Sequence record: LC739537.1
Length of the DNA stretch: 64,000 bases
Strand: one strand, 5' to 3'
From: Escherichia phage phiWec188
The notes beneath the pieces were generated by a model. It saw nothing but the letters and a program-made list of their open reading frames with translations, had not been told where the DNA came from and searched no databases. The translations under genes and the position numbers were made by a program. This document shows, piece after piece, positions 1 through 64,000 of the stretch; position 1 is the first letter of the stretch; each line of letters starts with the position of its first letter.

Positions 1-343
1 TGACAACTCTGTTGTTCAACGTGCATTGGAAGTAACTCCTTCCGATCGTGGAGAACTGGAGATCACAGATATCAATCGCAGCTACCTCGAAGACAGGAAG
101 TTACAAGTGGAAGTTCTTGGAAGAGGATTCACTTGGTTGGATACAGGGACACACGCCAGTCTAATGGAAGCAGGTCAATTCGTGCAGACTATTGAGAACT
201 GCCAAGGATTGAAGATTGCGTGCCTGGAAGAGATTGCTTTCAAAAAAGGGTGGATTTCTTTAGAGACTTTGGTGTATCATGGCAACTCATTGAAGAAAAC
301 AGAGTACGGGCAATATCTGTTAAAATTAGCGGAGGGTAAATGA
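1..343 (+). CDS. rmlA: glucose-1-phosphate thymidylyltransferase, C-terminal part (5' end lies outside window)
   Basis: In-frame ORF open to window start; C-terminal sequence pattern typical of RmlA/RfbA; stop overlaps next start (ATGA). Confidence 0.75.
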
Positions 344-900
344 AAATAAAAGAATTAAGTATTCCTGGTCTGGTTGTCTTTAAACCTCAAGTTTACAAAG
401 ATGATCGTGGTTCCTTCACGGAGACGTTTAACGAGAAGATTTACGAAGAGGTTATTGGCAAACAAACGTTTGTTCAGGATAACCATTCATTCTCTACTTT
501 AGGTGTTCTTCGCGGAATGCACTTTCAAGTAAATAACCCGCAAGGTAAGCTTGTACGTTGCACACGAGGTGAAGTTTTTGACGTGGCTGTAGATCTTCGT
601 GAAGGTAGTCCAACCTTCGGACAATGGGAAGGTGTGATTCTTAGTGGGTGTAACAATAAACAGTTGTGGATTCCACCTGGCTTTGCACATGGTTTTGTTG
701 TAACCTCTTATGAAGCCAACTTTGAATACAAGTGCACCAACTACTACGATCCGGCATCTGAACGTAGTTTGTTGTGGAACGATCCTACTGTGAATATTGA
801 TTGGGGTTTTGATATGATTTTCAATGATGAGAATTTTGTACCCATCATTTCGGAAAAGGATGCACAAGCTAAAACACTGAAGGAGCTTATGGGATCATGA
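340..900 (+). CDS. rmlC: dTDP-4-dehydrorhamnose 3,5-epimerase
   Basis: 186 aa; cupin-type RmlC motifs ([36 protein letters not shown]); ATGA overlap with neighbours. Confidence 0.9.
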
Positions 901-1739
901 AAACATATTTAGTATTGGGTGGTAATGGTCAATTAGGTCAGGCACTGCGTAAAGTGGTGCCGGAGAATGTGACTTTGGTGTATCCAGAAAAGCGTGTAGA
1001 TATCACCAGTTTTGAAGCTGTGCGGAAAGCGATCATGGAAACCCCAAATATTAACGGTGTTATCAACTGTGCGGCATACACTGCTGTGGACAAAGCCGAG
1101 ACAGATGTTGATGCAGCTATGGCTGTAAATTTACACGGGGCAGCTAATATTGCTGCCTTCTGTAAGGCTTGGGATATTGACATGGTGCATATTTCTACTG
1201 ACTATGTGTTCAACAGCGATAAACCGTTGTTCCATCAGGATGAACCCAACCCTATCAATGTTTACGGGTTATCTAAAAGTTTGGGTGAAGCTGCTGTTCG
1301 TGGTATCTACCATAAAGCTTTTATTATCCGCACGGCTTCTGTGTATAGCGAGTTTGGTAACAACTTCCTGAAGACTATGGTATCTCGTTACAACGATGGT
1401 CAAAGAAACTTCTCGGTAGTTGCAGATCAAACATCTCGACCAACTTATGCCCCAGATTTGGCTAAGATGATTTTCCAAGTGTTGGAAACAGGATATAACA
1501 CCCGTACTTTGCATTACGCTGGGAACATCACTGTTTCGTGGCACCAGTTCGCAAAAATGATATTGACACGTATGCCTGAATCTGTTATTATACACCCGAC
1601 CTCTGCTGCAACCTATAATTCGGCAGCGATGCGACCAGCAAAGTCTATACTAATTACGTCTGGTTGGAACGAACCTTCAAGCGTCGGACAAGGTATTGAA
1701 GAATCTTTAGCAGTATTACTTAATAAGGAGAGAGCATGA
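897..1739 (+). CDS. rmlD: dTDP-4-dehydrorhamnose reductase-like (RmlD family, NAD(P)-binding)
   Basis: 280 aa; N-terminal Rossmann motif LVLGGNGQLG as in RmlD; follows rmlC in an operon-like arrangement. Confidence 0.7.
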   Translation: MKTYLVLGGNGQLGQALRKVVPENVTLVYPEKRVDITSFEAVRKAIMETPNINGVINCAAYTAVDKAETDVDAAMAVNLHGAANIAAFCKAWDIDMVHISTDYVFNSDKPLFHQDEPNPINVYGLSKSLGEAAVRGIYHKAFIIRTASVYSEFGNNFLKTMVSRYNDGQRNFSVVADQTSRPTYAPDLAKMIFQVLETGYNTRTLHYAGNITVSWHQFAKMILTRMPESVIIHPTSAATYNSAAMRPAKSILITSGWNEPSSVGQGIEESLAVLLNKERA

Positions 1740-1996
1740 ATTTTGTAATTTACGGCAAACCAAATTGCCAGTTCTGTGAAATGTCCAAACAACTCTTAAC
1801 TATGCGTGAAAAAGAGTTTGAATATCTGACATTAGATCAAGATTATGATTTTGAAGTGATGACTCAAGCAGTGATCGCAGCAACAGGAATTGCACCTCGC
1901 ACCTTCCCGCAGATCTTTGTGGAAGAGCTTGGAGCAGTAACCCACGTAGGCGGTTTTACCGAACTGCGTGATTTCATGGCTCAAATTGCGGAGTAA
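1736..1996 (+). CDS. glutaredoxin/thioredoxin-like protein (T4 NrdC-like)
   Basis: 86 aa; CQFC redox motif near N-terminus; C-terminal GGF-x-ELRDF resembles T4 NrdC. Confidence 0.75.
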   Translation: MNFVIYGKPNCQFCEMSKQLLTMREKEFEYLTLDQDYDFEVMTQAVIAATGIAPRTFPQIFVEELGAVTHVGGFTELRDFMAQIAE

Positions 1997-2001
1997 TATA
2001 A

Positions 2002-2151
2002 ATGAAAAGTAAACAGAAACGTAAGATCTTTTCTCGTGCTTTAGCAAACGAGCTTAAGTCCAACACAAAGAAGACGAAACCGAAACGTGAGACTTCTCCT
2101 GAACATTTACTGTTTGACGAACTGGATCACGGAGTAGAGGACGACGAATAA
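2002..2151 (+). CDS. small basic hypothetical protein (49 aa, not in ORF track)
   Basis: ATG 6 nt after upstream stop; Lys/Arg-rich N-terminus, acidic C-terminus; fills an otherwise empty gap. Confidence 0.4.
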   Translation: MKSKQKRKIFSRALANELKSNTKKTKPKRETSPEHLLFDELDHGVEDDE

Positions 2152-2159
2152 AGGAAAAC

Positions 2160-2663
2160 ATGGCTAAAAAAGTAGTAGATGAGTTTGACATGTTGGCTGT
2201 TGATGAAGGACTGAAGCTGACTGTTTACCCAGACACCTTGGGATATTGGACAGTCGGCATTGGACACCTCTTAACTAAAAAGAAAGATAAGGCGGAAGCT
2301 ATTCGTATTCTGGATGCTCTTGTTGGTCGCAAGACTAACGGAGTTATCACAGAGAAAGAAGCCCGTGCTATCTTTGCTGACGATGTTGAAAAGGCGAAAA
2401 AACAGATTAAAAACAGTTCCATTCTTGCCCCAATTTATGATAAGGTGAGTGAAACCCGTAAACTGGCAATCATCAATATGGTGTTCCAGTTGGGGTTAAC
2501 CGGAACGGAAGGCTTTAAAAATAGCTTGACTTTAATCAGTAATTCGTACTATACTCAAGCTGGTAAAAACATGAGAGCCAGTAAATGGTACTCTCAAACG
2601 CCAAACCGTGCAGAACGAGTAATCAAGGTTCTAACATCTGGGACTCTTGATTCTTACAACTAA
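2160..2663 (+). CDS. endolysin, T4 e-type lysozyme (GH24)
   Basis: 167 aa; near-collinear with T4 lysozyme (DEGLKL, GIGHLLTK, NGVIT, INMVFQ, WYSQTPNRA). Confidence 0.93.
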   Translation: MAKKVVDEFDMLAVDEGLKLTVYPDTLGYWTVGIGHLLTKKKDKAEAIRILDALVGRKTNGVITEKEARAIFADDVEKAKKQIKNSSILAPIYDKVSETRKLAIINMVFQLGLTGTEGFKNSLTLISNSYYTQAGKNMRASKWYSQTPNRAERVIKVLTSGTLDSYN

Positions 2664-2690
2664 CAAAGGGGCGCAAGCCCCTTCTATAAG
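2664..2690 (+). terminator. intrinsic terminator/attenuator hairpin between lysozyme and phoH
   Basis: aggggcGCAAgcccct stem-loop followed by tctat; sits just before the phoH RBS. Confidence 0.45.
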
Positions 2691-2700
2691 GAGTGCTACT

Positions 2701-3456
2701 ATGGGAAAAACAGCTACCGCTAAATCACCGCGCCAGAAGTTAGCTTCTAATGCGAAAGTAGAAAGTCGTTATGCTGCAAAAGCAGTTGGAAATGATGACT
2801 ATCGTTTAGATGGGTTTTCACCAGAAGGAGATCAGCAGCAAATCGTTCAAAGTATGATCTGGAATGATCTTACAGTCGTAAATGCTCCAGCAGGGACAGG
2901 CAAGACTTCCGTGACTTTATGGAAAGCTTTGCAGATGCTTCGAGCAGGAGATTTCCGTAAGCTTCTTTTTATTAAAAACCCGACTGAAGTTGGTGATGAT
3001 CAGATTGGTTTCCTTTCGGGAGATAAAACTGATAAACTGGCGGCGCACTACGAATCAACCAAACGAATCTTCCAGCAGTTTATGACTGCAAACAAATTAG
3101 AGAATGATATTGGTTCCGGTAAGATTGAACTTAATATCCCGAACTACCTACTGGGTGCTACCCTGGACAACACTATCGTGATCATTGATGAAGCACAGCT
3201 TATGTCTCCAGAAACATTAAAACTTCTGGTAGAGCGTGCAGGGATCAACACTCATGTTGTTGTTCTTGGAGATGTTCGTCAAACCTACGCTATCAAAAAG
3301 CGTGCAAACGGTTTGAAAGATCTTCTTGACAAAGTTGCCCCTGAAGGTGAAGATGGTGTTCGTGTCCCTCTGGTAGACTTTATCGGTTATGTGCAGTTAA
3401 CCACAGATGACAACAAACGATCTCGTTTGTCTAAGTTCATCACGGAAATTTATTAA
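2701..3456 (+). CDS. phoH: PhoH-like ATPase
   Basis: Walker A (NAPAGTGKTS) and Walker B (IVIIDEAQ) in PhoH arrangement; ATG 2701 preceded by aaggag. Confidence 0.85.
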   Translation: MGKTATAKSPRQKLASNAKVESRYAAKAVGNDDYRLDGFSPEGDQQQIVQSMIWNDLTVVNAPAGTGKTSVTLWKALQMLRAGDFRKLLFIKNPTEVGDDQIGFLSGDKTDKLAAHYESTKRIFQQFMTANKLENDIGSGKIELNIPNYLLGATLDNTIVIIDEAQLMSPETLKLLVERAGINTHVVVLGDVRQTYAIKKRANGLKDLLDKVAPEGEDGVRVPLVDFIGYVQLTTDDNKRSRLSKFITEIY

Positions 3457-3494
3457 TAACAAAAAGCAAGGATGCTTTATTAAAGGGAGGGTCG

Positions 3495-3992
3495 ATGGTA
3501 CAGACAATTATAGATCGGACTGGTATTGATGAATGTTACCAAACTGGGCTTGTGAAGCCTAACGAGTTCCGACAGATTTGCGTGAATCATATTGAGAAAG
3601 AAATTGCACTAACTTTGGAGAACCTTACCCTCCGAGACAAGCTGTCAATGTTTGTGGCTTGGTGTAAAGGTGAAGATTGGTTATTGGCCCATTTTCAAGA
3701 ACTTTCTGATAGTCAAGAAGGCTTATATGAATGTATAATAGGAATAGCTGGCTCCAATCCTGAACTTCTCCATTTGGAAGAAGAAGAGGCGAAGTTACTG
3801 TTCTTAAGCAACATGTTCAATCGTAAAGCATTGCTTGTTCGTGAGTGTAGTGATCTTTTAAATCATCCACTGGCGATCACAAACGAAATACTGGTTGACA
3901 AAGAGACATTACGTGCGATAGACTATCTGCGCAAGTATGTCAACGGCGGGAAAGCAGTTCTTAAAACATTAACAGAGGAGGAAGCAGAATGA
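3495..3992 (+). CDS. hypothetical protein
   Basis: 165 aa ORF; RBS-like aaagggaggg upstream; ATGA overlap with next gene. Confidence 0.5.
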   Translation: MVQTIIDRTGIDECYQTGLVKPNEFRQICVNHIEKEIALTLENLTLRDKLSMFVAWCKGEDWLLAHFQELSDSQEGLYECIIGIAGSNPELLHLEEEEAKLLFLSNMFNRKALLVRECSDLLNHPLAITNEILVDKETLRAIDYLRKYVNGGKAVLKTLTEEEAE

Positions 3993-4675
3993 CTACAATT
4001 ATCGCAACCAAAAACAAGATCCTTAGCGACGGTAAAGTAACTTTCGGTGGTCGTGTAGATTCAACCAATTTCAAGAAAGTACGTAAGATTGGGGATTATC
4101 TCGTAGGTGGCGCAGGGCGTTTAACTTCGGTTTTAGCTTTCTTCCAGTGGTTCGAACAGAACCTGCAATGTGAAGCGGCGCGTGAGGCAGTGCCTGGGTT
4201 GATGATCAGTTCTAACCCTGATCGTGAAGATGAAGAGTTTATTGCTCTCGTTGTTCACCCAGACGGACGTATTTTCCTGCATGAAGGTAATGATCCTACC
4301 CGTGCATACCCAATCGACGAAGAATACTACGCAGTAGGCAGTGGTTCCGATTTTGCGCTCGCAGCACTGGATGGTGGTGCTTCTCCAGAAGCTGCTATGG
4401 AGGTTGCCAAGAAGCGTGACGCATACTCTGGTGGCGAAACATTCGTTGAAGAATTAGACGAGATCATCGAACTGACTGACGAAGATCTCGAAAACTTCAC
4501 CAAACAAGAACTGATCAACCTGCTTAAGTTTGGCGATCCTGCTGGTGAAGAAACTCCTCGTGACGTGGCAGGTGACGAGACGGCAGGAGAAGTTGTAGTA
4601 GAAAAAGACTTGACTTCAAAACCGGAAAATATTAATCTCGTAAATGTAGCGGATTTCGAGAATCCCGCTTCTTAA
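3989..4675 (+). CDS. HslV/proteasome-like Ntn-hydrolase peptidase with acidic C-terminal extension
   Basis: 228 aa; N-terminal MTTII (Thr nucleophile after Met), KKVRK, GGAG, AVGSGSDFALAAL match HslV pattern; acidic tail about 70 aa. Confidence 0.55.
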   Translation: MTTIIATKNKILSDGKVTFGGRVDSTNFKKVRKIGDYLVGGAGRLTSVLAFFQWFEQNLQCEAAREAVPGLMISSNPDREDEEFIALVVHPDGRIFLHEGNDPTRAYPIDEEYYAVGSGSDFALAALDGGASPEAAMEVAKKRDAYSGGETFVEELDEIIELTDEDLENFTKQELINLLKFGDPAGEETPRDVAGDETAGEVVVEKDLTSKPENINLVNVADFENPAS

Positions 4676-4680
4676 TAAAA

Positions 4681-4702
4681 CTGCCCCTTCGGGGGCATTT
4701 CT
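4681..4702 (+). terminator. intrinsic terminator
   Basis: gccccTTCGggggc hairpin followed by atttctt, right after the stop at 4675. Confidence 0.6.
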
Positions 4703-4720
4703 TACGCAGAGGAGATTACT

Positions 4721-5158
4721 ATGTTGAACGTTCCTGTTAAATTCGTCGATAGCTGTGTTAATGCTTACCAACAAACTTGTAAACGTGCCTCAAACTGTTT
4801 GCAGTCTTTGATTCAAACGCGGTACGTGATCCAAAAGAAAAGAAAGTGGTTTGGTAAGGATTCTTATAGTGTTAATGCGTTCGGGGAGTATCAACTCCAG
4901 TATGACGATAACATGCAACACATCTTAGAGTTTTTACTGATAAAAGATAAAATCTCCCCTGCGGATTACCAGTTACTTAAATTCTACGATCAGAGTTTGT
5001 CTATTGAGGAAGTTATTCAAGATATCCTTTCTCGTAAGACAGATAAGAACACTGTTGGTATTACAAACTTAGAGATGCAATTGCTCAATGAGATCTTTTT
5101 GTTTGTGGAAGATGAGTCTGTAACTAAGGAGGAGCTTTTAAATGGCTTTAAGCTATGA
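4721..5158 (+). CDS. hypothetical protein
   Basis: 145 aa ORF; gaggag RBS upstream. Confidence 0.5.
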   Translation: MLNVPVKFVDSCVNAYQQTCKRASNCLQSLIQTRYVIQKKRKWFGKDSYSVNAFGEYQLQYDDNMQHILEFLLIKDKISPADYQLLKFYDQSLSIEEVIQDILSRKTDKNTVGITNLEMQLLNEIFLFVEDESVTKEELLNGFKL

Positions 5159-5650
5159 TCGTCCAGAGTCCGATTACTATCCGACTCCGCAAAAAGCGAT
5201 TAACTCGTTATTTAGCATTATTGATTTTAAAAATTTGAAAGAGGAAGGATTTACATTTGCAGAACCGTGTAGAGGACAAGCAGCGGCTATTTACCGTCAC
5301 TTTCCTGAAGGTTCTCAGTATTGTGAGCTTGAAGAAGGTAAAGATTATTTTAGTCACGTATGGGAAAATCGTCCCGACATTATAATCACGAATCCTCCAT
5401 TCAAGCTGGCATTAGAGTTCTTGGAAAAGAGCTTGAAAGAAGCAGACGTGTCAGTCTACCTGCTTCGCCTGGGATTCCTTGAGTCAAAGAAACGTCGAGC
5501 GTTTCATCAAGAAAACCCCCTACGAATTTGATTGTACTCTCCGAACGTCCTTCGTTCGTAGCAGGTGGAACAGATAAGACAGCGTATGCTTGGTACGTAT
5601 ACGATCCAAAACAAATTTTGGGTCTAACTCAACCATTTTATTTCGTTTAA
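5142..5650 (+). CDS. putative DNA N6-adenine methyltransferase, interrupted by an apparent -1 frameshift near 5512-5520
   Basis: YYPTP and IIITNPPF motifs; ORF stops at 5531 but the -1 frame continues (LIVLSERPSFVAGGTDKTAYAWYVYD) to stop at 5650; shift falls in an A4C5 run. Confidence 0.4.
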
Positions 5651-5660
5651 GGAGCACACT

Positions 5661-5897
5661 ATGGCTAAATTTACTATGACCGTTTCTATTGATTTTGATG
5701 ATGAGGACGGAGGCATTAACTTAGGTATTGCTCAGAGCCTGGAAGGTGATTTGAACCCGACACAAGCAGCTATGGCGGTATTCTTTAAAGATACCATAAC
5801 AGTTACAGCAACACATTCTGCAAATCAAACTGTAGATTACGGTAGCATGGTTCAAGCCTTGGTTGATGCTCAAAACGGTGAAGATTGGGATGATTAA
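5661..5897 (+). CDS. hypothetical protein
   Basis: 78 aa ORF; aaggag RBS upstream. Confidence 0.5.
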   Translation: MAKFTMTVSIDFDDEDGGINLGIAQSLEGDLNPTQAAMAVFFKDTITVTATHSANQTVDYGSMVQALVDAQNGEDWDD

Positions 5898-6100
5898 TGG
5901 CTTATAATTATTATTGCGTTTACGCAAATGAAGCAAAGAAAGGCGACACTGGCACTAACGTCTATGCAGAATCAGAAACACATGCAAAAGAAATTGGTGC
6001 GATCCTTCTGTCACGTTGGACAGGTGGTAACTATTCTGCTGTGGATTTGTTCGCAGAAATGGATGATACCATCCAAGAAGATACTATCACCACAACCTGA
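5897..6100 (+). CDS. hypothetical protein
   Basis: 67 aa ORF; ATGA-type overlap with upstream gene. Confidence 0.45.
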   Translation: MAYNYYCVYANEAKKGDTGTNVYAESETHAKEIGAILLSRWTGGNYSAVDLFAEMDDTIQEDTITTT

Positions 6101-6121
6101 TATTGCTTGAAGTAGTTGGTA

Positions 6122-6152
6122 CTCTCCTTGTTTCGGCAAGGAGGGTATTTTT
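6122..6152 (+). terminator. intrinsic terminator
   Basis: ctccttgTTTCGGcaaggag hairpin followed by ggtattttt. Confidence 0.6.
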
Positions 6153-6164
6153 AAGGAGGAAGTT

Positions 6165-6356
6165 ATGCAAGAGAATGAAGAGGTAGTTGTTAAAAAGTTC
6201 CCGACACGTACACAGGCAGTCAACTTTGCTTCTGATTTGCTTGTAGATGTGGAAGGAGTTCTCATTAGACATGAAGGGGATTCCTGGAATGTCTCTTATA
6301 ACGTAAACAGATCAATTATCTATTTAGGAGAAGAGAACTTCTCTCGTATAGATTGA
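6165..6356 (+). CDS. hypothetical protein
   Basis: 63 aa ORF; aaggagg RBS upstream. Confidence 0.45.
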   Translation: MQENEEVVVKKFPTRTQAVNFASDLLVDVEGVLIRHEGDSWNVSYNVNRSIIYLGEENFSRID

Positions 6357-6370
6357 TCGAAGGAGTAGTT

Positions 6371-6943
6371 ATGCGTTCTACTTACACAGGTAAGATTAAT
6401 TCTGGTATCATTTTAGCAGTAGCAGGAATCATCAGCAAAACTTTCAAAGTGGCAAACCTACCAGAGTGTGTAGATTTTGACCACGTATTCAATCCATTAA
6501 ATCCTTCTCGTTGTGTTGTTCGTAGCAACATTGAGAATCCAAACGAGAACTTGTTTTATGTAACATCGCCTTCACAAAGTATTCTAAACCAAGTGGAGGC
6601 TAAAATTATTACCGAAGGTAGTTATTTCTCATTGCTACCTTGTAAATCGGTGGCGATTGAAGATAGTATCACCTTCGCAAATAACTTGGTCTTGACCATG
6701 TTCATGGTTTCTGATAAAGACTGTGGAGAGGATATGGTTTTAGCTGTAAGGAATGTTTATGACACATTGGGTATTGCTTATAGCTGTAAGTTGTGCGATG
6801 ATTATAAATCTTGTTCAGACTTTTACATAAATGGTGTTCGGGTATGTCGTGTTGAATCCTACTGGGTGCAAGACACATACGTAACAGTAGCGAACGTGAT
6901 CAATGAACCTATGTTCAGCCACGCTTTAGCGTTAATCATTTGA
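6371..6943 (+). CDS. hypothetical protein
   Basis: ORF 6353..6943 in track; ATG 6371 chosen because of aaggag RBS. Confidence 0.5.
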   Translation: MRSTYTGKINSGIILAVAGIISKTFKVANLPECVDFDHVFNPLNPSRCVVRSNIENPNENLFYVTSPSQSILNQVEAKIITEGSYFSLLPCKSVAIEDSITFANNLVLTMFMVSDKDCGEDMVLAVRNVYDTLGIAYSCKLCDDYKSCSDFYINGVRVCRVESYWVQDTYVTVANVINEPMFSHALALII

Positions 6944-6953
6944 GGAGGAAGGG

Positions 6954-7283
6954 ATGGAAATTACTACAGAACAGGCTCTTATCGACGAAGGGCGTAAAAT
7001 CTTAGAGAAGCATTTGGGAGATATACATCAAACCCCTGGCTACTTAGGGTGGCGCATGGTTGAAGCTGTAGATTTCCTTCCTCGCACCAAACAAGACGTT
7101 GAAATGCGTTCTCTGTTTTTGCTTGTTAAGGTAGACGGAGATACGCCTTTCAAGCTGGCAGCTTCACACATTGAGAAGGTGGAGGAGAAAGCTTATTCAG
7201 AGTTTGCCGAACTCGTATTACAGGAGGATCTCGAAGGGAAGGTAAACATTTTTATTTTTCTGGATTTTGAGGAGGAGATATGA
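6954..7283 (+). CDS. hypothetical protein
   Basis: 109 aa ORF; gaggagg RBS upstream. Confidence 0.5.
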   Translation: MEITTEQALIDEGRKILEKHLGDIHQTPGYLGWRMVEAVDFLPRTKQDVEMRSLFLLVKVDGDTPFKLAASHIEKVEEKAYSEFAELVLQEDLEGKVNIFIFLDFEEEI

Positions 7284-8017
7284 TTTTATATAAAGAGATT
7301 ACCGTGGAGCAGGATCAAGACCTCTTCATTATCGGGGACTTGCATGGTTGCTACGATCTTTACTTGAAAGGTAAGAATTATCTTGGTATCCGAGATACAG
7401 ATGTGGTTGTGTCTCTCGGAGATTTGACAGATCGTGGTAAACAAAACTTCAAATGTGTTGTAGAGTTTTGTCGCAAAGAGAATCGTTATGCTCTCTGTGG
7501 TAATCACGAAGATATGATGATTAAAGGCTTACTGGAAGGGGATCGTCGTTACTACGAATGTTGGTATCAGAATGGTGGTCATACGGTATTGGCAGAATGT
7601 GATGAAGAAGGATCTACTCTGCTCGCTACGATGGTTGAGGACAACCCTGTGATTTTGGTTGTGAACTATCGAGGTATGAAGTTAGGGTTTATTCATGGTG
7701 GATATCCTTCCTCTTTTGAATATCTTCCCCTGACAGACATACCACACCTACGTATGAGCAAAGCAAAAGAAGCTACTTTCGCTGAAGCTTTGATGTGGGA
7801 TCGTGATATGGTGGAGTGTGCCAAAGAAGGCATGAAACTTCCGGTTGTTATGGGTGTTGATTATGTGTTTCACGGGCACTCTTATGTGAAAGAACCTTTG
7901 ATCAATGCTAATCGTGTTTATATGGATACTGGGTCTGTTTTCAATAACAACTTAACGTTTGCCTATTTTGATGCAGACGGTGGACTTCAGTTTTATTCAA
8001 CTTTACAGGAGGATTAA
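7280..8017 (+). CDS. Ser/Thr protein phosphatase (lambda-PPase-like metallophosphoesterase)
   Basis: GDLHG, GDLTDRG, GNHE motifs in canonical order; 245 aa. Confidence 0.85.
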   Translation: MILYKEITVEQDQDLFIIGDLHGCYDLYLKGKNYLGIRDTDVVVSLGDLTDRGKQNFKCVVEFCRKENRYALCGNHEDMMIKGLLEGDRRYYECWYQNGGHTVLAECDEEGSTLLATMVEDNPVILVVNYRGMKLGFIHGGYPSSFEYLPLTDIPHLRMSKAKEATFAEALMWDRDMVECAKEGMKLPVVMGVDYVFHGHSYVKEPLINANRVYMDTGSVFNNNLTFAYFDADGGLQFYSTLQED

Positions 8018-8310
8018 TGTATAAAATTACAATCGTAGAATCTGTGGGCGAGATTCGTAAAGAAATTATTCTGGAGACGGAAGATCTGGAACTGGTACGT
8101 GAAATCATAATTGGGAAGGATGTAGATAAGGTTGAGTCGGACGCTCCGAATCTGATGATCGATGATCAATATGCAGAATTTCGTCGTATTTTTGAGGAGG
8201 AAAGGAAGAAGTGGGGCAAAGAACCACACGTTTTTCGTCCTTATAATCCATATCCTTCTGGTGATCCGTGGATCATGACTAACAGAAACCCGTTTGAAAT
8301 AACCTGTTGA
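8017..8310 (+). CDS. hypothetical protein
   Basis: 97 aa ORF; ATGA overlap with phosphatase gene. Confidence 0.5.
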   Translation: MYKITIVESVGEIRKEIILETEDLELVREIIIGKDVDKVESDAPNLMIDDQYAEFRRIFEEERKKWGKEPHVFRPYNPYPSGDPWIMTNRNPFEITC

Positions 8311-8318
8311 GGTGGCTT

Positions 8319-8897
8319 ATGAGCAACCTATTTTACACAGGTGTGGGAAGTCGAGAGATAACCCACGAAGAATGGGATTTAATGGTCGCTGTAGCAAAGT
8401 GGTTGGCTAACTGTGGTTTTACTTTACGTTCAGGTAATGCAAACGGTAGTGACTCTGCTTTCGAAACTGGTGTAGAAGAATCTAAAAACAAAACTCTCAA
8501 GGAGATTTATATCCCTTGGGAGAAGTTTGAAGGTAATGATATCCCAGGTGAGAAAATAGTGCTTGCTAATCCTGACAGTATGAACTATGCTATCAGTCTC
8601 CAGTGGATAAAGGAAATCCATCCAGCATTTGATAAACTTAAACAAGGTGCACGTAAATTGCATCAACGTAACGTTCATCAGGTGTTGGGACAAGACCTGG
8701 AGCATCCTGTGCCTTCCTTATTCTTATTGGCATGTTCCAAAGAGGATAAGAAGGGAGATGTTATGGGTGGAACACGGACGGCGTGGCTCATCGCTAAAGC
8801 TAATAACGTTCCATGTTTTAACTTACGTGGTAAAACAAAGGAAGAACTTTATGCTTTTCTTAAACCGTTGGTCAAGGGGGCAATCAGTGGCAATTAA
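8319..8897 (+). CDS. Rossmann-like SLOG/DprA-type protein (putative)
   Basis: ORF 8307..8897; YTGVGSR and SGNANGSDSAFETG motifs resemble the DprA/SLOG fold; start ATG 8319. Confidence 0.4.
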   Translation: MSNLFYTGVGSREITHEEWDLMVAVAKWLANCGFTLRSGNANGSDSAFETGVEESKNKTLKEIYIPWEKFEGNDIPGEKIVLANPDSMNYAISLQWIKEIHPAFDKLKQGARKLHQRNVHQVLGQDLEHPVPSLFLLACSKEDKKGDVMGGTRTAWLIAKANNVPCFNLRGKTKEELYAFLKPLVKGAISGN

Positions 8898-9411
8898 GTT
8901 AGATCGTGCAAACGTAGGTAATCGTTTTAACCTTAGTCGTATAAACGAGGACACAGATGTTACAGCAGATATTGAAAAAATCATGCAGGGTATTGTCCAT
9001 CACGGTTTGCGTTTTGCCAGAGATTTGGTAATCTTTCGTTATGACGGAGAAGATGATCGTTCAAAGAATGATGGGATTATCTTCGTAGATAAAGATTTAA
9101 CCCAAGCAGATATTGAACAGATCAACCGTTATTTTATTGGTGTAGGGGATCTTCAAGACACGCAGCTTGCACGTATGGCAGAAATTCTGGCGAATAAATT
9201 GTTGCAAGATATCGGAAAAGTTCTTGACAAAAATCCAAAACATGTTATAGTGACTATCCACAAAATGAGTTTTATTAAGTATCTTAACAAACCTGGTAAA
9301 CTGGGTTATGGGTGGATACGCACAAGTGGACCACAAACCACTCTCGAAACCGAGATGTGCTATACAATTGAAGAAGTAAAACGTGAGGAGGGAGAGAATG
9401 GCGGAATTTAA
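8885..9411 (+). CDS. hypothetical protein (start uncertain, possibly GTG)
   Basis: Track ORF 8629..9411 overlaps previous gene; GTG at 8885 follows aaggggg and gives minimal overlap. Confidence 0.35.
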
Positions 9412-9688
9412 TGAAGTGAAAAGTTACGAAAGCAACTTCGTAAGCAATTGGGAAGCATGGGATGAGATGGGTGTTGGTGAACTCTATTTCTACAATGTAA
9501 CCCTTCGTCCAGAATATCAACATCTCATTCCAGAAGGCACTGTGCAGATCGGTATGTTCATGTCTTCTCAAGACGGTGTTGTGCAGTTTGAGTTTTACTC
9601 TGACACAGAACAGAACGAATTCACTTATCGTGCATTCAATATCGTATTAGCTTTAGGAGAGGAGAAATTTTATGACGACGAAGTATAA
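9398..9688 (+). CDS. hypothetical protein
   Basis: ORF 9383..9688; ATG 9398 preceded by gaggaggg. Confidence 0.5.
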   Translation: MAEFNEVKSYESNFVSNWEAWDEMGVGELYFYNVTLRPEYQHLIPEGTVQIGMFMSSQDGVVQFEFYSDTEQNEFTYRAFNIVLALGEEKFYDDEV

Positions 9689-9869
9689 AACAGTAGCAGA
9701 AGCACTGAAAGCAGCACACGAAGCCATTGCAGAAGCTGAACAATTGGCTGATGAAACTGGCACAAGTTTTCACTTCTCAGTTGAATATGGGATGGGTGGT
9801 ACTTATGACCCAGAAGATGAGAACGAATACACTGGGACCAACTGGCACCCATCTTCCCTCGGTTGTTAA
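9672..9869 (+). CDS. hypothetical protein
   Basis: 65 aa ORF; ggagagg RBS upstream. Confidence 0.45.
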   Translation: MTTKYKTVAEALKAAHEAIAEAEQLADETGTSFHFSVEYGMGGTYDPEDENEYTGTNWHPSSLGC

Positions 9870-9883
9870 TAAGGAGAAATAAA

Positions 9884-10102
9884 ATGAGTGATCGTAATGC
9901 ACAAGCATTAGCAGACAAAGCAAAAGCTATCATGTCCTTGGTAGATGAACTTACAAAAGAAGCAGAAAAGGAAGGTTTCGGTCTTAGCTTAGAAAACAAT
10001 GCAATCTGTTTTGAAGATTGGCAATCTTCTGCTTGCTACGGCGAAGCTGATGATGGTTTCACCGTTGACTCTGACGGTGTTTGGTACAGCAGTAATTGTT
10101 AA
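9884..10102 (+). CDS. hypothetical protein
   Basis: ORF 9863..10102; ATG 9884 preceded by aaggag. Confidence 0.5.
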   Translation: MSDRNAQALADKAKAIMSLVDELTKEAEKEGFGLSLENNAICFEDWQSSACYGEADDGFTVDSDGVWYSSNC

Positions 10103-10111
10103 GGAGGGATC

Positions 10112-10381
10112 ATGTCAGAAGGTATCGCCTTAATCAAGGCAAAAGTTAAAGAGATGGAAGCATCACAACAGAAGTTCCGCAACGAGATTGAAGAACTTTG
10201 TGAGCAGTTCCAAGAACAAGCGTGGATCGGTGATTACGGGAATGGGGAAACTTATTACCCAACAGGAACAAACGCAGAAGAACATTACCTCACCTATATC
10301 TGCGGAGATTATGATGTTGAGATTGACGAAAACGGTCTGATGACCCAAGGTCTTTGGGTGTCTTCCTCGGAAATGTGCTAA
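10112..10381 (+). CDS. hypothetical protein
   Basis: 89 aa ORF; aaggaggg RBS upstream. Confidence 0.5.
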   Translation: MSEGIALIKAKVKEMEASQQKFRNEIEELCEQFQEQAWIGDYGNGETYYPTGTNAEEHYLTYICGDYDVEIDENGLMTQGLWVSSSEMC

Positions 10382-10388
10382 TAAATAA

Positions 10389-10415
10389 TAACCCGCTTCG
10401 GCGGGTTTTTTATTG
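10389..10415 (+). terminator. intrinsic terminator
   Basis: acccgcTTCGgcgggt hairpin followed by tttttatt. Confidence 0.7.
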
Positions 10416-10423
10416 TGTGAGTG

Positions 10424-10452
10424 TTGACAAGACACGAAGAACCTGGTAGACT
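10424..10452 (+). promoter_or_regulatory. sigma70-like promoter candidate
   Basis: TTGACA, 17-bp spacer, TAGACT; immediately upstream of RBS and ATG 10481. Confidence 0.35.
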
Positions 10453-10480
10453 TGTCTCATCAACTAAGAGAGGAGGATAT

Positions 10481-11425
10481 ATGAAAGTATTAATCGGTAG
10501 TCGTGCGTTGGAAATGATTTGTCGTTCTCGTGGTGTAGAACTGTATCGTGCTTGCGTAGATCTGGATTACCTCTGCACTGAAGAAGAGTGGCAAGCAGAA
10601 GCCCAGAAATTCTCGAAAGATCGTTTCGTGGAAATTGTTGAACGTAAAGGTAACAAAGGGCATATCAAAATGATCGCGGGTGCTCATCTGGAATACGATA
10701 TTGCTCAACCAGGGGATTCTACAGAAGCATTGATCGAATATATTAAAGAGAATGCAGATCATCTGCCACATATTGGTTACGATGTGGTTGCACCTTTGGA
10801 TGTTTTGTATCTCCTGAAAATGAGTCACCGTTTTAAGAAGGACAGTCCTCACTTCCTGAAAACAATGAAGGATATCCACTTCATGCGCAACCTTGGAGCG
10901 AAGATCCCTGAAGAGTTGGAAGATACATACAAACTGCGTCAGAAGGAGTCCTATAATTACGGGCACCCTAATCTGAACGTGAAAAGTAAAGATTTCTTCA
11001 AGGGTGATGAAGTGCCTTATGTGTATGATCACGATACCATCCATGAAGCTGTTGCCGTGTTGGGTGATCCCGCTTATAAATCATACATGAAAGACGATAG
11101 CGAAGTGATGACCAGTAAAGAGAAGTTCTTTGCACAACCTAAACATATCCGTTTGCTGGGTGTTTACGAAGAAGCTTGTGTCCTGGCATTAGAGCGTTCA
11201 CAGATCCCGTTTGGGGAAGATGTAGATGGTCCAACTCCTAAACAAAGTTTTATGATGGCTTTATCCAAAGTTTGTACCTCGATCACCAGTGGATGGTTTC
11301 GTGAATATGCCTGGGAAAACTTCCAAGTTGTGGTAAAACTGTATGAGCAAATGGGCCAAGATGATTACGTGGCACGTTTTAAAGCAAATCTTCACATGGT
11401 GAAACCTTACGAAGGAGGTTATTGA
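10481..11425 (+). CDS. hypothetical protein
   Basis: ORF 10421..11425; ATG 10481 preceded by agaggagg; about 314 aa. Confidence 0.55.
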   Translation: MKVLIGSRALEMICRSRGVELYRACVDLDYLCTEEEWQAEAQKFSKDRFVEIVERKGNKGHIKMIAGAHLEYDIAQPGDSTEALIEYIKENADHLPHIGYDVVAPLDVLYLLKMSHRFKKDSPHFLKTMKDIHFMRNLGAKIPEELEDTYKLRQKESYNYGHPNLNVKSKDFFKGDEVPYVYDHDTIHEAVAVLGDPAYKSYMKDDSEVMTSKEKFFAQPKHIRLLGVYEEACVLALERSQIPFGEDVDGPTPKQSFMMALSKVCTSITSGWFREYAWENFQVVVKLYEQMGQDDYVARFKANLHMVKPYEGGY

Positions 11426-11426
11426 T

Positions 11427-11825
11427 ATGGGTTGGTGTGATCAGTCCCAAAGTTACTTCAAAGTAACACATGTGGATCTCAATAAAGCAAGAGTGAAGTT
11501 GTTGAGTATTGAAAAAGAAACAGCAGCTATTGACAAACGCCTCCGAGAGAGTAAAGTGGTAATCACTTCTTGGTTCGGACTGAAACGTAAAATCCTTACG
11601 CAGCGAGAGCATGTAATTAAAAATATGCATGGTTGGGCTTGGTTCCACGACATGGCAAAACACCTGGGGTACATTTCTACTGAAGAACACGACCTCTTGG
11701 AGCTACGTTATCGCCTTCCAGATGTAGAAGATTTAGACTTGTGGATCAGTTCCGAACAAATCTTCTTAACCGAGGGCGATTGGAAGAAAGTCAATATTTG
11801 TCTTAAATGGAGGGAGAATGAGTAA
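11427..11825 (+). CDS. hypothetical protein
   Basis: 132 aa ORF; gaaggagg RBS upstream. Confidence 0.5.
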   Translation: MGWCDQSQSYFKVTHVDLNKARVKLLSIEKETAAIDKRLRESKVVITSWFGLKRKILTQREHVIKNMHGWAWFHDMAKHLGYISTEEHDLLELRYRLPDVEDLDLWISSEQIFLTEGDWKKVNICLKWRENE

Positions 11826-12501
11826 AGTAGTTTTATCAACATTTGATGGATCTGGGATCATGGTACTTCGTTACGCAGAAGCAGGGCATAAATGCTACTG
11901 TGTAAATGCTGACGAAGGTGATCACGGGGCTTATGAAGTTCGCATGAAACATCCTAACATCACTTACGTGAACGCATGGATTGATTCCAACTTCAACCCT
12001 GAAGATTACGGTATTCCTAAGCCAGATATTATCTTTGGCTTCCCTCCATGTACCATGCTTGCTGGTTGCGGTAGTAAGCACGAACGTAGCGCAGAAGAAT
12101 TGGAAGAAGCTTTGGCTAACATTCGTATCGTGGAAGCTTTAGGAAATAAATACAACGTTCCGTGGATGATTGAGAATCCAGTGGGTAAACTGTCAACATT
12201 GTGGCGTAAACCGGATTTCTATTTCGATCCTTACGAATATGGCGGGTATCTGTTTGATGAAGAAGGCAGCTTCCACCCTAAAATGCCTACCCGCGACGGT
12301 TACACAAAGAAAACCTGTATTTGGCATGGCAATGGTTTTGTTAAGCCTGTGAAGAAGCCTGTGGAACATATTGGTTGCTTCTGGGGCTGGAAAAGTTTAG
12401 GCGGAGCAAGTGCGAAAACAAAACAACTCCGATCGTTAACTGCTCGCGGTTTTGCTCGTGCTGTGTTTTTATCTAACAACCTTTTAGATAAGGAGGAATG
12501 A
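11818..12501 (+). CDS. putative DNA (cytosine-5) methyltransferase-like protein, short
   Basis: Motif I-like FDGSG, motif IV-like GFPPCT (PC dipeptide), motif VI-like ENPVGKL; 227 aa, short for a complete C5-MTase. Confidence 0.4.
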   Translation: MSKVVLSTFDGSGIMVLRYAEAGHKCYCVNADEGDHGAYEVRMKHPNITYVNAWIDSNFNPEDYGIPKPDIIFGFPPCTMLAGCGSKHERSAEELEEALANIRIVEALGNKYNVPWMIENPVGKLSTLWRKPDFYFDPYEYGGYLFDEEGSFHPKMPTRDGYTKKTCIWHGNGFVKPVKKPVEHIGCFWGWKSLGGASAKTKQLRSLTARGFARAVFLSNNLLDKEE

Positions 12502-13166
12502 TGACCCATTTAAAACCTTTTGGTGGAAAACCTATTGTGGCGTATCAAGTAGATCGTGATGATTGGGAAGGCAGTGTAGTTGTCTTTGGTAATCATTTCT
12601 TTGCTGTGCGTCGTAAAGGCGCAAGTATGTTGGATTGTGAGGAGGAGTATTGTCATGTCTCCCGCGCCAAAGAATTCGACCAGTATGCAGAAAAAGGTTT
12701 TGTGCCTGTCAAAGCTTTACTGGAGGCAGGATGGTGGATACACTCTGCTCATGATGGTGTTAGACTTGACGAGTCTGTAGATAATCTTGAGGCAGATTTT
12801 GACGAATGGGAAGATGGCATGTATATTGAGGAGGATCTTGTATTTTCCCTTGACGAGAAAAGTGTGTGGAAGAACTGGGAAGAAATGGAACGTCACGCGC
12901 ATTTTATCAACAACGCTTTGATTCGTAAAGCCTGGTTCACAGAGGCGGTGAAGGTAGCGTATCCGCAATTCACCTTTACGGAGGTTTGGGGCGGTCCACA
13001 CCACATCACCCATACAGCATTTTTCGACTTCCCTGGTTCACGTTACAAAGGTAATGTAATGTGGGACTGGGATGAGAATGAAGTACCATCTGTTCAAGAC
13101 TTTCGTTGTTATGTTTGCCAAGGCGATCAAGAAGCCCTTGACAAATACCTGCAAAGTCTGGTATAG
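12498..13166 (+). CDS. hypothetical protein
   Basis: 222 aa ORF; ATGA overlap with upstream gene. Confidence 0.5.
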   Translation: MMTHLKPFGGKPIVAYQVDRDDWEGSVVVFGNHFFAVRRKGASMLDCEEEYCHVSRAKEFDQYAEKGFVPVKALLEAGWWIHSAHDGVRLDESVDNLEADFDEWEDGMYIEEDLVFSLDEKSVWKNWEEMERHAHFINNALIRKAWFTEAVKVAYPQFTFTEVWGGPHHITHTAFFDFPGSRYKGNVMWDWDENEVPSVQDFRCYVCQGDQEALDKYLQSLV

Positions 13167-13179
13167 TGCAAGCAACTGA

Positions 13180-13212
13180 ACAAAGCCTCCTTTTCAGGGG
13201 GCTTTTCTTTTA
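13180..13212 (+). terminator. intrinsic terminator
   Basis: agcctccTTTTCAgggggctt hairpin followed by ttcttttat. Confidence 0.55.
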
Positions 13213-13224
13213 TGAGGAGGGAAT

Positions 13225-13719
13225 ATGTTTCAAGTAGAAATCCATGTGCACAACAGTTGTTCAAATTGCGAAACTTGTGGTTACAATAGTTCAACCATGA
13301 TCACTATTAGCGGAGACTTAGGACATGCCAAGTTTGGCGAAGTCGCAAGCTGCTTCAGCGGAGAGGATGCAGATTGGCATGATATTGCTTTGTGGCTATG
13401 CGGAAGACTGAATGTAAATTGTAAAGACTTCCCTGAACTGTTGAGCCGAAATCTTGTCGATAGTCGGGAACAAGCCTACAATATTTATGCCGCTTCTGTT
13501 TATGTTGATCATAAATGGGTAGAAGATGAAGAAGCTGAACGTTTGCTACGCCTCTACTATGAAGCAGAGGAAGCTTATGATAACTATTACAGCATGTCCA
13601 ACATCCTGCGTTTGTTTGCAGAGTTTGATATTTACTTTGAAGTGAGTTATTCTGAAGATGAAGTGTATGATTTTGATGACGATGATTACGAGGAGGATGA
13701 AGAATGCCAAGACGATTAA
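13225..13719 (+). CDS. hypothetical protein with Cys-rich N-terminus and acidic C-terminus
   Basis: 164 aa; gaggagg RBS; CSNCETCG motif; C-terminus DFDDDDYEEDEECQDD. Confidence 0.5.
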   Translation: MFQVEIHVHNSCSNCETCGYNSSTMITISGDLGHAKFGEVASCFSGEDADWHDIALWLCGRLNVNCKDFPELLSRNLVDSREQAYNIYAASVYVDHKWVEDEEAERLLRLYYEAEEAYDNYYSMSNILRLFAEFDIYFEVSYSEDEVYDFDDDDYEEDEECQDD

Positions 13720-14507
13720 TAGTGATCAGCGGCGCTGGTCTAAGCGCCGATAGCGGTGTACAAACATTCCGTACAGAAACAGAGAGTGGAAAAGCATTAT
13801 GGGACGAGTACGATTTAGAGGAGGTTTGTAATATTGGGGCATTCCAGGCAGGTTATCGTAGACGTACATGTCCCGATTTACCTGTTATCGGAGGTGAGGA
13901 TGAGGAAGGATACAACCTCTACAACAAGACCCATGATTTCTATAACAAGCGTCGTATAGAGTTGGATAATATAGATCCAAACGCTGCACATCGTCTGATT
14001 GCTCGTTTATACTCAGAGTATGGCGCTGATCGTATTTTAAACATTACCACTAACGTAGACGATCTTTTGGAACGTGCTGGTGTTGTTCACGAAGATGTTC
14101 TGCATGTGCATGGCTACCTACCAGAAATTGTAGTGGATCGGAAGTTTATTAAAGAAATCGGTTATGCAAGTGTGGATGTGGATAAGTACGATTACGTGAA
14201 ACCTAACGTTGTCTTCTTCGGGGAATCTGCTCCGCTGTACACAGAGATGTACCATATGCTCGATAATCTCACATCTCAGGATATGGTGATTGTTGTAGGT
14301 TGCTCTAATCAAGTGATCAACTTCAACTGGGAGTTGTTCCCAGCCCTCAATACAGGAACAAAGATGGTCGTAGTTAATCCTGGGGTTAATTACGAAGAAA
14401 CACTTCTCTATGAAGATCGTGGAGTTTTTGTTTACCGAGAAAAAGCTGCAACAGCCTTCAGTAATGAAGGTTTCATTAAAATGATCGAAGACCACTTAAA
14501 CAAATAA
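13704..14507 (+). CDS. Sir2-family NAD-dependent protein deacylase/ADP-ribosyltransferase homolog
   Basis: Sirtuin motifs GAGLSADSGVQTFR, catalytic HG (VLHVHGY), VVFFGE; 267 aa. Confidence 0.8.
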   Translation: MPRRLIVISGAGLSADSGVQTFRTETESGKALWDEYDLEEVCNIGAFQAGYRRRTCPDLPVIGGEDEEGYNLYNKTHDFYNKRRIELDNIDPNAAHRLIARLYSEYGADRILNITTNVDDLLERAGVVHEDVLHVHGYLPEIVVDRKFIKEIGYASVDVDKYDYVKPNVVFFGESAPLYTEMYHMLDNLTSQDMVIVVGCSNQVINFNWELFPALNTGTKMVVVNPGVNYEETLLYEDRGVFVYREKAATAFSNEGFIKMIEDHLNK

Positions 14508-14512
14508 ACCAA

Positions 14513-14540
14513 CCAAGGGGCTACGGCCCCTTTCTTATTA
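14513..14540 (+). terminator. intrinsic terminator
   Basis: aaggggcTACggcccctt hairpin followed by tcttatt. Confidence 0.65.
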
Positions 14541-14550
14541 GGAGATTACT

Positions 14551-14823
14551 ATGCAACAAGAAACTTTCGATTTTTATCTCGCCAATTATGTCTACTACTT
14601 CTCTAATGGTACACAGAAAGGGGAAGGCAATCTTTACTTGGCTACCAACACTGGAGCAGGTGTTCGTAAAGCCAATATTGATTTAGCAAGAGAAACAGTT
14701 CGTTCTGGACTGGAAGAGACGCTTGAAACTCCAGTTGTTGTGGTTATACAAACTATCAGTTACCTTGCAACCTGTACTAAAGAGGATTTTGAGGCTCCTC
14801 AAACGCAATCTAACGAAGCATAA
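14551..14823 (+). CDS. hypothetical protein
   Basis: 90 aa ORF; aggag RBS upstream. Confidence 0.5.
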   Translation: MQQETFDFYLANYVYYFSNGTQKGEGNLYLATNTGAGVRKANIDLARETVRSGLEETLETPVVVVIQTISYLATCTKEDFEAPQTQSNEA

Positions 14824-14858
14824 AAGAAAGGCACCCACTTGGGTGCCTTTTCTATTTG
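14824..14858. terminator. bidirectional intrinsic terminator at convergent strand switch
   Basis: aaaggcacccACTTgggtgcctttt: hairpin with A-run on one side and T-run on the other; plus genes end and minus genes begin here. Confidence 0.7.
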
Positions 14859-14892
14859 AGAGCGTCTCTGTGCGATTTAAGGGGGTTCTCGG

Positions 14893-15123
14893 CTATTTGT
14901 GAAGTGCTCTCTCGTACAACTCGATAATCAACTCGTCTTCGGCAGTAATACGGGCCATTTGATCTGTCTTCAGGATTGCTGGTTGGTAATGATGCATTTC
15001 ACTGCTCAAGATACACTCCCACTCATCTTCCCCTACTCTCTCACCTACGTGAATCTTCACAGGATACCAGAAAGGATTGTCCACCAGGAATGCCATACAA
15101 CCTTCTTCGATTTTGCTCAACAT
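14893..15123 (-). CDS. hypothetical protein
   Basis: 76 aa ORF; gaggag-type RBS on minus strand. Confidence 0.5.
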   Translation of the reverse strand: MLSKIEEGCMAFLVDNPFWYPVKIHVGERVGEDEWECILSSEMHHYQPAILKTDQMARITAEDELIIELYERALHK

Positions 15124-15144
15124 AGTAATCTCCTTTGTTCAGAT

Positions 15145-15170
15145 ATGAAAAAACCCGCCGAAGCGGGTTC
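15145..15170 (-). terminator. intrinsic terminator (minus strand)
   Basis: Minus strand reads aacccgcTTCGgcgggtttttt. Confidence 0.65.
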
Positions 15171-15213
15171 ATGTGCTGCGGTAGGATCAGTATCCTACAA
15201 CAAGAATTGTTTG

Positions 15214-15498
15214 TCAACGTTTAGAGTAGAAAAACTCCTCGTATTCTGATCGTGTGACTATTGCTGGGCGACCTTTAGTGCCGAAGAAGTTTGCGCTTGG
15301 GCCTTGTGCCATACCTTTATTGAACAAGCAGTAATCCCCACGCATATAAATCCCAGAGAATGTTTCAACAACATCGTATTTGCCAACGCTGGAGAACTTA
15401 ATTTCTCCATCTGCATCTCGAACTGCGATCACAGCTTGTTCAGGCCATTCTTCGTTGAGAGCTTTAAGACCGTTGTAAACTTCTTGTACGAGTTCCAT
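15214..15498 (-). CDS. hypothetical protein
   Basis: 94 aa ORF; aggaggt RBS. Confidence 0.5.
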   Translation of the reverse strand: MELVQEVYNGLKALNEEWPEQAVIAVRDADGEIKFSSVGKYDVVETFSGIYMRGDYCLFNKGMAQGPSANFFGTKGRPAIVTRSEYEEFFYSKR

Positions 15499-15507
15499 AT
15501 TACCTCC

Positions 15508-15681
15508 TTAAAGTACGATTTTTTCTTCGTCTGGTTTGTCATAATTTGGAGAGTAGACATGTGAAGGGTTGAAACCCTTGAAGCTACCACGTCCTTTACG
15601 AGGACAGTTGAAAGTACGAGCCTGATGATCACCGAAAGACTTACCACAATGCACACATTTGAAGTTGGTAACTTTATTCAT
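15508..15681 (-). CDS. zinc-ribbon protein (CxxC...C)
   Basis: ORF 15508..15711; ATG 15681 preceded by aaaggag; KCVHCGK ... FNCPRKG. Confidence 0.5.
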   Translation of the reverse strand: MNKVTNFKCVHCGKSFGDHQARTFNCPRKGRGSFKGFNPSHVYSPNYDKPDEEKIVL

Positions 15682-15854
15682 GTTCTTCTCCTTTAGGTTA
15701 ATAGGCTGCACCTATTAAGATGCAGCTTTTGATAGATTATTTAGATGAGTCCAGAATATCTTTTACTTTGGCGATGATAACATCTTGATACTTATGGATG
15801 TGATATCCTACTACTAAACCTACGATAAATGCAATCATTATTTTCTCCTATTAT

Positions 15855-16436
15855 TTAAAATGAAGCTTGCACTGGCATATCGAACCAGTAGAAAGATTGC
15901 GCCTGTTGCGGCGTAACTTTGCTATTGGTTGCTACAGCCAACACTCCAACATTGATACCTATCTGATCGTCGTCGATCTTATAATCTGAAGACCAGAGCT
16001 TAAGAGTCAACGGTGTTTTTCCAACGAGAAGATCAAGTCCTGCGTTTCCCCAGAGATTCACTTCAATCGCCTCGTCTTGAGATACATCTTGCTCTACTTC
16101 CTGTAGTTTGTCAAACACTTTCTGCACATCTTTTGGGTTAAGACGGATACTGTGCAGATAGTCAAACATGTTCACAAAATCTTGTGCTCGTTTTGTGTTT
16201 TTAGATACAGGATGAAGACAGTGTGGCACTAACGGCGACACACGAATATATCCGCCCTCATCATACCAACGCACAATAAACACATCTCGACTTGGTTGAC
16301 GGTCTTTTGCTAAGATCGTAACTTCTTGACCCTCTTCAATGGATGGGTAGTCTGGATCATACGCTGATGCACCATAGACCAAAGCTATGTGTCCAACATC
16401 CAAAGGTGTTTTTCCGTCCCAATAAGTTGTTTCCAT
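15855..16436 (-). CDS. hypothetical protein
   Basis: 193 aa ORF; ggaggg RBS. Confidence 0.55.
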   Translation of the reverse strand: METTYWDGKTPLDVGHIALVYGASAYDPDYPSIEEGQEVTILAKDRQPSRDVFIVRWYDEGGYIRVSPLVPHCLHPVSKNTKRAQDFVNMFDYLHSIRLNPKDVQKVFDKLQEVEQDVSQDEAIEVNLWGNAGLDLLVGKTPLTLKLWSSDYKIDDDQIGINVGVLAVATNSKVTPQQAQSFYWFDMPVQASF

Positions 16437-16444
16437 TTTCCCTC

Positions 16445-16708
16445 CTAAATAAGATCTGTGAAGTAGTGAATAACTTCAATATTATGGAAAAGCGTTTTAC
16501 GCTCTTTTGTGTATTCTGTTGTCGTGACAGTCACCTTAGCCACCCCAAAATCTTTCATAGGGAACGTGGGTGCCTCTTTCAGAATATTCTGTACTGTTTG
16601 AATGGCTTCAAATTCTGTCTCCCAATAACTGAAGTAACCTTCGTCGTCCGTGACGAGATTCCTGCCTTCCAAGTTCACGAAACAATAAAACTCTCGCGGT
16701 GTTGTCAT
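16445..16708 (-). CDS. hypothetical protein
   Basis: 87 aa ORF; ATGA overlap with upstream small gene. Confidence 0.5.
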   Translation of the reverse strand: MTTPREFYCFVNLEGRNLVTDDEGYFSYWETEFEAIQTVQNILKEAPTFPMKDFGVAKVTVTTTEYTKERKTLFHNIEVIHYFTDLI

Positions 16709-16863
16709 TCCACCTTCTCCAGAGCTTTCTTGAAGAATGTGGCATGTAATAGATGACCCTCTGCATCAAACCATGTCACTTTACAGGAGTCCCCGTAGTC
16801 CTCTGTGACGGTCATGATAACGGCTTCCCCACGTAAGGTTACAACATCACCTACTGTAATCAT
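16705..16863 (-). CDS. DUF2158-like small protein (52 aa, not in ORF track)
   Basis: MITVGDVVTLRGEAVIMTV...CKVTWFDAEGHL matches the DUF2158/YodC pattern; aggagg RBS; fills gap between 16708 and 16860. Confidence 0.45.
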   Translation of the reverse strand: MITVGDVVTLRGEAVIMTVTEDYGDSCKVTWFDAEGHLLHATFFKKALEKVE

Positions 16864-17306
16864 AAATCCTCCGGTGTGCCAGCACGTAAAGCAGCTAAAG
16901 GTTCAGCCACAGCTTCCAGGGCAGCTTCAATCTGATCTTCAATCACATCACGAACCATTGCAATACGCTCATCGATATGCACAACGAAAGCATCGTTATA
17001 AGCACCAACTAACGTATTGTAAAATGTTTCTTGTGCGCTTAACGCGCCACTAAGAATGAAATTACGTTGATCTTCAGGTAGTTGTTGGTGCTCTTCATAT
17101 TTGGCAAACGTTTCACGGTTGATTTCCAACAGAGTCCCCATCATAAGGTCAAACTGCAACTCTTTGTCTGAGGGATTTCCCATTACAATGGTATTGTAAA
17201 TGTTCAGCAAGCTGGTGCTAACACGAGCATTGTTTTCTACACCTTCCATCTGACGGAAAATAGTTAACACATCAATAGTTTCTTCAATCTTTTCGTTTTG
17301 GTTCAT
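16860..17306 (-). CDS. hypothetical protein
   Basis: 148 aa ORF; gagga RBS. Confidence 0.55.
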   Translation of the reverse strand: MNQNEKIEETIDVLTIFRQMEGVENNARVSTSLLNIYNTIVMGNPSDKELQFDLMMGTLLEINRETFAKYEEHQQLPEDQRNFILSGALSAQETFYNTLVGAYNDAFVVHIDERIAMVRDVIEDQIEAALEAVAEPLAALRAGTPEDL

Positions 17307-17484
17307 ATACGTTCTCCTCTATCATTGGAAGATATCCTGTAGTTTTACAGGGATTGCACTCATAAAGCTGGCCTACATCAACCATAACGTAGCCTAAACC
17401 TCCACAATATGGACACTCCATAGGGGTACAAGGCACAGGTGTTGTTGTGGTTACATCTGCAACACAGGCAATTCTCATTCCCAT
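17284..17484 (-). CDS. small Cys-rich protein (CPYCGG...CNPC)
   Basis: 66 aa ORF with two CxxC pairs. Confidence 0.45.
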   Translation of the reverse strand: MGMRIACVADVTTTTPVPCTPMECPYCGGLGYVMVDVGQLYECNPCKTTGYLPMIEENVYEPKRKD

Positions 17485-17726
17485 TCTCCTATAAGCTGGG
17501 GATTCAAGGCGAATTGTGACATACGTTCAGTGGGAGAGTATAAGTACGGAGGTGTAATTTGCTCCAACACCTTAGCTGCACGTACCTCATCTTCCACTCC
17601 AATATGAAGCCCACGCTCCATAGTTAATACACCATGATCGTTAAGAAGGAATAGAGATTCTACCCCATCCACCTTATCAATTGCAACATAAAGTTTAGTC
17701 ATATTGTCTCCGTTACCATTCGGCAA
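17475..17726 (-). CDS. hypothetical protein
   Basis: 83 aa ORF. Confidence 0.45.
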   Translation of the reverse strand: MPNGNGDNMTKLYVAIDKVDGVESLFLLNDHGVLTMERGLHIGVEDEVRAAKVLEQITPPYLYSPTERMSQFALNPQLIGEWE

Positions 17727-18018
17727 TCAGTTGAGGTTTGACAGCAAAAGCTTGAAAGGTAGTAATATCGTAAAGAAAAACATTATCCAATTCCTTAAGT
17801 TTAGCCGTCATGCCAGCTTTAGTTTCTCCGTCCCACGGGAAGATAGCAACACCATGTTCCCCGACCAACCACCAGTGATAATTGCCGTCACGAAGATCTT
17901 TTGCTTTATAAAGATAATTAGTAATCATTGCCACATTTCTCCCATCTTTGCATCGCCTGTAACCAGCCCTCGGCTCTTTCCCTGGTTTCGAAGTAGACAG
18001 GAATACCCGTCCCTGCAA
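17713..18018 (-). CDS. hypothetical protein
   Basis: 101 aa ORF. Confidence 0.45.
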   Translation of the reverse strand: MQGRVFLSTSKPGKEPRAGYRRCKDGRNVAMITNYLYKAKDLRDGNYHWWLVGEHGVAIFPWDGETKAGMTAKLKELDNVFLYDITTFQAFAVKPQLIAEW

Positions 18019-18119
18019 ATGTGACCCACCAAGTGAAGATCCACCAACCTGTTTTTATGCGATATCCTGTTTCATATTCGACCACTTTCATGAGTCACCT
18101 TTAAAATCGTCTCACTATA

Positions 18120-18362
18120 TCATTTACTATGTGCGTCTGTCAAGTTTTTCTTAGGGAAGAAGAGATCGCAATGATGGATGTAGAAGAGTTCCACCAAAGC
18201 TGCCTCCCTGTACGACAAACACTGCTCATACAATTGTTGTTCTTTATCTGCCGTCATGTTGTTAAGTCTTATCGCTCCGAAGAACACCAAGAGGAAAATA
18301 CAGAATGCAACTATGACTGCTTGTAACCATTCTTTCACGATGTAACTCCAAAGTTTAGACAT
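18120..18362 (-). CDS. small membrane protein
   Basis: 80 aa ORF with hydrophobic segment AVIVAFCIFLLVFFGAI; aggag RBS. Confidence 0.45.
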   Translation of the reverse strand: MSKLWSYIVKEWLQAVIVAFCIFLLVFFGAIRLNNMTADKEQQLYEQCLSYREAALVELFYIHHCDLFFPKKNLTDAHSK

Positions 18363-18421
18363 GCCTTCTCCTGTTATTTTACATTAAAGCCTGGGTAACA
18401 ACCATCAGACAAATCTTAGTA

Positions 18422-18586
18422 TCATCTTATGGCTACAAGATAGAAACATAGAACACACCCAACCACACTTACTAAGAAACTAACATAAACAACAAGCTTG
18501 TTATCGTCCACAATAGCCACAGCTAATGCGGCAGATGTTACCACGAAAAGAACCATCAGCAGAATATCCCTGTTTACTACATCCAT
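18422..18586 (-). CDS. small membrane protein (54 aa, not in ORF track)
   Basis: ATG 18586 preceded by aagaggagg; mostly hydrophobic sequence. Confidence 0.4.
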   Translation of the reverse strand: MDVVNRDILLMVLFVVTSAALAVAIVDDNKLVVYVSFLVSVVGCVLCFYLVAIR

Positions 18587-18714
18587 AGACACCTCCTCTT
18601 GTTAGTTACAGAGAGTATAATACCGGAACGTTACGATTACAACTACGAAGAACGGGTGATTTTGATTGATAGGTAGGACTTATCTGAAAGGAATAATTGA
18701 TAGGGAACGCTGTA

Positions 18715-18743
18715 TTGACTTTTGCGAAAAAACATGCTACCCT
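18715..18743 (+). promoter_or_regulatory. promoter-like motif TTGACT-N17-TACCCT with TGc extension
   Basis: Shares TTGACTTT ... ATGCTACCCTA with the site at 56383-56412; lies in a 500-bp non-coding gap. Confidence 0.3.
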
Positions 18744-18872
18744 AAACATATGTTTACGAGCGATAGCGAGTAGTGATTTGTATAGTATTATTGCATGTTA
18801 CTCACGATAGGGAGTAAGCAATGTTAGTGAGGTAGACAGACTATGATCAACCATCTACCTACTAACTATCTA

Positions 18873-19076
18873 TTACTCAGAGAAGGTACATTCGAATACA
18901 GTCCAGACTAATATTACAGTCCAAGATGCTAACAGTATTCTGAAGATAGTCCACCAACTAAACACATCTACCGTAATCCAGTGTCCAGCTACCAGTGATC
19001 CTGCTAACCAACCTCCTACAACACTAATAATCCAAATAATAAAAGCTATTACGGAATACGTAGCAAATTTCATCAT
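18873..19076 (-). CDS. small membrane protein
   Basis: 67 aa ORF, two hydrophobic helices; ATGA overlap with upstream gene. Confidence 0.45.
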   Translation of the reverse strand: MMKFATYSVIAFIIWIISVVGGWLAGSLVAGHWITVDVFSWWTIFRILLASWTVILVWTVFECTFSE

Positions 19077-19354
19077 ACACCTCCTCTGTAAAGTTTGTCT
19101 TCTCGTTTAACTTCAATCTTACCATCCTTGTCTACAAGAATCAACACTGAACATGAGTAATATCCTTCTGCAACAGTCTCGATCTGTTCTTCCAGATCCT
19201 TCGTCAATTCTTCTCCCATAAGATAGAAGGCAAACTTCGTGCAATGTAATAACTCTTCCTTGAAGTTAACCATCTTGTAGATGTTCATCCCAGTCTTATG
19301 TTCATCTACTGTCCAACCGCTTGATCGAAGTCTGACTGCTGCGTTATGTCTCAT
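19073..19354 (-). CDS. hypothetical protein
   Basis: 93 aa ORF. Confidence 0.5.
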   Translation of the reverse strand: MRHNAAVRLRSSGWTVDEHKTGMNIYKMVNFKEELLHCTKFAFYLMGEELTKDLEEQIETVAEGYYSCSVLILVDKDGKIEVKREDKLYRGGV

Positions 19355-19490
19355 CGTCCGTTACCATTCAATTGATCACGTAGCTTTTCTGCATCCCGTT
19401 TCTGTGGAAACGTGGCAACAGAGACATTGAACTCATTAACAACAGAAAAGGACTTATCCAGATTTTCACGGATAGTAAAAGGTTTCTTGC

Positions 19491-19844
19491 TCATAATCTC
19501 CCTCCATCTTTAAGACGACTCTTAACCCAGTGCAGACGATCTGGATCTGTGTGTTGTGAAGCATTTTCCGCATCCAGTAAATAAGACTTTCTTCCGAACG
19601 GATATGTTTCACATAGCTCTGCTTCAATAAACTGATTATACATCTCTTTCATAGTATCTTCGATTAAATACCAGTCACCTTCTGGAAGGTCTAAATCATA
19701 CAACCAATACTCAAGATTGCCACACAAGCCTACAGAAGAGCTAAACACGTCTTCCATAACAAGGCCCGTCTCATCTCGATTTTCAGCCCAAGATAACCAA
19801 GCCTGATAAAAATCTAAAAGCAGTTTACTTGATGCAATCTTCAT
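19491..19844 (-). CDS. paralog family A member 1 (FY-WL-W / GLC-NL / PF / RL-WV family)
   Basis: ORF 19491..19880; shares LLDFYQAWLSW, GLCGNLEYW, YPFG, RLHWVKSRL with eight other ORFs in 19-36 kb. Confidence 0.55.
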   Translation of the reverse strand: MKIASSKLLLDFYQAWLSWAENRDETGLVMEDVFSSSVGLCGNLEYWLYDLDLPEGDWYLIEDTMKEMYNQFIEAELCETYPFGRKSYLLDAENASQHTDPDRLHWVKSRLKDGGRL

Positions 19845-19846
19845 AC

Positions 19847-20032
19847 TCACTCTCCTACACTTTCTGGTGTGCCATCCCAAGCACCTAAGACTTCTTTCAG
19901 GTGTGCACGGGGTTCTTTAAAATACTCTTCCATTTTATCCAGAAGATCGTCTGTGTTTGGGCTGTATCCCAACATCCCACGTAAAACTCTTTCTTCTTGC
20001 AAGACCAACCATCTATGATAGCTTCGAATCAT
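19847..20032 (-). CDS. hypothetical protein (start uncertain)
   Basis: ORF 19847..20164 overlaps neighbour; internal ATG at 20032 gives a compact 61-aa gene. Confidence 0.35.
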   Translation of the reverse strand: MIRSYHRWLVLQEERVLRGMLGYSPNTDDLLDKMEEYFKEPRAHLKEVLGAWDGTPESVGE

Positions 20033-20447
20033 AATATTCCTCCAGGAGTTTCTCAATTCTCTGAACGGTCTTAGTATCCCAATAAACCTTCTTAAAGTCA
20101 AGTGTTCCGTGTGCATTTCTTTTTGTTTCGAAGTAATAACCACCTTCGCGCTCCAAGCGATCACGGATCACTTCTATAAGATGATTTTTAGAGTTTTTTG
20201 TCAAGCAATAGTCATACTCTCCTTTTAAGAGATCTATAGAAGGTTGACGGTTATCTCCAACCTGGGAAATCTTCCAGCTAACCAGCGATCCTTGGATACC
20301 AACATCTGTCTGCTTCACAGAGAAGCCTTTTGAACCCCAGCCTCCCAATGTGACCATTGTTAGCGGTTCTCCTGTTAGAGAGCAGCTAAGGGTGTCATTA
20401 CGTGGTCCACCTAAAGTGGAAAACCATTTGAAAATCTTCTTAAACAT
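20013..20447 (-). CDS. hypothetical protein
   Basis: ORF 20013..20486; ATG 20447 preceded by gaggag. Confidence 0.5.
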   Translation of the reverse strand: MFKKIFKWFSTLGGPRNDTLSCSLTGEPLTMVTLGGWGSKGFSVKQTDVGIQGSLVSWKISQVGDNRQPSIDLLKGEYDYCLTKNSKNHLIEVIRDRLEREGGYYFETKRNAHGTLDFKKVYWDTKTVQRIEKLLEEYYDSKLS

Positions 20448-20473
20448 TTTATGCTCCTCTCGTTCAACATGCA

Positions 20474-20504
20474 CAAACAATAACACCCTCCGAAGAGGGT
20501 GTCA
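20474..20504 (-). terminator. intrinsic terminator (minus strand)
   Basis: Minus strand reads acaccctcTTCGgagggtgttattgtttg. Confidence 0.55.
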
Positions 20505-20508
20505 ATGA

Positions 20509-20718
20509 TTACTCGATCACAAAAAACGTAGCATTCAAACGTCTGAATGTCGCAGGGCTATATCCGTGATCACACTCTTCAATGAACTGATCTGTAGTCT
20601 GATCGTAACTATAATACTGATCATTTTGGAAATGGAAGGACGCACAGAACAAATCATCTCCTACAGTCCACACTGCCACAAAGTTCTTACCGAACGGATA
20701 ACCTTCAACTGCTTTCAT
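20509..20718 (-). CDS. hypothetical protein
   Basis: ORF 20509..20736; ATG 20718 preceded by gaggaggg. Confidence 0.5.
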   Translation of the reverse strand: MKAVEGYPFGKNFVAVWTVGDDLFCASFHFQNDQYYSYDQTTDQFIEECDHGYSPATFRRLNATFFVIE

Positions 20719-20729
20719 TTTCCCTCCTC

Positions 20730-20999
20730 TTACCAAGAAACATACATAGAGTAAACAAGATCATTACAGTCTGTCGAGAACGTAGCACTGCAACCTTGAG
20801 ATCTTAATTTGTCACAAATCCCGCGTACAATCGAAGCTTGTAGTTCTTTACCTTGCGGTAGACCTAAAGCTTTCACTGGGTGTTGAATCTGTATGCTGTA
20901 GTAACCCTCTTCGGCTGCTGTTGTGATTAAGGTTTTTGCTCGTTGGATATACTCAAAGTTCACAGAGTCTGCCAAAGCGTGTAAAGAATATGCGTCCAT
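20730..20999 (-). CDS. hypothetical protein
   Basis: 89 aa ORF; gaggagg RBS. Confidence 0.5.
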   Translation of the reverse strand: MDAYSLHALADSVNFEYIQRAKTLITTAAEEGYYSIQIQHPVKALGLPQGKELQASIVRGICDKLRSQGCSATFSTDCNDLVYSMYVSW

Positions 21000-21008
21000 G
21001 TTACCTCC

Positions 21009-21344
21009 TCAAGAACGATCGAGTTTCATTAAAAATACAATCATAGCTGCACGCAGGGGCTTATCGTCTCCACGGGACGGTACACCTTCTGTTTTCGCAA
21101 GCCAACCGCGAGGAAAACCATCTTCCCCTGTTACAGGACTGATACAAATCCTGTGTTTTACTATGATAGCCCAAGCATCTGCTGGATCATTGCAGTAATC
21201 ATACCAAGTGTAATTGCCGTTGCAGTCATTTCCCACTGATCGTCCATCTGCATTGTGCGGATAACCTAAAGGCTTGACACCGTGGACTGCTGCAAACACA
21301 CGCTTGTTGATTTCAAAATCACTCATTACTCCATATTCTGTCAT
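21009..21344 (-). CDS. hypothetical protein
   Basis: 111 aa ORF; ATGA overlap with upstream gene. Confidence 0.5.
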   Translation of the reverse strand: MTEYGVMSDFEINKRVFAAVHGVKPLGYPHNADGRSVGNDCNGNYTWYDYCNDPADAWAIIVKHRICISPVTGEDGFPRGWLAKTEGVPSRGDDKPLRAAMIVFLMKLDRS

Positions 21345-21670
21345 GTTTTCTCCTTGTTTTTGGATACTGGAAGGATGTTGATCATAACTACACCGTTATA
21401 ATCATAAGTATCGTTAATTTGAGTCTCTACTTCCCGAATATCATCCAGAGTGGGAGGCCAATTTGTAAATTGTACATCAATATTCCCCACACCCAGACTC
21501 TTACCCTCCCTCGGCCTGTAGTTGTACACAAAAACCGTATTGTAGGAGAGTTTTTGATGTTTGTTACGCTTCTTAAAAGTGCGGTCTAAGGCGTAGATGC
21601 TTCCTATGACACATACCGCTACAGCAACAACCACAATGTTAAAATAGAGTTCTTGTAGAATTGCACTCAT
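21341..21670 (-). CDS. membrane protein
   Basis: 109 aa ORF with N-terminal TM helix (NIVVVAVAVCVIGSIYAL). Confidence 0.5.
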   Translation of the reverse strand: MSAILQELYFNIVVVAVAVCVIGSIYALDRTFKKRNKHQKLSYNTVFVYNYRPREGKSLGVGNIDVQFTNWPPTLDDIREVETQINDTYDYNGVVMINILPVSKNKEKT

Positions 21671-21672
21671 TG

Positions 21673-22002
21673 TTATTTACCCCCTTTCAGTTTTGATTTA
21701 ACCCATGCCAACCGTTCTTTGTTCATATGTTGCGTGCCGTGCTCATAATCCTGCATATAAGCTAAGTCACCAAATGGGTACAAGGTGTCTTGGAAATCTT
21801 TGAAAAGCATTTCTGCAAATGCTTCGGTAACTTCGTCAATTTCTTTTAATGAAAACCCTTGTTCCAGTAACCAGTAAGACAAAGAGTCGCAAAGCCCAAC
21901 AAGTGTGCTGAAGGGTTTGACATTCTCTCTTTTCGGAGCCACTTCAGCCCAGGCTAACCATGCCTTAAGAAATTGTTGGATAATCACTTCGTTCTTTGTC
22001 AT
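21673..22002 (-). CDS. paralog family A member 2
   Basis: FLKAWLAW, GLCDSLSYW, YPFG, RLAWVKSKL; 109 aa. Confidence 0.55.
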   Translation of the reverse strand: MTKNEVIIQQFLKAWLAWAEVAPKRENVKPFSTLVGLCDSLSYWLLEQGFSLKEIDEVTEAFAEMLFKDFQDTLYPFGDLAYMQDYEHGTQHMNKERLAWVKSKLKGGK

Positions 22003-22010
22003 TTTAGCTC

Positions 22011-22685
22011 CTATTTAATGTTCAGTTTGTTAAGCAGACGTTGAACCGTATAAGGGTGCCATGTGGTACTGCCACGAACAGTTTCAATTTTCTCTTCAGT
22101 AAAGATCTCTGCGATTCGAGTCAGAGATGCTCCTGCTTTCCTCATTAACGTAACTTTATCACGAAGCTTCTCGGCATACAAGGTGCTTTTATCATTTTTT
22201 CGAGATTGTCTGTAATCTTTACGAGACTCTTTATATTTTGGAGATGCAGATCCTAAGAGAATACCTTTGCTCTTAGCTACTGCCAAACCTTTTTTGATAC
22301 GATCTGCCATACCACGTACTTCCTGTTCTGCAAGGACAGATAGAAGCTGAATAACCATCTTGTCTGCATCCGGCATGATCGCAATCTTAACGTCAATCAT
22401 TTCCAAGAGGATTGCTACCGAGGCGTTGTTACGACCTAAACGGTCCACTTTAGCTACCAAAAGCGTTGCTCCTGTAGCTTTACACATCTCAACAGCCTTG
22501 ACAAGTTCTTTACGTTGCTTCCAGTCGCCTTTACCTGAATAAAATTCAGAAAACTCTCCGATCACTTCAGCCTCCGGCACAGATTCCAAGAAATAACGGA
22601 TATCGTTTTCCTGGCTCTGCATACCATACTGGGCTTCACCTTTCTTCTGTTTAGACAAACGGCTGTAAACAACAAACTTTTTCAT
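22011..22685 (-). CDS. serine recombinase (resolvase/invertase family) with C-terminal HTH
   Basis: N-terminal YSRLS with catalytic Ser context, VAKVDRLGRN motif, C-terminal HTH-like GASLTRIAEIF; about 224 aa. Confidence 0.7.
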   Translation of the reverse strand: MKKFVVYSRLSKQKKGEAQYGMQSQENDIRYFLESVPEAEVIGEFSEFYSGKGDWKQRKELVKAVEMCKATGATLLVAKVDRLGRNNASVAILLEMIDVKIAIMPDADKMVIQLLSVLAEQEVRGMADRIKKGLAVAKSKGILLGSASPKYKESRKDYRQSRKNDKSTLYAEKLRDKVTLMRKAGASLTRIAEIFTEEKIETVRGSTTWHPYTVQRLLNKLNIK

Positions 22686-22695
22686 GATCAACTCC

Positions 22696-22923
22696 TCAAT
22701 CGTTATCAGGATTCCATTTTACAAACTTGAAGCAGTTATTGTCAAGGAATTTATTGGCATCTTTTTCCTGTTTCCAAACGGTGCATTGTTCTTTAAGGGC
22801 TATCTGCTCATTCTGCACGTCTGATACCGCATTAGCAAAGAGGATCAGAAATCCAAAAAAGACCAACATCAATAACAGATTAAAGAAAGTTTGAAAACTC
22901 ATACATCCTCCCATTTGATCCAC
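22696..22923 (-). CDS. small membrane protein
   Basis: 75 aa ORF with hydrophobic core (FNLLLMLVFFGFLILFA). Confidence 0.45.
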   Translation of the reverse strand: MDQMGGCMSFQTFFNLLLMLVFFGFLILFANAVSDVQNEQIALKEQCTVWKQEKDANKFLDNNCFKFVKWNPDND

Positions 22924-23153
22924 AGAATCATTTCTTCAACGTAAACCTCTTTACCTTTGTTATTGATGAAAGTGTATTCTATGAACTCCGCTGTATACTT
23001 TTTGTTGTATTGCTCCGCTGCTGGGATCGGACACTTTGTCATACGTGTCTCAACCCATTGACGATGAATCGTTGCCTTGTTTTTGGGGTCAAACGGGTGT
23101 AAATAGTGCGGTTCTCCCTCTTGACTATGCCCCATTTTATTCTTCTTCGCCAT
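22899..23153 (-). CDS. hypothetical protein
   Basis: ORF 22899..23273; ATG 23153 preceded by ggaggagg; avoids long overlap with upstream gene. Confidence 0.45.
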   Translation of the reverse strand: MAKKNKMGHSQEGEPHYLHPFDPKNKATIHRQWVETRMTKCPIPAAEQYNKKYTAEFIEYTFINNKGKEVYVEEMILWIKWEDV

Positions 23154-23481
23154 GCTGCACCTCCTCCAGACGGTCATACACCCAAGCAAGACGATCGAAG
23201 TTTTTGTGTTGGGTGCCGGACTTCTTCTCAATCCAATAACAAGGAATCCAACCTGACAGATCCCACTCGCCATCGAACGGATAGTTCCATTCTAAACCTT
23301 CCGCTTCAAACTGCTCTACCATTTCATCAGAGAGGGAAAGATACAAATCTTGGTCTTCCCCGCAATACACTTCCACTGCATGACACAAACCGCAAGCTTT
23401 GATGTTTTCGTTCGGATCTTGGCTCATAGCCTGATCCAACCACCACTCATAAAATTCCAGTAAAGCTTCACTTGACCTCAT
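23137..23481 (-). CDS. paralog family A member 3
   Basis: LLEFYEWWL, GLCHAVEVY, YPFDG, RLAWVYDRL; ATG 23481 with RBS. Confidence 0.55.
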   Translation of the reverse strand: MRSSEALLEFYEWWLDQAMSQDPNENIKACGLCHAVEVYCGEDQDLYLSLSDEMVEQFEAEGLEWNYPFDGEWDLSGWIPCYWIEKKSGTQHKNFDRLAWVYDRLEEVQHGEEE

Positions 23482-23854
23482 TTTCTTCCCCTCCCCCTTT
23501 TCCAATAAGCGGCGAAGCCGCGATCATCGACTTATAGACAACTTCGGCTGTTCGGGTTAGCCCCGTCCAGTCCTTCGCTGCCTCCAACATTTCTGGGGTA
23601 GGCTCTTTCGGGACCAAGACATACCCTTCTGGGATACACATTCCACTCGCTTTCTTTTCAGCTTCTTCCGACATAACTTGCCACACTCCGTAGCTGCAAT
23701 TCTCGAACAAACAATAGAGTTCAGATCCTTCATCATCCACGACAATGAAACAGTTCTCATCTGCTACTTTGGCGTTGTAAATCCGACCTATGGTCAAATA
23801 GTCTCGGACATTAATAAACTTAGAGGCAAGAAACTTCACACGAATGTTTTTCAT
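23468..23854 (-). CDS. hypothetical protein
   Basis: 128 aa ORF. Confidence 0.5.
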   Translation of the reverse strand: MKNIRVKFLASKFINVRDYLTIGRIYNAKVADENCFIVVDDEGSELYCLFENCSYGVWQVMSEEAEKKASGMCIPEGYVLVPKEPTPEMLEAAKDWTGLTRTAEVVYKSMIAASPLIGKGGGEENEVK

Positions 23855-24090
23855 TTCTTAAACTCCGAAAAGCAACCCAAAGAGATGACCCCGCCATTAT
23901 AGACGATAGCAAACTGGCACCCTGTCTTTGTGTCTGTGATGATGTAATCTAAAGCCCCAGTCATGCCAGTTTGAACAAAGCGATCCTTGGTTACAACTTT
24001 TGAGTCCGAGAAGCCGTTAACTTCCGGCACAGTGTCTGCCATAACAGCAGGAGTCACCAGAAACAATGCGATCAGTAATGCCTTTTTCAT
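23851..24090 (-). CDS. small secreted protein (signal peptide)
   Basis: MKKALLIALFLVTPAVMADT signal-peptide-like N-terminus; 79 aa. Confidence 0.5.
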   Translation of the reverse strand: MKKALLIALFLVTPAVMADTVPEVNGFSDSKVVTKDRFVQTGMTGALDYIITDTKTGCQFAIVYNGGVISLGCFSEFKK

Positions 24091-24111
24091 AAACCCTCCA
24101 GTAACCTTTGG

Positions 24112-24426
24112 TTAGCCTTGAAATGAATTGCGACGACCAATACGGGCACAGCGATCACCTTCATAAGAGGTGAAATCCAAACTCACTCGGAAGCCAGGGT
24201 GGGTATCAGAGATCCCCACATTCTTCACCCACATCTCGAAACTGCCGATATGTAAGGTCATAATGTTTACATACCATTCCAGCGTCACTTCTGTGCCGTC
24301 TACACCTGTGATGTAAAACTCACGAGCGAAATGGGTGTCGTGCTTCTCTTTCTGACGCTCATACTTAGCGATTGCACCTTTCTCAACAGCCGCTTTCAGG
24401 ATCACTTCTAATTCTTCTATTTGCAT
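24112..24426 (-). CDS. hypothetical protein
   Basis: 104 aa ORF; gaggagag RBS. Confidence 0.5.
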   Translation of the reverse strand: MQIEELEVILKAAVEKGAIAKYERQKEKHDTHFAREFYITGVDGTEVTLEWYVNIMTLHIGSFEMWVKNVGISDTHPGFRVSLDFTSYEGDRCARIGRRNSFQG

Positions 24427-24481
24427 GTTCTCTCTCCTCTTGTTGTTGATGCAATCACTATAATATGTCTGACACTCTCTG

Positions 24482-24697
24482 TCAAATGTTTTCTGCTTCC
24501 AGTACTACTCTCTGGATCTGCACATCATCAATGTTTGCAAGACAAGTCCCTAAGATAAGACCTGCTCGGAAAGGGGCTTGGAATTTGGACGAAGCTCCCA
24601 CTCGGACAGAGTATTCCACACCACACATGGTGTAATCTACACGATACATATTCAAACCCATGAACATCAGTTCTTCTTCCGACTCTTCGATTTGCAT
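24482..24697 (-). CDS. hypothetical protein
   Basis: 71 aa ORF; gaggag RBS. Confidence 0.45.
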   Translation of the reverse strand: MQIEESEEELMFMGLNMYRVDYTMCGVEYSVRVGASSKFQAPFRAGLILGTCLANIDDVQIQRVVLEAENI

Positions 24698-24709
24698 TTT
24701 TATCTCCTC

Positions 24710-25264
24710 TTAGTTCCAACTTATAATGATGTGTTTGATAATCCCAAAAATACTGTGCTCTGCGTTTGCCAACGTTACATCCAAACCTTTTGCACGTAAC
24801 ATTGTAGCTACAACATTTACCCCTCTTTTCTGTTCACTTATCTGCTCATAAGAAGAAGGGCTATTGCACAAACCAAAACTGGAAGGTTCAAAGTATTTTT
24901 CAAACTTCCCTTGCTCCGCACAATCTTCGATCTCTAACAGAACGGAGTCTACCATCTCTGTAAAATGAGAATTTGCTTGCAGTGCTTTATTACGCAGTTT
25001 ATCACGTAAACTTCCCACATACGCTTCCTGACCTTCTTCCTGCTCTTCTTCGTAAAAAGGATGAAGTTCAGCCCACTCCCAAACATCTCCCTCTAAAGCA
25101 AACGTGGTGTTGTAGTTGAAGAAGGTGCAACGTGGAAGTTCCCCGTTGAAAGAGTCCTTCAGCAAAATGTATTTCTTACCATTTGCGTGGAAGAGTTCTC
25201 CTTTGATAACCTTGCCTCTCTGGATATCGCTGTTGGTGGAACGGGTGCAGATAAACTGTTTCAT
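24710..25264 (-). CDS. hypothetical protein
   Basis: 184 aa ORF; gaggag RBS. Confidence 0.55.
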   Translation of the reverse strand: MKQFICTRSTNSDIQRGKVIKGELFHANGKKYILLKDSFNGELPRCTFFNYNTTFALEGDVWEWAELHPFYEEEQEEGQEAYVGSLRDKLRNKALQANSHFTEMVDSVLLEIEDCAEQGKFEKYFEPSSFGLCNSPSSYEQISEQKRGVNVVATMLRAKGLDVTLANAEHSIFGIIKHIIISWN

Positions 25265-25318
25265 GATTTTCTCCTCTCTGTTTCGATGAGATGATTATGC
25301 CAAAGACAGATCCTTCTG

Positions 25319-25645
25319 TCAACCAATTATTTCTTCTGCTACACGTTCTTTTACCCAGTTCACACGATCCACATTCAAATGACAACGGCTTTTTTCCGCT
25401 TCTAAGGTGTACTTTCCAAAATTACTATTGAAAGGCAACACCATAACCAAATCTTTGTGGTAGAACTGCTCATGCATTTCATCCAGTACAGGTTCGTATC
25501 GTTCGCTTTCTCCCATATCGTAAAAATCATAGAGGTTCGTGCACAAACCTGTGCAACGGGTGAACGGTTTACCTTCAGGAGCACCAGCTTCCAACCATGC
25601 CAAATACGTGCGGTAAAATGTTAATAGTTCTTCGCTCATTTCCAC
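25319..25645 (-). CDS. paralog family A member 4
   Basis: LLTFYRTYLAWLEAGAP, GLCTNLYDF, LPFN, RVNWVKERV; 108 aa. Confidence 0.55.
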   Translation of the reverse strand: MEMSEELLTFYRTYLAWLEAGAPEGKPFTRCTGLCTNLYDFYDMGESERYEPVLDEMHEQFYHKDLVMVLPFNSNFGKYTLEAEKSRCHLNVDRVNWVKERVAEEIIG

Positions 25646-25848
25646 TCTCCTTCGTGATAGTAAACCTCAAAAGAATAGTAAGTGAACATGCTCATTGTAA
25701 CACCTCCCATTTCTGGATCAACGGAAGTGTTGTTATATATGTCAACTACTGCCTGACCCGCTGCTTTGGCATGTGCTGCCGAATCACAGGCACAAACATC
25801 TTTCTCCCACGGAAACTTGCCATCATACTTAAGACGGACAATCCACAT
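25636..25848 (-). CDS. hypothetical protein
   Basis: 70 aa ORF. Confidence 0.45.
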   Translation of the reverse strand: MWIVRLKYDGKFPWEKDVCACDSAAHAKAAGQAVVDIYNNTSVDPEMGGVTMSMFTYYSFEVYYHEGEWK

Positions 25849-25850
25849 GC

Positions 25851-26078
25851 TTATTCCTCCATCTCAAACCATTCAGGGAACACTTTACGGAAGACACGGG
25901 TTGTTTCCAAAAGGAATTCCAATTCTTTTTCCAGATCTGCGTTCCAATCATGCACTTTAACATTGATCGCCAATGCACTTGCACGACGACTCAATTCTTG
26001 ACAGATCGGGTCGCGCAACACTATTGAATCATAAAACTGACAAACAGCTTCAAGTTCATACCAATTATAAGCAGCCAT
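25851..26078 (-). CDS. hypothetical protein
   Basis: 75 aa ORF. Confidence 0.45.
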   Translation of the reverse strand: MAAYNWYELEAVCQFYDSIVLRDPICQELSRRASALAINVKVHDWNADLEKELEFLLETTRVFRKVFPEWFEMEE

Positions 26079-26404
26079 TATTCATCCTCCTCTGCAATAC
26101 GATCTCTCACCCAATTAATCCTGTCCACGTTCAGGTGACAGGCATCTGCGTCTGACTCTAAAACATATGCATCATAGTTCTCATTGAAAGGGAGTTCTTG
26201 ACTCAACCCTTTATAGTGGAACTGCGCGTGCATTTCATCTGATAAGGTTGTTATAATAGGATTGTAATTATCTCTGTGCACGTAATCGAACAAATTGGCA
26301 CACAAACCACAATTTGGCAGAAACGGTCTACCGTAAGGGGCACCATCTTCGATCCAGGCAAGGTACTTTTTGTAAAACTTCATCAGATCTTTACTTGTTT
26401 TCAT
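26078..26404 (-). CDS. paralog family A member 5
   Basis: LMKFYKKYLAWIEDGAP, GLCANLFDY, LPFN, RINWVRDRI; about 50 percent identical to member 4. Confidence 0.55.
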   Translation of the reverse strand: MKTSKDLMKFYKKYLAWIEDGAPYGRPFLPNCGLCANLFDYVHRDNYNPIITTLSDEMHAQFHYKGLSQELPFNENYDAYVLESDADACHLNVDRINWVRDRIAEEDE

Positions 26405-26642
26405 TTAGCCACCTCGTCAGTTTTTCTTGCTCTTTGTTTGCGCGTTCTAAGCTTCTAAACTTTGAACAAAGGGAAAGAGTATCCATACCCATGCACAAGC
26501 TTTCATCTAAACTGTGCTCCCCGACCAACCAAAGAGAATATGTTTGAACATCTAACCCGTAGTTTCTGTCTTTCCATAATCTGACCCCAACAACATCAAA
26601 AGGCGCTTCCGCGACTAAAGAAAGAAACCGATCTTTATTCAT
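26391..26642 (-). CDS. hypothetical protein
   Basis: 83 aa ORF. Confidence 0.45.
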   Translation of the reverse strand: MNKDRFLSLVAEAPFDVVGVRLWKDRNYGLDVQTYSLWLVGEHSLDESLCMGMDTLSLCSKFRSLERANKEQEKLTRWLNENK

Positions 26643-26643
26643 G

Positions 26644-26988
26644 TTACACCACCTCTACCACATGAATGGACACATCGTCACGGTAGTATTTATCATCCCC
26701 GTAAATCTGACCCAAACGTACACATGCGTCGTAGATAGAAAGGGCTGGGATCTGATAAGTTTTAATACTGCCGTTATCTTTTGTATATCGGATTTCGAAG
26801 AGACGCATCACATCTTCAGCTACCACCTCAAAAGTGGCGCACCCCATTCTCAACTCAATAACACAATCTGTTCCGTCATCACTATTGATCCAGTAGTAAT
26901 CTACATCCTCGTCCGTATTTGTCACAGGGTATTGCTTACCAACAGTGAAATATGGAACGGAAGATGATACGCACAAAAGTTTAGTCAT
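26644..26988 (-). CDS. hypothetical protein
   Basis: ORF 26644..27045; ATG 26988 preceded by aaggagag. Confidence 0.5.
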   Translation of the reverse strand: MTKLLCVSSSVPYFTVGKQYPVTNTDEDVDYYWINSDDGTDCVIELRMGCATFEVVAEDVMRLFEIRYTKDNGSIKTYQIPALSIYDACVRLGQIYGDDKYYRDDVSIHVVEVV

Positions 26989-27048
26989 TTTTCTCTCCTT
27001 ATTGTCTTGATGTGGTAAGCATACCATACAGAAATCAGGTGTCAAGCT

Positions 27049-27249
27049 TTATCGACACAGATAGTTGTAACGATCTGCTTTATCCTCTGCTTCAGCAAAG
27101 TCAGCAATCAAGGAAGTTTTGAGTTCTTCCAACTCTTTCACCCAAGAGTCGTAATCACTCTGTGTTTCCCCAATGGTTTGGAGAAAACAATCGTCGTAGC
27201 CGATAGACATGGCTAACTCGATAATACGTTCCAGTTTTTCTTCCATCAT
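27049..27249 (-). CDS. hypothetical protein
   Basis: 66 aa ORF; ATGA overlap with upstream gene. Confidence 0.45.
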   Translation of the reverse strand: MMEEKLERIIELAMSIGYDDCFLQTIGETQSDYDSWVKELEELKTSLIADFAEAEDKADRYNYLCR

Positions 27250-27770
27250 TTCTCTCCTTCTACAGATTCTTGCTTAATATGATAATAGGCACCCCGTGCC
27301 AGATACACTTCGTGTTCTACATCGCTGATCGGGAACCCATCAGGACTGGAAAGTCCTTGCTCAATAGTGAGAATAAGGCTTCGCAAACTAAGAGCCAGCA
27401 ATTCTATACGTGCTTCAAGCACACGGTTGTGTTTACGAGAAATATCGTAGTTGCGCTGCGCTTCCTTCCATTGTTCAACGGCATGTTCCAGACTACGGAG
27501 AAGGGTAGCTTTCTCCTGTTCAGCCTTAGATACTTCCCAGTTCACAGAAGTGTCAGCAGGAACAAGAATGAAAGGTTCTTCTTTCTCTCCCACAATAGAC
27601 CAACGCCCCAGCTTACTATCTTTCAATGTATCCCACGCATAGTCCCCATCGTCACAAGTAAATCGGAATACCTCTCCTTCCTTGTCCTCCCATTCAGCCT
27701 CGTAAGTTTTACCAGTGGTAACAAAGGAATGCTTAGAGAGACTACAGTAAACAGCGAATACCTTGCTCAT
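27246..27770 (-). CDS. hypothetical protein
   Basis: 174 aa ORF; gaggagg RBS. Confidence 0.55.
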   Translation of the reverse strand: MSKVFAVYCSLSKHSFVTTGKTYEAEWEDKEGEVFRFTCDDGDYAWDTLKDSKLGRWSIVGEKEEPFILVPADTSVNWEVSKAEQEKATLLRSLEHAVEQWKEAQRNYDISRKHNRVLEARIELLALSLRSLILTIEQGLSSPDGFPISDVEHEVYLARGAYYHIKQESVEGEK

Positions 27771-28012
27771 TCTACCTCCTCATTGGAGATTACAGACAAA
27801 GAGAGCGTAGCTAAACCTACAGAGATTGCTCGCCCCTCGTCAATAGCTTCGTTAATCATATAACTTACCAAACTGGTAGTGGCAAAATCACCATCTTCGG
27901 TAAGGCGAAACACTTCTTGATCCGGTTCGGTAATGAAAGGCAGAAGGTATTCTTTCTTTGTATCCAGGAAACGTACTACATGGAATAAACGGGTTTTATT
28001 TCCGTAAGACAT
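27767..28012 (-). CDS. hypothetical protein
   Basis: ORF 27767..28132; ATG 28012 preceded by aaggagag. Confidence 0.45.
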   Translation of the reverse strand: MSYGNKTRLFHVVRFLDTKKEYLLPFITEPDQEVFRLTEDGDFATTSLVSYMINEAIDEGRAISVGLATLSLSVISNEEVE

Positions 28013-28277
28013 TCTTTCTCTCCTTTGCTTTGGGATACTCCCAACCCTCTGGGAGATCTTCGTTAAGCATCCACTCAAAAGGCCAGCGACAATAGCTATG
28101 CCACTTTCCATCCAAGTAGAGGCAATCTTCATCTACTGGTCCACAAGGATTGATAACTACAACACACCCTTTTGCTCGCCAATACTGAACTATTTCAGGG
28201 TAAAAACAAGAAACGTCAGTCCACTCCCAAACACGTTCATCATTCAGACGATATGCTGCTGGTAATGTTTCTTTCAT
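27996..28277 (-). CDS. hypothetical protein (start uncertain)
   Basis: ORF 27996..28463 overlaps 28282..28728 in another frame; internal ATG 28277 removes the conflict. Confidence 0.4.
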   Translation of the reverse strand: MKETLPAAYRLNDERVWEWTDVSCFYPEIVQYWRAKGCVVVINPCGPVDEDCLYLDGKWHSYCRWPFEWMLNEDLPEGWEYPKAKERKNVLRK

Positions 28278-28281
28278 AGTA

Positions 28282-28728
28282 TTAAACCTGAACCAAGGAA
28301 TCACGCCAATCTTTACTGCTACCCACGCCAAGGAAGTAATAGTCTGAGGTACTAACAGAAGTACGCCAAGCATGAATCCAATCAGGAACCTCCGGCTTAT
28401 GGCTGTAGCCATAGCGATCACCACTTGAGTCTGTTGCGATGTAATTGACAAACTCTGGCACATCTAAAGTTTCACCTTGATACTCTACACGCTTGAAGCC
28501 ATCTTCCACTTGTTCCTCCCCTTCCACCAGAAGGGCAAGAAGCTGAATATGTGGACAAGTGAAGTCTTGCCCTGGATAACGGGAGCGAATATCTGTTAAC
28601 AGTGCGATCACTGCCTTCGACAGGGTTTCATAATCTTCATACTTCACATATGTCCCTTCTGTCGGATCATCCGAACACATAAGCCAAGCGTCGTTGGGAT
28701 TTACACCATAATGTTTCACTTTACTCAT
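28282..28728 (-). CDS. hypothetical protein
   Basis: 148 aa ORF; aggagg RBS. Confidence 0.55.
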   Translation of the reverse strand: MSKVKHYGVNPNDAWLMCSDDPTEGTYVKYEDYETLSKAVIALLTDIRSRYPGQDFTCPHIQLLALLVEGEEQVEDGFKRVEYQGETLDVPEFVNYIATDSSGDRYGYSHKPEVPDWIHAWRTSVSTSDYYFLGVGSSKDWRDSLVQV

Positions 28729-28809
28729 TTAAACCTCCTACTCGTACATTAAGAAACCTAAAATAATAATCAGGACAACGAAAATAATAGTCTCTATCAT
28801 ACCACATTC

Positions 28810-29022
28810 TCACTTATTCATAGAAGCAGGAAGAATCGAGTGACACTTCCTGCACACTTTCACTTTAACAAGATTATCACTACATTCTGCGTAAATCAAG
28901 GCTTCTTTCAACTTATTCCCACATGAACAATACCCTGTTAGGTCCAGAGGAACATCAAAAAGCCCATAATCACTCTCATATTGCTTTTCACACAACGAAA
29001 TAACTCTTGTAAAGTAAGACAT
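28810..29022 (-). CDS. small zinc-ribbon-like protein
   Basis: 70 aa; CSCGNK ... CRKCH cysteine pairs. Confidence 0.45.
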   Translation of the reverse strand: MSYFTRVISLCEKQYESDYGLFDVPLDLTGYCSCGNKLKEALIYAECSDNLVKVKVCRKCHSILPASMNK

Positions 29023-29185
29023 TTCCTATCCTTCTGCTTGATTAATTAATTCTTTACACCTTAAGGCAAACTCTCGTGTAGACTGGAAGTGGACGTAAGC
29101 TGTTGACCACTTTTGGAGTTCTTCTCTACCAAGGGCTATCAACTCTTTATCTGTAAGTTTCATAGCTTCTTGTACTGTCATCGCG

Positions 29186-29407
29186 TTATTCCTCGATCAC
29201 TTCCACATCCCAAGAGAAGAATACATAGTCGCAACCTTCCCAAACATCATCTTCCAGGATCTCACAACCTTCCACTTTAGCCATCTCCTCTTGGGAAACG
29301 AAGAATGTTTGCAAATCATCGCTGAAAAGGTGTGCTTCAACAACAAAAGGAAGTTGAACATTTTCAAAACCTACGTAACCTGTAACATCGATAACTTTAA
29401 TCTTCAT
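29186..29407 (-). CDS. hypothetical acidic protein
   Basis: 73 aa ORF. Confidence 0.45.
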   Translation of the reverse strand: MKIKVIDVTGYVGFENVQLPFVVEAHLFSDDLQTFFVSQEEMAKVEGCEILEDDVWEGCDYVFFSWDVEVIEE

Positions 29408-29619
29408 GAGGGTTCTCCTTTATAAAGTAAACCTCTTAGTTCACATTCCGCAACCAATAGACGGTTAGCTTGATTGTCCATAGACACGTCTATCTCCACA
29501 CTCCAAGCATTAATATACACTTCGTTGATCTTTGCGTCAAGCATTTGTGCAACTAAAGCTACCGCTCCGGCGTACTCCAGTTTAATCTCTATAATCATTT
29601 GAGATGATCCCTTACCCAT
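29404..29619 (-). CDS. hypothetical protein
   Basis: 71 aa ORF. Confidence 0.45.
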   Translation of the reverse strand: MGKGSSQMIIEIKLEYAGAVALVAQMLDAKINEVYINAWSVEIDVSMDNQANRLLVAECELRGLLYKGEPS

Positions 29620-29882
29620 TGGATACGGACAGCATTGAGATGAGAACCATCTTCCTTATACTCTCTCGCGTAATCATCCCAATCTTTATTGAACGGGAGT
29701 TCTGGGTCCAACCCCGCAGCTTCGAACTGCTTTGACATTTCATATAGCAAATCATCATCACAATAACCGAAGAAATAGAGATTAGTGCATAAACCCCATT
29801 CACGGCGGAAAGGATTGCCGTCTGGCGCTCCCGCGTCCACCCAATCTGCGTAAGCTTGATAGAACTCTCGTAATGTTTTCAT
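29595..29882 (-). CDS. paralog family A member 6
   Basis: FYQAYADWVDAGAP, GLCTNLYFF, LPFN, RIQWVRDHL; 95 aa. Confidence 0.55.
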   Translation of the reverse strand: MKTLREFYQAYADWVDAGAPDGNPFRREWGLCTNLYFFGYCDDDLLYEMSKQFEAAGLDPELPFNKDWDDYAREYKEDGSHLNAVRIQWVRDHLK

Positions 29883-30235
29883 CGTTTAATGTTCTCCATC
29901 AAAAATTTGATAGCCTCTGCCTGGTCTTGACGGTGATCCAGGTACTCTTTATCCCAATTTATATTGTAACCGCCCTGAATACAAGGGTGAATGACCCCAC
30001 GAATCAGATCGTAGTTATCAATCAGACGGATAACCTTAATATCATCGATCAGAATCCTCCAACCTGGCGGCAAATCTACAGGAACGCCGAGAAACAATGG
30101 CAGATCCTTCGCAGGTTCTTGATAAAGAGCGATCAGGTCTTCCAGGGTTTCAATTAAAAGCTGTGCAGTGACCGATGGATTTGAGAGGCTCATATAAGCA
30201 TCACGTAGGTTTTCGTAGTAAGCTAATGTTTTCAT
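29879..30235 (-). CDS. hypothetical protein
   Basis: ORF 29879..30271; ATG 30235 preceded by aaaggagaaa. Confidence 0.5.
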   Translation of the reverse strand: MKTLAYYENLRDAYMSLSNPSVTAQLLIETLEDLIALYQEPAKDLPLFLGVPVDLPPGWRILIDDIKVIRLIDNYDLIRGVIHPCIQGGYNINWDKEYLDHRQDQAEAIKFLMENIKR

Positions 30236-30543
30236 TGGTTTTCTCCTTTTTCTAAGTGGTTTCTTACCCAAGCAATACGATTAAGGTCAAGGTGCATGTT
30301 GTTTTGGTCCAAACATAAATCAAAAGCTTCTTCCCCGAAAGGATAGGCAGCAGAGAGTCCCGCATCTTCAAACTGATCGGCAAGTTGACGCTCTAAGCGA
30401 GTAAGTATCGAGATATTGTCAGCGCCAGTGTAATATCGAAGATTGCTACACAGCCCTACACCACGGGAGAAAGGTCGGTAAGGCGGAGCGCCATTATCTA
30501 ACCAATCTGCGTATGCCTTGTAATACCCTTCTAATGTTTTCAT
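30232..30543 (-). CDS. paralog family A member 7
   Basis: YYKAYADWLDNGAP, GLCSNLRYY, YPFG, RIAWVRNHL; ATG at 30543. Confidence 0.55.
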   Translation of the reverse strand: MKTLEGYYKAYADWLDNGAPPYRPFSRGVGLCSNLRYYTGADNISILTRLERQLADQFEDAGLSAAYPFGEEAFDLCLDQNNMHLDLNRIAWVRNHLEKGENQ

Positions 30544-30698
30544 AACCACCCCTTATCTTGATAACCTTTAGAAAACCCTTCTTCCCACTCTTGAAACTTT
30601 TCAGGATGTTTATTGGGATCGTAAGGATTGTGGCGGCAAAACATACCGAATTTATAACCCTGTGCGTAGCCTTTATCGAATGCGTTCTTACTCTCCAT
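30540..30698 (-). CDS. small hypothetical protein (52 aa, not in ORF track)
   Basis: ATG 30698 preceded by gaggagaga; stop overlaps family A member 7 start (ATGA). Confidence 0.4.
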   Translation of the reverse strand: MESKNAFDKGYAQGYKFGMFCRHNPYDPNKHPEKFQEWEEGFSKGYQDKGWL

Positions 30699-30710
30699 TG
30701 TTCTCTCCTC

Positions 30711-30983
30711 TTATTCAACGTTCCAGAAAACACCACGTTTGTCTGTAATGTCTATATGATACTCCTCCCACATCTTAGTTACAAGAGGTCTTTCCACATA
30801 ACCATGAAAATAAACTTCAGAATGCACCCCGTAAGCTGTGTAATTGTCAACAGTCCCTTCTACCTTGAAGATCACCATGTCCCCACCTAAAAATCTTTCA
30901 AAGACCAAGGTGAAACAGTCGAACTTAACAACGTCTCCCTCGAAGAGGGAGATATCTTTCACCTTACAGAAATGTCCGATCAT
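30711..30983 (-). CDS. hypothetical protein
   Basis: 90 aa ORF; aaggagag RBS. Confidence 0.5.
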   Translation of the reverse strand: MIGHFCKVKDISLFEGDVVKFDCFTLVFERFLGGDMVIFKVEGTVDNYTAYGVHSEVYFHGYVERPLVTKMWEEYHIDITDKRGVFWNVE

Positions 30984-30992
30984 TTTCTCTCC

Positions 30993-31184
30993 TTAATACA
31001 CATCACCTACAAACCAGATTTCTGGATCGCCATACTGATCCTTCTCGTAAGATTTGTAGACACTACAGCAATATTTCAAAACACCGTCCACAAGGATTGT
31101 TGATCTTTCTTCTGGAATCTCTGTGATCTCCCCTTTACGGGTTTCGAAGATGGTATCACCCTTTTCAATCAGTCGGATTTTCAT
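30993..31184 (-). CDS. hypothetical protein
   Basis: 63 aa ORF; aggagg RBS. Confidence 0.45.
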   Translation of the reverse strand: MKIRLIEKGDTIFETRKGEITEIPEERSTILVDGVLKYCCSVYKSYEKDQYGDPEIWFVGDVY

Positions 31185-31185
31185 A

Positions 31186-31383
31186 TCATGCCTCCTTCAG
31201 TGCGATTAGTGCGTTCACCAGATTATCAACACCTTGATCATCCAGTGCAATAACATCAAAGTTAAACCCTGTATCAGTTGGTACTTTACGTGTTATGGTG
31301 TAATAGTCCCCTGCATGACGTTCAACATATGCGTATGGGTAACTGGTGTTCGGATCATGTTTTACGCGAATAGATGTTTTCAT
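31186..31383 (-). CDS. hypothetical protein
   Basis: 65 aa ORF. Confidence 0.45.
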   Translation of the reverse strand: MKTSIRVKHDPNTSYPYAYVERHAGDYYTITRKVPTDTGFNFDVIALDDQGVDNLVNALIALKEA

Positions 31384-31853
31384 GTTTTGTTCTCCTCTTT
31401 AGTTGCAACACGGAACTTATTAGCTTCTCTCACCTGGAACATGAAGTCTTTCTTCTTCATAATCCCGATGGACATTTCATCCAGTTCTTCTGGGTGGATC
31501 TGGAGATTACGGCGATCAGACAGGAACCAAGTTTTCTCCCACCAGAAGCGTTGATCCTCTTCTTCGTGATACCTGTATGCCTCTTTCTCTTCTTCGGTGA
31601 GAAGTTTGAAGCGATTCTTTCCTTCCCAACGCATTGCTGTGTTAAAAGGAATACCGTTATCCCCATTATACACTGCGGAAGTAGGAAGGCAATAGCCAGT
31701 TTCTGCGTCGATCATTTGGTAGTGAAATTCACATCCCAGTTCAACGTACTCTAAATCCCCATAAAAATCACTGATCAAGAAAGCAATGTAAGTTTCACCA
31801 TGTTCGGGAACAAATTCTTGCTTTGTCAACATTTCCAGTTTCAAACCTGCCAT
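31380..31853 (-). CDS. hypothetical protein
   Basis: 157 aa ORF; aaggagaaag RBS. Confidence 0.55.
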   Translation of the reverse strand: MAGLKLEMLTKQEFVPEHGETYIAFLISDFYGDLEYVELGCEFHYQMIDAETGYCLPTSAVYNGDNGIPFNTAMRWEGKNRFKLLTEEEKEAYRYHEEEDQRFWWEKTWFLSDRRNLQIHPEELDEMSIGIMKKKDFMFQVREANKFRVATKEENKT

Positions 31854-31865
31854 TGCTTTCTCCTT

Positions 31866-32117
31866 TTAGTCGAACCAGTTATATTCGGAAGGGTAACGCG
31901 CATAGTTTGGCTTATACCCCAGCCTTTTCATCTTAACAGACATACGAGTGAAGCCAAAGGTTTTTTTGCCCTTAGACATAAACTTCTTCCCACTCTTCAT
32001 TGGCTTCTTAGGATCTTTGATCGTCTGGTTTAACGCTCGCGCAAGCCACAAAGTGTATGCGCTCGGCACTTGATTAACTTTCATCTTGTTACCTTTCATT
32101 ATTTCACCTCCGACCAA
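31866..32117 (-). CDS. small basic protein
   Basis: 83 aa Lys-rich ORF. Confidence 0.45.
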   Translation of the reverse strand: MVGGEIMKGNKMKVNQVPSAYTLWLARALNQTIKDPKKPMKSGKKFMSKGKKTFGFTRMSVKMKRLGYKPNYARYPSEYNWFD

Positions 32118-32398
32118 TCAACAGTGATCCACTCATATGCTCCATCAGAGTCCATTTCTCTATAAACAACAAGCCCACGCTCACGAAGAATTGCTACTGC
32201 TTCATCCATCCACTTCACTTGATTGGAGATCGCCTCTGGATGGATAGGCGAATTAGCCAAACCAAAATCAGAGGGCGTGAAATTCTTTGAGAAGTTTCCC
32301 GCCCGTGCTTCAGAAAAACAGGTTTCAATCACCTCTTCAATAGGGAATTGGAAGGAAGCCTCTTTTGCAATACGGCGCAGTTGATCAGTCAAATTCAT
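32099..32398 (-). CDS. hypothetical protein
   Basis: 99 aa ORF; gaggagaaatg context. Confidence 0.5.
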   Translation of the reverse strand: MNLTDQLRRIAKEASFQFPIEEVIETCFSEARAGNFSKNFTPSDFGLANSPIHPEAISNQVKWMDEAVAILRERGLVVYREMDSDGAYEWITVDWSEVK

Positions 32399-32463
32399 TT
32401 CATTTCTCCTCTCATTTGTGTATGCAATGATTATCTACCAACGTGATCCTTATGTCAAGCTAT

Positions 32464-32976
32464 TTATTCAAAATAAACTTTAACTTGTGCCGTGCTGTAG
32501 CGATTGTAAATCTCAACCACGGCTTTAGCGTTATCTTCTTTATAGGATTGTGCCAGATCTTCCGCATCTCGGATATTTCCGGCAACACCCACGAGAACAA
32601 GATCCACCATTACAAGATATTTTTTATCTTCTGGACTCTCTTGAGAAGGCTCTTGTACTGGCTCTTCCTTTGGTTCTGGTGGCAAACCAACCTCTGCCTC
32701 AACATAAGAGTCAAACCAAGTGATATCGTTAAAATGCTTTAACTCATGTTTGGACAGCAACATACCACAATCAACGAAAGCACCTGCATTAGCTTCAAAG
32801 ACATGTCCTTCAAATGTTTGGAACTTAACCACATCCCCTTTTTCTGTTGTCTCCAACACCAGGAAGTGTTTTGGACCCAGCAGATCTGAAATCTTACGGT
32901 TCAGATTGACAGCTTCACGGAACGCATTGTACTCTTTTGTATTTTTGAATTTATAGGAATGCCCTTGAATAAACAT
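32464..32976 (-). CDS. paralog family B member 1
   Basis: 170 aa; C-terminal half (VGLPP..., LVMVDLVLVGV, EIYNRYSTAQVKV) aligns with adjacent 32989..33507. Confidence 0.55.
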   Translation of the reverse strand: MFIQGHSYKFKNTKEYNAFREAVNLNRKISDLLGPKHFLVLETTEKGDVVKFQTFEGHVFEANAGAFVDCGMLLSKHELKHFNDITWFDSYVEAEVGLPPEPKEEPVQEPSQESPEDKKYLVMVDLVLVGVAGNIRDAEDLAQSYKEDNAKAVVEIYNRYSTAQVKVYFE

Positions 32977-32988
32977 AATAGTCTCCTC

Positions 32989-33507
32989 TTAGTCAAATAT
33001 CACATTACTTACGAGTTTCGCTGTGCTACGCAGAGTATAAATCTCCACAAGCTTCCCTGGACTCTCTTTCTTCGCTTTCGTGGCTCTTTCTTGCGCCTCT
33101 GAAAAAGATGATACAGTATGCACTACTACGTAGTCAACAATAACTGCAAACTTTTTAGGCACAATATCTGCATCAGGGCGATCGTCGTGTGCGGAAACCT
33201 CCTTGCCTGGCTGCGGTGCCAGCGGCGGCAAGCCCACCATTAACAACGGACCTCCGTCAAAGAAATATCCGATCTCATCGTGCCCAATAAGGAAGCGATC
33301 CATTTGAGCATCACCTACTCCCTGATCCCAGAACAGCTTCTTATCTTCTACGAAGATGATAAGAGATAGGACATTCCCGTAAGCGTCTGTTTTGACTACT
33401 TCAAACCAAAACTCTCCGATCGCTTCAGCCAACTTTTTAGAAATTGATTGAAACAACTCTTGGTACGTGCCTTGTCTGAAACGATAGATATTACCTGGTT
33501 TAAACAT
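32989..33507 (-). CDS. paralog family B member 2
   Basis: 172 aa; VGLPPLAPQP, AVIVDYVVVHTV, EIYTLRSTAKLV shared with 32464..32976. Confidence 0.55.
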   Translation of the reverse strand: MFKPGNIYRFRQGTYQELFQSISKKLAEAIGEFWFEVVKTDAYGNVLSLIIFVEDKKLFWDQGVGDAQMDRFLIGHDEIGYFFDGGPLLMVGLPPLAPQPGKEVSAHDDRPDADIVPKKFAVIVDYVVVHTVSSFSEAQERATKAKKESPGKLVEIYTLRSTAKLVSNVIFD

Positions 33508-33529
33508 TAGTGTCTCCTCTTATGTTAAA

Positions 33530-33988
33530 TTATTGTTCTACTTCACGCAACCACGCTAAAGCCTCTTCTGGAGATTTATCGAAGTCGTTGAGCAGTTCCT
33601 GCTCCAACTCCTCTTTCATTTCATTCAGCACTTGTAGTTGACGTGCCTTTTTCCACAAGGCTACACGATAATCAACACCTTGTGGTGCTTCTTCTGCCAC
33701 TTTTACATTACCTGTCGGGCAGCGAGGAAGATAGTCTTCAATATCTTCCAAGGCACGGCGATAATTGGGGTCCATGTAGTTCACACGAACACGATTACAT
33801 TCTAACAAAGTGGCACGGAACACTTCATAACGTGTTTCGGATAGAATGTGTTTCACACAGACAGCACCAGTATCTTCTGAAATTACACTATACACTTCCA
33901 GTAGGCTGGAGTTTCTCTTGACATAATCTGTAACACATTGCACATATGCTCCCAATATTGTGGAAGCTCTCACTGGTTTTTCGCTCAT
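33530..33988 (-). CDS. hypothetical protein
   Basis: 152 aa ORF; ggggagg RBS. Confidence 0.55.
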   Translation of the reverse strand: MSEKPVRASTILGAYVQCVTDYVKRNSSLLEVYSVISEDTGAVCVKHILSETRYEVFRATLLECNRVRVNYMDPNYRRALEDIEDYLPRCPTGNVKVAEEAPQGVDYRVALWKKARQLQVLNEMKEELEQELLNDFDKSPEEALAWLREVEQ

Positions 33989-34224
33989 TTTCTACCTCCC
34001 CATAATGCCACCATTTTATTAAAGATGGAAGCGCGTCGTGCACGAGATGCTAACATACGATTGGCTTCTTCGTAGCCATCGAACAAACGATCTGTCAATA
34101 CCAACGCCAGTGTCTTCTCTTGCAGAGACTGGCAATTATGTTCAGGACGACAGTCGTGCCCTGCATCGAAGTACAGATTGTTCAGATAATTGTTTGCTCT
34201 CTCATTCTGCTTTGCAGTGATCAC
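33985..34224 (-). CDS. hypothetical protein
   Basis: 79 aa ORF; aaggaggg RBS. Confidence 0.5.
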   Translation of the reverse strand: MITAKQNERANNYLNNLYFDAGHDCRPEHNCQSLQEKTLALVLTDRLFDGYEEANRMLASRARRASIFNKMVALWGGRK

Positions 34225-34233
34225 AATCCCTCC

Positions 34234-34464
34234 TTAGTGAACAATTTCATATTCATGAGGAAGGAAAACATAATCTTCCCCTTCACCTGCATCTTCTTCA
34301 TCCCAGAAGAAACCTGGTATCTCAATCATCTTCGAAAAGCGCACATGGGCCAGCCCACTATACCCTATTTGTGCATTCAGCACAACGGGTAACTCTGCAC
34401 CAATCAGACCTACATACCCACAAGCGGTTTCAATACGAATTTTCATACGTTTCATGTTATGCAT
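34234..34464 (-). CDS. hypothetical protein
   Basis: 76 aa ORF. Confidence 0.45.
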   Translation of the reverse strand: MHNMKRMKIRIETACGYVGLIGAELPVVLNAQIGYSGLAHVRFSKMIEIPGFFWDEEDAGEGEDYVFLPHEYEIVH

Positions 34465-34666
34465 CTTTCATATTCTCCACGAAGTGACGAGCAACAGGAT
34501 TCCCGTAGAAATATTCATTGATGAAATCGATCACACACGTTTCACTGCCTGTCACAACGGACGGTGCGAAGTTTCGGAACTGCACGAGTACACGACTTGC
34601 GTTAGCAAGGGTGTGCACACGATCAGTGTTAGCTAAATACAAGGATACAGTTTTCATATTTGACAT
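34457..34666 (-). CDS. hypothetical protein
   Basis: 69 aa ORF; gaggag RBS. Confidence 0.45.
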   Translation of the reverse strand: MSNMKTVSLYLANTDRVHTLANASRVLVQFRNFAPSVVTGSETCVIDFINEYFYGNPVARHFVENMKDA

Positions 34667-34725
34667 TTCAATCTCCTCATTGGCTATCTGTTATGCGCGG
34701 TATGCAAACCACTATACAGACATTT

Positions 34726-35088
34726 TTATTCAATGCAAGCATTATTTACATCTTCGATACGATCTTCCACCCATTGCACACGCAGTTTGTTGAGATGACA
34801 TTTTCTGTTTTCACATTCTTCCTCGTAGTCGAAGAAGTCAGTATTGAAAGGTGTGCTTTTAGACAACCCTGCATAGATAAACTGTATCATCATTTCATCA
34901 CCTAAAGCTTCACGCATCTCCCAGAACATATCCACATCAGCCCCATGCTTCGGATATAATACTTCCCATGCAAAATTGCCTAAACATACGCACAAGCCAT
35001 TCGCTGTGTTCGCCAACTCACTACGGTTAGCCATCCAATTCTTATAGAACATCAGAAGAGTATCACTACTCAAGGGAATATTTTTCAT
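34726..35088 (-). CDS. paralog family A member 8
   Basis: LLMFYKNWMA, GLCVCLGNF, TPFN, RVQWVEDRI; 120 aa. Confidence 0.55.
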   Translation of the reverse strand: MKNIPLSSDTLLMFYKNWMANRSELANTANGLCVCLGNFAWEVLYPKHGADVDMFWEMREALGDEMMIQFIYAGLSKSTPFNTDFFDYEEECENRKCHLNKLRVQWVEDRIEDVNNACIE

Positions 35089-35089
35089 A

Positions 35090-35557
35090 TCAGGCTCCTT
35101 TACGATTATGCAAACAATCTTTCACTCGTTCTTGCACCCACTCTACACGAAGCTTGTTTTCATGCGCTCTGCTGTGGTTATACTCTCGCACATATTCTTC
35201 GTAGTTCACATTAAAGGGAACACTGACAGACAATCCTGCGCAACGGAATTGTTTCTTCATTTCTTTTAATGTTGCATCACTTATGGCACAAAGCTGTTTT
35301 GCCTGTTCCTCACTGAAATTACGGTCCCACATCTCATCCCAGATAAAGGTATCCAAGCATACACATAACCCATTCCTTGTGCGCTCTTTGGTATGATGAT
35401 CAGCAAGCCAACTTTCATAGAAGGCTAACAACATTGGACTACTCAACGGAACATTTTTACTCTCTTGCATGATAATCTCCTCTCTTGGTTTCATGACAAA
35501 CATCGTAACTCTCAACGAGGAACATCTTACGATCAATCCTCGGCAATTACAATTCAT
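35090..35557 (-). CDS. paralog family A member 9 (start uncertain)
   Basis: LLAFYESWLA, GLCVCLDTF, VPFN, RVEWVQERV; likely starts at internal Met (MQESKN...). Confidence 0.5.
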   Translation of the reverse strand: MNCNCRGLIVRCSSLRVTMFVMKPREEIIMQESKNVPLSSPMLLAFYESWLADHHTKERTRNGLCVCLDTFIWDEMWDRNFSEEQAKQLCAISDATLKEMKKQFRCAGLSVSVPFNVNYEEYVREYNHSRAHENKLRVEWVQERVKDCLHNRKGA

Positions 35558-35814
35558 TTATCATTGGTATTCCCTATCAATTATTCCATATATACCTGTT
35601 ATTTTTGACACCCCTTTGGTCAAATATTAATCGGCAAAATATCTGGGGGGAGAGATTATTTCGATACCCTCTGTTCCTGCGATTTATCGGCAAGAATATC
35701 ATCGGCAAAGAGACAGAAAAGCCTTTGGTAGCAAGGATTTATGGCGAGTACGTCAGGACTGCTGAACGCGAATTTTCCGGCCCCTCCACTTCTGCGCGCC
35801 GGAATCTTCAAATA

Positions 35815-36020
35815 TCAATGAGAATAATTATCATTATCATTCGCATTCAATAACTTAGGCGATCTTTTCCCCTGCTATAAGGTTGGGCCTAACTTAAGCA
35901 CTACTTTTTAAACAATCCTTTATCAATCAACTACTTAACAACCTAAACATATGATTACTACGGTGTAAAGGTGCCGCCCATAACAGACTACCTATAAAAT
36001 AAATGAGAATGATTATTATT
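35815..36020. repeat. two copies of a TGAGAAT-N-ATTCTCA-type palindrome (Fur-box-like)
   Basis: atgagaataattatcattatcattcg near 35817 and aatgagaatgattattattc near 35998; same motif recurs six times at 48.85-49.07 kb. Confidence 0.45.
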
Positions 36021-36317
36021 CAGACAATTCTTACAACAAATCGACCAATAAATCAAGATTTTTCTGATTTTATTTACGTTTAAGAGAACGTGCTCAACAT
36101 ATCCGCCATAGGCGGCTATCTTTCCCCCGCAAACATTAAGCCTTTATCTTTCATCTTTCTGTATATCTGTACACTATGCAACCTGTCGCTATTCGCTCAT
36201 GTTGCTACGTGCTAATCCTTCACCATGCTAATGATGATCACACTGAACGATAGTGATAACTCATGTAATAATTACATTGATTATTATATTACGCTTAACT
36301 ATTCTTACATACAATGC

Positions 36318-36440
36318 TAATAATAAGCCAGCGTAATTAGTGTAAGCGTAATACGCTTGCAATAATTGCAAGCTACATAATCACAAGAAATAACTATCAC
36401 CGATAGTTATGATTGTGGGGGTGTAGTTGGCTTATTATTA
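36318..36440. repeat. large imperfect palindrome with a perfect 19-bp core
   Basis: gcttgcaatAattgcaagc (36355-36373) flanked by inverted 11-mers aataataagcc / ggcttattatt about 110 bp apart. Confidence 0.5.
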
Positions 36441-36519
36441 GCTCGCTACGTGTCCGGCGTAGCGTGCTAATGATGAGGCTTGGAATGATTCATTTTACAA
36501 TTATTACAGTCTTCACTAT

Positions 36520-36990
36520 TTCGGCAATAGGCACTATTTTACTAATAGTTGTTATTTTAATGATTTCATTTGTTATCGTTAGTTAGTTGGTTGTTTTGTC
36601 GTGTTATCGTTATCTTGCTTAGTATTCATCATGGTTTGATTGTTTGTCGTTATCAATCATCTTTCTATTATTCCTTTGATTATGATTAGTTTGCTTATTG
36701 TTTTAGGTTGTTGGTTGGTTAGTTGTTGCGAACTATTATCAACATTATAGTTATGCACTTATATTGCATAGATACGCAAGGTTAGATGATAATGGTTATC
36801 ATTGCACTGGAAAGGAGGAAAACAGCCTTTTTCGGTTGTTTGTTGTTGGTTGTTGATCGATTTTAACCGCTCTAAATAGCTCTCTAACAGCCTGTTGCCC
36901 TGGGAGGTATGGTTATTCGTTTGCTGGTTGATTAGCTCGATACCGCGATTTATTCATTTTTGTTCTGTGTCGGTTTTTCATAGGCGGAAG
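36520..36990. repeat. G+T-rich low-complexity region with iterated gttatcgtt / ttggttgtt motifs
   Basis: Plus strand almost devoid of C/A runs; repeated gttatcgtt, ggttggtt; no ORF of 60 aa or more across 35.85-36.9 kb. Confidence 0.5.
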
Positions 36991-37009
36991 CTATCAACAT
37001 TATTTGGAC

Positions 37010-37040
37010 AAAAAGAAAGGGCGCTTAGTGCGCCCCTTGT
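37010..37040 (-). terminator. intrinsic terminator (minus strand)
   Basis: Minus strand: ggggcgcACTAAgcgccc then tttcttttt; just 3' of gene 37052..37471. Confidence 0.7.
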
Positions 37041-37051
37041 TTTGTTGTCGA

Positions 37052-37471
37052 TTATAAAGCTTCATAGATTGAGTATATCCGGTTCGCCAGGTCATTACGA
37101 AAGCGGAATTTTTCATCACGTTTAATCATCAGATCCTTAAAACCGCATTCTTTCAATGCTTCGTTAACTTTACTGCGGCATACTTTCATATTGTCCTGCG
37201 CGTCACCAATAAACTTATTGCTATGATGCATTGCTTTGATCTCTTCTTCCAGGACCAGGGCAACTACACGGATCGGATCAAGCTGATACGCGGTAACATC
37301 CATGCGGCATTGTAAACGGCTTTTAACGTCTGCCACCGGATATACTGCAACCTCTTCCCCGTCAACGTTCACGATAACCAGTTTACCATCAATTTCGAAG
37401 CCTTTAGCGGCGCTACCGTGACAAAAAGCGTTGTCGAAGGAGTAAGCTGGATTATTTGATTTAATGTTCAT
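37052..37471 (-). CDS. hypothetical protein
   Basis: 139 aa ORF; aaggacaacacc ATG context. Confidence 0.55.
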   Translation of the reverse strand: MNIKSNNPAYSFDNAFCHGSAAKGFEIDGKLVIVNVDGEEVAVYPVADVKSRLQCRMDVTAYQLDPIRVVALVLEEEIKAMHHSNKFIGDAQDNMKVCRSKVNEALKECGFKDLMIKRDEKFRFRNDLANRIYSIYEAL

Positions 37472-37577
37472 GGTGTTGTCCTTTGTTTCGTTTCGTTGTT
37501 TGCTGCCAGTGAGTTAAATATAATATAACGCCGATCCCCTGTCAATAGGGGATAGCGCATTATTTACATTTCTTTAC

Positions 37578-37605
37578 GTTAAAGGGCGCTTAGTGCGCCC
37601 TTGTA
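37578..37605 (-). terminator. intrinsic terminator (minus strand)
   Basis: Same gggcgcTTAGTgcgccc hairpin as at 37010; 3' of gene 37611..37979. Confidence 0.55.
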
Positions 37606-37610
37606 CAATC

Positions 37611-37979
37611 TTACTTTGTGCGGTTGTAAACGTTATCGCGTTCAACCATCAAGGCAAGGCGGATCAGTTGATCAGTTGTATCGCGTAAGCTGTCAGGCCA
37701 TGTTTTATTGTTCCAGCTATCTAAATTTGATTGAATATAGGTTTCAATGGCTTGATCCATATTGTCGAACAAGTTTGCCTCCAGGCTCTCGGCTGTTTCA
37801 CACTGGAAAGCATCAGCGACACTATTAATCAATAAGCAAGCCAGTAGATCAGCGTTGCGCCAATTTTTACGGATAGTTTCATCTTTCAGATAACCAACGA
37901 GATCAACCTTTGCGCCAGTGGTGGACGTTGCGATCACTTCTTGCGCTTTTTCAACTGCTTTAATTGCTGATTTGCTCAT
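37611..37979 (-). CDS. hypothetical protein
   Basis: 122 aa ORF; gaggaaaag RBS. Confidence 0.55.
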   Translation of the reverse strand: MSKSAIKAVEKAQEVIATSTTGAKVDLVGYLKDETIRKNWRNADLLACLLINSVADAFQCETAESLEANLFDNMDQAIETYIQSNLDSWNNKTWPDSLRDTTDQLIRLALMVERDNVYNRTK

Positions 37980-38057
37980 CTTCTTTTCCTCTTTGTGGGC
38001 TTGCTGTATTGCTCGCCCTACGCAATAACTATAAGTTAACAGGGTGTATAAAGCAAG

Positions 38058-38291
38058 CTATTTTTTATAAAATTTTTCTGCTGTGATATTCTTCCCTGTA
38101 GGCTTAACCGCTTGCAAGATCTTATCATGCGCCGGACGTCCAAAGGAATAAGATCCATAAACGGTAAACCAATAATCCCCGTCAGGTTGAACGGTTACGG
38201 CGGCGTAGGGTGTACCTCTCTCATTATCACCGATAAAGTGTGAAACATTGCCGTTAACGTTCGATTTAGTGCTTTTAATTTGTCCGATCAT
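38058..38291 (-). CDS. hypothetical protein
   Basis: 77 aa ORF; followed upstream by promoter-hairpin cassette at 38310-38370. Confidence 0.5.
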   Translation of the reverse strand: MIGQIKSTKSNVNGNVSHFIGDNERGTPYAAVTVQPDGDYWFTVYGSYSFGRPAHDKILQAVKPTGKNITAEKFYKK

Positions 38292-38309
38292 GGTGTTATT
38301 CCTATATTA

Positions 38310-38370
38310 GACGGGAAACATTCCCGCCCTACGTGATAAATAATAATATAAGCGTGATCCGGTGTCAATA
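38310..38370 (-). promoter_or_regulatory. promoter plus 5' hairpin cassette (copy 1 of 24)
   Basis: Minus strand: TTGACA, 17 bp, TATTAT, then cgggaaTGTTtcccg hairpin, then RBS/ATG of 38058..38291. Confidence 0.5.
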
Positions 38371-38542
38371 GGTAGAATTGTAAAGATTTGATAGTTTATC
38401 TCTTTGATGTTTTGTTGTTTGATAGGTGTTAGCTATCAATATATAGCGGGGTCGTCCGGTGATTACCTCCCCCGTTGCCAGTGCCGCCCGTTCAATAAGC
38501 ATAACAAAAAACAGGACAAAAACAAGCCCTGTTTTGTAAAGA

Positions 38543-38746
38543 TTAGATGATCTGCATATCCTCCACGATAATTTCTAATTTCCAAACAAGATGATCTAAG
38601 CTCCCTGATAAAAATGATTCCGATACATAACCGCCATCGGACACCGTAGCAAGGATCTCGCCATTTGCTTGCTCTTTGATTTGAACATCCAGGCGGTTAG
38701 CCTTTGCTTTATTCAGGACGGCGATCAGGCGGTTAGCTGTAGTCAT
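38543..38746 (-). CDS. hypothetical protein
   Basis: ORF 38543..38779; ATG 38746 lies after the hairpin and ggaagg RBS. Confidence 0.5.
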   Translation of the reverse strand: MTTANRLIAVLNKAKANRLDVQIKEQANGEILATVSDGGYVSESFLSGSLDHLVWKLEIIVEDMQII

Positions 38747-38765
38747 GGTGTTTTTCCTTCCAGTT

Positions 38766-38826
38766 GTGAGCGGCACCATTGCCGCCCTACGAAATACATC
38801 TTACACTATCCGGCACATCATGCAAG
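38766..38826 (-). promoter_or_regulatory. promoter plus 5' hairpin cassette
   Basis: Minus strand: TTGCAT, 16 bp, TGtaAGAT, then ggcggcAATGgtgccgc hairpin. Confidence 0.5.
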
Positions 38827-38831
38827 CTATT

Positions 38832-39023
38832 TTATACTTCGTCACCTATATAATCAGATCTGTTCTTCTCTGTCATACGCTTAAGCAATTCCTGCATATG
38901 GCTTATAGCTTGCAATGTGTCTTCTTCCAGGCTTGAATCCACATAATCAGGATCATTCTTTACCTTGCTATGGTTGTGATAACGCAACGCTGCTAATACC
39001 TTTCTAACTTGTTCTGCATTCAT
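38832..39023 (-). CDS. hypothetical protein
   Basis: 63 aa ORF; aggag RBS. Confidence 0.45.
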   Translation of the reverse strand: MNAEQVRKVLAALRYHNHSKVKNDPDYVDSSLEEDTLQAISHMQELLKRMTEKNRSDYIGDEV

Positions 39024-39035
39024 TTTTATTACTCC

Positions 39036-39170
39036 TTAAAACCAGGTGCCAACCGTTTCCAATAGGTCACTGACTACCAGAACAACACCGATTAGCACAT
39101 ATTTAACCAGGAAGGGGATTAGCGCCAGCGTTGCTACTATGATCCCCATTGTCATGATTACCTTTCTCAT
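39036..39170 (-). CDS. small membrane peptide (44 aa, not in ORF track)
   Basis: Hydrophobic (GIIVATLALIPFLVKYVLIGVVLVV); start overlaps stop of 39167..39457 (ATGA). Confidence 0.35.
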   Translation of the reverse strand: MRKVIMTMGIIVATLALIPFLVKYVLIGVVLVVSDLLETVGTWF

Positions 39171-39457
39171 TGTTGGCGGTTTACGTAAGCTTTACCGTTT
39201 ACGGTCATCGGTATGGCCTCAAGGTCTGGATCTTCCTTAAGGTCGCGTGCAAGCTCACCGCACCGGACACCCTCGAATCCGTGGTATTCTGTTTCCCCGT
39301 CCTTAAAAGTTTTAGCGGCAAGGCATAGGCGATAATTAACCCCGATCCGGTTTACTGCGTTGATATCGGTTAACGTGATCGATTCAGGCAAATCGTTAGC
39401 CATTACAGGCGCGTTAATACCAACAACCAGGGCAACTACTGCGATCATCTTTTTCAT
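39167..39457 (-). CDS. small secreted protein (signal peptide)
   Basis: MKKMIAVVALVVGINAPVMA signal-peptide-like N-terminus; 96 aa. Confidence 0.5.
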   Translation of the reverse strand: MKKMIAVVALVVGINAPVMANDLPESITLTDINAVNRIGVNYRLCLAAKTFKDGETEYHGFEGVRCGELARDLKEDPDLEAIPMTVNGKAYVNRQQ

Positions 39458-39508
39458 GTTGTCTATCCTCTTCCTATTGCGTTTAATGGGGCGTTGCCGC
39501 CCCGCTGA

Positions 39509-39733
39509 TTAATTACGTTGGCTGTTTTCTACTATCGACTTTAAAATAAAGTCAGTTACGCCCTTTGTGTCATCCGGCGGGAAGTTATCAGCATAGCACC
39601 AGGCATAAGCGCCATCAACTGGAAGCGGGAAGATATGCACGCTTAGATCCCCATAATCATATTCAGTTATTTCTACCTTGAGATCCGACAATTCAGCCAG
39701 TTTAATAGCTTGTAACATTCTAACAATACTCAT
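39509..39733 (-). CDS. hypothetical protein
   Basis: 74 aa ORF; preceded by ggggcg..cgcccc hairpin element. Confidence 0.5.
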   Translation of the reverse strand: MSIVRMLQAIKLAELSDLKVEITEYDYGDLSVHIFPLPVDGAYAWCYADNFPPDDTKGVTDFILKSIVENSQRN

Positions 39734-39772
39734 AATCTTTTCCTTTCTGATAGTGGGGCGTTGCCGCCCTTT

Positions 39773-40018
39773 TTAGAATTGACGCGTTACGCGATCGGTG
39801 TTTTCTTCCTTTACAACCTTACCTGTTGCTACCATTTCGCTGATTTTTTCATCGTTGATAATGTTGTTATTCTCTTTGATCCAGGTCCAACGATTACCCA
39901 TCAAAGTATTCCCTTTTAACGCATAATACCAAATGTTGTTAGGCATTTTGATCCAAGCCATACCGCGCGAATTTTTCGGGTCGTGGTAGATATTGCCAAT
40001 TTTAGTTGTCTGGTACAT
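39773..40018 (-). CDS. hypothetical protein
   Basis: 81 aa ORF; cassette at 40042-40098 upstream. Confidence 0.5.
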   Translation of the reverse strand: MYQTTKIGNIYHDPKNSRGMAWIKMPNNIWYYALKGNTLMGNRWTWIKENNNIINDEKISEMVATGKVVKEENTDRVTRQF

Positions 40019-40041
40019 GATGTTTTACCTTTTTCCAGGAA

Positions 40042-40098
40042 GCGGGAACTATTCCCGCCCTACGTGGTAAATATTATCATATTGACGATCCGTGTCAA
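40042..40098 (-). promoter_or_regulatory. promoter plus 5' hairpin cassette
   Basis: TTGACA, then TGATAATAT-type -10, then gcgggaATAGTtcccgc hairpin. Confidence 0.5.
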
Positions 40099-40118
40099 TA
40101 GTTTTTTGGAGTTTTTAC

Positions 40119-40520
40119 TTACAGGCCCAAGATAGCCCGTGCATCGTTACGCTGTTTAGTCTCAGTCATGATCATATTTAAAATGGTCGGATTAATATAA
40201 CCTTTCTCCATAGCTTCGCGGACTGGTACATCATAAGCACCGAAACCAGTGCGAACGATACGCACATCATTCAGATTAGTGTTATAGATCCCGCCTAAAT
40301 CAACCGACTGGAAAACGGCATCAACACTATATTCAGTGTTGCCATCGTTGACGTTTTCGATCTCAATGTTGCGAGACACCGCCCAACGTTTACAGCCTCC
40401 AATCAGGTAGCATTGTTCCTTTGTCAGATTACCATTGGAAACCGCATATTTCAGGGCTTCAGCGCCGAAAGTTTTAGCAATGTTAACAACGTCAGTATAA
40501 GAAAGGATCGTAATGTTCAT
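40119..40520 (-). CDS. hypothetical protein
   Basis: 133 aa ORF; cassette at 40541-40597 upstream. Confidence 0.55.
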   Translation of the reverse strand: MNITILSYTDVVNIAKTFGAEALKYAVSNGNLTKEQCYLIGGCKRWAVSRNIEIENVNDGNTEYSVDAVFQSVDLGGIYNTNLNDVRIVRTGFGAYDVPVREAMEKGYINPTILNMIMTETKQRNDARAILGL

Positions 40521-40540
40521 GGTTATAACTCCAAATGGTG

Positions 40541-40597
40541 AGCGGCACCATTGCCGCCCTACGTGGTAAATATTATCACACTGGTGATCTGTGTCAA
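40541..40597 (-). promoter_or_regulatory. promoter plus 5' hairpin cassette
   Basis: Minus strand TTGACA ... -10 ... ggcggcAATGgtgccgc ... RBS. Confidence 0.5.
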
Positions 40598-40622
40598 TAC
40601 TATTTATTCAATATAAATAAAA

Positions 40623-40847
40623 TTATGATGTGCGCTCAATTATGATAATGGTCTGTGGGATCTCGTTTTCTGCCACTATCAGGGCTTTTTTCTGCGTGAT
40701 AGTTATTTTAACACGTTGCAACGATGCGGTAAAGTCTTTCATTTCGTTATGTGCGGACTTGCTGCAATGCCAGATCTCAGGCTTACCAACTTGTAAGCCG
40801 CGTAAAAATTCCGTTTTGCCTGCTTTGTTCGTGAACATTTGTTTCAC
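40623..40847 (-). CDS. hypothetical protein
   Basis: 74 aa ORF. Confidence 0.45.
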   Translation of the reverse strand: MKQMFTNKAGKTEFLRGLQVGKPEIWHCSKSAHNEMKDFTASLQRVKITITQKKALIVAENEIPQTIIIIERTS

Positions 40848-40848
40848 C

Positions 40849-40953
40849 TTAACCGATACCGTGAGAAGATAGGATCATATTAGCCATAGTTGCAACCACT
40901 CCAACCGATAACGCCAGGCCAACTATTGCAACCGTGAAAATTTTCTCTAACAT
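40849..40953 (-). CDS. small membrane peptide (34 aa; start uncertain)
   Basis: ORF 40849..41052; ATG 40953 preceded by gaggg and located after the hairpin element. Confidence 0.3.
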   Translation of the reverse strand: MLEKIFTVAIVGLALSVGVVATMANMILSSHGIG

Positions 40954-41036
40954 GATGCTACCCTCTTTAATGGGCGTTGCCTTATTGCCCCGCCCTACGT
41001 GATACACTTTACCAGAAAACAAAATACTGTCAAGAT

Positions 41037-41174
41037 TTATTTTACTTCCCAAACGGAAAATTCACTACCTGGCGGGATCATTCTTTTAATCTTGTTTGCT
41101 GCTGCTACCAGGTCCACGGCTTGCACTGTAATAATATAACCAATTGTCGAGGCTGTTGCATTGAAAGTTTTCAT
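41037..41174 (-). CDS. small hypothetical protein (45 aa, not in ORF track)
   Basis: ATG 41174 preceded by gaggg; cassette hairpin at 41193-41210 just upstream. Confidence 0.35.
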   Translation of the reverse strand: MKTFNATASTIGYIITVQAVDLVAAANKIKRMIPPGSEFSVWEVK

Positions 41175-41232
41175 TATATTACCCTCACCATCGGCGGCAC
41201 CATTGCCGCCCTACAAGATGAATACTACGCGC

Positions 41233-41415
41233 TTACTTTGCTGTTGTCAACAAGGGGCGAAAAAACTTTTTGATCTGGCTTGCTGTTAGGCGCATATCTG
41301 CTTTGAGCGTTGCCAGGCGATAAGCCTTACCCTTAATCAGTTTATGGTGTCCGGTGCCGTTGCCGATGATAACATCAATTTCACACAATACACGGGAAGA
41401 ATCAATCTTTTTCAT
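41233..41415 (-). CDS. hypothetical protein
   Basis: 60 aa ORF. Confidence 0.45.
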   Translation of the reverse strand: MKKIDSSRVLCEIDVIIGNGTGHHKLIKGKAYRLATLKADMRLTASQIKKFFRPLLTTAK

Positions 41416-41463
41416 CTTGTTACCTTTCTTGTTATGGGGCGCTTGTCGCCCCTGGTTTATGGT

Positions 41464-41649
41464 TTATTTGACTATGTGACGATCATTATATTCAGTGTAA
41501 AACTCGCAACCATCGTCACGACTATCAAGTTTAACAATGTAACCAGTTTGATAACGTTCAATAGATACCATTGCATAAAACTTACCATTCAGGATATTTC
41601 TAACCAGATCGCCTTTTACCAATTCTTTCGTTTTCTTGTAAGTAGTCAT
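41464..41649 (-). CDS. hypothetical protein
   Basis: ORF 41464..41700; ATG 41649 downstream of hairpin. Confidence 0.5.
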   Translation of the reverse strand: MTTYKKTKELVKGDLVRNILNGKFYAMVSIERYQTGYIVKLDSRDDGCEFYTEYNDRHIVK

Positions 41650-41669
41650 GATGTTTTCTCTTCTGTTAG

Positions 41670-41726
41670 GCGGGGCGCTTGTCGCCCCTATGTGATACAT
41701 CTTATCAGGTTGATTCAGCTTGTCAA
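41670..41726 (-). promoter_or_regulatory. promoter plus 5' hairpin cassette (stem variant ggggcg/cgcccc)
   Basis: TTGACA, spacer, TGATAAGAT, then ggggcgACAAGcgcccc hairpin. Confidence 0.5.
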
Positions 41727-41727
41727 A

Positions 41728-41907
41728 CTATTTGTTAGCCGGATTATATGCCAGGACCGCGCCACTTGCTTTCACGCTTTCCGCTTCATAGTTGCGCAGA
41801 TCGTTTTCTGTAAGATTGAGCGCGATCACTTCCTCGATCTCAATACCAGTGGCAAGGGCGATCTCTTTAATGATGTTTGATGATCTGATAACGTTTACTG
41901 TTTTCAT
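41728..41907 (-). CDS. hypothetical protein
   Basis: ORF 41728..41964; ATG 41907 chosen (MKTVNV...). Confidence 0.45.
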   Translation of the reverse strand: MKTVNVIRSSNIIKEIALATGIEIEEVIALNLTENDLRNYEAESVKASGAVLAYNPANK

Positions 41908-41917
41908 GGTGTGCACC

Positions 41918-42037
41918 TTATAAGATGATTGATAAGATAGTGATAACGAAAGCGATAACACCAACGGCGATCGTAGTCTTACGCCCTTCGGATACTGCCG
42001 GATTCTCTACCGTGTATTCTACTGTGTATTTGTTCAT
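41918..42037 (-). CDS. small membrane peptide (39 aa, not in ORF track)
   Basis: ATG 42037 preceded by gagagga; C-terminal TM segment IAVGVIAFVITILSII. Confidence 0.3.
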   Translation of the reverse strand: MNKYTVEYTVENPAVSEGRKTTIAVGVIAFVITILSIIL

Positions 42038-42136
42038 TGTGTTATCCTCTCGCTTGCTTTGGGAACTATTCCCGCCGCCCTATGAATTAAATATACACTA
42101 TCTCAAAATGATTGCAAACCTTTTTCTAAATTATTT

Positions 42137-42421
42137 TTATGCAGTAAATAAACCATCGTTTACAACGGCGGCGATGATCTCCCGTGCCATTGATTCAGGG
42201 AACGGGGCGCTATAGTCCTGGCTTGTCTCGTCGCTGTCTGTTACCCAATGATAAGCCAACGAGTAAAAGCCTTTACTCCCTGTTTTCAGTGAAACGATGA
42301 TCACTCGGTTAAGTCCATCGGTAAACGTTGCCGTTAATGTGCTATCATCTTGCGTCATGTTGGACAAGTAAGCGGCATCATTAACCAGGGAAAACAGTAG
42401 CACCGTGTTAGCTTTAACCAT
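42137..42421 (-). CDS. hypothetical protein
   Basis: ORF 42137..42451; ATG 42421 after hairpin. Confidence 0.5.
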   Translation of the reverse strand: MVKANTVLLFSLVNDAAYLSNMTQDDSTLTATFTDGLNRVIIVSLKTGSKGFYSLAYHWVTDSDETSQDYSAPFPESMAREIIAAVVNDGLFTA

Positions 42422-42440
42422 AGTTTGATCCTCAAACGAG

Positions 42441-42497
42441 CGCGGTACCATTGCCGCCCTACGTGATACATCTTATCAGGTCTGATTATGGTGTCAA
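42441..42497 (-). promoter_or_regulatory. promoter plus 5' hairpin cassette
   Basis: TTGACA, 16 bp, TGATAAGAT, gtatcacgtag, then ggcggcAATGgtaccgc hairpin. Confidence 0.55.
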
Positions 42498-42503
42498 CCA
42501 CTT

Positions 42504-42689
42504 TTAAAGATATTTTATACTGATAACATTTTCAGGTTTAACCTGGTTATGATAAGCATCAATGTAAATCAAACCATCATTAGATAAGCCCAGGATCACG
42601 CCTTGCGCAATAAATCCGTATTCGTCGCGGTAACGGGCTGCTACTTTGTTCGTTGCGTTGTAGGCGGTTTTAATCTCGTTTAAGGTCAT
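42504..42689 (-). CDS. hypothetical protein
   Basis: 61 aa ORF. Confidence 0.45.
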   Translation of the reverse strand: MTLNEIKTAYNATNKVAARYRDEYGFIAQGVILGLSNDGLIYIDAYHNQVKPENVISIKYL

Positions 42690-42713
42690 GTGCTGTTATC
42701 CTCTCGTTAGATA

Positions 42714-42745
42714 TAAGAAAGGGCGCTATTTGCGCCCTTGTTTTG
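42714..42745 (-). terminator. intrinsic terminator (minus strand)
   Basis: gggcgcAAATAgcgccc hairpin with flanking A/T runs; third copy of this terminator type. Confidence 0.5.
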
Positions 42746-42892
42746 TTAGTCTTCCAGGTCCAGCCATGCACGTTTATCGGTGCGGTCGCGCTTAGTCTTG
42801 TTGCGCTTGTCGCCCTTGCGGACCACTTCTTCATTCCACGCTGCGCGAGTTTTGGAAGATTGGATTTTTTCGGCGCGATTAGATGTATTCAT
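42746..42892 (-). CDS. small basic protein (48 aa, not in ORF track)
   Basis: ATG 42892 preceded by agagga and the cassette at 42914-42972; replaces shadow plus ORF 42743..42982. Confidence 0.4.
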   Translation of the reverse strand: MNTSNRAEKIQSSKTRAAWNEEVVRKGDKRNKTKRDRTDKRAWLDLED

Positions 42893-42913
42893 GATGTTTC
42901 CTCTTTTTGTTGT

Positions 42914-42972
42914 GAGCGGCACCATTGCCGCCCTACGTGTTTAAATTTACTTTATTGTTTGATGCCTGTCAA
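42914..42972 (-). promoter_or_regulatory. promoter plus 5' hairpin cassette
   Basis: TTGACA ... -10 ... ggcggcAATGgtgccgc. Confidence 0.5.
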
Positions 42973-42988
42973 CTACTTTTAAAACTTT

Positions 42989-43342
42989 TTATTCGTGGGA
43001 AAGTGCAAGGATCACTCCTGCAAGGTATAGCCAATAGTTTTCCCTTTCTTTCTGGATCTTGCTTTCGCTGCTACGCTCGCTAATGTATCCCCAGGATGTT
43101 AACAACCGATCTACTTCCCAATATTCGAAAGCGATATTGATATCTGACGGTAAACCTTGTAACCATGAGGCTATTGCTCTGATAACGTTATGATTGTAGT
43201 ATTCTTGGTTATAGGGATACCAGTACTCATTCTTAAAACGTCGCATCAATTCCGCGATCTTCTCTTTCTCTTCTGTGATGCTATACTCGCTATAATCAAT
43301 TGAGGCCAGAATATAAAGTTTAATTGCATTTTGTGCTTTCAT
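42989..43342 (-). CDS. hypothetical protein
   Basis: 117 aa ORF; cassette upstream at 43362-43420. Confidence 0.55.
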   Translation of the reverse strand: MKAQNAIKLYILASIDYSEYSITEEKEKIAELMRRFKNEYWYPYNQEYYNHNVIRAIASWLQGLPSDINIAFEYWEVDRLLTSWGYISERSSESKIQKERENYWLYLAGVILALSHE

Positions 43343-43361
43343 GGTGTCTCTCTTCTGTTGT

Positions 43362-43420
43362 GAGCGGCACCATTGCCGCCCTACGTGTTACATCTTACCG
43401 GATTTTTAAAACTTGTCAAT
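43362..43420 (-). promoter_or_regulatory. promoter plus 5' hairpin cassette
   Basis: TTGACA, spacer, TAAGAT, then canonical hairpin. Confidence 0.5.
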
Positions 43421-43641
43421 CATTTTTCTACTATCATTTGATATCCTGTTTCAATGTTAGTAAACACCGTGATCCCGTCCTGGCGTTCACTCATAAGGAA
43501 GCAAGGCGCTAACATCCTTCCTACTTCCTTGCACTCGTTATAAGCGGCGGTGATATCTCCTGCTGCTTTGTCTTCGGTGGTGAATGTATCGTTCACGTAA
43601 ACTTGACCAGCGACAACGGCGACAATAGCGAAAGTGATCAT
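43420..43641 (-). CDS. hypothetical protein
   Basis: 73 aa ORF. Confidence 0.45.
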   Translation of the reverse strand: MITFAIVAVVAGQVYVNDTFTTEDKAAGDITAAYNECKEVGRMLAPCFLMSERQDGITVFTNIETGYQMIVEK

Positions 43642-43721
43642 GATGTTTTCTCTCTTTGTGATAAGTGGTTTCTCTTCTCAATAGCGCCTATTGAGCGGGG
43701 CGCTATTACGAAGGGCTAACC

Positions 43722-43889
43722 TTATTTGTTACGGCTTAACGTGCCCAAGTTATCAGCATGACGCAGACCAGGGAAGATCCACGCGCCTGATGTATCTTTT
43801 ACAGGGGCTTTAAGCGTAGCGCCCAGGTTGGCGGCGTTAACTTTACGTGCAACGTTGCGAGCGGCTTCACGGGTAGTAAAAGTAATCAT
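43722..43889 (-). CDS. small hypothetical protein (55 aa, not in ORF track)
   Basis: ATG 43889 preceded by agaggaaaa; hairpin variant ggcggtgg..ccgccgcc upstream. Confidence 0.4.
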   Translation of the reverse strand: MITFTTREAARNVARKVNAANLGATLKAPVKDTSGAWIFPGLRHADNLGTLSRNK

Positions 43890-43978
43890 GATGTTTTCCT
43901 CTTCTCTTTGTTAGGCGGTGGACCATTCCGCCGCCTTGATGTAATACAGTTTACTTTATTTTATGGGGATTGCAAGCT

Positions 43979-44194
43979 TTAATTTAAGATTGTTAGTGTA
44001 AAATTGTAATCCCCTGCCTGATATACTACCTTGTTGCTAAAAGTTCCAACACGTTTCACATTGCAATATATACCCATAACACTTTTTACATCTTTGATGT
44101 TCTTAACGCCTGTAATGTCTTTATTGAAATAATCGTGATCGGAAAATAAAACTCGACTTGCATTTTTTAACAGTGTGCGGATATTAGCCATCAT
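43979..44194 (-). CDS. hypothetical protein
   Basis: ORF 43979..44224; ATG 44194 after hairpin. Confidence 0.5.
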   Translation of the reverse strand: MMANIRTLLKNASRVLFSDHDYFNKDITGVKNIKDVKSVMGIYCNVKRVGTFSNKVVYQAGDYNFTLTILN

Positions 44195-44213
44195 GATAAT
44201 CTCTCTTCTTGCT

Positions 44214-44270
44214 GGCGGCACCATTGCCGCCCTACGTAATACAGTTTACTCTTTTTCTTTCCCGTGTCAA
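44214..44270 (-). promoter_or_regulatory. promoter plus 5' hairpin cassette
   Basis: TTGACA ... ggcggcAATGgtgccgcc. Confidence 0.5.
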
Positions 44271-44279
44271 CAATCTTTT

Positions 44280-44507
44280 TCAGATTAATTCGTCCAGGCA
44301 TAACAGGCGATCAACGTTGAGATCGGTCAGGCTGATGGTTGGCACCTGATAAGATTCGATGTACTCAACGCTCGCATATTCCCCAAAATTAGCAATAGCC
44401 CACTTATTCAAGATCTCACATACATCATTAATCTTTTTATTTGTTACAACGGCTATAACCTGGGAAGTGCCAACGGTGCCGGATACGCGAACAATATTGA
44501 TAGCCAT
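44280..44507 (-). CDS. hypothetical protein
   Basis: 75 aa ORF. Confidence 0.5.
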   Translation of the reverse strand: MAINIVRVSGTVGTSQVIAVVTNKKINDVCEILNKWAIANFGEYASVEYIESYQVPTISLTDLNVDRLLCLDELI

Positions 44508-44594
44508 GATTTTTCTCTCTTCTGTTAGGCGGGGCGCTTGTCGCCCCTATGTGATACATCTTACACTAATTTAAAACGTTGTCAACTGTTTTTA

Positions 44595-44834
44595 TTACAT
44601 TCCGACCATCGCGGCGCGGATCGCAGTAGTGCTATATTTGAAACCGTCTGGAGTCTTATCTTGTCCAGTCTCTTGTAAAAATAGCATCATATGACGGGCC
44701 GCATCATTGCGATTAGTGCTATCGTTAATAAAGTCCAGGGCCAACCGATACAATGATTCATCGTTGTTAATCCAAAGGCTTACATTCCAATGATTTTTAT
44801 TTTTGTGACCTAAGAACATTTTTGATTTAGCCAT
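44595..44834 (-). CDS. hypothetical protein
   Basis: 79 aa ORF. Confidence 0.5.
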   Translation of the reverse strand: MAKSKMFLGHKNKNHWNVSLWINNDESLYRLALDFINDSTNRNDAARHMMLFLQETGQDKTPDGFKYSTTAIRAAMVGM

Positions 44835-44923
44835 GATGTTAATCTCTCTTTGAGTGGGGCGGGAACTATTCCCGCGCCCTATGTAATACAGTTTACTCTT
44901 TTTATTCGTGCTGTCAACGTCTT

Positions 44924-45289
44924 TTATAAATCTTTTTTACGCTTAACATCGCTTGCATGACTGTATACAGCGATCCCATTGTCACGGCAAAAACGGGAAA
45001 GATAGCTGCCGCGTGAAAATTCTTTGCCTTCAAGGTTGATAACCTTGCTAAATTCTTCCAGGGCGACGGTATCAAAATGATCACCATAGCCATATTGAAA
45101 CGGAACGTTAACCACTTCAATCAATTTACCGCAGATCTCGACGTCCACACTTAAAGAAAAATATGTATTACCGTAGGACTGTTGAAACCAGCGACGGGCG
45201 CTAATGTGCACTGCTTCAATGCTGGATAGTTCGATTTTAGCAGTGTTAGCCAGGGTAGCATAAGCGGACACATTGATATTTTTAGCCAT
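44924..45289 (-). CDS. hypothetical protein
   Basis: 121 aa ORF. Confidence 0.55.
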   Translation of the reverse strand: MAKNINVSAYATLANTAKIELSSIEAVHISARRWFQQSYGNTYFSLSVDVEICGKLIEVVNVPFQYGYGDHFDTVALEEFSKVINLEGKEFSRGSYLSRFCRDNGIAVYSHASDVKRKKDL

Positions 45290-45386
45290 GTTCTTACTCT
45301 CTCTTTTTGGTTAGTGGGAAGTATTCCCGATAAAAGTTATTATGCTTGTACTATCGCCTATTGTCAATAGCACAAGACTAAAACTT

Positions 45387-45566
45387 TTAACGATAATCAT
45401 TATAGGCTTGATTGACCTGACGAATGTAACATTCGAAAGCAAGATCAATATATTCGTATTCATGCACATAATCCCCATAGGTTACTACATACATTCCTAA
45501 CGTTTCCTTATATGTCAGAAGAATGGAATCTAAGCCCACGATTTCAGTTTTTGCAATGATAGCCAT
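45387..45566 (-). CDS. small hypothetical protein (59 aa, not in ORF track)
   Basis: ATG 45566 located after cassette hairpin 45588-45605. Confidence 0.4.
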   Translation of the reverse strand: MAIIAKTEIVGLDSILLTYKETLGMYVVTYGDYVHEYEYIDLAFECYIRQVNQAYNDYR

Positions 45567-45587
45567 GATGATAACCTTTTTATTGTT

Positions 45588-45644
45588 GGCGGCACCATTG
45601 CCGCCCTACGTGATAAACTATAACAGAATTTTAAACAGTGTCAA
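45588..45644 (-). promoter_or_regulatory. promoter plus 5' hairpin cassette
   Basis: TTGACA, spacer, TAGTTTATCAC -10 region, then ggcggcAATGgtgccgcc. Confidence 0.5.
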
Positions 45645-45655
45645 ACGTTTTTTTC

Positions 45656-45901
45656 TTAGTTTGCGAAATATGGTGCGGCGGCTGATGCCGTTAAGCTCCA
45701 AGTGATTTGGCTATCGATCAAGTATTCTTCATTCTTGATCCGCACGGTATCAATCGAGAAGTTACTAAAAGGCTTGCTTTTAATTTTACGAACAACCGTT
45801 ACACGACGGTTATTTTTCATCTCTTTTAACTGAATCCAGGCGTAACCTTTTTCATTAACAAAGATTTCATTGTGATTGGTGATAGATGATAAGTGTTTCA
45901 T
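45656..45901 (-). CDS. hypothetical protein
   Basis: 81 aa ORF. Confidence 0.5.
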   Translation of the reverse strand: MKHLSSITNHNEIFVNEKGYAWIQLKEMKNNRRVTVVRKIKSKPFSNFSIDTVRIKNEEYLIDSQITWSLTASAAAPYFAN

Positions 45902-45991
45902 GATATTCTCTCTTCTGTTTTGAGCGGTGGACCATTCCGCCGCCCTATGTGATACAGCTTACTACTTTTTGAAACGTTGTCAAGGATATTT

Positions 45992-46273
45992 TTAACTGTA
46001 TGATCCGCACCGCTCGCAATAGTGATCATCGTCGTCATCTGCCGCCTGGCTGATAAAGTGATCAACCTTTGATTTCAGGCTTTTATAATTGTTCTCAACT
46101 TCCTGTAGTCGTCGCTGGTAATATTCCAGGGCTTGCACATATGCCGCTTGTTCGGTTTTCGCTTGCATCGATAAATTCATGCCGCGCGTTTCATCGTATA
46201 GCCAATAACCATCGTTGCATTCACTGATCGATAGGGTAGGGCTTAGTTTTTCGTGACTAATTACCTTGCTCAT
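45992..46273 (-). CDS. hypothetical protein (C-terminal CxxC)
   Basis: 93 aa ORF. Confidence 0.5.
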   Translation of the reverse strand: MSKVISHEKLSPTLSISECNDGYWLYDETRGMNLSMQAKTEQAAYVQALEYYQRRLQEVENNYKSLKSKVDHFISQAADDDDDHYCERCGSYS

Positions 46274-46283
46274 AGTGTCCGCC

Positions 46284-46475
46284 TTATAGAATGACTACGT
46301 TATCTTTTTCGTGCAATGTGGCGGTAATGTTACGCCCCTTGTTGCAAGTTAGCGAGATCTTGCGGTGATGCGGTGGCACTTTTTCAATGTGCGCTACTGT
46401 CATTGTGATCCGGTGCAATTCTACCTTGTCACCTGCTTTCAATGTTGCTACGTTGCCAGTGATATTTTTAAACAT
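46284..46475 (-). CDS. hypothetical protein
   Basis: 63 aa ORF. Confidence 0.45.
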   Translation of the reverse strand: MFKNITGNVATLKAGDKVELHRITMTVAHIEKVPPHHRKISLTCNKGRNITATLHEKDNVVIL

Positions 46476-46485
46476 GGTGTGCCCC

Positions 46486-46596
46486 TTACTTGAAAATGAT
46501 TGTTGTGATAACTGCTACGGTGATCCAAAATGGAACAACCAAGATAATAGCGTTAATCGTTCCAACTGTCAAACTGTTTTCTTTCTTGATCATCAT
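46486..46596 (-). CDS. small membrane peptide (36 aa; start uncertain)
   Basis: ORF 46486..46716 trimmed to ATGATG at 46596; a second 27-aa hydrophobic ORF (46604..46687) lies just upstream. Confidence 0.3.
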   Translation of the reverse strand: MMIKKENSLTVGTINAIILVVPFWITVAVITTIIFK

Positions 46597-46761
46597 GTTT
46601 TCCTTACAGTGTCCAAAGAATGATTTCAAGTGCAGCACGGAAACCAGGAATAAAATTGATTGCAAAAAACAGGGAAGTAGTAAACATTTTTCTATCCTTT
46701 CGGTTGTGAGCGGCACCGTTGCCGCCCTATGAGTTAACTATAAGTGATCACGTTTTACCTG

Positions 46762-47319
46762 TCAACCTAAATCATCAAAATAAAGATAATTTTTTTCGGC
46801 TTCTTTCTTCTCTTCTTGTGATGCCTCAAAGACTGGAAGGAAGTGATCAAAGGTGATGCACTCAACCGCGTGATCGTCTTCCTCTTCCTGGTCTTCCTCC
46901 TGGGCTATGGCTGCAATTTTGGCCAATTTCCTTTCAGCTTGGATCAGCTTACCATCTAATACGCTTTTTGCAGTACTGTACGCCGTCCAGGTGATGCGCT
47001 TACTTTCGAGCGCGGCATCAAGCGCCGCTATCTTGCTGGGGTATTCATCCAGGACACGAAAAGCCGGATCTACCTTGTACAGCGGATTATCTTTCGCGCC
47101 GTCGCTATCATCTGCGGCGCTTGCAATGTCAGCGTTACCATTTGCCAGCCAACCAGGGCGATCGCTGCGTGTTTTGGTATTCCCATGACTACGCGCCGAT
47201 CTGTTGCCTACTTGCTCGCCACTATAGCCAGGAGCATGATCGATCATGTCGTCCGGTATAATGCGCGGATCATTAACGTCATGTTTTACCCAGGACTGGA
47301 TCACATATTCGCGCCCCAT
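46762..47319 (-). CDS. hypothetical acidic protein
   Basis: 185 aa ORF; acidic C-terminal third. Confidence 0.55.
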   Translation of the reverse strand: MGREYVIQSWVKHDVNDPRIIPDDMIDHAPGYSGEQVGNRSARSHGNTKTRSDRPGWLANGNADIASAADDSDGAKDNPLYKVDPAFRVLDEYPSKIAALDAALESKRITWTAYSTAKSVLDGKLIQAERKLAKIAAIAQEEDQEEEDDHAVECITFDHFLPVFEASQEEKKEAEKNYLYFDDLG

Positions 47320-47579
47320 TATACACCCCTTTTAACAATCATTTCACACACAAAAAATAAGCTGGCGGAATCACGGCAAGGATAGAAAGATGTACGATAA
47401 TCTCTCACCCCTCCTTTTATGATCTCCGTGGTTTTACCTGATAGCACATTGTAAATAGTGTAACTTGTCGGACTGTTTTTATATACCTTGCCAGGGTAGA
47501 TCATAACATAACGAGCAAGGTTATAAAATTCCTCATTACGAAAGGCTATGATCTTCCCGCATACCTTAAGAAAGTGCAC
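47319..47579 (-). CDS. hypothetical protein
   Basis: 86 aa ORF. Confidence 0.45.
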   Translation of the reverse strand: MHFLKVCGKIIAFRNEEFYNLARYVMIYPGKVYKNSPTSYTIYNVLSGKTTEIIKGGVRDYRTSFYPCRDSASLFFVCEMIVKRGV

Positions 47580-47589
47580 GTTAGCCCCC

Positions 47590-47862
47590 TTACAGCAAAA
47601 AGTTTACTTGTCTTGCTGTTAATGTAGTATCAACCATTTTCGGGCTTTTATAATCCACAAAGCGCGCGGTTTTTTCAATAGCGAAACCTAAATAATCTTG
47701 CTTGTTGAAATTACATTCTTTCTTAAATGTTTCCCGCGCTACGGCGATCGCTGCGTCCAGGGATAAGCGCCCGTCAATATTGATGTTAGCGAAAGATCCG
47801 CCACCGCTCATAGGTTTGCCAGTGGTGCCAGTTACGATCATTGTTGCGCTATATGATGCCAT
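47590..47862 (-). CDS. hypothetical protein
   Basis: ORF 47590..47898; ATG 47862 follows the hairpin. Confidence 0.5.
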   Translation of the reverse strand: MASYSATMIVTGTTGKPMSGGGSFANINIDGRLSLDAAIAVARETFKKECNFNKQDYLGFAIEKTARFVDYKSPKMVDTTLTARQVNFLL

Positions 47863-47884
47863 GATGATAATCTCTCTTAGTTGT

Positions 47885-47946
47885 GAGCGGTGGACCATTC
47901 CGCCGCTCTACGTGATACATCTTATCAGGTTGTTGCGTATTGTCAA
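47885..47946 (-). promoter_or_regulatory. promoter plus 5' hairpin cassette
   Basis: TTGACA, 16 bp, TGATAAGAT, gtatcacgtag, then gagcggcggAATGGtccaccgctc hairpin. Confidence 0.55.
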
Positions 47947-47952
47947 TACTTT

Positions 47953-48150
47953 TTATTCTTCACCCGCGATACGGCGGACACGTTCGGATTTAGTAGCGTG
48001 TTGGTCTTCTGTAATGACTCCCATTTCTAACAGGGAATCAATGAAAGATAGCACCGTTTCATGATCATCTTGAGGATGACTAAATTCAGTAAAGCCGTTT
48101 ACCACTACGTTGATTTGTCCTGCTTTCGCTACTATGTGCAATGTTGCCAT
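47953..48150 (-). CDS. hypothetical protein
   Basis: ORF 47953..48240; ATG 48150 downstream of cassette. Confidence 0.5.
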   Translation of the reverse strand: MATLHIVAKAGQINVVVNGFTEFSHPQDDHETVLSFIDSLLEMGVITEDQHATKSERVRRIAGEE

Positions 48151-48169
48151 GATCTTAACTCCAGATAGT

Positions 48170-48230
48170 GAGCAGCACCATTGCCGCCCTACGTGATGAA
48201 TAGTACGCCGCCACCTGGCGAACGTCAACC
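48170..48230 (-). promoter_or_regulatory. promoter plus 5' hairpin cassette (last copy)
   Basis: TTGACG -35 variant; hairpin with one G-U pair (ggcggcAATGgtgctgc). Confidence 0.45.
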
Positions 48231-48337
48231 ACTTTTTCAATCTTTTTCATTTCTTTTTTGCTTGCTATATATAAAGGAAAGGGCTATTATCTTTCTACCG
48301 CGCCAACCAGGGCGCACAACAAAGAAAGGGCGACACC

Positions 48338-48604
48338 ATGACAACTACTACATTACACCTTATGCACTCTTTAGGCTGGCAAGGCGGCACGGTCCACCAG
48401 GTAGCAAGCGCAACGGGCTTAAAGGTTGAAACCGTTCTCACCTTGGGCGATCATAAAGTGGAAGATATAGACCATTTTGATCCGTTCGCTGATGGTTATT
48501 TATGGGCTTGCAGTGGCGGCGGTGAAAACAAGATACCGCCAGGGGCGCGGGGTGATATGTATTTTTGGTTAGGCGTTCTTGCCTGGCAAGAAGACAAAAA
48601 ATAG
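48338..48604 (+). CDS. hypothetical protein
   Basis: 88 aa ORF on plus strand; agaaaggg RBS. Confidence 0.5.
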   Translation: MTTTTLHLMHSLGWQGGTVHQVASATGLKVETVLTLGDHKVEDIDHFDPFADGYLWACSGGGENKIPPGARGDMYFWLGVLAWQEDKK

Positions 48605-48606
48605 TC

Positions 48607-48635
48607 TTGACAAGCCCAGGGATCGGGCTTATACT
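48607..48635 (+). promoter_or_regulatory. near-consensus sigma70 promoter (TTGACA-N17-TATACT) with no ORF downstream
   Basis: Perfect -35, 17-bp spacer, TATACT -10, right after the stop at 48604. Confidence 0.5.
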
Positions 48636-48649
48636 GTTTTACATACAGA

Positions 48650-48740
48650 AGAGGAAGCGCCACCCCCCACGGCGTAAAGGCGGGGCTAACATACCAGGGG
48701 CACCGGTTGGAAGGTCGATCGCCGGGAGGCTGGGCGCTAT
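48650..48740 (+). ncRNA. candidate structured small RNA (GC-rich, ends gcgcc/ggcgc can pair)
   Basis: About 90 nt of locally high GC with several self-complementary segments directly downstream of the promoter; no RBS/ATG. Confidence 0.25.
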
Positions 48741-48847
48741 ATATTTGTAAAGAAATGTAAAGATAAAATAATCGCTTGCTTTCCTGGCTGGATCTGTTAT
48801 TCTTATTACATGGCGAGGGGACACGGGAGCGCGAGATAATCACCGGA

Positions 48848-49070
48848 CCTGCCCGTCATTCTCTAAATGAGAATGATTATCATTTACCTTATTGAATAAA
48901 AATCAATCTTATTTGGATAGTTGAATGAGAATCAATCTCATTCGCAAGGTGAGAATAAATCTCATTTACGCTATTGAATGCGAATCATTCGTATTTACCA
49001 TGTTAAATGAGAATCATTATCATTCTCATTCGTATTTCGATTTTAAGTGAGAATAATTCTCATTTCGGTA
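48848..49070. repeat. six tandem copies of the TGAGAAT-N-ATTCTCA palindrome (Fur-box-like)
   Basis: aatgagaatgattatcattta, aatgagaatcaatctcattcg, ggtgagaataaatctcattta, aatgcgaatcattcgtattta, aatgagaatcattatcattctcattcg, agtgagaataattctcatttcgg. Confidence 0.55.
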
Positions 49071-49080
49071 ATTTTCACGC

Positions 49081-49330
49081 AAACTTTAGAATTTGCTTTT
49101 CAACTTTCACTTTTGTAAAAGCAAAAAAACTTTAAATACCTGGTGCGCGCGACTTTTTTAAAAATTTTTCTCGGTTTTTTGTTTTGCAATCTGGTCCACC
49201 CATTTGAGATAATGTGTGTAAACTTTAGAATTTGGTTTTGGATTCTCGTTTTTGTAAACTCATAAAAAGTTTAAATAATTGTAGGGATTTTTGAGATAGT
49301 TTGCTTGTAAGATTTGAGATAATCTTTCCT
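49081..49330. repeat. direct repeats (about 40 bp, two copies) plus three tttgagata motifs
   Basis: aaactttagaatttgcttttcaactttcacttttgtaaaagc (49081) versus aaactttagaatttggttttggattctcgtttttgtaaactc (49224); tttgagata at about 49203, 49291, 49313. Confidence 0.5.
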
Positions 49331-49517
49331 GAAGATGCTACGCAGCCTACAACCTACCTGAATGCTCGTCTAACGAGGTTAACTCTAAAAGATGAGTGTT
49401 GGTGTAGCTAAAGAGAAAAAGGCTCTCTACGGAGGTTGTAGGAGCCTTTTTCTGTGGCACAAAGTTGACGTATTCTTTTTAAAAACGAATTTTTTCAAAA
49501 TATCACGAATATCGCCT

Positions 49518-50045
49518 TTATGGTATTTTGGCTGGGAACAGGATTTTAATCAGATTGTTGTGGTATTGTCCTAAAAGATTCTGCCCTTTCCAGTTGGCAG
49601 GATTAAGCACCCCTGGTTCATACATACCCATTCCAATTCCGTAAACCTTATCGTAAGGGCTGGCCTCAACGAATGTTTTGAATTGATACAGGCGCAAGTC
49701 AGAGTAAAGATCAGGGTTCTGTGTATACTTCAAGCATAAGCCTCGCATTACGATACGCTCTCGGTGCTCTTCCCACACGTCATTATTAAAACCAGACACC
49801 GCTCGACCCATACGTTTGTAGTACGCCTGTCCCTTCTCGTCGTCACGCTTCATTGAGTGATAAAGGATAGCTGCTGCGATTACCTGATCCTTGAACAGCA
49901 AAGCCTTACGCCACATCATGTATTGCTCTACACAACAGAAAGTGTCACTGTACCCTGGTTCCGTCTCTGTAAATGGCGCAATGTACCAATTGCTAAACAC
50001 ATCTTTATGTGAAAAGAAGAATACATATTCATCAGTTATTCGCAT
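49518..50045 (-). CDS. NADAR-domain protein (YbiA/DUF1768-like)
   Basis: 175 aa; FSNW, VEQYMMWRKA, NLLGQY segments parallel the conserved NADAR blocks of E. coli YbiA. Confidence 0.6.
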   Translation of the reverse strand: MRITDEYVFFFSHKDVFSNWYIAPFTETEPGYSDTFCCVEQYMMWRKALLFKDQVIAAAILYHSMKRDDEKGQAYYKRMGRAVSGFNNDVWEEHRERIVMRGLCLKYTQNPDLYSDLRLYQFKTFVEASPYDKVYGIGMGMYEPGVLNPANWKGQNLLGQYHNNLIKILFPAKIP

Positions 50046-50256
50046 TTTTCATACCTCTTAAGACTTCAGCTTGCCCGTCTTGAAAAGCTTTCATCAGAAC
50101 TATCTTAAGATTGACTTCCAAGCGTTCTTCATCCTCTTTATAACAATCCAACACTGCCTTAAGTTCATTATAGTGGTTCAGAATAGGTTTAAAGATTTCA
50201 TGATCTGCTAAACGTGCCATAGTTTCTCCTTTGTTAGTCCATCCACCAGTAGCCAT
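50032..50256 (-). CDS. hypothetical protein
   Basis: 74 aa ORF. Confidence 0.45.
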   Translation of the reverse strand: MATGGWTNKGETMARLADHEIFKPILNHYNELKAVLDCYKEDEERLEVNLKIVLMKAFQDGQAEVLRGMKNANN

Positions 50257-50599
50257 AAACTGCGTCTGCGTCGATGAGTTTGTGTTTGTTGTTCCGCATG
50301 TAGTCTAAGATAAGTAGACGTTTATTGTATCTGGAGAGATTATGACCCTCTTTTCCGCCATAGTCAAAATATTTTGCAAGATCTTTACACTCAAACAAAA
50401 TCAGTTCTGGAGTTTCTTCACATTGGTCTGTCTGGTACACTTGACGGATGATCATGTATACGTCATCGTCTTCCGTTAAGTGCTCTACTGGTCCACACCC
50501 AGCAGGAATAAATTCATAGTCCCATCGAATCAGATGTTTCTCTACTGCTTCAAAGAAATCCATTTTTTCGTTACGCATGATTTGAACATCAACTAACAT
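50234..50599 (-). CDS. hypothetical protein
   Basis: 121 aa ORF; ggaggaaa RBS. Confidence 0.5.
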   Translation of the reverse strand: MLVDVQIMRNEKMDFFEAVEKHLIRWDYEFIPAGCGPVEHLTEDDDVYMIIRQVYQTDQCEETPELILFECKDLAKYFDYGGKEGHNLSRYNKRLLILDYMRNNKHKLIDADAVYGYWWMD

Positions 50600-50644
50600 A
50601 ATTTTCCTCCGTATATGAGAAATGCCCCTTGCGGGGCATCTTTA

Positions 50645-51784
50645 TCAGAACACACTGCTCAGTGTTGCAGATCGTGTAGTGGTTGGTTCCAGAACCACGC
50701 GGAACGTATCTCCAGGTTTATCGCTCACTACTACAATCTTACCACCTTCAATCAGGTCACACTTCAAACCTTCGGCGGTAGCTTTCAGGTCGATGCGTGG
50801 ATCACCATCATCATCCAGGATGACGTAGCTGCTATCTTCGAGAGGCTCCAGTTCTTCGTCCTTCACTGCTTCCAGGTAGATGTTCAGTTCACATGCACCA
50901 GACAAGAACTTGGTAGGAGTGAACTCATGCCAGTTGTTGACCCAGTTAGGCTTGATAGCTTTACCGTTGACAACAATAGAGCTAATCGTCCAGCGTGCAT
51001 CGTTACCCAGAGAGATACCCATCATCTCCAGACAGGTCTTGAACGTCATTTTCGGATAGAAGTTTAACTCTTCTACGATCCCTTGAATAACATCGAAAGA
51101 CAGTTCAGTGCTAACATCCCACAAACGTTGGAAGCTTTCAACATGTTTGCGATTCTTCAGATTCTTGTCCAAGTAGTCCAGCATAGTTTCAATAGACAGC
51201 TTGTCGTAGTTGAAGCTATAGAAGATACGGCTCGGACGGTTGACGAAGTATTCCGAGATGTATCCACTGTTCTTTGTCAGCATGAACAGTTTGTTACCGC
51301 TACCTGTGCCATCCAGCAGAGTCAGCAGTGCTTCCTGATCTTCCTTCTTGGAATACACTTTGTCGAACTCATCGAACAGTACTACTGCGCGTTCAGAGAT
51401 CTTACTCATGAACTCCAGGAAGTTGGCATCAGAATATGGCTGCGTTACCAGAATAGTTGGGATTCCCAGGTCTTCCGCTTCCAACAGAGTGTTACTGATC
51501 AGTTTTGCCAGCATTGTCTTGCCACTGCCTTTTGTACCCGACAACAGGACACCTGTGTTCTTACCTTCTTTACTACGACGAGCGAAGGTACGGATAACGT
51601 GGGCTGCACGTTCTTTGGTTTCCCCGTACAGGCGATCAGGAATCGTGAACTTATCAGCACGACTAAGAGAGTAGTTACCATGTGGATCACAATTGACAGT
51701 CCAAACGCCAGCGGGGAGTTTATCAACCTCTACACCGAAGTCTTTATTAACAATAGCAACATCCCCGTACACTGTGTATTTCAT
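50645..51784 (-). CDS. AAA+ family ATPase
   Basis: 379 aa; Walker A GTKGSGKT, Walker B VVLFDEFDK; agaggagag RBS. Confidence 0.75.
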   Translation of the reverse strand: MKYTVYGDVAIVNKDFGVEVDKLPAGVWTVNCDPHGNYSLSRADKFTIPDRLYGETKERAAHVIRTFARRSKEGKNTGVLLSGTKGSGKTMLAKLISNTLLEAEDLGIPTILVTQPYSDANFLEFMSKISERAVVLFDEFDKVYSKKEDQEALLTLLDGTGSGNKLFMLTKNSGYISEYFVNRPSRIFYSFNYDKLSIETMLDYLDKNLKNRKHVESFQRLWDVSTELSFDVIQGIVEELNFYPKMTFKTCLEMMGISLGNDARWTISSIVVNGKAIKPNWVNNWHEFTPTKFLSGACELNIYLEAVKDEELEPLEDSSYVILDDDGDPRIDLKATAEGLKCDLIEGGKIVVVSDKPGDTFRVVLEPTTTRSATLSSVF

Positions 51785-51852
51785 TTAATCTCTCCTCTTC
51801 TGTTGGAATAGACGTATTATCTCTTGTCTAATACGTCTTGTCAATACTTATT

Positions 51853-52212
51853 TTAGATCCCTTCGCCTTTAGTGATGATAGCTTCCATCACCACAGCTTT
51901 CTTCTTCTGTTGAACATCTTGACGGATCAGGAGGCTACCGCCTTGATCATCCTTATACTGCTTCATGATGATGAAGTTGTTGCCACACACAGCGCCGATA
52001 GCCACGTATGGGCGATTAGAATTATCCACATCCACAGACGGGGTTACATCCGTGCAAGTAAAGAACTTGCCATCAGGATCAGTATAAGCAAAGTGGCCTT
52101 TAGCAGTTACTGCAACTTCTCCGGTGCTTGTGGACTGTGCAGCCACAAACGGCGCAGCAGATGCTACGAAACTTGCAGACAGCAGGGCTACAGCTAAAAT
52201 AATCTTTTTCAT
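51853..52212 (-). CDS. secreted protein (signal peptide)
   Basis: MKKIILAVALLSASFVASAA signal peptide; 119 aa. Confidence 0.55.
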   Translation of the reverse strand: MKKIILAVALLSASFVASAAPFVAAQSTSTGEVAVTAKGHFAYTDPDGKFFTCTDVTPSVDVDNSNRPYVAIGAVCGNNFIIMKQYKDDQGGSLLIRQDVQQKKKAVVMEAIITKGEGI

Positions 52213-52224
52213 GGTGATCTCCTC

Positions 52225-52386
52225 TTATTCCAACAACATACACAATGCAGCTACAACCAAGAACAGAGTAGCCACGCTTAAAGCGATAAACATTCCTAAT
52301 TGAGAATGAAATTCGCCTATGATAGGTGCAGACAACGCACTTAGCAAACAACCTGTCAAACTTGATTTGATAATAAGATCTAACAT
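52225..52386 (-). CDS. small membrane protein (53 aa, not in ORF track)
   Basis: ATG 52386 preceded by gtaggaggta; two hydrophobic stretches; replaces Cys-rich shadow ORF 52100..52351. Confidence 0.4.
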   Translation of the reverse strand: MLDLIIKSSLTGCLLSALSAPIIGEFHSQLGMFIALSVATLFLVVAALCMLLE

Positions 52387-52394
52387 ATTACCTC

Positions 52395-52646
52395 CTACAA
52401 TTCCACAATAGTTTTATCTAAGTGGTGTGCCTCAACTTGAGATAAGGTTAGCACTTCAACCAAACCTCTGTCAATGCCTAATTTGATCACTTGCAAATAA
52501 TCACCGAAAAGATCAGAGATTTCAATCTGGTGTTCAGTAACCACCACGACCTCGTTACCCTTGGTATACTCTCTCCAGATTCGTCCACACTTATAAATGA
52601 AATCTTTCTGGTCTTCACTAATCATCTTAGGCTTAACGCTTAACAT
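52395..52646 (-). CDS. hypothetical protein
   Basis: 83 aa ORF. Confidence 0.5.
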   Translation of the reverse strand: MLSVKPKMISEDQKDFIYKCGRIWREYTKGNEVVVVTEHQIEISDLFGDYLQVIKLGIDRGLVEVLTLSQVEAHHLDKTIVEL

Positions 52647-52984
52647 TACATACTCCCGTAGTCTGGTTCAATATGGTGTTTACGACAAACAGCATCCCAA
52701 CGTTCACTACCGAAACCCCGTCCGTGTAGTGCATCGTAGGCGAAATGTTCTGCCAACCACAATACTACACCATCTGGTTCAGTGTCAAGAGGAATTCGAA
52801 ATTCTCGATCATAACGCATACGGAGAACAAACTCATTACCGTCTTCCAACAGGTGCATATGACTTTTAGCTCGTGATGCCAAGTCAAAGAAAGGTGCTTC
52901 ATCTTTCCAAACCTGGCGCTCAACCTCAATACCGTGATCAACTACCAGGGTAGCAATCACATCTTTCATTTCTTTACTAAACAT
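52646..52984 (-). CDS. hypothetical protein
   Basis: 112 aa ORF; aaggaggg RBS. Confidence 0.5.
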   Translation of the reverse strand: MFSKEMKDVIATLVVDHGIEVERQVWKDEAPFFDLASRAKSHMHLLEDGNEFVLRMRYDREFRIPLDTEPDGVVLWLAEHFAYDALHGRGFGSERWDAVCRKHHIEPDYGSM

Positions 52985-52993
52985 ATTCCCTCC

Positions 52994-53182
52994 TTAACTA
53001 ATTAGTTGAACTGCCTTGCAGATGTAAATCCAAACAGGACTAAGCATAAGAGCTATACCGAATGTACAAGCCCACTTAATTCCCATATTCTCTATTAGAG
53101 ACATGATTAAGCCAACAGCATTAATAACCAGATAAATCCCTAAGAAAACCACTGTAAAAAATTCAGACATAGTTAGCTCCAC
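52994..53182 (-). CDS. small membrane protein
   Basis: 62 aa, two hydrophobic helices. Confidence 0.45.
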   Translation of the reverse strand: MELTMSEFFTVVFLGIYLVINAVGLIMSLIENMGIKWACTFGIALMLSPVWIYICKAVQLIS

Positions 53183-53505
53183 AAGTTATGAAAGTATTCA
53201 GCAAACAGGCAACGACCTTCCATTTTATCTGTTTTGGTCATAACTGATTCAGGTTTAAAACCTTCGATCATTTGATCAATAATGGATAACCACTCCACTG
53301 TAGCTTCCCGCTCCTGCTCTTCTGTTAGTTTACGGTAATCTGACACATATTTAGCCCAAATCTTAGATGGGATAAGGATATCCCCTCGTTCCACAATACG
53401 TGCCTTGAACGCATACAGTCCAGCACAGATAATCGCGGAGAACGTATCGTCCAAATCTTGCAGATCTTCTACGTCAAACTGTAATTCATCATGGATAAGT
53501 TTCAT
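53173..53505 (-). CDS. hypothetical protein
   Basis: 110 aa ORF. Confidence 0.5.
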   Translation of the reverse strand: MKLIHDELQFDVEDLQDLDDTFSAIICAGLYAFKARIVERGDILIPSKIWAKYVSDYRKLTEEQEREATVEWLSIIDQMIEGFKPESVMTKTDKMEGRCLFAEYFHNLWS

Positions 53506-53789
53506 TTTGTTTCTCCTCGTTCTGCGTCCAATTTCAATAAGAAGGCTGCATACTCTTCCGAGCCTTTGTGTAAGAACATACGATAAGAACTCACCAGTTT
53601 CTTCGTTGTCGTATAACGTTCCATTTCCCCAACAACACCTCCGCCCAGAGTGTAGAGAACAACGCCTTCAACCCCGACATGGGTTACTACTTCAACCATG
53701 TCCGTGTTATCCCAGTGATATTTAGGGGATACAATAAGATCGCCAACTGCTAATTTGATGTTTGCCACTTCGTCTTGTGAATAGTACAT
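53502..53789 (-). CDS. hypothetical protein
   Basis: ORF 53502..53888; ATG 53789 preceded by agaggagaa. Confidence 0.5.
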   Translation of the reverse strand: MYYSQDEVANIKLAVGDLIVSPKYHWDNTDMVEVVTHVGVEGVVLYTLGGGVVGEMERYTTTKKLVSSYRMFLHKGSEEYAAFLLKLDAERGETK

Positions 53790-53826
53790 TTTGTTCTCCT
53801 CTCTTAGTTGATGGAAGTAGTATACC

Positions 53827-54318
53827 TTACCACATAATCTCGCGCAACTCTTTTTCTTCTTTAAAATTACGTAAGTTCTCGATCGCACGGTTTAATTCTT
53901 GTTCAGTCTCTGCTTTCTGAACTTTTTCCATCATTTTTGCAACAATATCTTTCTTAACTTGAAGATCTGGAATAGGCATACGTTTTTCCATTTCATAAAC
54001 TTCTCGTCTGTGACGTTCCTCCATCTCTGCCTTTTCTTTCACCCAATCCGCCTCGTCCATTGCGCCTTTGCAGACACAAGTGTAACCTTTAATATCATAA
54101 TCCCCATGCTCAATACCAGGCTGAAGGGATAAGGCTTCATTTCCGCAATACGCGCACAATGGACGACCTGGCATTTTCAAAGTTTTGGTGGCCTTAGCAC
54201 CACATTGACTATCCCAGCTTGTTTTATAACTGGAACCACCATCCCCGTGAGAACGACCAACCAAGAAGTTACGGAAGAAGCCAGTAGCACGTTCGTCGAT
54301 GTAGTCAGGGTAAGCCAT
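53827..54318 (-). CDS. hypothetical protein (Cys-containing, C-terminal coiled-coil-like)
   Basis: 163 aa ORF; gaggagaaatac RBS. Confidence 0.55.
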   Translation of the reverse strand: MAYPDYIDERATGFFRNFLVGRSHGDGGSSYKTSWDSQCGAKATKTLKMPGRPLCAYCGNEALSLQPGIEHGDYDIKGYTCVCKGAMDEADWVKEKAEMEERHRREVYEMEKRMPIPDLQVKKDIVAKMMEKVQKAETEQELNRAIENLRNFKEEKELREIMW

Positions 54319-54331
54319 TGTATTTCTCCTC

Positions 54332-54622
54332 TCACATTAAGACACGTTTTGTGTCGATGGGTGCATTATCAAACATCCGAAGAACGTTGTCAAGCAGTTT
54401 TACTAATTCATTTGTAATTTGTTCCTCTGAACGAGAAGAAGTAAGTACCTTACTCTCACCAACGATGTGCATCACCTTGATAGGAGCATTCAGGATAACA
54501 TTGTGCTTTTCATCTTCTTCGAAAGATGCTAACCACTTCTCATTATTCCCGTGCAAAGCCACGATAACACCAAAACCGTTGATAGTTTGTGAAATGTTCT
54601 TAGTTGCTAATGTAATATTCAT
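54332..54622 (-). CDS. hypothetical protein
   Basis: 96 aa ORF; agaggtgaac RBS. Confidence 0.5.
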   Translation of the reverse strand: MNITLATKNISQTINGFGVIVALHGNNEKWLASFEEDEKHNVILNAPIKVMHIVGESKVLTSSRSEEQITNELVKLLDNVLRMFDNAPIDTKRVLM

Positions 54623-54681
54623 TGTTCACCTCTCTTAATAATGTAGGGCTATTGTACACTAAAAATATTTCAGGTCAAGTG

Positions 54682-54709
54682 TTGACAAGCTTTTTGGTTC
54701 TGTTATGAT
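54682..54709 (+). promoter_or_regulatory. sigma70 promoter at divergent strand switch (TTGACA-N16-TATGAT)
   Basis: Consensus -35 and good -10, 30 bp upstream of RBS/ATG of 54740..55156. Confidence 0.55.
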
Positions 54710-54739
54710 TAGCTCATACCAAATGAGAGGAGAAAACAA

Positions 54740-55156
54740 ATGCAAAACATCAAACTGACTTGGACCGAAGCTAAAGAAGCAATGAAGGAAGGTAGACGTG
54801 TGGAGCACCGCCATTTTTGTGGTGGCGAATGGTTTGAGATGCGAGATGGTGTTATTCTCGACGAACAAGGTTATAACATGGAAACTTGGTTCAGAGGGGA
54901 AGCTTGGCAGGAAGAGGGTTGGTCTGTAATTGAGGAAGAAGACAATAAGGAAGAACGCGAAATGCGTGAAACAAAGATGCCTGAACTGGACTACCATTGC
55001 CTGGAACTTCTTGTGGCAGCATCTTTCGCTACTGGAGATACAATGTGGCAAACTCCGGTGTCCCGTGTCGATAACCAAAATAAACCGTCTGCCCGTAATC
55101 ACAAGCTTTACAAAGGTAAAGGTCATAACAAACTGAAGAAAGGAAAGAAGAAATGA
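54740..55156 (+). CDS. hypothetical protein with basic C-terminal tail
   Basis: 138 aa; gagaggag RBS; N-terminus LTWTEAKEAMKEGRRV resembles DUF2829-type phage proteins (from memory). Confidence 0.5.
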   Translation: MQNIKLTWTEAKEAMKEGRRVEHRHFCGGEWFEMRDGVILDEQGYNMETWFRGEAWQEEGWSVIEEEDNKEEREMRETKMPELDYHCLELLVAASFATGDTMWQTPVSRVDNQNKPSARNHKLYKGKGHNKLKKGKKK

Positions 55157-55299
55157 TCTACAAAAACAAGTTCACTGGTTGTCTACGTAAGTTTGTCGAT
55201 AAGAAAGGTTATGTTTCGCTTGACAACGGGACTACATGGGTGCAGAATGGGACTTCAGAACAATTGATCAAGGCTCTGCCTTACTACGAGGAGGTTTAA
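55153..55299 (+). CDS. small hypothetical protein (48 aa, not in ORF track)
   Basis: ATGA overlap with upstream stop and TAAATG junction with downstream start. Confidence 0.4.
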   Translation: MIYKNKFTGCLRKFVDKKGYVSLDNGTTWVQNGTSEQLIKALPYYEEV

Positions 55300-55623
55300 A
55301 TGTCCAACAATCTGTTTAGCGTGTCAATCGCACCGCGTGTTAATATTCGCTGCCAGTTTGTTACCTTACCAGGCGTGACACACATTACTTTAGAGTATGA
55401 TCCTCGTTCACGAGAGAACCCAATTACAGGTAAGATTGATTCAGCCTACGGCGACTTCCTGATGGATCACCAAGCGATCTTATGTTGTGTGCAACGCTTA
55501 CAGGCAGGGTCTTTATACATCTTTAAGAAGTCTGTGTTCCAAGAGATTGCTCAAGCAGTTGAAAGCGGTATGGAGACTCTTAACGCTATGATTGAAGCAG
55601 CCAACAAGAAGGAGGTTTTATGA
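55300..55623 (+). CDS. hypothetical protein
   Basis: 107 aa ORF; gaggagg RBS. Confidence 0.5.
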   Translation: MSNNLFSVSIAPRVNIRCQFVTLPGVTHITLEYDPRSRENPITGKIDSAYGDFLMDHQAILCCVQRLQAGSLYIFKKSVFQEIAQAVESGMETLNAMIEAANKKEVL

Positions 55624-55880
55624 CACTTTATCACGTAACTACAGAAGGTGACTGTGAAGGCCGCACTACAAAAGATTTGGGGTATGTTGAAGCAGATTCA
55701 CCTGAACATGCTATCAAATACCTGCATTCCATCGGGAAGTATGCGGGTTATGAGTATACTATCTACGAGGTTGAAATTATTAACCTTATACAAGTGGCAA
55801 CTCCTGTGGCAGAGTTGAAACATCTTAAGGCAAAAGTAAGACCTGGTATAGTGTCCGATTACAAAGGGGAAGTAAAATGA
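55620..55880 (+). CDS. hypothetical protein
   Basis: 86 aa ORF; aaggagg RBS. Confidence 0.5.
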   Translation: MTLYHVTTEGDCEGRTTKDLGYVEADSPEHAIKYLHSIGKYAGYEYTIYEVEIINLIQVATPVAELKHLKAKVRPGIVSDYKGEVK

Positions 55881-56086
55881 GTGGATGGATTAAAGTATCT
55901 GGCACCGAGGATGTTCCTGTCGGAGAGTGGTTTGTAATCATGGCAAACGGTAAGAAGGGATTCTGTGAAGTTAACAAAACACGCAATGGCACGATAGCTG
56001 TTATCAATGGTCATTTTTATTTTGACTTGGCACCTGTGATCGCATATCATGAACTACCAACTTATGAAGAGGAGACTAACAAATGA
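55877..56086 (+). CDS. hypothetical protein
   Basis: 69 aa ORF; ATGA overlap. Confidence 0.5.
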   Translation: MSGWIKVSGTEDVPVGEWFVIMANGKKGFCEVNKTRNGTIAVINGHFYFDLAPVIAYHELPTYEEETNK

Positions 56087-56379
56087 GCCTTACCACTATG
56101 CACAAAACACTGCTCAAACTATTTAACAATCAACGTAATCTTTTGATCGAAGATTTCCGTAGCTTTAAACGTAACAAGATCAATCGTGCCTACATGCCTC
56201 ATTCAGCCTTTGATGCCACGTTAAAAGAGTTTCGTAACCGTATCTCTGAAATGGATGCTTACATCCGTGGCACAAAGCTTGCACGCACAGTAACTATCCA
56301 AACAGGGTTGTTGCACTTTTATGATGGAACTACCGGATCGATCTACAATCCAGACAGCATAGAGAATTATTTAAAATAG
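56083..56379 (+). CDS. hypothetical protein
   Basis: 98 aa ORF; ATGA overlap. Confidence 0.5.
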   Translation: MSLTTMHKTLLKLFNNQRNLLIEDFRSFKRNKINRAYMPHSAFDATLKEFRNRISEMDAYIRGTKLARTVTIQTGLLHFYDGTTGSIYNPDSIENYLK

Positions 56380-56382
56380 TTG

Positions 56383-56412
56383 TTGACTTTGATATACGAA
56401 GTATGCTACCCT
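56383..56412 (+). promoter_or_regulatory. promoter-like motif TTGACT-N18-TACCCT with TGc extension
   Basis: Shares TTGACTTT ... ATGCTACCCTA with the site at 18715-18743; upstream of plus gene 56580..56777. Confidence 0.35.
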
Positions 56413-56579
56413 ACCCACGAAGTGCCGAGCGGGAGCGAGGTATAAGTGTTACCCTCCCGTTAGGGTAGAGGGTAGTAATTATAGTTTCTATCGTTAGATT
56501 GTTCGAAGAACAGAAACTTAGATCTTGTTCTTATCGTTAGATGATCGTAAGATCAAGAACATAATATAGAGGAGGTGCT

Positions 56580-56777
56580 ATGTTAATTAATGGTATACTG
56601 CCCGACTCGAATGGTAATAGGATCACTGTGGATTGGTTCCCTGGGACTGGCGTATTAGATCTTACTGCTGAATGGGCTGGTGATATTTATGGTGAAGGTG
56701 TGCTCTCATTGTCTACAGAACAAATGATTATCCTTCGTGACTTCTTAAACTGTTTAAACTTAGGAGATAAAGAATGA
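56580..56777 (+). CDS. hypothetical protein
   Basis: 65 aa ORF; gaggagg RBS. Confidence 0.5.
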   Translation: MLINGILPDSNGNRITVDWFPGTGVLDLTAEWAGDIYGEGVLSLSTEQMIILRDFLNCLNLGDKE

Positions 56778-57310
56778 AATTGTTAGACTATGCGATGGTT
56801 ATGGATCTTAGTGTGCTTCGTGACGATGCTCAATACATGACACAGAACCAGGATGGCACCTTAAACCTGTATTCTGCCTATCCACGTAATCATGGCCCAG
56901 TTACAACTTACGGTTGGGGTGATAGCAACTTCCTGGATTACTACCCAGCGCCACGTAGCTTGGAAACTGCTGAAGATTGGTTCCACTCTATTATCAACTT
57001 GCAAGCAATCCGTGACTACCAAGAGAGTGGGTCAGATAGCAACCTGGCAAATACATTGGGAACATTGAATACCATCTCTTACACAGAGAAGCCACCTAAG
57101 CTTTACTTCCTGCGGGATATTCCAGAAGGCACTTTCTTTGTCTATGGCGGTGCTGACGCTTCTGGTGAGCCTCCTATCTGGCAGAAAGTAGATGGCGGTT
57201 TAGCAGTTATGTTTGATACGGGGATCACTTCTCCGCAAGATACCTTCTCTCAAGATCGTGTGTGGAAAATCTTGAAAGCGCATCTGACTGTCAGCCCTAT
57301 CCGAGAATAA
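56774..57310 (+). CDS. hypothetical protein
   Basis: 178 aa ORF; ATGA overlap. Confidence 0.55.
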   Translation: MKLLDYAMVMDLSVLRDDAQYMTQNQDGTLNLYSAYPRNHGPVTTYGWGDSNFLDYYPAPRSLETAEDWFHSIINLQAIRDYQESGSDSNLANTLGTLNTISYTEKPPKLYFLRDIPEGTFFVYGGADASGEPPIWQKVDGGLAVMFDTGITSPQDTFSQDRVWKILKAHLTVSPIRE

Positions 57311-57388
57311 TCTTAATCTGCAAATAAGTCTTGATCACGAGGTTGTATTCTGATAGAATGCAATCTCACTAAACAAAAGGAGATTTAA

Positions 57389-57586
57389 ATGGCTACGAAG
57401 AAACAAAAAATGAAATGTCTGTCACTGACTCAACTGGGGCACAGTGCAGGTTGTGTGACGATCGGTAAAACCTACTCTACCACTTTGAATAAAGAGAACA
57501 ATAGCTTTACATTCAAAGATGACAATGGTAATATGCAGGTGGGGATTTACCCTGAGTGTGCATTCGGCACTTGGGAAAAAGTGTAA
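57389..57586 (+). CDS. hypothetical protein
   Basis: 65 aa ORF; aaggag RBS. Confidence 0.5.
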   Translation: MATKKQKMKCLSLTQLGHSAGCVTIGKTYSTTLNKENNSFTFKDDNGNMQVGIYPECAFGTWEKV

Positions 57587-57605
57587 TTAACTGATCGGAG
57601 GGAGT

Positions 57606-57779
57606 ATGCAAGACAAGAAAAATAATGTTCGTTATGCTTTGTACGGACGTATGGGCGTAGACTGCGAATGGAGACTTCTGTTACAGCGTATTCCCTCTTA
57701 TCAAGAAGCTATGACGAAGCGAGAATATTACAAGAAGACGTGGAGACACGTTGTTTGCAAACATTACGAGGAGGCATAA
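57606..57779 (+). CDS. small basic protein (57 aa, not in ORF track)
   Basis: ATG 57606 preceded by ggaggg; stop overlaps ATG of next gene (TAATG); contradicts N-terminal part of track ORF 57668..58087. Confidence 0.45.
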   Translation: MQDKKNNVRYALYGRMGVDCEWRLLLQRIPSYQEAMTKREYYKKTWRHVVCKHYEEA

Positions 57780-58087
57780 TGAGCACATTATCAACAGCAG
57801 TCAAGTTTCACCAGGATTATGAAGAAGCTGTCAAAGATGCTGACAATCCTTCCTCGTTAGTGTTTGAGGATCGTACAGGTTTAAAGTGGGTTAAATCTTT
57901 CGATGAGATCTATTTCTGGTATCCGCAGGGAGCCACAAGCAATAGTTCTCTGTATAGCTACGAACTGGAATACCGTGGCCCTGTAGACGAAGATGAAAAC
58001 TTTATCATGTATTTCGTAAATAATGGTTGCGGTGAAACGTTTAATGTTGTATTCTCTAAAGCAGATGAGTCTGACGAGGAGGTGTAA
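57779..58087 (+). CDS. paralog family C member 1
   Basis: ATG 57779 preceded by gaggagg; C-terminal block ELEYRGPVDEDENFIMYFVNNGCGETFNVVF matches the next gene. Confidence 0.5.
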   Translation: MSTLSTAVKFHQDYEEAVKDADNPSSLVFEDRTGLKWVKSFDEIYFWYPQGATSNSSLYSYELEYRGPVDEDENFIMYFVNNGCGETFNVVFSKADESDEEV

Positions 58088-58392
58088 TGCAGTACAATAC
58101 GACTTTAAGTTTGGCAGTTGCAGCCCACATGCTGTACAATGATTCTGTGAAGGATGAGTTGTCGCCTGTGAGTTTAGCTTTCTATCTGATAGACAGGGAT
58201 TGGATGTTCTCTGGTGAGGATGAAATCTACTACGTAAATTCGCGTGGTTTTATTGAAAGTTTTGAACTTGAACATCGCGCACCAACAGCAGAAGATGATC
58301 GTTTTATCATGTTCTCTGTAAACGATGGTTACGGAGATGTATATGACGTAGTATTCTTCAAAAACCGACAGAAGACTGAAGAGGAATTCTAA
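58087..58392 (+). CDS. paralog family C member 2
   Basis: ELEHRAPTAEDDRFIMFSVNDGYGDVYDVVF aligns with upstream paralog; same length. Confidence 0.5.
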   Translation: MQYNTTLSLAVAAHMLYNDSVKDELSPVSLAFYLIDRDWMFSGEDEIYYVNSRGFIESFELEHRAPTAEDDRFIMFSVNDGYGDVYDVVFFKNRQKTEEEF

Positions 58393-58755
58393 ATGAAAAA
58401 GCTACTTTGTGTCCTGATGTTGATGATTGCCACCAATGCTACAGCCGCCCGTGACGGTTTCAAGATTGGGGTGGAAGGTAGCCAATTCTTCACTTGGTAC
58501 GGTGGTGAAGCTGTCTACCAGGTGGATGATAAAAAGTATAACTGTAAGTTTGATCGTATAGATCGTGGAGTAGATAATTGGGGCGACGCTTATAAAGCAA
58601 CAGGTTTTTATTGCACCAAAGAAATCTACATTACGGTCAAAGAACCACAAGATAACCGAAAAGTGTTGTTTATTGTGATAAACCCTGCTAAGTTTGAAGA
58701 ACGTAAAGCTTATTATGCAGATATGTTCATTGAATACAAAAAGGAGGAAAAATGA
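58393..58755 (+). CDS. secreted protein (signal peptide)
   Basis: MKKLLCVLMLMIATNATAARD signal peptide; 120 aa. Confidence 0.55.
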   Translation: MKKLLCVLMLMIATNATAARDGFKIGVEGSQFFTWYGGEAVYQVDDKKYNCKFDRIDRGVDNWGDAYKATGFYCTKEIYITVKEPQDNRKVLFIVINPAKFEERKAYYADMFIEYKKEEK

Positions 58756-59114
58756 GAGAAACAATCGTAGATGTTGTTATTAATGGTCAACGTTATGTGC
58801 CTGTTGTAGAGAAAGCTGAACCAGACGCTTTAGATGTTGTCTTTGAGGATGATGATCTTGGCACTGTTACTGTACGTGAATATTTCAGACGACTGCTCTC
58901 TACACTTTGGGAAGAAGAAGACAGTTTCAGTGGAAAACGACCTTTTGGTAACTCTTGCTGGCAGTTCGATTTGATTATCGGTTTGATCGATGCTGGCTAC
59001 CTGGAGGGTAAAGTTTATCGTGACGAAGATGGCGGTATAGAAGATACTGATTATGATCGTGAAGAAGCAGATAAACTTATTCAAGGTCTAATTTCACGTA
59101 TGTGTTTGGGGTAA
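58752..59114 (+). CDS. hypothetical protein
   Basis: 120 aa ORF; ATGA overlap. Confidence 0.5.
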   Translation: MRETIVDVVINGQRYVPVVEKAEPDALDVVFEDDDLGTVTVREYFRRLLSTLWEEEDSFSGKRPFGNSCWQFDLIIGLIDAGYLEGKVYRDEDGGIEDTDYDREEADKLIQGLISRMCLG

Positions 59115-59115
59115 T

Positions 59116-59484
59116 ATGAAAGTCTTGAACTTCTACCATTTAGGTAAAGTTGTTCCCGACACTGCAACATACATTGGACGCGCGATGCCCCACTTCGGGT
59201 TGAAAGCGTCAAAGTTTGCCAACCCGTTCAAACTGAAAGAGGACGAACCAAGAGGTGCTACCATTCAAAGATACAAAGAGTGGTTGTGGGATCAGATTCG
59301 TTCTGGTAAGATAACTCTTGAAGATTTGTTGGAGTTGGAAGGTAAAGATGTAGTCTGCTTTTGCTCGCCACAACCGTGCCACGGAGATGTGCTCGTTGCA
59401 GCCGTGACATGGGCGAGAAGGGAATACGATAGACGTAATCCACCGTTTGTGGATGGGTATTGGAACTGGGAGGAGAATCTATGA
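59116..59484 (+). CDS. DUF4326-domain protein
   Basis: YIGR, NPF, Y-x-EWLW and CFCSPQPCHGDVL motifs match the DUF4326 pattern (from memory). Confidence 0.6.
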   Translation: MKVLNFYHLGKVVPDTATYIGRAMPHFGLKASKFANPFKLKEDEPRGATIQRYKEWLWDQIRSGKITLEDLLELEGKDVVCFCSPQPCHGDVLVAAVTWARREYDRRNPPFVDGYWNWEENL

Positions 59485-59834
59485 AGAACATTGTTGCGGT
59501 GGATGTATTTGGTGCAAGCGTCTTGCAAGACAAGCAAGCTCTACTGTACCACTATGAAGAAGACAAGCTTACGTACATTTATGTCGGGTCAGAAAAGTAT
59601 CGTATCTTTGATTTGGCTTTGTTGAAAGAGGGTGATCTACCTTTAACAGAGAAGCTATACGGCTTCAAATTCAGACGAGATGTAAAGCTTGATGGGAAGA
59701 TTGCAGTGATTCAAGTTGACGCGTATTATATCATTACCTTTGTCACCCCTGTGTTCAGCGATCTGAACGGAGAAGGTGCTATTAATGATGTGATCGTCCT
59801 GAAAGTAGGTAATGCACTGCACGATGTGAAATAA
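59481..59834 (+). CDS. hypothetical protein
   Basis: ORF 59460..59834; ATG 59481 preceded by ggaggag. Confidence 0.5.
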   Translation: MKNIVAVDVFGASVLQDKQALLYHYEEDKLTYIYVGSEKYRIFDLALLKEGDLPLTEKLYGFKFRRDVKLDGKIAVIQVDAYYIITFVTPVFSDLNGEGAINDVIVLKVGNALHDVK

Positions 59835-59845
59835 CAGGAGGTAGT

Positions 59846-60355
59846 ATGTTCTTTGACGTAGATTCCTTATTCGTTGCCACTGCTGGACAATCTGCGGTTA
59901 ACGCAGAGTTTGAAGAAAGGGAGGCGTGGATTGATGCTCATAACTATGATCCTACAAACCTAAACTGGTGCCGTATGGATATCAAAGGTATGAGCAGGGA
60001 TAGTGCGTTTAGGGCATACTACGCTGTATATACTCTTGACAATCTTTATCAGTATTTTGTATTCCGTAATATGATTGTCAACCTTAATCTTGCTGGGAGG
60101 CTCAAGAACAAGAAAGAGTTTACCCTGGGTCACTACATACCGTTCAAAAAAGGTGGTGAACATTTTCCTTCCAATTGGACAGTGCAAATAAGAGTTGAAA
60201 ATAACCATGCAGGTGATACAATACCAAAAGTCAAAACAAAATGGTCATGGGAGAAACAGGAACGTTATATACGTTCCCATCTCCCACCAAACTTGAGAGA
60301 GCCGTATGCGAGTCGGGCCTTTCATTTAATGAATATTGTCAAGAGTTTTTACTAA
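59846..60355 (+). CDS. hypothetical protein
   Basis: 169 aa ORF; aggaggt RBS. Confidence 0.55.
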   Translation: MFFDVDSLFVATAGQSAVNAEFEEREAWIDAHNYDPTNLNWCRMDIKGMSRDSAFRAYYAVYTLDNLYQYFVFRNMIVNLNLAGRLKNKKEFTLGHYIPFKKGGEHFPSNWTVQIRVENNHAGDTIPKVKTKWSWEKQERYIRSHLPPNLREPYASRAFHLMNIVKSFY

Positions 60356-60365
60356 GGAGGATTTA

Positions 60366-61967
60366 GTGTCTAATAATTTGAGTTTCACTCCAACCGAAGA
60401 GCAATTTGCTATTGAGCGTGCTTTCGGGGAAAACCGTTTTGTAACTATTCAAGCAAAATCTGGTTCGGGGAAAACATCTACCCTATACATGCTGGCAAAT
60501 GGCACAGACAAGAGCATCCTGTACCTGGCATTCAACAAAAGCATGGCAGAAGAAGCGCGTCGTAAGATGCCGAGTAATGTAGAGTGTCGAACTCTGCACT
60601 CAATCTGCTATCAGAAGCTTCCGCAAAATTTACGTCACAAACTCTCACGTCCTGAAGGAAAATATGTGAATGTGGCGGGAACAGGTAGCGAAATCGCCAA
60701 GAAGTTTAAGATCCAAAACCTTATTGATAAAAACGGAAAGACTTTGGTCACTCGTGCTATGATCGGTTTAATGGTTAAACAAACTTTGGCTAAATATGAG
60801 TTTTCAGATGATGAGCATATCTCTTTGAAACACTTCCCTAAAATGCACATTTCTGACCTTAAACGTAAGAATGTGAATGAGAATAAGCTGATCGCAGAAG
60901 TCGTTAAATATGCAAAACAATTGTGGCGTGAGCGTATTGATCCTAACTCGGAAACGATCATGACTCATGACACCTATGTGAAACTGTTCGAACTATCGGG
61001 CGAAGATTTAGGGTATGATATCATCTTTGGGGATGAGTTCCAGGATGTTAACCCTGCGTTTCTGTCTATCCTGCGTAACGCAGAAAAGGCCAGTCGTATT
61101 GTGGTTGTAGGTGATGAGTTCCAGAGTATTTATCAGTTCCGAGGTAGTCAGAACATGATGAAAGAGACGGCTCAATATGGTGTAGAATTACCATTGACAG
61201 CATGTTTCCGTTTTGGTCCTAAAGTGGCAGACATTGCTAATGCGATCCTTAGCGATAAAACTCCGCTGGCCCATCCGCTGGTAGGGAAAGGGTATAACAC
61301 GGTGACAGGTAGCTTCCACTCGGATATAGTGGACTTCTCCAAGCCGTACACAATCATCTTCCGTAAAAACCTGACGTTGCTTATGGATGCAATGGATCGT
61401 ATTGCGAACGGAGAAGATATCAATATTAACGTTGATACCAAAGATTTTATTGCTATGGTGGACAGTGTGAATGCATTGCGTCGCGGAGATATTGATAAAG
61501 TGAAGCATGAGACTGTCCTCCCTTATGCAGACTGGCAGGAGTTTGTGGATTGTGCAGAATCAGATCCAGACGCTAAACGTCTACTGAATATTGTTGTTTC
61601 AGGTAAAGCTAACAACATTGCGTACACACTCCGTATGCACCGTAACTCACCTACAGCAAAGGTGACGCTGACCACAGCACACAAATCGAAAGGTTTGGAA
61701 TGGGACCAAGTTATCGTTGCAAATGACTTCCCTTCGAACTATGATAAGAAGACACGCGAGTGGGTAGGACTGGAAGAATCTGAACGTAACCTTCTATATG
61801 TTGCTCACACACGTTGTATTAAATGTTTGCAGTGGAATGAGACAGTGCATGAGATCTTAACCATGCAGCAATTAGGGGGAGACACATCTCCTAAAATGAC
61901 TGAAGAAGATGAGATGGTTGCAGCATTGGCTCGTAAGATCAAGCAGATTCGATGTGAGGAGTATTAA
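60366..61967 (+). CDS. UvrD/Rep-family (SF1) DNA helicase
   Basis: Walker A AKSGSGKTS, DEFQD (Walker B) and QSIYQFRG (motif III) in SF1 order; likely GTG start at 60366 after taaggagg. Confidence 0.75.
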   Translation: MSNNLSFTPTEEQFAIERAFGENRFVTIQAKSGSGKTSTLYMLANGTDKSILYLAFNKSMAEEARRKMPSNVECRTLHSICYQKLPQNLRHKLSRPEGKYVNVAGTGSEIAKKFKIQNLIDKNGKTLVTRAMIGLMVKQTLAKYEFSDDEHISLKHFPKMHISDLKRKNVNENKLIAEVVKYAKQLWRERIDPNSETIMTHDTYVKLFELSGEDLGYDIIFGDEFQDVNPAFLSILRNAEKASRIVVVGDEFQSIYQFRGSQNMMKETAQYGVELPLTACFRFGPKVADIANAILSDKTPLAHPLVGKGYNTVTGSFHSDIVDFSKPYTIIFRKNLTLLMDAMDRIANGEDININVDTKDFIAMVDSVNALRRGDIDKVKHETVLPYADWQEFVDCAESDPDAKRLLNIVVSGKANNIAYTLRMHRNSPTAKVTLTTAHKSKGLEWDQVIVANDFPSNYDKKTREWVGLEESERNLLYVAHTRCIKCLQWNETVHEILTMQQLGGDTSPKMTEEDEMVAALARKIKQIRCEEY

Positions 61968-61968
61968 T

Positions 61969-62220
61969 ATGGCGGGTTATCATTTAATAGATATTGAGAA
62001 ACAACCTTACGGCAGTATTGAAAAGATTCAAGAAGAAGTTTATGAACTTTTTGATGCTGTCGAACAGGATTGCAGACTTATGCAATTGGTTGAATTGTCT
62101 GATATTGTGGGTGCTGTTGAAGGTGTGCTGGAGACACAGTTTCCTGGGATGACGTTGCAAGATTTGATCACTATGTCAGATCTTACCAAACGTGCTTTCC
62201 GCACAGGAGGAAGATCATGA
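61969..62220 (+). CDS. small all-alpha protein, possibly MazG/HisE-like NTP pyrophosphohydrolase
   Basis: ORF 61909..62220; ATG 61969 preceded by gaggag; EEVYELFDAVE ... ELSDIVGAVEGVL resembles the MazG-like fold (weak, from memory). Confidence 0.3.
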   Translation: MAGYHLIDIEKQPYGSIEKIQEEVYELFDAVEQDCRLMQLVELSDIVGAVEGVLETQFPGMTLQDLITMSDLTKRAFRTGGRS

Positions 62221-62780
62221 ATGGGGAAGTCATTGCCAATGCGATCCACTATTACGGACGCTACGCACAAATGATTCAAGTACCTTACCTGGTAGATGCA
62301 GATATTCTTGCATACACACTACCAGAAGGTAAAGAGGATCGCCCTTTGGGGCATCCTAATGGGAGATTCTATGTTGCCAGCGCAGAACAATCCTTCCTCC
62401 AGATGGAGAAAGATGGTTTTGAGTTTGTAGCAGAACACCCTTATATGGCATTGACCCCATGTTATCGCACAGAAGATGTTCTTGATGAAAGTCATTTTAA
62501 CATCTTTCTGAAACTGGAATTGATTGAGTTTTATCCGAAACATGGACCTATAGCATATGCAAAGGATATGTGTAATTTTCTTTGGACCTATTATAGTCTG
62601 GAAACACGTATAGTAAAAACTGAAATAGGGTTTGACGTGGAAGACAAATATGGGTTAGAATTAGGGTCATTCGGAATGAGGAATTCTCCGAAAGGTCATC
62701 CGTATATGTATGCCACAGGCATAGCAGAACCACGAGCATCTATTGCTCTTAACCACAGAGAGGGGTTTATTTATGAATAA
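62217..62780 (+). CDS. hypothetical protein
   Basis: 187 aa ORF; ATGA overlap with upstream gene. Confidence 0.5.
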   Translation: MNGEVIANAIHYYGRYAQMIQVPYLVDADILAYTLPEGKEDRPLGHPNGRFYVASAEQSFLQMEKDGFEFVAEHPYMALTPCYRTEDVLDESHFNIFLKLELIEFYPKHGPIAYAKDMCNFLWTYYSLETRIVKTEIGFDVEDKYGLELGSFGMRNSPKGHPYMYATGIAEPRASIALNHREGFIYE

Positions 62781-64000
62781 GTCGATGGAAGAATTGGTTA
62801 AATATTATGTCCACACAGAAGACCTGACAGATGCAGAGTTTACCAAGATCTATGATCTTTGCGAGCAGATTCAGCAAGGTCCGTGGGACAACGAAGAAGA
62901 TTTTCGTAATGATGTAGGCGCAGAGACAGGGTTTTTGTTCTTTGATCCGTCTAATGGTATTGATGCTACACACTCCGAGGATTATCTGCCAGCAGGTGTT
63001 TCTTCTGTTACCACTACCGAACATTTTATTGATCTGCTTTTGGAGACAGCCTGGTGTGATTCGAAGCCTATCTACTACTGCATGAAGGATACGCTTCGTA
63101 TGGCAGCAAGTCGCCTGTATGACGGGAACTCCCGCTTATATACGGCTGTAGCCGAACTTTACGGTAATGGTTGGACTGCCGATCAACTCCAAAAAGCTTG
63201 GGAAGAAGGACGTGGTGGGCGTGACGTTGTTATTTTCTCTGAAGTTTTAGGGGTGGATTCTATCGCCTATGAAAATATTCCACGCTTAGGGACAAAACCA
63301 GAAATCATTGATGGAGAAGAAATGTTAGATCTTATTTTAGCTAAAGTGGCAGGGCGATCTATTCACGAAGTGTGCGTACCTACCAGAAAGATCTCCACAA
63401 GTCAAGTGGAGTCTCTTTTAAAGATTTTCAGCTTAGTTACTGGTGAAGGATATTGGAAAGATGCTGAACACTTCCTATCTTACAGTCGTGGTCTGTCCGA
63501 ACACTACTCTTTTTATAGTTCTAAGTCGGGGATTGATGGTCACAACTCTCCACAAGGATCAAAAGTAGGTGTTGACGAATTTATCGAGATGTTTTTGAAA
63601 CATTTAGGTATTGACAATACCGAGAAATCATTGGAAGATATCATTGCTGACTTAACAAAAGAAGGAGAAGAAGTGGAAGAGAATACTTTTGAAGTTGAAG
63701 AATATGTGGAAGAATACCTTCCGAACCCTGGGTTCCCTCCAGAGGGTAATCCTTACGTGAAGATCGTCTGCCGTAACGGGCAAACTTTCACAGGCCCAGC
63801 CGACGACATGGGTTGGAGAGTCGATGAGAACCATCCTGATAATTGGGATCTGGTGAAATACATGATTGTTCCGCGTGTAGCTAAAGTGGGGGCTGTTCGA
63901 GATGATGTGGTTGCTCCGGTATATGCACCTAAACCACGTTATCGCAAGACTCGCCAAAAACCTCCTGTAGGCAAGAAGCCAGTTGTGCGTATTCTCTACA
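62773..64000 (+). CDS. hypothetical protein, 3' end lies outside window
   Basis: ATG 62773 begins an ORF that stays open to the window end (over 400 codons). Confidence 0.55.
   Translation, partial: MNKSMEELVKYYVHTEDLTDAEFTKIYDLCEQIQQGPWDNEEDFRNDVGAETGFLFFDPSNGIDATHSEDYLPAGVSSVTTTEHFIDLLLETAWCDSKPIYYCMKDTLRMAASRLYDGNSRLYTAVAELYGNGWTADQLQKAWEEGRGGRDVVIFSEVLGVDSIAYENIPRLGTKPEIIDGEEMLDLILAKVAGRSIHEVCVPTRKISTSQVESLLKIFSLVTGEGYWKDAEHFLSYSRGLSEHYSFYSSKSGIDGHNSPQGSKVGVDEFIEMFLKHLGIDNTEKSLEDIIADLTKEGEEVEENTFEVEEYVEEYLPNPGFPPEGNPYVKIVCRNGQTFTGPADDMGWRVDENHPDNWDLVKYMIVPRVAKVGAVRDDVVAPVYAPKPRYRKTRQKPPVGKKPVVRILY

Follow-up and report, generated by a model that had tools for sequence, protein, structure and literature searches.

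Cassettes of host-type promoter, RNA hairpin and ribosome site before nearly each small, putatively early gene in a 10-kb block of a Phapecoctavirus

Organisation of the cassette array

The window (the whole stretch of DNA analysed, 64 kb) belongs to a phAPEC8-like Phapecoctavirus with a genome of ~150 kb. On the minus strand of the window, 38 genes of 27 to 185 aa each were found between 37.9 and 48.25 kb. The 27 gaps of at least 35 nt in this array contained a full cassette (21 gaps), a variant cassette (one) or a hairpin alone (five). As there were 21 cassettes for 38 genes, some of them lead mini-operons of two to five genes. Full cassettes displayed TTGACA, 16-17 nt, TAnnnT, about 10 nt ending in Y-R-TAG, a GC-rich hairpin, an A/G-rich leader of about 20 nt, a Shine-Dalgarno (SD) sequence and the ATG.

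The array was far above chance expectation. With up to two mismatches, CACGTAGGGCGG occurred 17 times versus 1.4 expected, and 16 of these occurrences were on the minus strand between 38.3 and 48.2 kb; likewise, a consensus scan gave 24 promoter-like sites with a score of at least 10/12, 22 of them on the minus strand. A covariance model of the cassette, built from 12 copies, found matches in the window exclusively at 38,308-48,232, all on the minus strand and with E-values reaching 4e-16. On a complete Phapecoctavirus genome, 21 of 22 matches (E < 0.01) fell in one 9-kb block.

From the highest coordinate downwards, and always on the minus strand, the first full cassette (48151..48228; 65-aa gene, ATG 48150) combined a TTGACG -35 box, 17 nt and TACTAT with a hairpin at 48168-48192 containing two G.U pairs. 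The next (47863..47946; 90-aa gene, ATG 47862) displayed TTGACA-16-TGnTAAGAT and the long hairpin GAGCGGCGGAatggTCCACCGCTC; the third (46688..46765), whose -35 box overlapped the end of the 185-aa gene upstream, headed a mini-operon of four genes (ATG 46687). They were followed by the cassettes of an 81-aa gene (45902..45983; ATG 45901) and of a 59-aa gene (45567..45644; ATG 45566), the latter with the canonical stem GGCGGCAatggTGCCGCC. The variant cassette (45290..45367; 121-aa gene, ATG 45289) displayed TTGACA-17-CATAAT and a short hairpin, GGGAAtacTTCCC (-5.5 kcal/mol), without the RTAG leader; the cassette of gene 45566 takes the place of this variant in phages L005 and L010. Stems GGGCGCGGGAAtagTTCCCGCCCC and GGGGCGacaagCGCCCC characterized the cassettes of a 79-aa gene (44835..44917; ATG 44834) and a 75-aa gene (44508..44585; ATG 44507), respectively, and orthologues of the latter kept the promoter half with a different hairpin. 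Further full cassettes preceded a 71-aa gene (44195..44270; ATG 44194), a 55-aa gene (43890..43975; ATG 43889; weaker -35 box TTGCAA), a 117-aa gene (43343..43419; ATG 43342; 76 bits, a near-best model match) and a 48-aa gene of the T7 gp1.1 family (42893..42972; ATG 42892).

Hairpins were weakened in two copies, by a mismatch in the full cassette of a 94-aa gene (42422..42497; ATG 42421; z = -1.7) and by degradation in that of a 39-aa and a 59-aa gene (42038..42117; ATG 42037; z = -0.55), which also displayed TTGCAA as its -35 box. The full cassette of a 61-aa gene (41650..41726; ATG 41649) was chimeric, being the junction of an indel relative to phage phiWec190. That of a 45-aa gene (41175..41250; ATG 41174) had its -35 box within the upstream gene, and the orthologue in phages L002 and L003 was preceded by a gap with the hairpin alone. 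The module of a 34-aa and a 71-aa gene (40954..41033; ATG 40953; stem GGGCGGGGCaataaGGCAACGCCC) was shared in its entirety with Vequintavirus PDX. GATC was found in the spacer of the cassettes of a 133-aa gene (40521..40597; ATG 40520), the best model match with 77 bits, and of an 81-aa gene (40019..40098; ATG 40018; stem GGGCGGGAAtagTTCCCGCT). The remaining three full cassettes preceded a 67-aa gene (38747..38825; ATG 38746; -35 box TTGCAT), a 77-aa gene (38292..38368; ATG 38291), whose G.U stem pairs were G:C in orthologues, and a 122-aa gene (37980..38056; ATG 37979; weak -35 box TTGCTT).

The end of the -10 box was 47-58 nt away from the ATG in each of the 22 cassettes with both promoter and hairpin (21 full and the variant), and the GC stem started 9-11 nt past the -10 box. 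A Y-R step was encountered 7-8 nt past this box in 20 of 21 copies. In transcripts predicted to start at this step, the hairpin lay at about +4 and the first 40 nt folded with -11.5 to -18.8 kcal/mol (z mostly between -3 and -5.6), and pairing extended even to G+1 and U+2 where copies ended in CTCAC. Were transcription to begin at the A of CAC instead, 2 nt upstream, five nt would be unpaired and protection would be weaker. Leader and 5' arm displayed column identities of at least 90 %, equal to the -35 hexamer, and the conserved motifs were Y-R-TAG in the leader, GGGCGG in the 5' arm and AAT(A/G)G at the apex.

The original prediction had announced 24 near-identical promoter-plus-hairpin cassettes at a consistent place before the start codons. 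All 24 hairpins were indeed present on the minus (coding) strand, and near-consensus sigma-70 promoters with a GC hairpin at fixed distance were borne out. Twenty of the 24 were full cassettes and one the short-stemmed variant, whereas three (39487, 39755 and 41446) lacked a promoter; the list had omitted the full cassette at 37,980-38,056, immediately beyond the range it covered, and two hairpin-only gaps (43,680-43,707 and 42,719-42,739). Near-identity was overstated, as column identity averaged 62 % over 22 aligned copies and at least six stem variants occurred in the window, the canonical stem being found in about ten copies. An extended -10 box (TGn), presented as a general feature, was displayed by seven copies only.

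Hairpins without promoters and terminators

Four promoterless genes were located directly behind hairpins without a U-tract, again on the minus strand. These hairpins were found at 43680..43707 (AATAGCGCC...GGCGCTATT; 73-aa gene, ATG 43641), at 41436..41452 (GGGGCGacaagCGCCCC, 13 nt past a stop codon; 60-aa gene, ATG 41415), at 39756..39769 (GGGCGgcaaCGCCC, immediately past a stop codon; 74-aa gene, ATG 39733) and at 39488..39503 (GGGGCGgcaaCGCCCC; 96-aa gene, ATG 39457). The hairpin of the fifth promoterless gap (42719..42739; 61-aa gene, ATG 42689) was followed by a T-run and was terminator-like. Two canonical-looking intrinsic terminators were also present on this strand, one with stem and T-run after gene 38746 (38508..38535) and one closing the array after gene 37471 (37016..37038); this last gene (139 aa) was preceded by a consensus promoter, TTGACA-17-TATATT, without hairpin (37472..37545, minus strand).

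Cassette hairpins resemble Rho-independent terminators by their GC-rich stem and short loop. However, none of the cassettes displayed a T-run after the stem and no cassette hairpin was called terminator-like, in line with the original prediction; the terminator-like hairpins of the array are the three separate ones. Because promoterless genes sit downstream of some, cassette hairpins are not efficient terminators. Orthologous gaps alternated between full cassette and hairpin alone. This switching, together with hairpins right past stop codons in promoterless gaps, indicates that the hairpin is more than a 5'-end device, a purely 5'-terminal role being insufficient as a whole account.

RNA pairing, distribution and recombination joints

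The second stem pair alternated between GC (35 cases), GU (37) and AU (4), the other 11 cells being non-standard. The sense strand folded better than the antisense strand in 47 of 65 unique hairpins (mean -1.3 kcal/mol, p = 1e-4). Where orthologous genes had the promoter half in common, their stems differed but all paired, and stem changes from G.U to G:C were seen between orthologues. Pairing was thus kept despite differing stem sequences, which points to a role of the cassette hairpin at the RNA level.

Justusliebigvirus and Vequintavirus displayed the same design, as did the terminal repeat of an Asteriusvirus; the design is therefore common to at least four phage genera. U-tracts after the hairpins were absent in these other genera as well. 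Cassette-flanked genes recurred in changed order in Justusliebigvirus, Vequintavirus and a jumbo Asteriusvirus; in the last of these, the equivalent array lay within the direct terminal repeat. A promoter-leader core identical at 22 of 23 nt was also seen in T5-like phages, in their left terminal repeat. No match to the cassette was encountered in 5,426 complete E. coli genomes.

The 37 array proteins analysed matched only PHROGs of unknown function and three Pfam families of unknown role, and PADLOC gave just two marginal matches (E 1.7e-4 and 1.1e-3), so that the proposed host-takeover or anti-defence regulon received no support. Early expression of these genes is suggested by the consensus host-type promoters, the T7 gp1.1-family gene and the location of the Asteriusvirus array in a direct terminal repeat.

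Relative to phiWec190 (99.9 % identical), a deletion of ~800 bp and three genes had its junction in the chimeric cassette of ATG 41649, the crossover lying within the shared AACAGAAGAGA of the leader. Homology breakpoints versus five relatives were located in cassette gaps in 40 of 60 cases, such gaps representing 23 % of the region, and versus other genera in 14 of 24 cases; these counts are not independent, as related phages have breakpoints in common. Boundaries of gene replacements would tend toward intergenic positions anyway. Homologous genes were found in changed order in phages L007, L008 and L009. Cassettes are thus joints for recombination and gene shuffling between phages. Crossover points varied from the leader AACAGAAGAGA to the RTAG/stem border and the vicinity of the -10 box, as would be expected of general homologous recombination and not of cleavage at one fixed site.

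Known systems and candidate roles

The array is best read as a hyperplastic early-gene block with portable cassettes of promoter, stabilising RNA stem-loop and leader that double as recombination homology, a reading to which we assign a probability of roughly 0.6. Its near-consensus sigma-70 promoters would be used by unmodified host RNA polymerase. Transcription would start at the pyrimidine-purine step 7-8 nt past the -10 box, with the stem-loop following from about 4 nt after the start. E. coli mRNA can be protected by secondary structure at its 5' end, since RppH and RNase E both require single-stranded 5' ends (PMC3997798). The stem-loop would most likely act in the RNA as a nuclease barrier, shielding the 5' end of the primary transcript from RppH and from 5'-end-dependent decay by RNase E; this 5' stabilising role stays the leading idea for the hairpin, since covariation, together with G.U pairs on the sense strand, argues for an element acting at the RNA level. 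In transcripts reading through from upstream cassettes, it may form a barrier internally or at the 3' end, which would stabilise the message of each cistron and insulate it from its neighbours. The third part of the cassette would provide a standard unstructured A/G-rich leader, SD and ATG. As 60-80 nt are common to the cassettes, the copies could also serve as homology, and recombination between them would delete, insert or swap the flanked genes, be it inside one genome or among phages of different genera that infect the same cell.

A precedent for such stabilisation is offered by the 5' stem-loops of ompA and papA (Emory/Bouvet/Belasco; PMC3997798), in which a stable hairpin a few nt from the 5' end is likewise followed by an unstructured leader and an SD, and the same block of RppH and RNase E attack would be expected here. 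Those leaders are single and gene-specific with mapped 5' ends, whereas the present ones form a repeated standard module with predicted 5' ends and their hairpins are also found internally, without promoters.

The closest known system is that of the promoter-early stem-loops (PeSLs) of the T4-like phages RB49/phi1, PST and nt-1 (Arbiol et al. 2010, PMC2839356; Comeau et al. 2014, PMC4122927), which resembles the cassettes with its parts in a different order. PeSLs also combine a repeated intergenic near-consensus sigma-70 early promoter with a GC stem-loop and SD/ATG, are concentrated in hyperplastic regions rich in small ORFans, and are associated with indels and replacements having their junctions in the repeats. 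Their stem-loop, described as a terminator or attenuator, is located upstream of the promoter, between the -35 and -10 boxes or over the -10 box (PMC2839356, PMC4122927), and in RB49/phi1 it lowered lacZ read-through as strongly as rrnB T1 (PMC2839356). By analogy, the present hairpins might damp transcription from upstream cassettes and avoid its build-up along 21 tandem promoters, their 5'-end position being incidental. The presence of a hairpin in nearly all gaps of at least 35 nt, including the five promoterless ones, 5-15 nt past the stop codon, agrees with this, as does the scarcity of T-run terminators (only three in 11 kb with 22 promoters). We nevertheless consider such attenuation rather unlikely. 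The stem-loop lies 9-11 nt past the -10 box, within the predicted transcript, where it would attenuate the transcript of its own promoter; it lacks a U-tract here and in the other genera, and genes 43641, 41415, 39733 and 39457 would require substantial read-through. The phages concerned also belong to another lineage (Stephanstirmvirinae, Vequintavirinae and Asteriusvirus).

Somewhat less probable still is a specific recognition tag, in which a factor from phage or host would bind leader and hairpin (RUAG-GGCGG...AAU(R)G loop). Conservation of leader, 5' arm and apical motif exceeds the need of mere stability and hints at sequence-specific recognition: among 65 unique copies over four genera, Y-R-TAG-R-G was found in 55 and the apical AAT(A/G)G in 48, with a variable mid-stem, and the core shared with T5-like phages is in agreement. 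This conservation could, however, reflect recent common descent and gene conversion among copies, and several working-looking variants did without the motifs (loops ACAAG and GCAA; stems GGGGCG and GGGAA). A tag could possibly modify RNA polymerase, serve a regulator of translation or decay in shutting off early genes, or give selective protection during phage-accelerated decay of host mRNA. The first role would recall lambda nut (boxA/boxB) and HK022 put, whose RNA hairpins, encoded shortly after early promoters, affect the transcribing polymerase in cis. The likeness is one of placement alone, as the loops differ from the boxB GAAAA pentaloop and 21 copies are present instead of two. Matches to the boxA-like GCTCTTTAACAA with up to three mismatches were at chance level, with none in full cassettes; the sole array match fell at 41,429, in a promoterless gap. 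Neither an N-like protein nor another candidate binding protein was found, all 37 array proteins being of unknown function.

A DNA-level element, be it a cruciform or protein-binding operator over +1, a REP-like element or a site-specific recombination site, seems highly improbable, even though the palindrome overlaps the predicted start site and recombination junctions are located in cassettes. The varied crossover points agree with general homologous recombination, G.U pairs were tolerated on the mRNA-sense strand only, and alternation of GC, GU and AU is a signature of RNA. With REP/BIME elements of E. coli, the cassettes share GTAG followed by a GC-rich palindrome and an intercistronic position past stop codons; REPs can serve as barriers to 3' exonucleases. 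The absence of matches in E. coli genomes indicates that the cassette is not a host REP. REPs are imperfect palindromes of ~35 nt, occurring hundreds of times in the host and in either orientation, in contrast to the present stems of 6-10 bp, all copies of which displayed one orientation, that of the genes.

Anatomy of the cassette array

The block between 37,052 and 48,150 was composed of 38 small hypothetical genes (27-185 aa), every one on the minus strand and each displaying a Shine-Dalgarno sequence (SD) and an intact frame, in agreement with the more than 30 small genes of the original prediction. Intergenic gaps of at least 35 nt numbered 27, or 28 when counting the 1,367-nt gap 5' to the first array gene. 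The full module was encountered in 21 of the 27. One gap (before ATG 45289) harbored a promoter with a short, different hairpin, five (before ATG 43641, 42689, 41415, 39733 and 39457) harbored a hairpin without recognisable promoter, and one (before ATG 37471) displayed a consensus promoter without hairpin. All 24 hairpin coordinates originally listed matched real hairpins. They had been presented as 24 promoter-hairpin cassettes, of which 20 were full and one was a variant, while three were promoterless hairpins; the full cassette at 37,980-38,056 and two hairpin-only gaps were absent from that list.

Full cassettes displayed a constant order: a -35 box, a 16-17 nt spacer, a -10 box (TAnnnT), about 10-11 nt (usually GTATCAC(G/A)TAG) and a GC-rich stem-loop, followed by an A/G-rich leader of about 20 nt, the SD and the ATG. 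The repeated motif included 21 copies of a sigma-70-like, predicted early promoter (TTGACA with at most one to two mismatches); the -35 was TTGACA itself in 16 of them and TTGACG, TTGCAA, TTGCAT or TTGCTT in the remainder. The extended -10, initially considered part of the module, was present as TGn in seven copies and lacking in the others. To call the copies near-identical was too strong: mean column identity of the aligned cassettes was 62%, stems were only 6-10 bp long, and the canonical GGCGGCAatggTGCCGCC was just one of six or more stem forms present in the window.

The geometry was fixed. All 22 promoter-hairpin cassettes displayed 47-58 nt between the -10 end and the ATG, which bears out their consistent placement relative to start codons, and the stem started 9-11 nt 3' of the -10 in every full cassette. 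E. coli RNA polymerase favours a pyrimidine-purine step 7-8 nt after the -10 as start site, and such a step was found at this distance in 20 of the 21 copies. A transcript starting at this predicted position would enter the stem at +4; in copies with the 3' flank CTCAC, G+1 and U+2 would be paired as well. Folding energies of the first 40 nt of the predicted transcripts ranged from -11.5 to -18.8 kcal/mol, and most z-scores lay between -3 and -5.6; the hairpins of ATG 42037 and ATG 42421 were weakened.

The cassette signal is far beyond chance. CACGTAGGGCGG occurred 17 times with up to two mismatches (1.4 expected), and of the 24 strong promoter-like sites in a consensus scan, 22 belonged to the minus strand of the array. 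Perfect GC hairpins were concentrated at 38.7-46.7 kb. A covariance model built from 12 copies (alignment A2, model R1) found matches in the 64-kb window only at 38,308-48,232, with E-values down to 4e-16. The Rfam scan of this window returned no family at gathering score, and the tRNA scan found none.

Two candidate signals were rejected. ATG triplets in hairpin loops, considered as alternative in-frame starts, were in frame in six of 14 cases and open in four, which is chance level. A lambda-type nut site (boxA CGCUCUUA / GCUCUUUAACAA plus boxB) was also discarded, since boxA-like matches were at chance level (76 vs 79 expected); none was found in full cassettes, and the single array match lay in a promoterless gap at 41,429.

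Four promoters shared ctaTTGACAC(n)GGATC..., which places a Dam site (GATC) between -35 and -10 (spacers at 38,363-38,345, 40,093-40,076, 40,592-40,575 and 37,540-37,522), and displayed a -10 of TAATAT, TATTAT or TATATT. This sub-family may represent methylation-sensitive promoters or a recent duplication. A perfect TTGACA-17-TATTAT site without downstream hairpin was located at 46,544-46,572 (minus strand), inside a 36-aa gene (ATG 46596); it is either due to chance or an internal promoter for the following genes.

PHROGs assigned "unknown function" to all array genes and PADLOC gave nothing credible for them. Pfam matches were limited to Phage_1_1 (T7 gp1.1), DUF7249, DUF1033 and five weak ones (E = 4e-4 to 8e-3). 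The Phage_1_1 match (E = 7.7e-12) concerned a 48-aa gene at 42,746-42,892 (minus strand), a member of the T7 gene 1.1 family; its product is a small, basic early protein that is also present in T7-like phages and has no assigned function.

Cassette exchange and distribution among phages

The 40,000-46,000 segment was 99.9% identical to phiWec190 over most of its length and 80-95% identical, in a mosaic fashion, to about 200 other Phapecoctavirus genomes (Stephanstirmvirinae, phAPEC8-like, ~150 kb). Over 14 kb, identity to phiWec190 was 99.8-100%, except for one three-gene segment of about 800 bp missing from the window. At this position the cassette 41,650-41,726 was chimeric: promoter and hairpin came from the upstream phiWec190 cassette and the end of the leader and the gene from the downstream one, with the junction within the shared AACAGAAGAGA. 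Similarly, two relatives (loci L005 and L010) lacked gene 45566 (genes are named by ATG coordinate), and their gene 45289 carried the cassette of gene 45566, forming a hybrid. In comparisons with five Phapecoctavirus relatives, cassette gaps, which represent 23% of the region, held 40 of the 60 ends of homology blocks; these 60 ends are not independent, as breakpoints are common to relatives. For DNA homology blocks to Justusliebigvirus, Vequintavirus and Asteriusvirus, 14 of 24 ends lay in cassette gaps. Crossovers did not occur at one constant site in the cassette but at several, and this speaks against a site-specific mechanism.

Homologues of the cassette-flanked genes were found in a different order in Justusliebigvirus Bas62, Vequintavirus PDX and the jumbo Asteriusvirus vB_Ec-M-J. 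The cassette design itself was also present there, in the last case within a 21.5-kb direct terminal repeat, so that the search in other phages extended it to Justusliebigvirus, Vequintavirus and Asteriusvirus. These copies displayed TTGACA, 16-17 nt, TAnnnT, about 10 nt ending in CATAG, and a hairpin with a GC stem and an apical AAT(A/G)G, followed by leader, SD and ATG.

An 83-nt cassette query matched 343 phage records. Its T5-like match recurred in many Salmonella and E. coli T5-like phages: a promoter-leader core identical at 22 of 23 nt was located ahead of the A2 operon, within the left terminal repeat. In phage cott162 (locus L006, MF431740, ~1,480-1,560) it consisted of a weak promoter (TTGCGC-17-TAATAT) followed by TTATCACGTAGGGCGGCAATG, with A2 and small genes of the pre-early region lying downstream. 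This core may be what is left of a cassette exchange. None of 5,426 complete E. coli genomes (20,395 E. coli records) yielded a match to an 84-nt cassette query. E. coli REPs are host chromosomal repeats present in many copies and made of GTAG and an imperfect palindrome of about 35 nt; REP membership or host origin was rejected on the missing E. coli match and on stems of just 6-10 bp.

The array is confined to one block of about 10 kb in a 150-kb genome. The complete Phapecoctavirus genome MG065650 displayed 21 model matches (E < 0.01) on one strand within 9.3 kb. The sole good copy elsewhere preceded a gene for a TerC-like integral membrane protein (36,216-36,280 of locus L012, ~136.2 kb in MG065650); this genome part lies outside the window. 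Record MG065650.1 is labelled "Campylobacter phage B15" (UNVERIFIED, host C. jejuni). Its cassettes were of E. coli sigma-70 type and collinear with the window, and the host label looks doubtful.

Hairpin pairing, probable read-through and proposed function

The hairpin displayed strand-specific conservation of pairing. Orthologues of gene 47862 shared the same promoter half but differed in the stem: the window had GAGCGGCGGAatggTCCACCGCTC, Schickermooser GGGCGGGAAgtggTTTCCCGCTC and Justusliebigvirus Bas62 GGGCGGCAatagTGCCGCTC. Gene 44507, with a protein 96-99% identical among orthologues, was preceded by GGGGCGacaagCGCCCC in the window and by GGCGGGAA(A/G)tggTTTCCCGCC elsewhere. All these variants pair, and window copies 38291 and 48150 displayed G.U pairs where their orthologues had G:C. 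This orthologue-by-orthologue comparison offers the clearest evidence for selected pairing and was more informative than counts from alignment A3, which combined the window with seven loci of related phages (105 model matches). Covariation in A3 was modest, with double changes at two pairs, because indels between stem variants scatter the columns; its second stem pair was GC in 35, GU in 37 and AU in four cases, the other 11 cells being non-standard, of types not itemised. Of 65 unique hairpins, 47 folded more stably on the mRNA-sense strand than on the complementary one (mean -1.3 kcal/mol, Wilcoxon p = 1e-4). Since G.U pairs in the minimum free energy folds of the two strands (32 vs 27) were not discriminating, the strand argument relies on this energy asymmetry and on the GC/GU/AU pair counts. 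As judged from these comparisons, the pattern is that of an RNA structure on the coding strand and not of a DNA palindrome. The protein-binding palindrome initially envisaged is contradicted by this RNA-type covariation, which also speaks against an operator, cruciform or REP-like element acting at the DNA level; with its absence from host genomes added, such an element is highly improbable.

Termination offers another possible role. None of the 22 cassette hairpins was followed by a U/T-run in the consensus scan, as originally noted, and none was called terminator-like; such sites on the minus strand of the array were restricted to 42,739, 38,535 and 37,038. The missing T-runs ruled out a canonical Rho-independent terminator. 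Four genes without a promoter of their own were located directly behind U-less hairpins, which is why these hairpins are probably read through; cassette sequence thus argues against strong termination. An attenuator resembling the promoter-early stem-loop (PeSL) cassettes of T4-like phages could be defended from the reporter result in RB49/phi1 and from hairpins positioned directly after stop codons, but U-tracts are missing, promoterless genes follow hairpins and the hairpin lies downstream of its own promoter, so that we regard it as unlikely. The gap of gene 41174 harbored a full cassette in the window and a hairpin only in two relatives, and that of gene 38291 a hairpin only in Vequintavirus PDX. 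The hairpin is therefore the most universal gap element and the promoter optional, suggesting that the role of the hairpin is not restricted to primary 5' ends.

We favour a composite explanation (probability about 0.6), which associates a host-polymerase early promoter, a nuclease-barrier hairpin and homology for recombination. Host RNA polymerase would start at the pyrimidine-purine step without phage factors, and the genes would therefore be early; this timing, which we infer, is consistent with the T7 gp1.1-family gene and with the position of the jumbo-phage cassettes in a terminal repeat. At primary 5' ends the hairpin would hinder RppH and 5'-end-dependent entry of RNase E, a principle established for 5' stem-loops in E. 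coli (review PMC3997798). Where transcripts read through, and in gaps that have no promoter, the hairpin would shield processed ends and prevent the standard leader and SD from base-pairing with upstream sequence of foreign origin. The shared 60-80 nt would provide homology for general recombination. Taken alone, the stabilising step has slightly less than an even chance of being correct. The original observation is confirmed with corrected counts, and its interpretation is partly supported.

Conservation exceeded structural need: of 65 unique copies, 55 displayed Y-R-TAG-R-G in the leader and 48 an apical AAT[AG]G, while conservation of the 5' arm GGGCGG reached at least 90%. These features could suggest a specific recognition tag, a doubtful proposal given that some variants lack the tag motifs, boxA is absent and no binding protein is in sight. 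In its broader form, also rather unlikely, leader and hairpin (5'-RUAG-GGCGG...AAU(R)G...) would constitute a shared early-message tag read by a host or phage factor and spread by cassette exchange. Such a tag might exempt early mRNAs from phage-accelerated RNase E decay, allow read-through of the array or switch off the regulon jointly, and among large virulent coliphages may extend to four genera or more (Phapecoctavirus, Justusliebigvirus, Vequintavirus and the jumbo Asteriusvirus), with the T5-like remnant in addition.

Related systems and flanks of the array

Among described systems, the PeSL of T4-like phages (PMC2839356, PMC4122927) comes closest to the cassette. Both associate a sigma-70 early promoter and an adjacent stable GC stem-loop in one repeat (here -11 to -19 kcal/mol, with z-scores of -3 to -5.6 in most copies); both occur in a hyperplastic, ORFan-rich setting, here 38 small genes in a block that is mosaic among relatives; and both display indel or replacement junctions inside repeats, as in the 41,650-41,726 chimera and the L005/L010 hybrid. 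The PeSL stem-loop is however located upstream of, within or over the promoter and was presented as a terminator (PMC2839356, PMC4122927), whereas here it lies at a constant 9-11 nt downstream of the -10, which would place it inside the transcript and expose it to read-through. Due to this different position, the cassette was not filed as PeSL proper but as a variant of a similar mobile regulatory cassette in other phage lineages. The accessible literature on rV5, phAPEC8 and Stephanstirmvirinae, with subscription journals mostly outside the search, contained no description of a promoter-hairpin cassette; the rV5 genome paper lists 33 sigma-70 promoters and does not mention the hairpin.

If the favoured explanation is correct, large virulent coliphages outside the T4 group package accessory early genes as self-contained expression units made of promoter, RNA hairpin, leader and RBS, with homology enabling genes to hop between unrelated phages. 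The PeSL idea would then reach beyond T4-like phages, with a different internal order and the hairpin in the message, and the units would explain why early ORFan blocks are the most mosaic genome parts. The cassette would also offer a simple sequence handle by which early genes with a candidate role in host takeover or anti-defence could be recognised in therapy phages of rV5-like, phi92-like and jumbo type, and ready-made strong, insulated expression parts for E. coli. It represents a clean, testable regulatory and evolutionary module common to several therapeutic-phage genera, although PeSL specialists would be unsurprised by its kind.

Non-coding blocks were encountered on both sides of the array (~48.6-49.5 kb and 35.5-37.05 kb), in which no ORF with SD, tRNA or Rfam match was found. 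The 7-1-7 palindrome TGAGAATnATTCTCA was repeated in both, at 48,860-49,070 and 35,817-36,802 (5 + 2 = 7 matches with up to two mismatches vs 0.43 expected). Loose 22-nt copies reached up to seven in one block, at 24-40 nt spacing, and up to four in the other. The palindrome differs by one base per half-site from the Fur box of E. coli, TGATAATnATTATCA. An iteron/origin is a possible role, as is an operator array bound by a protein of the phage or the host. The upstream block also displayed a 58-nt direct repeat (49,081-49,138 and 49,220-49,277, 81% identical) adjoining three copies of TTTGAGATAAT. The only plus-strand gene near the array was a divergent 88-aa gene of unknown function (48,338-48,604). 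Just upstream of the array, a minus-strand gene (49,518-50,045) encoded a protein with a NADAR domain (Pfam E = 4.7e-34), which bears the annotation YbiA-like or "GTP cyclohydrolase II" in relatives.

Follow-up and report, generated by a model that had tools for sequence, protein, structure and literature searches.

The analyzed window (the whole stretch of 64,000 nt from Escherichia phage phiWec188, record LC739537.1) belongs to a Phapecoctavirus of the Stephanstirmvirinae and is the same as phage phiWec190 except for one indel. It contains an array of 27 units (U1–U27), each with a short GC-rich hairpin ahead of a small early gene; all genes adjoining the cassettes are annotated as hypothetical, and every repeat is located on the minus strand, the one that carries the genes in this region (Table 1). 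An earlier sequence-only reading had placed the start of the array at 38300, but it actually begins at 37997, and five promoter-less hairpins also belong to it. Gaps of at least 39 nt between the array genes contained a hairpin at most 35 nt from the start codon in 27 of 28 cases, and zero hairpins were found in the intergenic gaps of 10–12 nt within the array. The hairpin energies ranged from -12 to -17 kcal/mol and the z-scores of the leader folds from -2.5 to -3.5. An identical unit layout was present in phages phi92 and FV3, one unit was matched by 150 phage records, and the cassette was also found in Justusliebigvirus and Vequintavirus, so that two phage subfamilies are spanned.

The units showed a fixed geometry: in 22 of the 27 a sigma-70 promoter was followed after 9–11 nt by the GC hairpin and, 17–23 nt further, by the ATG preceded by a Shine-Dalgarno (SD) sequence, which remained unpaired in the minimum-energy fold. 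The promoters consisted of TTGACA-like and TAnnnT hexamers 16–18 nt apart; promoter-like sites numbered 49 against 28.3 ± 5.0 in shuffled sequences, the cassette copies having the best scores. In most of the 146 units compared over ten regions, base pairing likewise started 9–11 nt past the -10 hexamer. The predicted +1 is a conserved purine 8 nt past the -10 hexamer (start region C, then R-U-A from the +1), and the stem begins 2–4 nt later. The U9 gene, preceded by promoter and hairpin here, lacked the promoter in three relatives and had another hairpin there. The flanks of the hairpins at promoter-less positions were unrelated. The five promoter-less units and U9 suggest that the hairpin is tied to the message and not to the promoter.

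Table 1. Positions of the array, its hairpins and associated features in the window (hairpins written as minus-strand RNA)
Feature	Position	Strand	Remarks
Whole array, hairpin units U1–U27	37997..48228	-	Ahead of small hypothetical genes; gene set from the identical phiWec190 annotation
U16, typical unit	43362..43419	-	TTGACA 43419-43414, 16-nt spacer, TAAGAT, GTAACAC, G (predicted +1), UA, hairpin
U16 hairpin GGGCGGCA-AUGG-UGCCGCUC	43381-43362	-	ATG at 43342, 19 nt downstream
GGGCGGCA/UGCCGCYC-type hairpin	38768..38787	-	
Further copies of this type	40540-40559, 41193-41210, 42914-42933, 44214-44231, 45588-45605, 46708-46727	-	
Copy of this type	48170-48189	-	G.U
Copy of this type	42441-42458	-	C.A mismatch
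GGGGCG-ACAAG-CGCCCC	41672..41688	-	Second copy 44531-44547, has promoter
GGGGCG-ACAAG-CGCCCC, promoter-less copy	41436-41452	-	Abuts upstream stop codon
GGGCGGGAA-UAG-UUCCCGCUU	40040..40060	-	
Relatives of the 40040 hairpin	38309-38329, 44856-44879	-	Two G.U pairs in the former, bulged C in the latter
Degenerate remnants of the 40040 type	42061-42073, 45316-45328	-	5 bp
Long hairpin GAGCGGCGGA-AUGG-UCCACCGCUC	47885..47908	-	Internal C.A; further copies 45922-45945, 43913-43936
GGGGCG-GCAA-CGCCCC, promoter-less, intercistronic	39488..39503	-	GNRA loop; shorter copy 39756-39769
U17, two mutually exclusive hairpins	43677..43707	-	AAUAGCGCC...GGCGCUAUU or CUCAAUAG-GCG-CUAUUGAG
Terminator-like AAGGGCGC-AAAUA-GCGCCCUU, then UCUU	42719..42739	-	Alike at 37016-37038, 37582-37602
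Recombination junction	41657..41667	.	11-nt TTCTCTTCTGTT-like leader stretch common to two cassette copies

The hairpins were diverse: their arms fell into 12 types, and eight or more different loops occurred (AUGG, ACAAG, UAG, UGU, GUGGU, GCAA/GUAA and UUAA). The commonest type, GGGCGGCA-AUGG-UGCCGCYC, was represented by ten copies in the window, or 11 if the mismatched copy at 42441 is counted; its leader fold in U16 had an energy of -14.9 kcal/mol (z -2.55) with the SD unpaired. The wobble pair noticed earlier at 48170 exists as G.U in the minus-strand RNA only, being A.C on the plus strand. The type GGGCGGGAA-UAG/UGU-UUCCCGYYU included the hairpins at 38309 and 40040 and, with a bulged C, at 44856. 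Of the four gcggga/tcccgc copies listed previously, those at 42061 and 45316 (units U12 and U22) have just a 5-bp GGGAA/UUCCC stem left. The type (G/A)(G/A)GCGGCGGA-AUGG-UCCACCGCYY (43913, 45922 and 47885) had been described as a complementary stem gagcggtgg/ccgccgctc, but this stem of 9–10 bp is not complementary throughout: its plus-strand T.G reads as a C.A mismatch in RNA from the minus strand, which is a C-G pair in phage PsgM04F. The type GGG(G)CG-GCAA-CGCCC(C) occurred at 39488 and 39756; the orthologues of the former had the loop GUAA and, in phage tuntematon, an outer A-U pair. No convincing promoter was found for U17, whose orthologue in TSP7_1 and ESCO25 has TATAAT inside the hairpin loop. 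Within the window alone, the variety amounted to approximately five subfamilies, spread through duplication and recombination.

Apart from the fold, the RUAG preceding the hairpin and the 5' arm were conserved in sequence too: the box CRTAGGGCGG was counted 21 times (2.15 expected), never on the plus strand, with 18 of the 21 occurrences in cassette copies. Together with the fold z-scores and the gap counts, this shows that the repeats exceed chance; the earlier observation is confirmed. This conserved box beside and inside the 5' arm would also fit a binding site for a protein of the phage or its host that co-ordinates the early cassettes, by which a single regulator could shut about 25 genes together; such a protein might repress translation, be an RNA chaperone, or act in antitermination as at nut boxB or put. 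The location just past early promoters resembles that of lambda nutL/nutR and HK022 put, located just downstream of early promoters and likewise encoding an RNA hairpin directly past them. However, in boxB the loop is conserved and recognized by N, with boxA alongside, while here both loops and stems vary and no boxA-like element was found by eye; put is a 70-nt two-stem fold, while here the second element is absent. Furthermore, the CRTAG box was missing from the promoter-less copies and no Rfam family matched anywhere in the window at the gathering threshold. Such a diversity of arms (12 types) and loops (eight or more) makes a single sequence-specific operator unlikely, as the sequence-only reading had argued, and we regard a protein site in general as very unlikely.

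The claim that the stems vary and yet stay complementary was examined with the formal covariation analysis proposed in that reading, using a loop-anchored alignment of 32 distinct hairpins, taken from the window and from nine regions of related phages, in which the anchoring on predicted loops makes the alignment lean towards structure. In this alignment, 95.0% of the stem cells were paired against 67.7 ± 2.2% after shuffling (none of 500 shuffles reached 95.0%), all seven inner pairs had changes on both sides, and the covariation score was 0.621 against 0.177. Controls with slid partners were only 39–62% paired. In a permutation of the 12 distinct inner 5' arms, 97 of 102 cells were paired compared with 68.9 ± 3.5, a value not reached in 20,000 trials. 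The arms of the hairpin change together, and therefore the fold is conserved; the paired changes are genuine and statistically significant in formal tests, in support of the interpretation given earlier. The competing explanation by three or four subfamilies free of structural constraint did not agree with the comparison of orthologues. Double changes in place were found in U4 (GGGGCG/CGCCCC to AGGGCG/CGCCCU in tuntematon) and U21 (GGG..CCC to GAG..CUC), the hairpin type was swapped in U16, U20 and U26 with promoter and gene unchanged, and 82 of 92 orthologous leaders retained the hairpin, in 57 of the 82 with a different paired sequence.

Several other properties were less in favor of an RNA element. 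Stem positions diverged by 7.3%, compared with 9.0% for the spacer and 10.3% for the leader, i.e., stems evolved about as fast as neighboring non-coding positions, so that purifying selection is visible only in the kind of change and not in its rate. The sense-strand mismatches, 8 G.U and 6 A.C, were about equally common and hence favor neither a minus-strand RNA nor the DNA or other strand. The hairpin was lost in orthologues of U4 (two phages), U17 (two) and U27 (one) which, together with the 5-bp remnants, means that it is dispensable for some genes at least. All three observations are compatible with an inverted repeat that matters as DNA or not at all, its complementarity being kept by template switching in quasi-palindromes and by gene conversion or recombination between cassette copies; the repeats would then persist as recombination substrates that shuffle small genes and not through a selected RNA fold. 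Many of the apparently compensatory differences were indeed whole-type swaps of pre-existing subfamilies (U16, U20, U26 and U11).

Recombination between cassettes was also seen directly: phiWec190 has an additional 848 bp with three genes at the indel, whose junction lies inside the leader of two cassettes, and in PsgM04F the U2 promoter was joined to the U1 hairpin at the common GTAGGGCG. Being repeated, the cassettes also serve as short recombination homologies. However, both mapped junctions adjoined the hairpin (in the leader and the GTAGGGCG box, respectively) and were not inside it. This alternative would also not account for hairpins retained at promoter-less sites with unrelated flanks, for a position relative to +1 and SD fixed across two phage subfamilies, for an orientation that is always that of the gene, or for the GCAA to GUAA change, which keeps a GNRA loop and is meaningful in the sense RNA only; moreover, all twelve arm types remain complementary. 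An inverted repeat that matters as DNA or not at all is considered rather unlikely, and it is only the context that suggests RNA and not DNA as the form of the element.

We estimate the probability at roughly 0.5 that the hairpin is a transcribed RNA stem-loop, either 5'-terminal or intercistronic, that stabilizes and insulates each small mRNA. Each unit would then be a self-contained early expression cassette on the minus strand, composed of a near-consensus sigma-70 promoter, the start region, a GC-rich stem-loop of 6–10 bp beginning 2–4 nt into the predicted transcript, an A/G-rich spacer of 17–23 nt containing the SD, and the ATG. The transcribed hairpin would work as RNA through its shape and not its sequence, insulating the ribosome-binding site from upstream sequence and making the 5' end less accessible both to RppH and to RNase E where the latter enters in a 5'-end-dependent manner. 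This shielding, we propose, would give the very short mRNAs a longer life. The GUA of the commonest type has its G and U paired with a downstream AC, making the predicted 5' end base-paired, while in several types up to 3 nt are unpaired if the +1 is the predicted purine, which may still admit some RppH access. Also against this reading, six other strong promoters in the window (18143, 20505, 22745, 24485, 27045 and 54678) lack a leader hairpin. In the five promoter-less units, the hairpin lies just past the upstream stop codon and could serve as a cap for the upstream cistron at its 3' end or, alternatively, for the downstream cistron at its 5' end after processing.

Among phages, such mRNA stabilizers have an analogue in the 5' stem-loop of T7 phi10 transcripts. 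For the host, the review PMC3997798 (citing Emory 1992, Bouvet and Belasco 1992, Bricker and Belasco 1999) describes RNase E as slowed by a base-paired 5' end, and the ompA and papA mRNAs as stabilized by 5' stem-loops. Similarly to ompA hp1 and papA, the leaders have a simple hairpin a few nt from the 5' end, as predicted here from the promoter geometry, followed by an unstructured ribosome-binding site; the ompA and papA elements work via structure with free sequence, which fits the covariation. In contrast to those single, experimentally proven elements, the start site and stabilization are predicted for the phage hairpins, which form a multi-copy recombining family present also in operons without a promoter. 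A literature search did not find a measured start site, RNA structure or half-life for these phages.

A stable GC-rich hairpin of 6–10 bp is also what an intrinsic terminator contains, and the hairpins could act as terminators or attenuators of read-through from the upstream cassette: the promoter-less copies abut stop codons, and the hairpins of phage ASO2A are labeled 'rho-independent terminator' in GenBank MZ726793, via WebGeSTer. In RB49, a stem-loop of the PeSL (promoter-early stem-loop) family placed between a promoter and lacZ lowered expression to a degree similar to that of rrnB T1 (PMC2839356). However, the hairpins described here are located between a promoter and the gene it drives and would halt their own transcript as well, and a terminator does not need a fixed distance to the +1. 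They also lack a T-run and, hence, are not intrinsic terminators, while true T-run hairpins exist separately within the array. A terminator scan of the minus strand called none of the leader hairpins but only 37038-37016, 42739-42719 and 38535-38508, a separate class to which the terminator-like hairpin at 42719 belongs. Termination as the role of the leader hairpins is therefore distinctly unlikely.

The closest known counterparts in organization are the PeSL cassettes of RB49/phi1, T4/PST and KVP40/nt-1 (Arbiol et al. 2010 PMC2839356; Comeau et al. 2014 PMC4122927). Both are intergenic repeats of approximately 80–100 bp that combine a sigma-70 promoter close to the consensus with a GC-rich stem-loop and have the SD and ATG at their 3' end, clustered in a plastic region of small ORFan genes of unassigned function; in both, the stems vary by subfamily and close relatives differ by indels with junctions within the cassettes. 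As in the PeSLs of T4-like phages, the repeated cassettes most likely mediate recombination by which small genes are added, deleted or swapped; the PeSLs are also excised as mini-circles with one gene and a chimeric cassette. In contrast to them, the present hosts are the Stephanstirmvirinae and Vequintavirinae, myovirus subfamilies unrelated to the T4-like phages. Furthermore, the PeSL stem-loop mostly precedes the promoter or lies within it, and its action as a terminator has been demonstrated, while here it is fixed downstream of the -10 hexamer, would be included in full at the 5' end of the cassette's own mRNA and, as judged by sequence criteria, does not qualify as a terminator, the T-run being missing. 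A few copies in the window had the PeSL layout, with the hairpin either over the -35 hexamer (37553-37534 and 45376-45345) or in the promoter spacer (20505).

Because all genes of the array (small, 30–185 aa, hypothetical) lie on the minus strand, the repeat was read on this strand, using the gene set annotated in Escherichia phage phiWec190 (Phapecoctavirus, Stephanstirmvirinae), which was preferred over a rough home-made gene caller. Window positions 41645–48300 are 100% identical to phiWec190, and its annotated genes at 37052–48150 are all present unchanged with the exception of an 848-bp insertion (three genes), which phiWec190 carries between window positions 41649 and 41728. About 200 related coliphages matched the window at 85–92%.

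Twenty-seven hairpin units (U1–U27) were defined at 37997–48228, placing the array start ~300 nt earlier than in a previous sequence-only reading. The typical unit consists, in 5'–3' direction, of TTGACA, 16–17 nt, TAnnnT and 7 nt ending in C, followed by a purine, UA, a GC-rich hairpin and a 17–23 nt A/G-rich leader, including the SD, before the ATG. A promoter was present in 22 of the units, and in the remaining five the hairpin comes after the stop codon of the upstream gene. Almost every intergenic gap of at least 39 nt (27 of 28) had a hairpin no more than 35 nt from the start codon, and none was found in the 10–12 nt gaps of the coupled genes in the array. With 2.15 occurrences expected, the window contained the CRTAGGGCGG box 21 times, each on the minus strand and 18 of them being cassette copies. 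Among the promoter-linked units of ten phage regions (146 in total), pairing mostly began 9–11 nt past the -10 hexamer; with the predicted +1 at the conserved purine, which is preceded by a pyrimidine, the stem would begin 2–4 nt into the RNA. The predicted fold of the commonest hairpin type joins the G and U of GUA to an AC further downstream, which would leave the 5' end itself base-paired. The leader folds had z-scores of -2.5 to -3.5 with the SD unpaired. Six other strong promoters of the window (18143, 20505, 22745, 24485, 27045 and 54678) had no leader hairpin.

The sequence-only reading had listed several stem types with different but complementary arms and proposed that paired changes preserve the hairpin. 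Its observation was confirmed and its types and positions were correct in substance, apart from a few details. Complementarity is incomplete in the long stem (43913, 45922 and 47885), where the RNA has an internal C.A that reads as T.G on the plus strand. At 42061 and 45316 the stem is reduced to a 5-bp remnant, and the 48170 wobble exists as a G.U in the minus-strand RNA only. The formal covariation analysis suggested there supported the interpretation as well. Plain MAFFT alignments of units or hairpins (A1, A2 and A3) were dropped, since they set the stem types in different registers and were thus unable to carry one common structure. They were replaced by a loop-anchored, N-padded, gapless alignment (A4) of 32 distinct hairpins from the window, phiWec190, PsgM04F, Schickermooser, TSP7_1, tuntematon, ESCO25, ASO2A, phi92 and FV3. 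In its seven inner pairs, 95.0% of the cells paired against 67.7 ± 2.2% in shuffled alignments (0/500), both-sided change was present in all seven, the covariation score was 0.621 against 0.177, and partners slid by 1–3 columns paired in 39–62%. A separate permutation test covered 17 distinct arm pairs (12 distinct 5' arms); here 97 of 102 cells paired, the permuted value being 68.9 ± 3.5 (0/20,000). Anchoring on predicted loops biases all these figures toward structure, and what they count is types rather than independent events.

Closer to independent events is the evidence from orthologous leaders. The U4 stem is GGGGCG/CGCCCC in the window and AGGGCG/CGCCCU in tuntematon, an in-place double change accompanied by a loop change from GCAA to GUAA (both GNRA), and a second in-place double distinguishes U21 of the window, GGG(C)GCGGGAA/UUCCCGCCCC, from GAG(A)GCGGGAA/UUCCCGCCUC in four relatives. 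In U16, U20 and U26 the hairpin type was swapped with promoter and gene unchanged. The U9 gene, preceded by a promoter and a hairpin in the window, has another hairpin, GGCGGGA-UUAA-UCCCGCC, and no promoter in three relatives. Single stem changes occurred in both directions: G.U was found in U27 and U2 of the window, C.A in U13 of the window and in U2 of ESCO25, and the C.A of U26 in the window is a C-G pair in PsgM04F. Overall, 82 of 92 orthologous leaders retained a hairpin with a folding energy of at most -8 kcal/mol, 57 of the 82 with a different paired sequence; two phages had lost the hairpin in U4, two in U17 and one in U27. The U17 orthologue of TSP7_1 and ESCO25 has TATAAT in the hairpin loop.

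Such paired change may also be explained by a DNA-level or neutral palindrome maintained by templated mutation and conversion. The sense-strand mismatches (8 G.U against 6 A.C) were uninformative for sense RNA versus DNA or antisense, and divergence showed no clear difference between stems (7.3%), spacers (9.0%) and leaders (10.3%), the promoter categories of this comparison being partly misregistered. RNA as the active form is suggested by context: the hairpins are strictly co-oriented with the genes, keep fixed distances to the +1 and SD, are present within operons without promoters, and their loop changes preserve GNRA. A protein-binding site is a further alternative; a single palindromic operator was rejected, with too many stem and loop variants, and nut/put-like antitermination was set aside, there being neither a conserved loop nor a second element. 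Rfam at the gathering threshold gave no family match in the whole window.

A terminator or attenuator is another rival reading, and in GenBank MZ726793 (ASO2A) such hairpins directly after annotated promoters are labeled "rho-independent terminator". Intrinsic termination was rejected because the leader hairpins have no T-runs: a minus-strand scan called just three terminators with T-runs (37038, 42739 and 38535), none of them a leader hairpin. In the promoter-early stem-loop (PeSL) cassettes of T4-like phages (PMC2839356, PMC4122927), the stem-loop mostly lies within the promoter or precedes it, and its ability to terminate transcription has been demonstrated; one of the five subclasses in RB49 has it downstream of the -10. 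The array, in contrast, has its stem-loop in the 5' leader without a T-run, and classical PeSL layouts are few in the window (see table). The modular shuffling is similar to that of PeSL (PMC2839356, PMC4122927): the 848-bp indel junction lies in an 11-nt leader stretch common to two cassettes with different hairpins (41657–41667), and in PsgM04F the U2 promoter is fused to the U1 hairpin at a common GTAGGGCG, with the intervening gene absent. The element was classed as a PeSL-like cassette with the stem-loop moved into the 5' leader.

One 80-nt unit had matches in 150 phage records. The layout of promoter, RUA and hairpin was also present in the Justusliebigvirus phi92 and the Vequintavirus FV3, whose additional stems included GGCGGGAAA-UGG-UUUCCCGCC and GGCGGGAA-AAC-UUCCCGCC. 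A gene starting with MALKKLTS and preceded by a nearly identical cassette was found in FV3 (8726–8800) and phi92 (15250–15325), indicating that cassette and gene are common to both subfamilies.

The evidence best supports a stem-loop that is transcribed and selected for its structure, either at the 5' end of each small early mRNA or intercistronic. It may shield the mRNA from 5'-end-dependent decay and insulate the RBS, and the repeated cassette holding it also drives gene shuffling. RNase E acts more slowly on a base-paired 5' end, and the ompA and papA mRNAs are stabilized by 5' stem-loops (PMC3997798). The analysis demonstrated the structure, its covariation and geometry, the recombination and the absence of terminator features, while the start site, the RNA as active form and the stabilization are inferred. 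Tentatively, with a probability of about 0.3, the cassette would represent a portable promoter/structured-5'-end/RBS module of at least two large E. coli myovirus subfamilies (phAPEC8/phi92- and rV5-related) with two jobs: providing a newly acquired small gene with a structurally capped mRNA 5' end resisting the 5'-end-dependent decay of the host, and offering short homologies for the exchange of small genes. Selection would act on the RNA fold, and recombination would reshuffle fold–gene combinations. Neither transcription start maps nor a description or test of the hairpins were found in the literature searched for phAPEC8-, phi92- and rV5-related phages.

If the hairpins are 5' stabilizers, they would be a genome-wide, apparently undescribed means of prolonging the life of ~25 tiny early mRNAs in a host whose decay machinery gains access through the 5' end; at least 12 interchangeable natural stems would form a test set for 5' structure versus mRNA life or yield, and PeSL-type modular shuffling would extend beyond the T4-like phages. 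If inert, they would be a mere repeat family with palindromic content. The recurring labeling of the hairpins as terminators would be corrected, together with four phiWec190 gene starts placed on an AUG within the hairpin loop (GGCGGCA-AUGG-UGCC) with no preceding SD; these are probably mis-annotated, SD-preceded ATGs being located 30–36 nt downstream.

Coordinates of features in and around the hairpin array (window positions unless a phage region is named)
Feature	Coordinates	Strand
Promoter-less units	39488; 39756; 41436; 42719 (terminator-like); 43677	minus
Hairpin ATCCCCU-auugac-AGGGGAU enclosing/overlapping -35 TTGACA	37553-37534	minus
Hairpin CUUGUGCUAUUG-acaauagg-CGAUAGUACAAG enclosing/overlapping -35 TTGACA	45376-45345	minus
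Hairpin in promoter spacer (classical PeSL terminator-inside-promoter layout, outside array)	20505-20460	minus
Loop-AUG starts annotated in phiWec190	38779; 42451; 44224; 47898	minus
SD-preceded ATGs	38746; 42421; 44194; 47862	minus
TAAGGnGnnACACCATG junctions	40839-40848; 41908-41917; 46274-46283; 46476-46485; 47580-47589	
Repeats of non-coding region beside array	48865-49066; 48856-49019; 49081-49277	
Gene-free ~1.5-kb stretch in related phage regions	L001 1971-3553; L004 1019-2637; L005 1630-3230	

Five 10-nt gene junctions of the form TAAGGnGnnACACCATG, with a stop codon overlapping the SD, represented a second repeated "coupling" junction, which lacks a hairpin. A stretch of ~1.5 kb devoid of annotated genes bordered the array at its upstream edge in all relatives (approximately 35.5–37.0 kb of the window). 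The record OR584014.1, named "Pseudomonas phage PsgM04F", was 92% identical to the coliphage region of the array, and records labeled "Campylobacter phage" (several) and "Acinetobacter phage" (one) matched as well; these host labels look doubtful. In the non-coding region beside the array, a partly palindromic 22-nt repeat (GAATGAGAATCAATCTCATTCG-like) was present seven times, mostly at a spacing of 29 nt, along with two repeat pairs, one of 82 nt in tandem and one of 58 nt. These could be origin iterons or operator sites; the tuntematon annotation has a repeat_region at the same place.

Follow-up and report, generated by a model that had tools for sequence, protein, structure and literature searches.

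A candidate structured non-coding RNA with its own predicted promoter, conserved among rV5-like phages

To our knowledge, very few structured RNAs have been described in virulent phages. The putL and putR RNAs of phage HK022 are structured, shorter than 100 nt and located downstream of the early sigma-70 promoters PL and PR; a put-type antiterminator has two stem-loops and acts in cis on the transcribing polymerase, leading to read-through of terminators ahead of the early genes. Lytic phages also make abundant structured RNAs: the species 1 and 2 RNAs of T4, which are encoded within a tRNA cluster and share its processing, and the pRNA of phi29, which is expressed from a strong early promoter. 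Phage RNA decoys, such as the pseudo-ToxI of phiTE and RNA anti-CRISPRs, bind a host defence protein by mimicry and copy the host repeat. Transcription is also a part of some replication origins. The T7 primary origin comprises two promoters and an A+T-rich stretch, T4 oriF and oriG involve R-loops, and ColE1 RNA II needs its fold; the folding of RNA II aside, neither a conserved pseudoknot nor a hairpin with co-variation is known to us from these origin transcripts. Sewage and gut samples commonly contain rV5-like phages (Vequintavirinae and Stephanstirmvirinae), whose early region is mostly unannotated. In the rV5 genome paper, the region considered here is drawn as an unexplained "non-coding" box (PMC3606486).

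Here we analysed a stretch of 64,000 nucleotides from Escherichia phage phiWec188 (LC739537.1, referred to below as the window) and describe RNA1, which is very probably a functional, transcribed and structured RNA element of a new family. A literature search that included literal sequence strings returned no description of it. Like the put RNAs, RNA1 is phage-encoded, structured and non-coding, and is situated 3' of a predicted early sigma-70 promoter with no dedicated terminator, a likeness of position only. Unlike them, it has no + strand gene downstream, which argues against a put-type element. As with the T4 species 1 and 2 RNAs and phi29 pRNA, it would be a structured RNA of a lytic phage that is neither tRNA nor mRNA (with an early promoter, as for pRNA), but it has no sequence or Rfam match, and the window is without any tRNA. 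A packaging RNA is not expected, because rV5-like phages presumably use a conventional terminase. Phage phiTE, the host of the pseudo-ToxI decoy, itself carries RNA1; in contrast to the decoys, RNA1 has no internal tandem repeat and no match in the plasmids and 5,426 E. coli genomes searched.

Layout of the locus and its promoters

The features of the locus are as follows, in window coordinates.

48338..48604, + strand: upstream 88-aa gene of a phage-only protein family
48607..48635, + strand: promoter P1, with TTGACA (48607-48612), a 17-bp spacer and TATACT (48630-48635); 11 of 12 matches
48612..48630, + strand: G+C-rich hairpin AAGCCC/GGGCTT in the P1 spacer, then ATACTGTTTT; a terminator-like site
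48642..48747, + strand: RNA1, candidate structured non-coding RNA, from the predicted start to the conserved TTTGTAAAG motif (nominal 3' end)
48744..48763, + strand: conserved, A+T-rich 3'-flank motif of RNA1, TTTGTAAAGAAATGTAAAGA, just 5' of P2
48776..48803, + strand: promoter P2, with TTGCTT, a 16-bp spacer and TGt-TATTCT (extended -10), read from the sequence and aligned relatives
48808..48861, + strand: RNA2, another G+C-rich segment that is conserved, ACATGGCGAGGGG...GAGATAATCACCGGACCTGCCCGTCATTC, closed by a modest stem
48855..49064, no strand assigned: about seven Fur-box-like palindromes, AATGAGAATnATTcTCATT, immediately 3' of RNA2 (repeat family D1)
49081..49277, + strand: two 58-nt A+T-rich direct repeats (repeat family D3)
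49414..49453, no strand assigned: perfect 12-bp inverted repeat, AGAAAAAGGCTC/GAGCCTTTTTCT, with A and T runs on its flanks (inverted repeat I16)

Together these features make up a non-coding locus of about 900 bp in the order P1-RNA1, P2-RNA2, palindrome array, A+T-rich repeats and terminator. Over positions 48300-49300 the window matches Escherichia phage phiWec190 (LC739539.1; Stephanstirmvirinae, Phapecoctavirus) without a single difference, in reverse orientation to that record, which carries no annotation over 48605-49517 (a 910-bp stretch in window coordinates). The + strand from 48605 to 49453 contains only mechanical open reading frames (ORFs) of up to 42 aa, inside the repeats, and no gene downstream of RNA1. 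The inverted repeat at 49414-49453 is a probable bidirectional terminator, judging from its sequence, which would close the non-coding locus before the NADAR-domain gene at 49518-50045 (- strand). At the other end, the 88-aa gene at 48338-48604 is the sole + strand gene within a block of - strand genes that extends over roughly 14-54 kb.

P1 lies where the initial annotation had placed a TTGACA-N17-TATACT promoter, right after the stop of 48338-48604: it begins 3 nt past the TAG, and transcription is predicted to start at about 48641-48643. The range given there (48607-48840) takes in P1 with RNA1, and then P2 and the 5' half of RNA2. Promoter sites matching at least 11 of 12 positions number 18 in the window, compared with 2.3 in first-order random sequence, and they track gene orientation. 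Owing to this excess and agreement, we regard sites of this quality as real promoters. P1 is the only one of them on the + strand within the - strand block at 14-54 kb. Its equivalent is kept in all 30 distinct upstream regions (score 9-12 of 12, spacer 17-18 bp), in each case 15-22 nt upstream of the first CGCC.

Downstream of the hairpin in the P1 spacer come the -10 box and a stretch rich in T, and the hairpin is likely to be an intrinsic terminator that serves the upstream gene and is nested within P1. A hairpin of -5 kcal/mol or lower is present at this position in about 24 of the 30 upstream regions (range -5 to -16 kcal/mol). These hairpins are built from differing sequences, frequently with a GNRA loop, and compensatory changes maintain their pairing; in the other six or so regions, mostly Seunavirus-like, the hairpin is weak.

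Directly 3' of RNA1 is a conserved TTTGTAAAGA motif, and at the 48744-48763 motif TTGTAAAGA was present in every relative examined. This A+T-rich flank may be an UP-element-like sequence, a protein-binding site or a processing region. P2 is weak in the window phage and absent from the listing of the consensus promoter scan; relatives have better versions, with TTGCAA, TTGATC or TTGACC in combination with TATATT or TATTAT. In an 18-sequence alignment, the closing stem of RNA2 alternates between AUGGCG/CGUCAU and AUAGCG/CGCUAU, with some double changes, and the consensus energy is only -2.5 kcal/mol. One IMG/VR contig (L011, 1786-1944, - strand) has about 60 nt extra in the RNA2 region compared with its relatives; the additional bases lie 3' of the P2 -10 box and 5' of the conserved 3' end ACACCGCCCCTGTCTGTCATTC, which stays. 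Further downstream, the promoter scan found a promoter-like TTGAGA-16-TAGAAT at 49204, within the second 58-nt repeat.

At up to three mismatches, the palindrome array comprises seven sites (48866-49064), compared with 0.07 expected in the whole window. Two of these match 16 of 19 positions of GATAATGATAATCATTATC, the 19-bp E. coli Fur-box consensus, where none would be expected. Judging by these sites, a virulent phage may here sense or titrate the host iron regulator Fur. Two further Fur-like boxes are located at 35817-35838 and 36002-36020, in a second long non-coding region (35558-36400); in all, three sites reach 16-17 of 19 positions of the consensus, against none expected by chance.

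Distribution, non-coding status and natural alleles of RNA1

A blastn search with the segment matched 231 phage records, or 240 when seeded with the most divergent copy, and RNA1 is nearly always present as one copy per genome. The carriers include Phapecoctavirus, Justusliebigvirus, Certrevirus (CR3, phiTE), Seunavirus (GAP31), Mydovirus, Henunavirus (Erwinia phages), Serratia phages and uncultured IMG/VR contigs, such that the P1-RNA1 unit spans the subfamilies Stephanstirmvirinae and Vequintavirinae. Many of the matched records are candidate antibacterial isolates against E. coli, Klebsiella, Salmonella, Cronobacter and plant pathogens. With the covariance model R1, the window yields a single copy (97.5 bits), and relatives score 44-121 bits. 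Mean column identity across RNA1 is 80% (30 distinct sequences), and in distant relatives DNA similarity within 1.5 kb on either side is limited to approximately 48600-48940. P1-RNA1, P2-RNA2, the site array, two long A+T-rich repeats and the terminator follow one another in constant order in every relative. Four uncultured phages (L055-L058) keep the RNA1-P2-RNA2 layout, with TCACnCCCGAAACTAT direct repeats replacing the palindromes (L055 3012-3072), and L055 has a pair of 78-nt A+T-rich repeats analogous to the 58-nt pair of the window.

Scans with a 19-base core pattern gave four matches in bacterial genomes, which is about the number expected by chance. One of these is a 4-kb contig (L025, JAEZZU010000352.1) in a MAG labelled "Proteobacteria bacterium", which carries an ESCO13-like copy of the whole locus and is most likely phage DNA mis-binned into the MAG. 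A metagenome scan, for which the loop length of the pattern was mis-specified, returned 20 matches, of which one (L047) is real; the other 19 arose by chance in protein-coding or other non-phage DNA, and roughly a dozen of these fall within a single conserved bacterial gene.

The initial annotation had described a GC-rich, non-coding segment, and the G+C content at 48650-48740 is indeed 0.67, compared with 0.42 for the whole window. It had also stated that the segment holds no ORF of meaningful length. None of the ORFs is conserved, although mechanical ORFs of 61 aa (+ strand) and of 115 and 61 aa (- strand) do overlap RNA1. The RNA1 core is 62-71 nt long, with lengths in all three residues modulo 3. 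Indels of 1 and 2 nt separate the cores of closely related phages, and any given frame is free of stops in at most 16 of 32 homologues. Because core length shifts by 1-2 nt even among closely related phages, a coding function is excluded for either strand. Hypothetical-protein CDSs placed over RNA1 in several GenBank records (for example PsgM04F, WPEC phages, GEC_vB_MG) are therefore considered spurious, given the frameshifting indels. Most records have no annotation over the RNA1 region, and in others spurious CDSs occupy it.

Known RNA families were likewise not recovered. ARAGORN predicted no tRNA at RNA1 with default settings or with thresholds relaxed to 80%, and no tRNA gene in the window or in six related loci. 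With the gathering thresholds of Rfam 15 there was no match in the 64-kb window, and at E<=10 only chance matches of microRNA type appeared in the palindrome array and none in RNA1. These results agree with the earlier view that the segment is not a standard tRNA, and they reject a tRNA, a tmRNA and the tRNA-like remnant that the initial annotation had offered as an alternative; the Rfam covariance search it had proposed as a check thus yielded no family for RNA1. The tRNA-Ile and tRNA-Met annotated at 10891-11044 of OY978796.1 (Klebsiella phage K45PH128C2), in its RNA2/array region, were not reproduced by ARAGORN and look misplaced. A search for direct repeats within 48642-48747 found none, which rejects a type III antitoxin or ToxI-like RNA with tandem repeats of ~36 nt. 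Comparisons made by eye with an SRP-RNA-like motif, an anti-Shine-Dalgarno sequence, HDV-ribozyme topology and CRISPR repeat mimicry fail on sequence, on segment order or in a divergent allele of RNA1; for example, the likeness of GGGG-CUAAC to a type I-F/I-E repeat handle is gone in that allele.

This divergent form, allele B, retains CGCC, ACGGCG, the proposed pseudoknot partners, a bulged hairpin and AUCGCCGG (all described below) and lacks AAGGT, with the remainder replaced. It is the only copy detected in phage A7_1 (Vequintavirinae) and FKP3 (Justusliebigvirus), based on examined stretches of ~1.3-3 kb. In some phages both forms are present. In Pectobacterium phage P7_Pc (L065), a 3'-disrupted allele A (602-710) is followed 85 nt later by allele B (795-896), and the intervening 85 nt contain no endonuclease gene. 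In contig L019, allele A is split after GGATCGCTGGTAC by the gene for a 197-aa HNH endonuclease (6420-7013, - strand; PHROG 953, phrog_953, E 7.6e-79), and a complete allele B (6283-6385) with its own P1-type promoter is located after the HNH gene. Given this insertion and the divergent second allele, the RNA1 gene appears to be a homing target. An intact RNA1 copy is present in each interrupted or two-allele case, which speaks for selection to retain it. In addition, since allele B replaces a third of the sequence and keeps the fold, selection seems to act on RNA shape. What emerges is a conserved candidate RNA gene that lends itself to testing, for which coordinates, a structural model and two naturally occurring alleles are in hand.

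Comparative structure of RNA1

Thermodynamic folding, which the initial annotation had suggested as a check, did not help: the single-sequence fold of the segment was no better than that of shuffled sequences (z -1.03; 38 of 200 shuffles), and neither strand gave a significant fold. The case for structure in RNA1 is consequently a comparative one, and involves the following elements.

48658..48674, + strand: candidate 4-bp hairpin H1, with CGCC (48658-48661), a C-run loop (48662-48669) and CGGCG (48670-48674), from alignment A2
48679..48685, + strand: GGCGGGG, of which GGGG (48682-48685) is the proposed partner of the C-run, from co-variation
48690..48709, + strand: hairpin H3, CATACCAG GGGCA CCGGTTG, in which a bulged U separates an outer 2-bp helix from an inner helix with a variable loop
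48711..48725, + strand: AAGGT, two variable bases and ATCGCCGG, the most conserved 3' block, invariant in allele A

H3 is the best-supported helix, and was missed among the complementarities listed in the initial annotation. Both RNAalifold and explicit pair counting recover it, seven of its eight pairs change on both sides, and all 22 distinct variants fold on their own into the same bulged hairpin. For example, columns 50-72 form an AU pair in 18-20 sequences and a GC pair in 12, and none of the sequences breaks the pairing; the H3 of the window phage contains one A.C mismatch. Over all proposed pairs, 97% of cells are paired and eight pairs change on both sides. None of 500 shuffles reached the observed values, and slid controls were 21-50% paired. 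In an all-against-all covariation scan, the only clean signals were H3 and the pair formed by the C-run loop and the G-run.

In H1, CGCC and ACGGCG are invariant (alignment A2), and the C-run between them varies from four to six C among relatives, as expected of a loop. The G-run situated 13 nt downstream co-varies with it: most phages have CCCC/GGGG, whereas Henunavirus, an uncultured group and allele B have CCAA/UUGG instead. Columns 27-42 are CG in 25 sequences and AU in six, and columns 25-44 are CG in 31 and UG in one. This pattern, which reflects only one or two evolutionary events, suggests that loop and G-run pair to form a sterically reasonable H-type pseudoknot of 27 nt. Among the complementarities proposed previously, cccc/gggg is thus borne out by co-variation; ccgg/ccgg finds no support, and gcgcc...ggcgc pairs only in a phAPEC8-like subgroup, to which the closing stem followed by AUAUAUUUG is confined.

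Across 30 distinct copies, the invariant blocks of RNA1 are CGCC, ACGGCG, AAGGU and AUCGCCGG. Within the 3' block, CGCCG (48720-48724) is complementary to CGGCG (48670-48674) and offers an alternative to H1. RNAalifold picks this long-range CGGCG/CGCCG helix, and a C-to-U change in phage A7_1 and in copy 1 of L019 preserves it as a G.U pair. Because all three segments are invariant, comparison does not separate the two helices. Constrained folds place both states close in energy in several lineages, and both may form. An inner helix, GC..CU/AGGU, also proposed by RNAalifold, was discarded on account of its loss in allele B. The consensus fold has an energy of -14.3 kcal/mol on the + strand, compared with -10.3 kcal/mol on the - strand. 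Invariant blocks that are unpaired in this model indicate a conserved partner.

On these grounds, the central proposal of the initial annotation, a consensus promoter driving a non-coding structured RNA, is upheld by the promoter kept in 30 of 30 upstream regions, the frameshifting indels and the compensatory changes in stems.

Candidate roles of RNA1 and its locus

The reading we favour, which we hold about as probable as all other readings taken together, is that RNA1 is a new, free-standing early RNA, transcribed from P1 by host sigma-70 RNA polymerase and recognised by a conserved partner. Transcription would take place at the start of infection, and the longer P1 transcript would be processed in the A+U-rich spacer to release RNA1. 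The product would consist of a purine-rich 5' tail, a CGCC/GGCG hairpin whose loop pairs with the downstream G-run (the putative H-type pseudoknot of ~27 nt), the bulged hairpin H3, and the invariant 3' block AUCGCCGG as an alternative partner of the same GGCG. Acting free of the locus, it could be read, through its shape and invariant unpaired bases, by a partner conserved across Enterobacterales or among these phages, probably a protein or small ligand rather than an mRNA. A free-standing RNA is favoured because of the invariant unpaired bases, the selection for shape across two alleles and the presence of its own, mobile promoter.

Besides the non-significant single-sequence fold and the one or two events behind the pseudoknot, two features run counter to this reading. 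The + strand from 48640 to 48855 has no intrinsic-terminator-like site, so the 3' end given for RNA1 is nominal; typical enterobacterial trans-acting sRNAs do have a terminator, and those dependent on Hfq combine their own promoter, which RNA1 has in P1, with a Rho-independent terminator and U tail and with a conserved unpaired seed that is complementary to target mRNAs. Moreover, RNA1 always precedes P2, RNA2, the repeat array and the A+T-rich region, and given this constant linkage a cis role in a larger DNA element fits as well as action in trans. Complementarity between RNA1 and potential targets in the window was at chance level (only matches of 9-12 nt), which gave no convincing target for the regulatory sRNA envisaged in the initial annotation, and a repeatedly matched target, ACAGAAGAG, proved to be the common leader and ribosome-binding motif of early genes.

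A more specific form of the free-standing reading, which we put forward tentatively, is that RNA1 founds a new class of phage RNAs, which are pseudoknotted, made early and act by neutralising or recruiting a host factor that is conserved. Its importance would be such that homing endonucleases target its gene and spread a resistant allele, and its locus would also capture Fur through the array of Fur boxes. The host factor could be a protein of defence or regulation, or else a signalling nucleotide. As a decoy or recruiter of this kind, RNA1 would represent a new mechanism of host takeover.

The main rival, no less tentative, is that RNA1 is a replication-origin transcript and the 900-bp locus an origin, or one of several. 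P1 and P2 would then be tandem host promoters whose G-rich transcripts enter the A+T-rich repeats and open the DNA or prime synthesis, and the fold of RNA1 might be needed for hybrid formation or processing, by analogy with RNA II. Tandem promoters leading into A+T-rich repeats and a G-rich transcript recall the T7 primary origin, T4 oriF and oriG, and ColE1 RNA II, and a wholly non-coding locus with a conserved layout is in keeping with origin transcripts. The architecture is constant in every relative, no terminator separates RNA1 from the A+T-rich region, the non-template strand of RNA1 contains more G than C (35 versus 26), and the repeated sites at 48866-49064 adjoin the A+T-rich repeats at 49081-49277, as in iteron origins. 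The four uncultured phages in which TCACnCCCGAAACTAT takes the place of the array motif also fit, as pairs of iteron and initiator behave likewise. Further in favour of an origin, rV5 is reported to have a primase/helicase related to those of podoviruses, and a search for its origin by skew analysis was negative (PMC3606486). However, priming or opening alone leaves the invariant unpaired blocks and the hairpin maintained in 22 variants unexplained, and allele B replaces a third of the sequence yet retains the fold. GC skew at the site shows nothing beyond gene orientation, and no DnaA-box-like sequence was noticed by eye in the locus. If correct, this explanation would pinpoint the replication origin of the rV5-like group; whether RNA1 is an origin transcript or a decoy or recruiter, the terminator-bearing promoter and the Fur-box array would be regulatory parts suited to reuse.

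It is improbable that RNA1 is a cis-acting leader that switches conformation. Here, CGCC at 48658, GGCG at 48671 and CGCC at 48720 would form mutually exclusive helices, one of them stabilised by the pseudoknot, and the choice would set the progress of polymerase into P2, RNA2 and the array in response to a ligand, protein or temperature. All three segments are invariant while their neighbours vary, the two states are similar in energy in the constrained folds of several lineages, and the G.U substitution retains the long-range helix. The putative pseudoknot also resembles small H-type pseudoknot aptamers and viral frameshift pseudoknots, with stems of 4 bp and 3-4 bp, two short loops (1 and 1-2 nt) and an A-rich third loop of 6-7 nt, which is the size of small riboswitch aptamers. 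Unlike riboswitch and frameshift pseudoknots, however, RNA1 has no Rfam riboswitch match, no downstream ORF and no slippery site. No same-strand gene is available for regulation before the terminator at 49453, and neither state sequesters a terminator or a ribosome-binding site.

That the conserved feature works as DNA, for instance as a protein-binding site or a single-stranded hairpin in replication or packaging with the promoter incidental, is very unlikely: compensatory stem changes would suit a DNA hairpin on either strand equally, and the A.C mismatch in the H3 of the window becomes G.T on the - strand, but all 30 upstream regions hold the promoter in register, the mobile allele B brings its own promoter copy, + strand G.U pairs (25 sequences at columns 39-79, one at columns 30-89) would turn into A.C on the complementary strand, and the + strand consensus folds better.

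Separately, early genes on the - strand (41600-46000 and 51740-51810; five sites seen) share parts of a leader module. This has a promoter such as TTGACA-17-TAAGAT (41666, 44525) with a start near CACATAGGGGCG, followed at four of the sites by a 5' hairpin, then by (C)TAACAGAAGAG(A)GA and the ATG. The 5' end of RNA1 resembles the ribosome-binding half of this leader, and the 5' end of RNA2 resembles its start/hairpin half.
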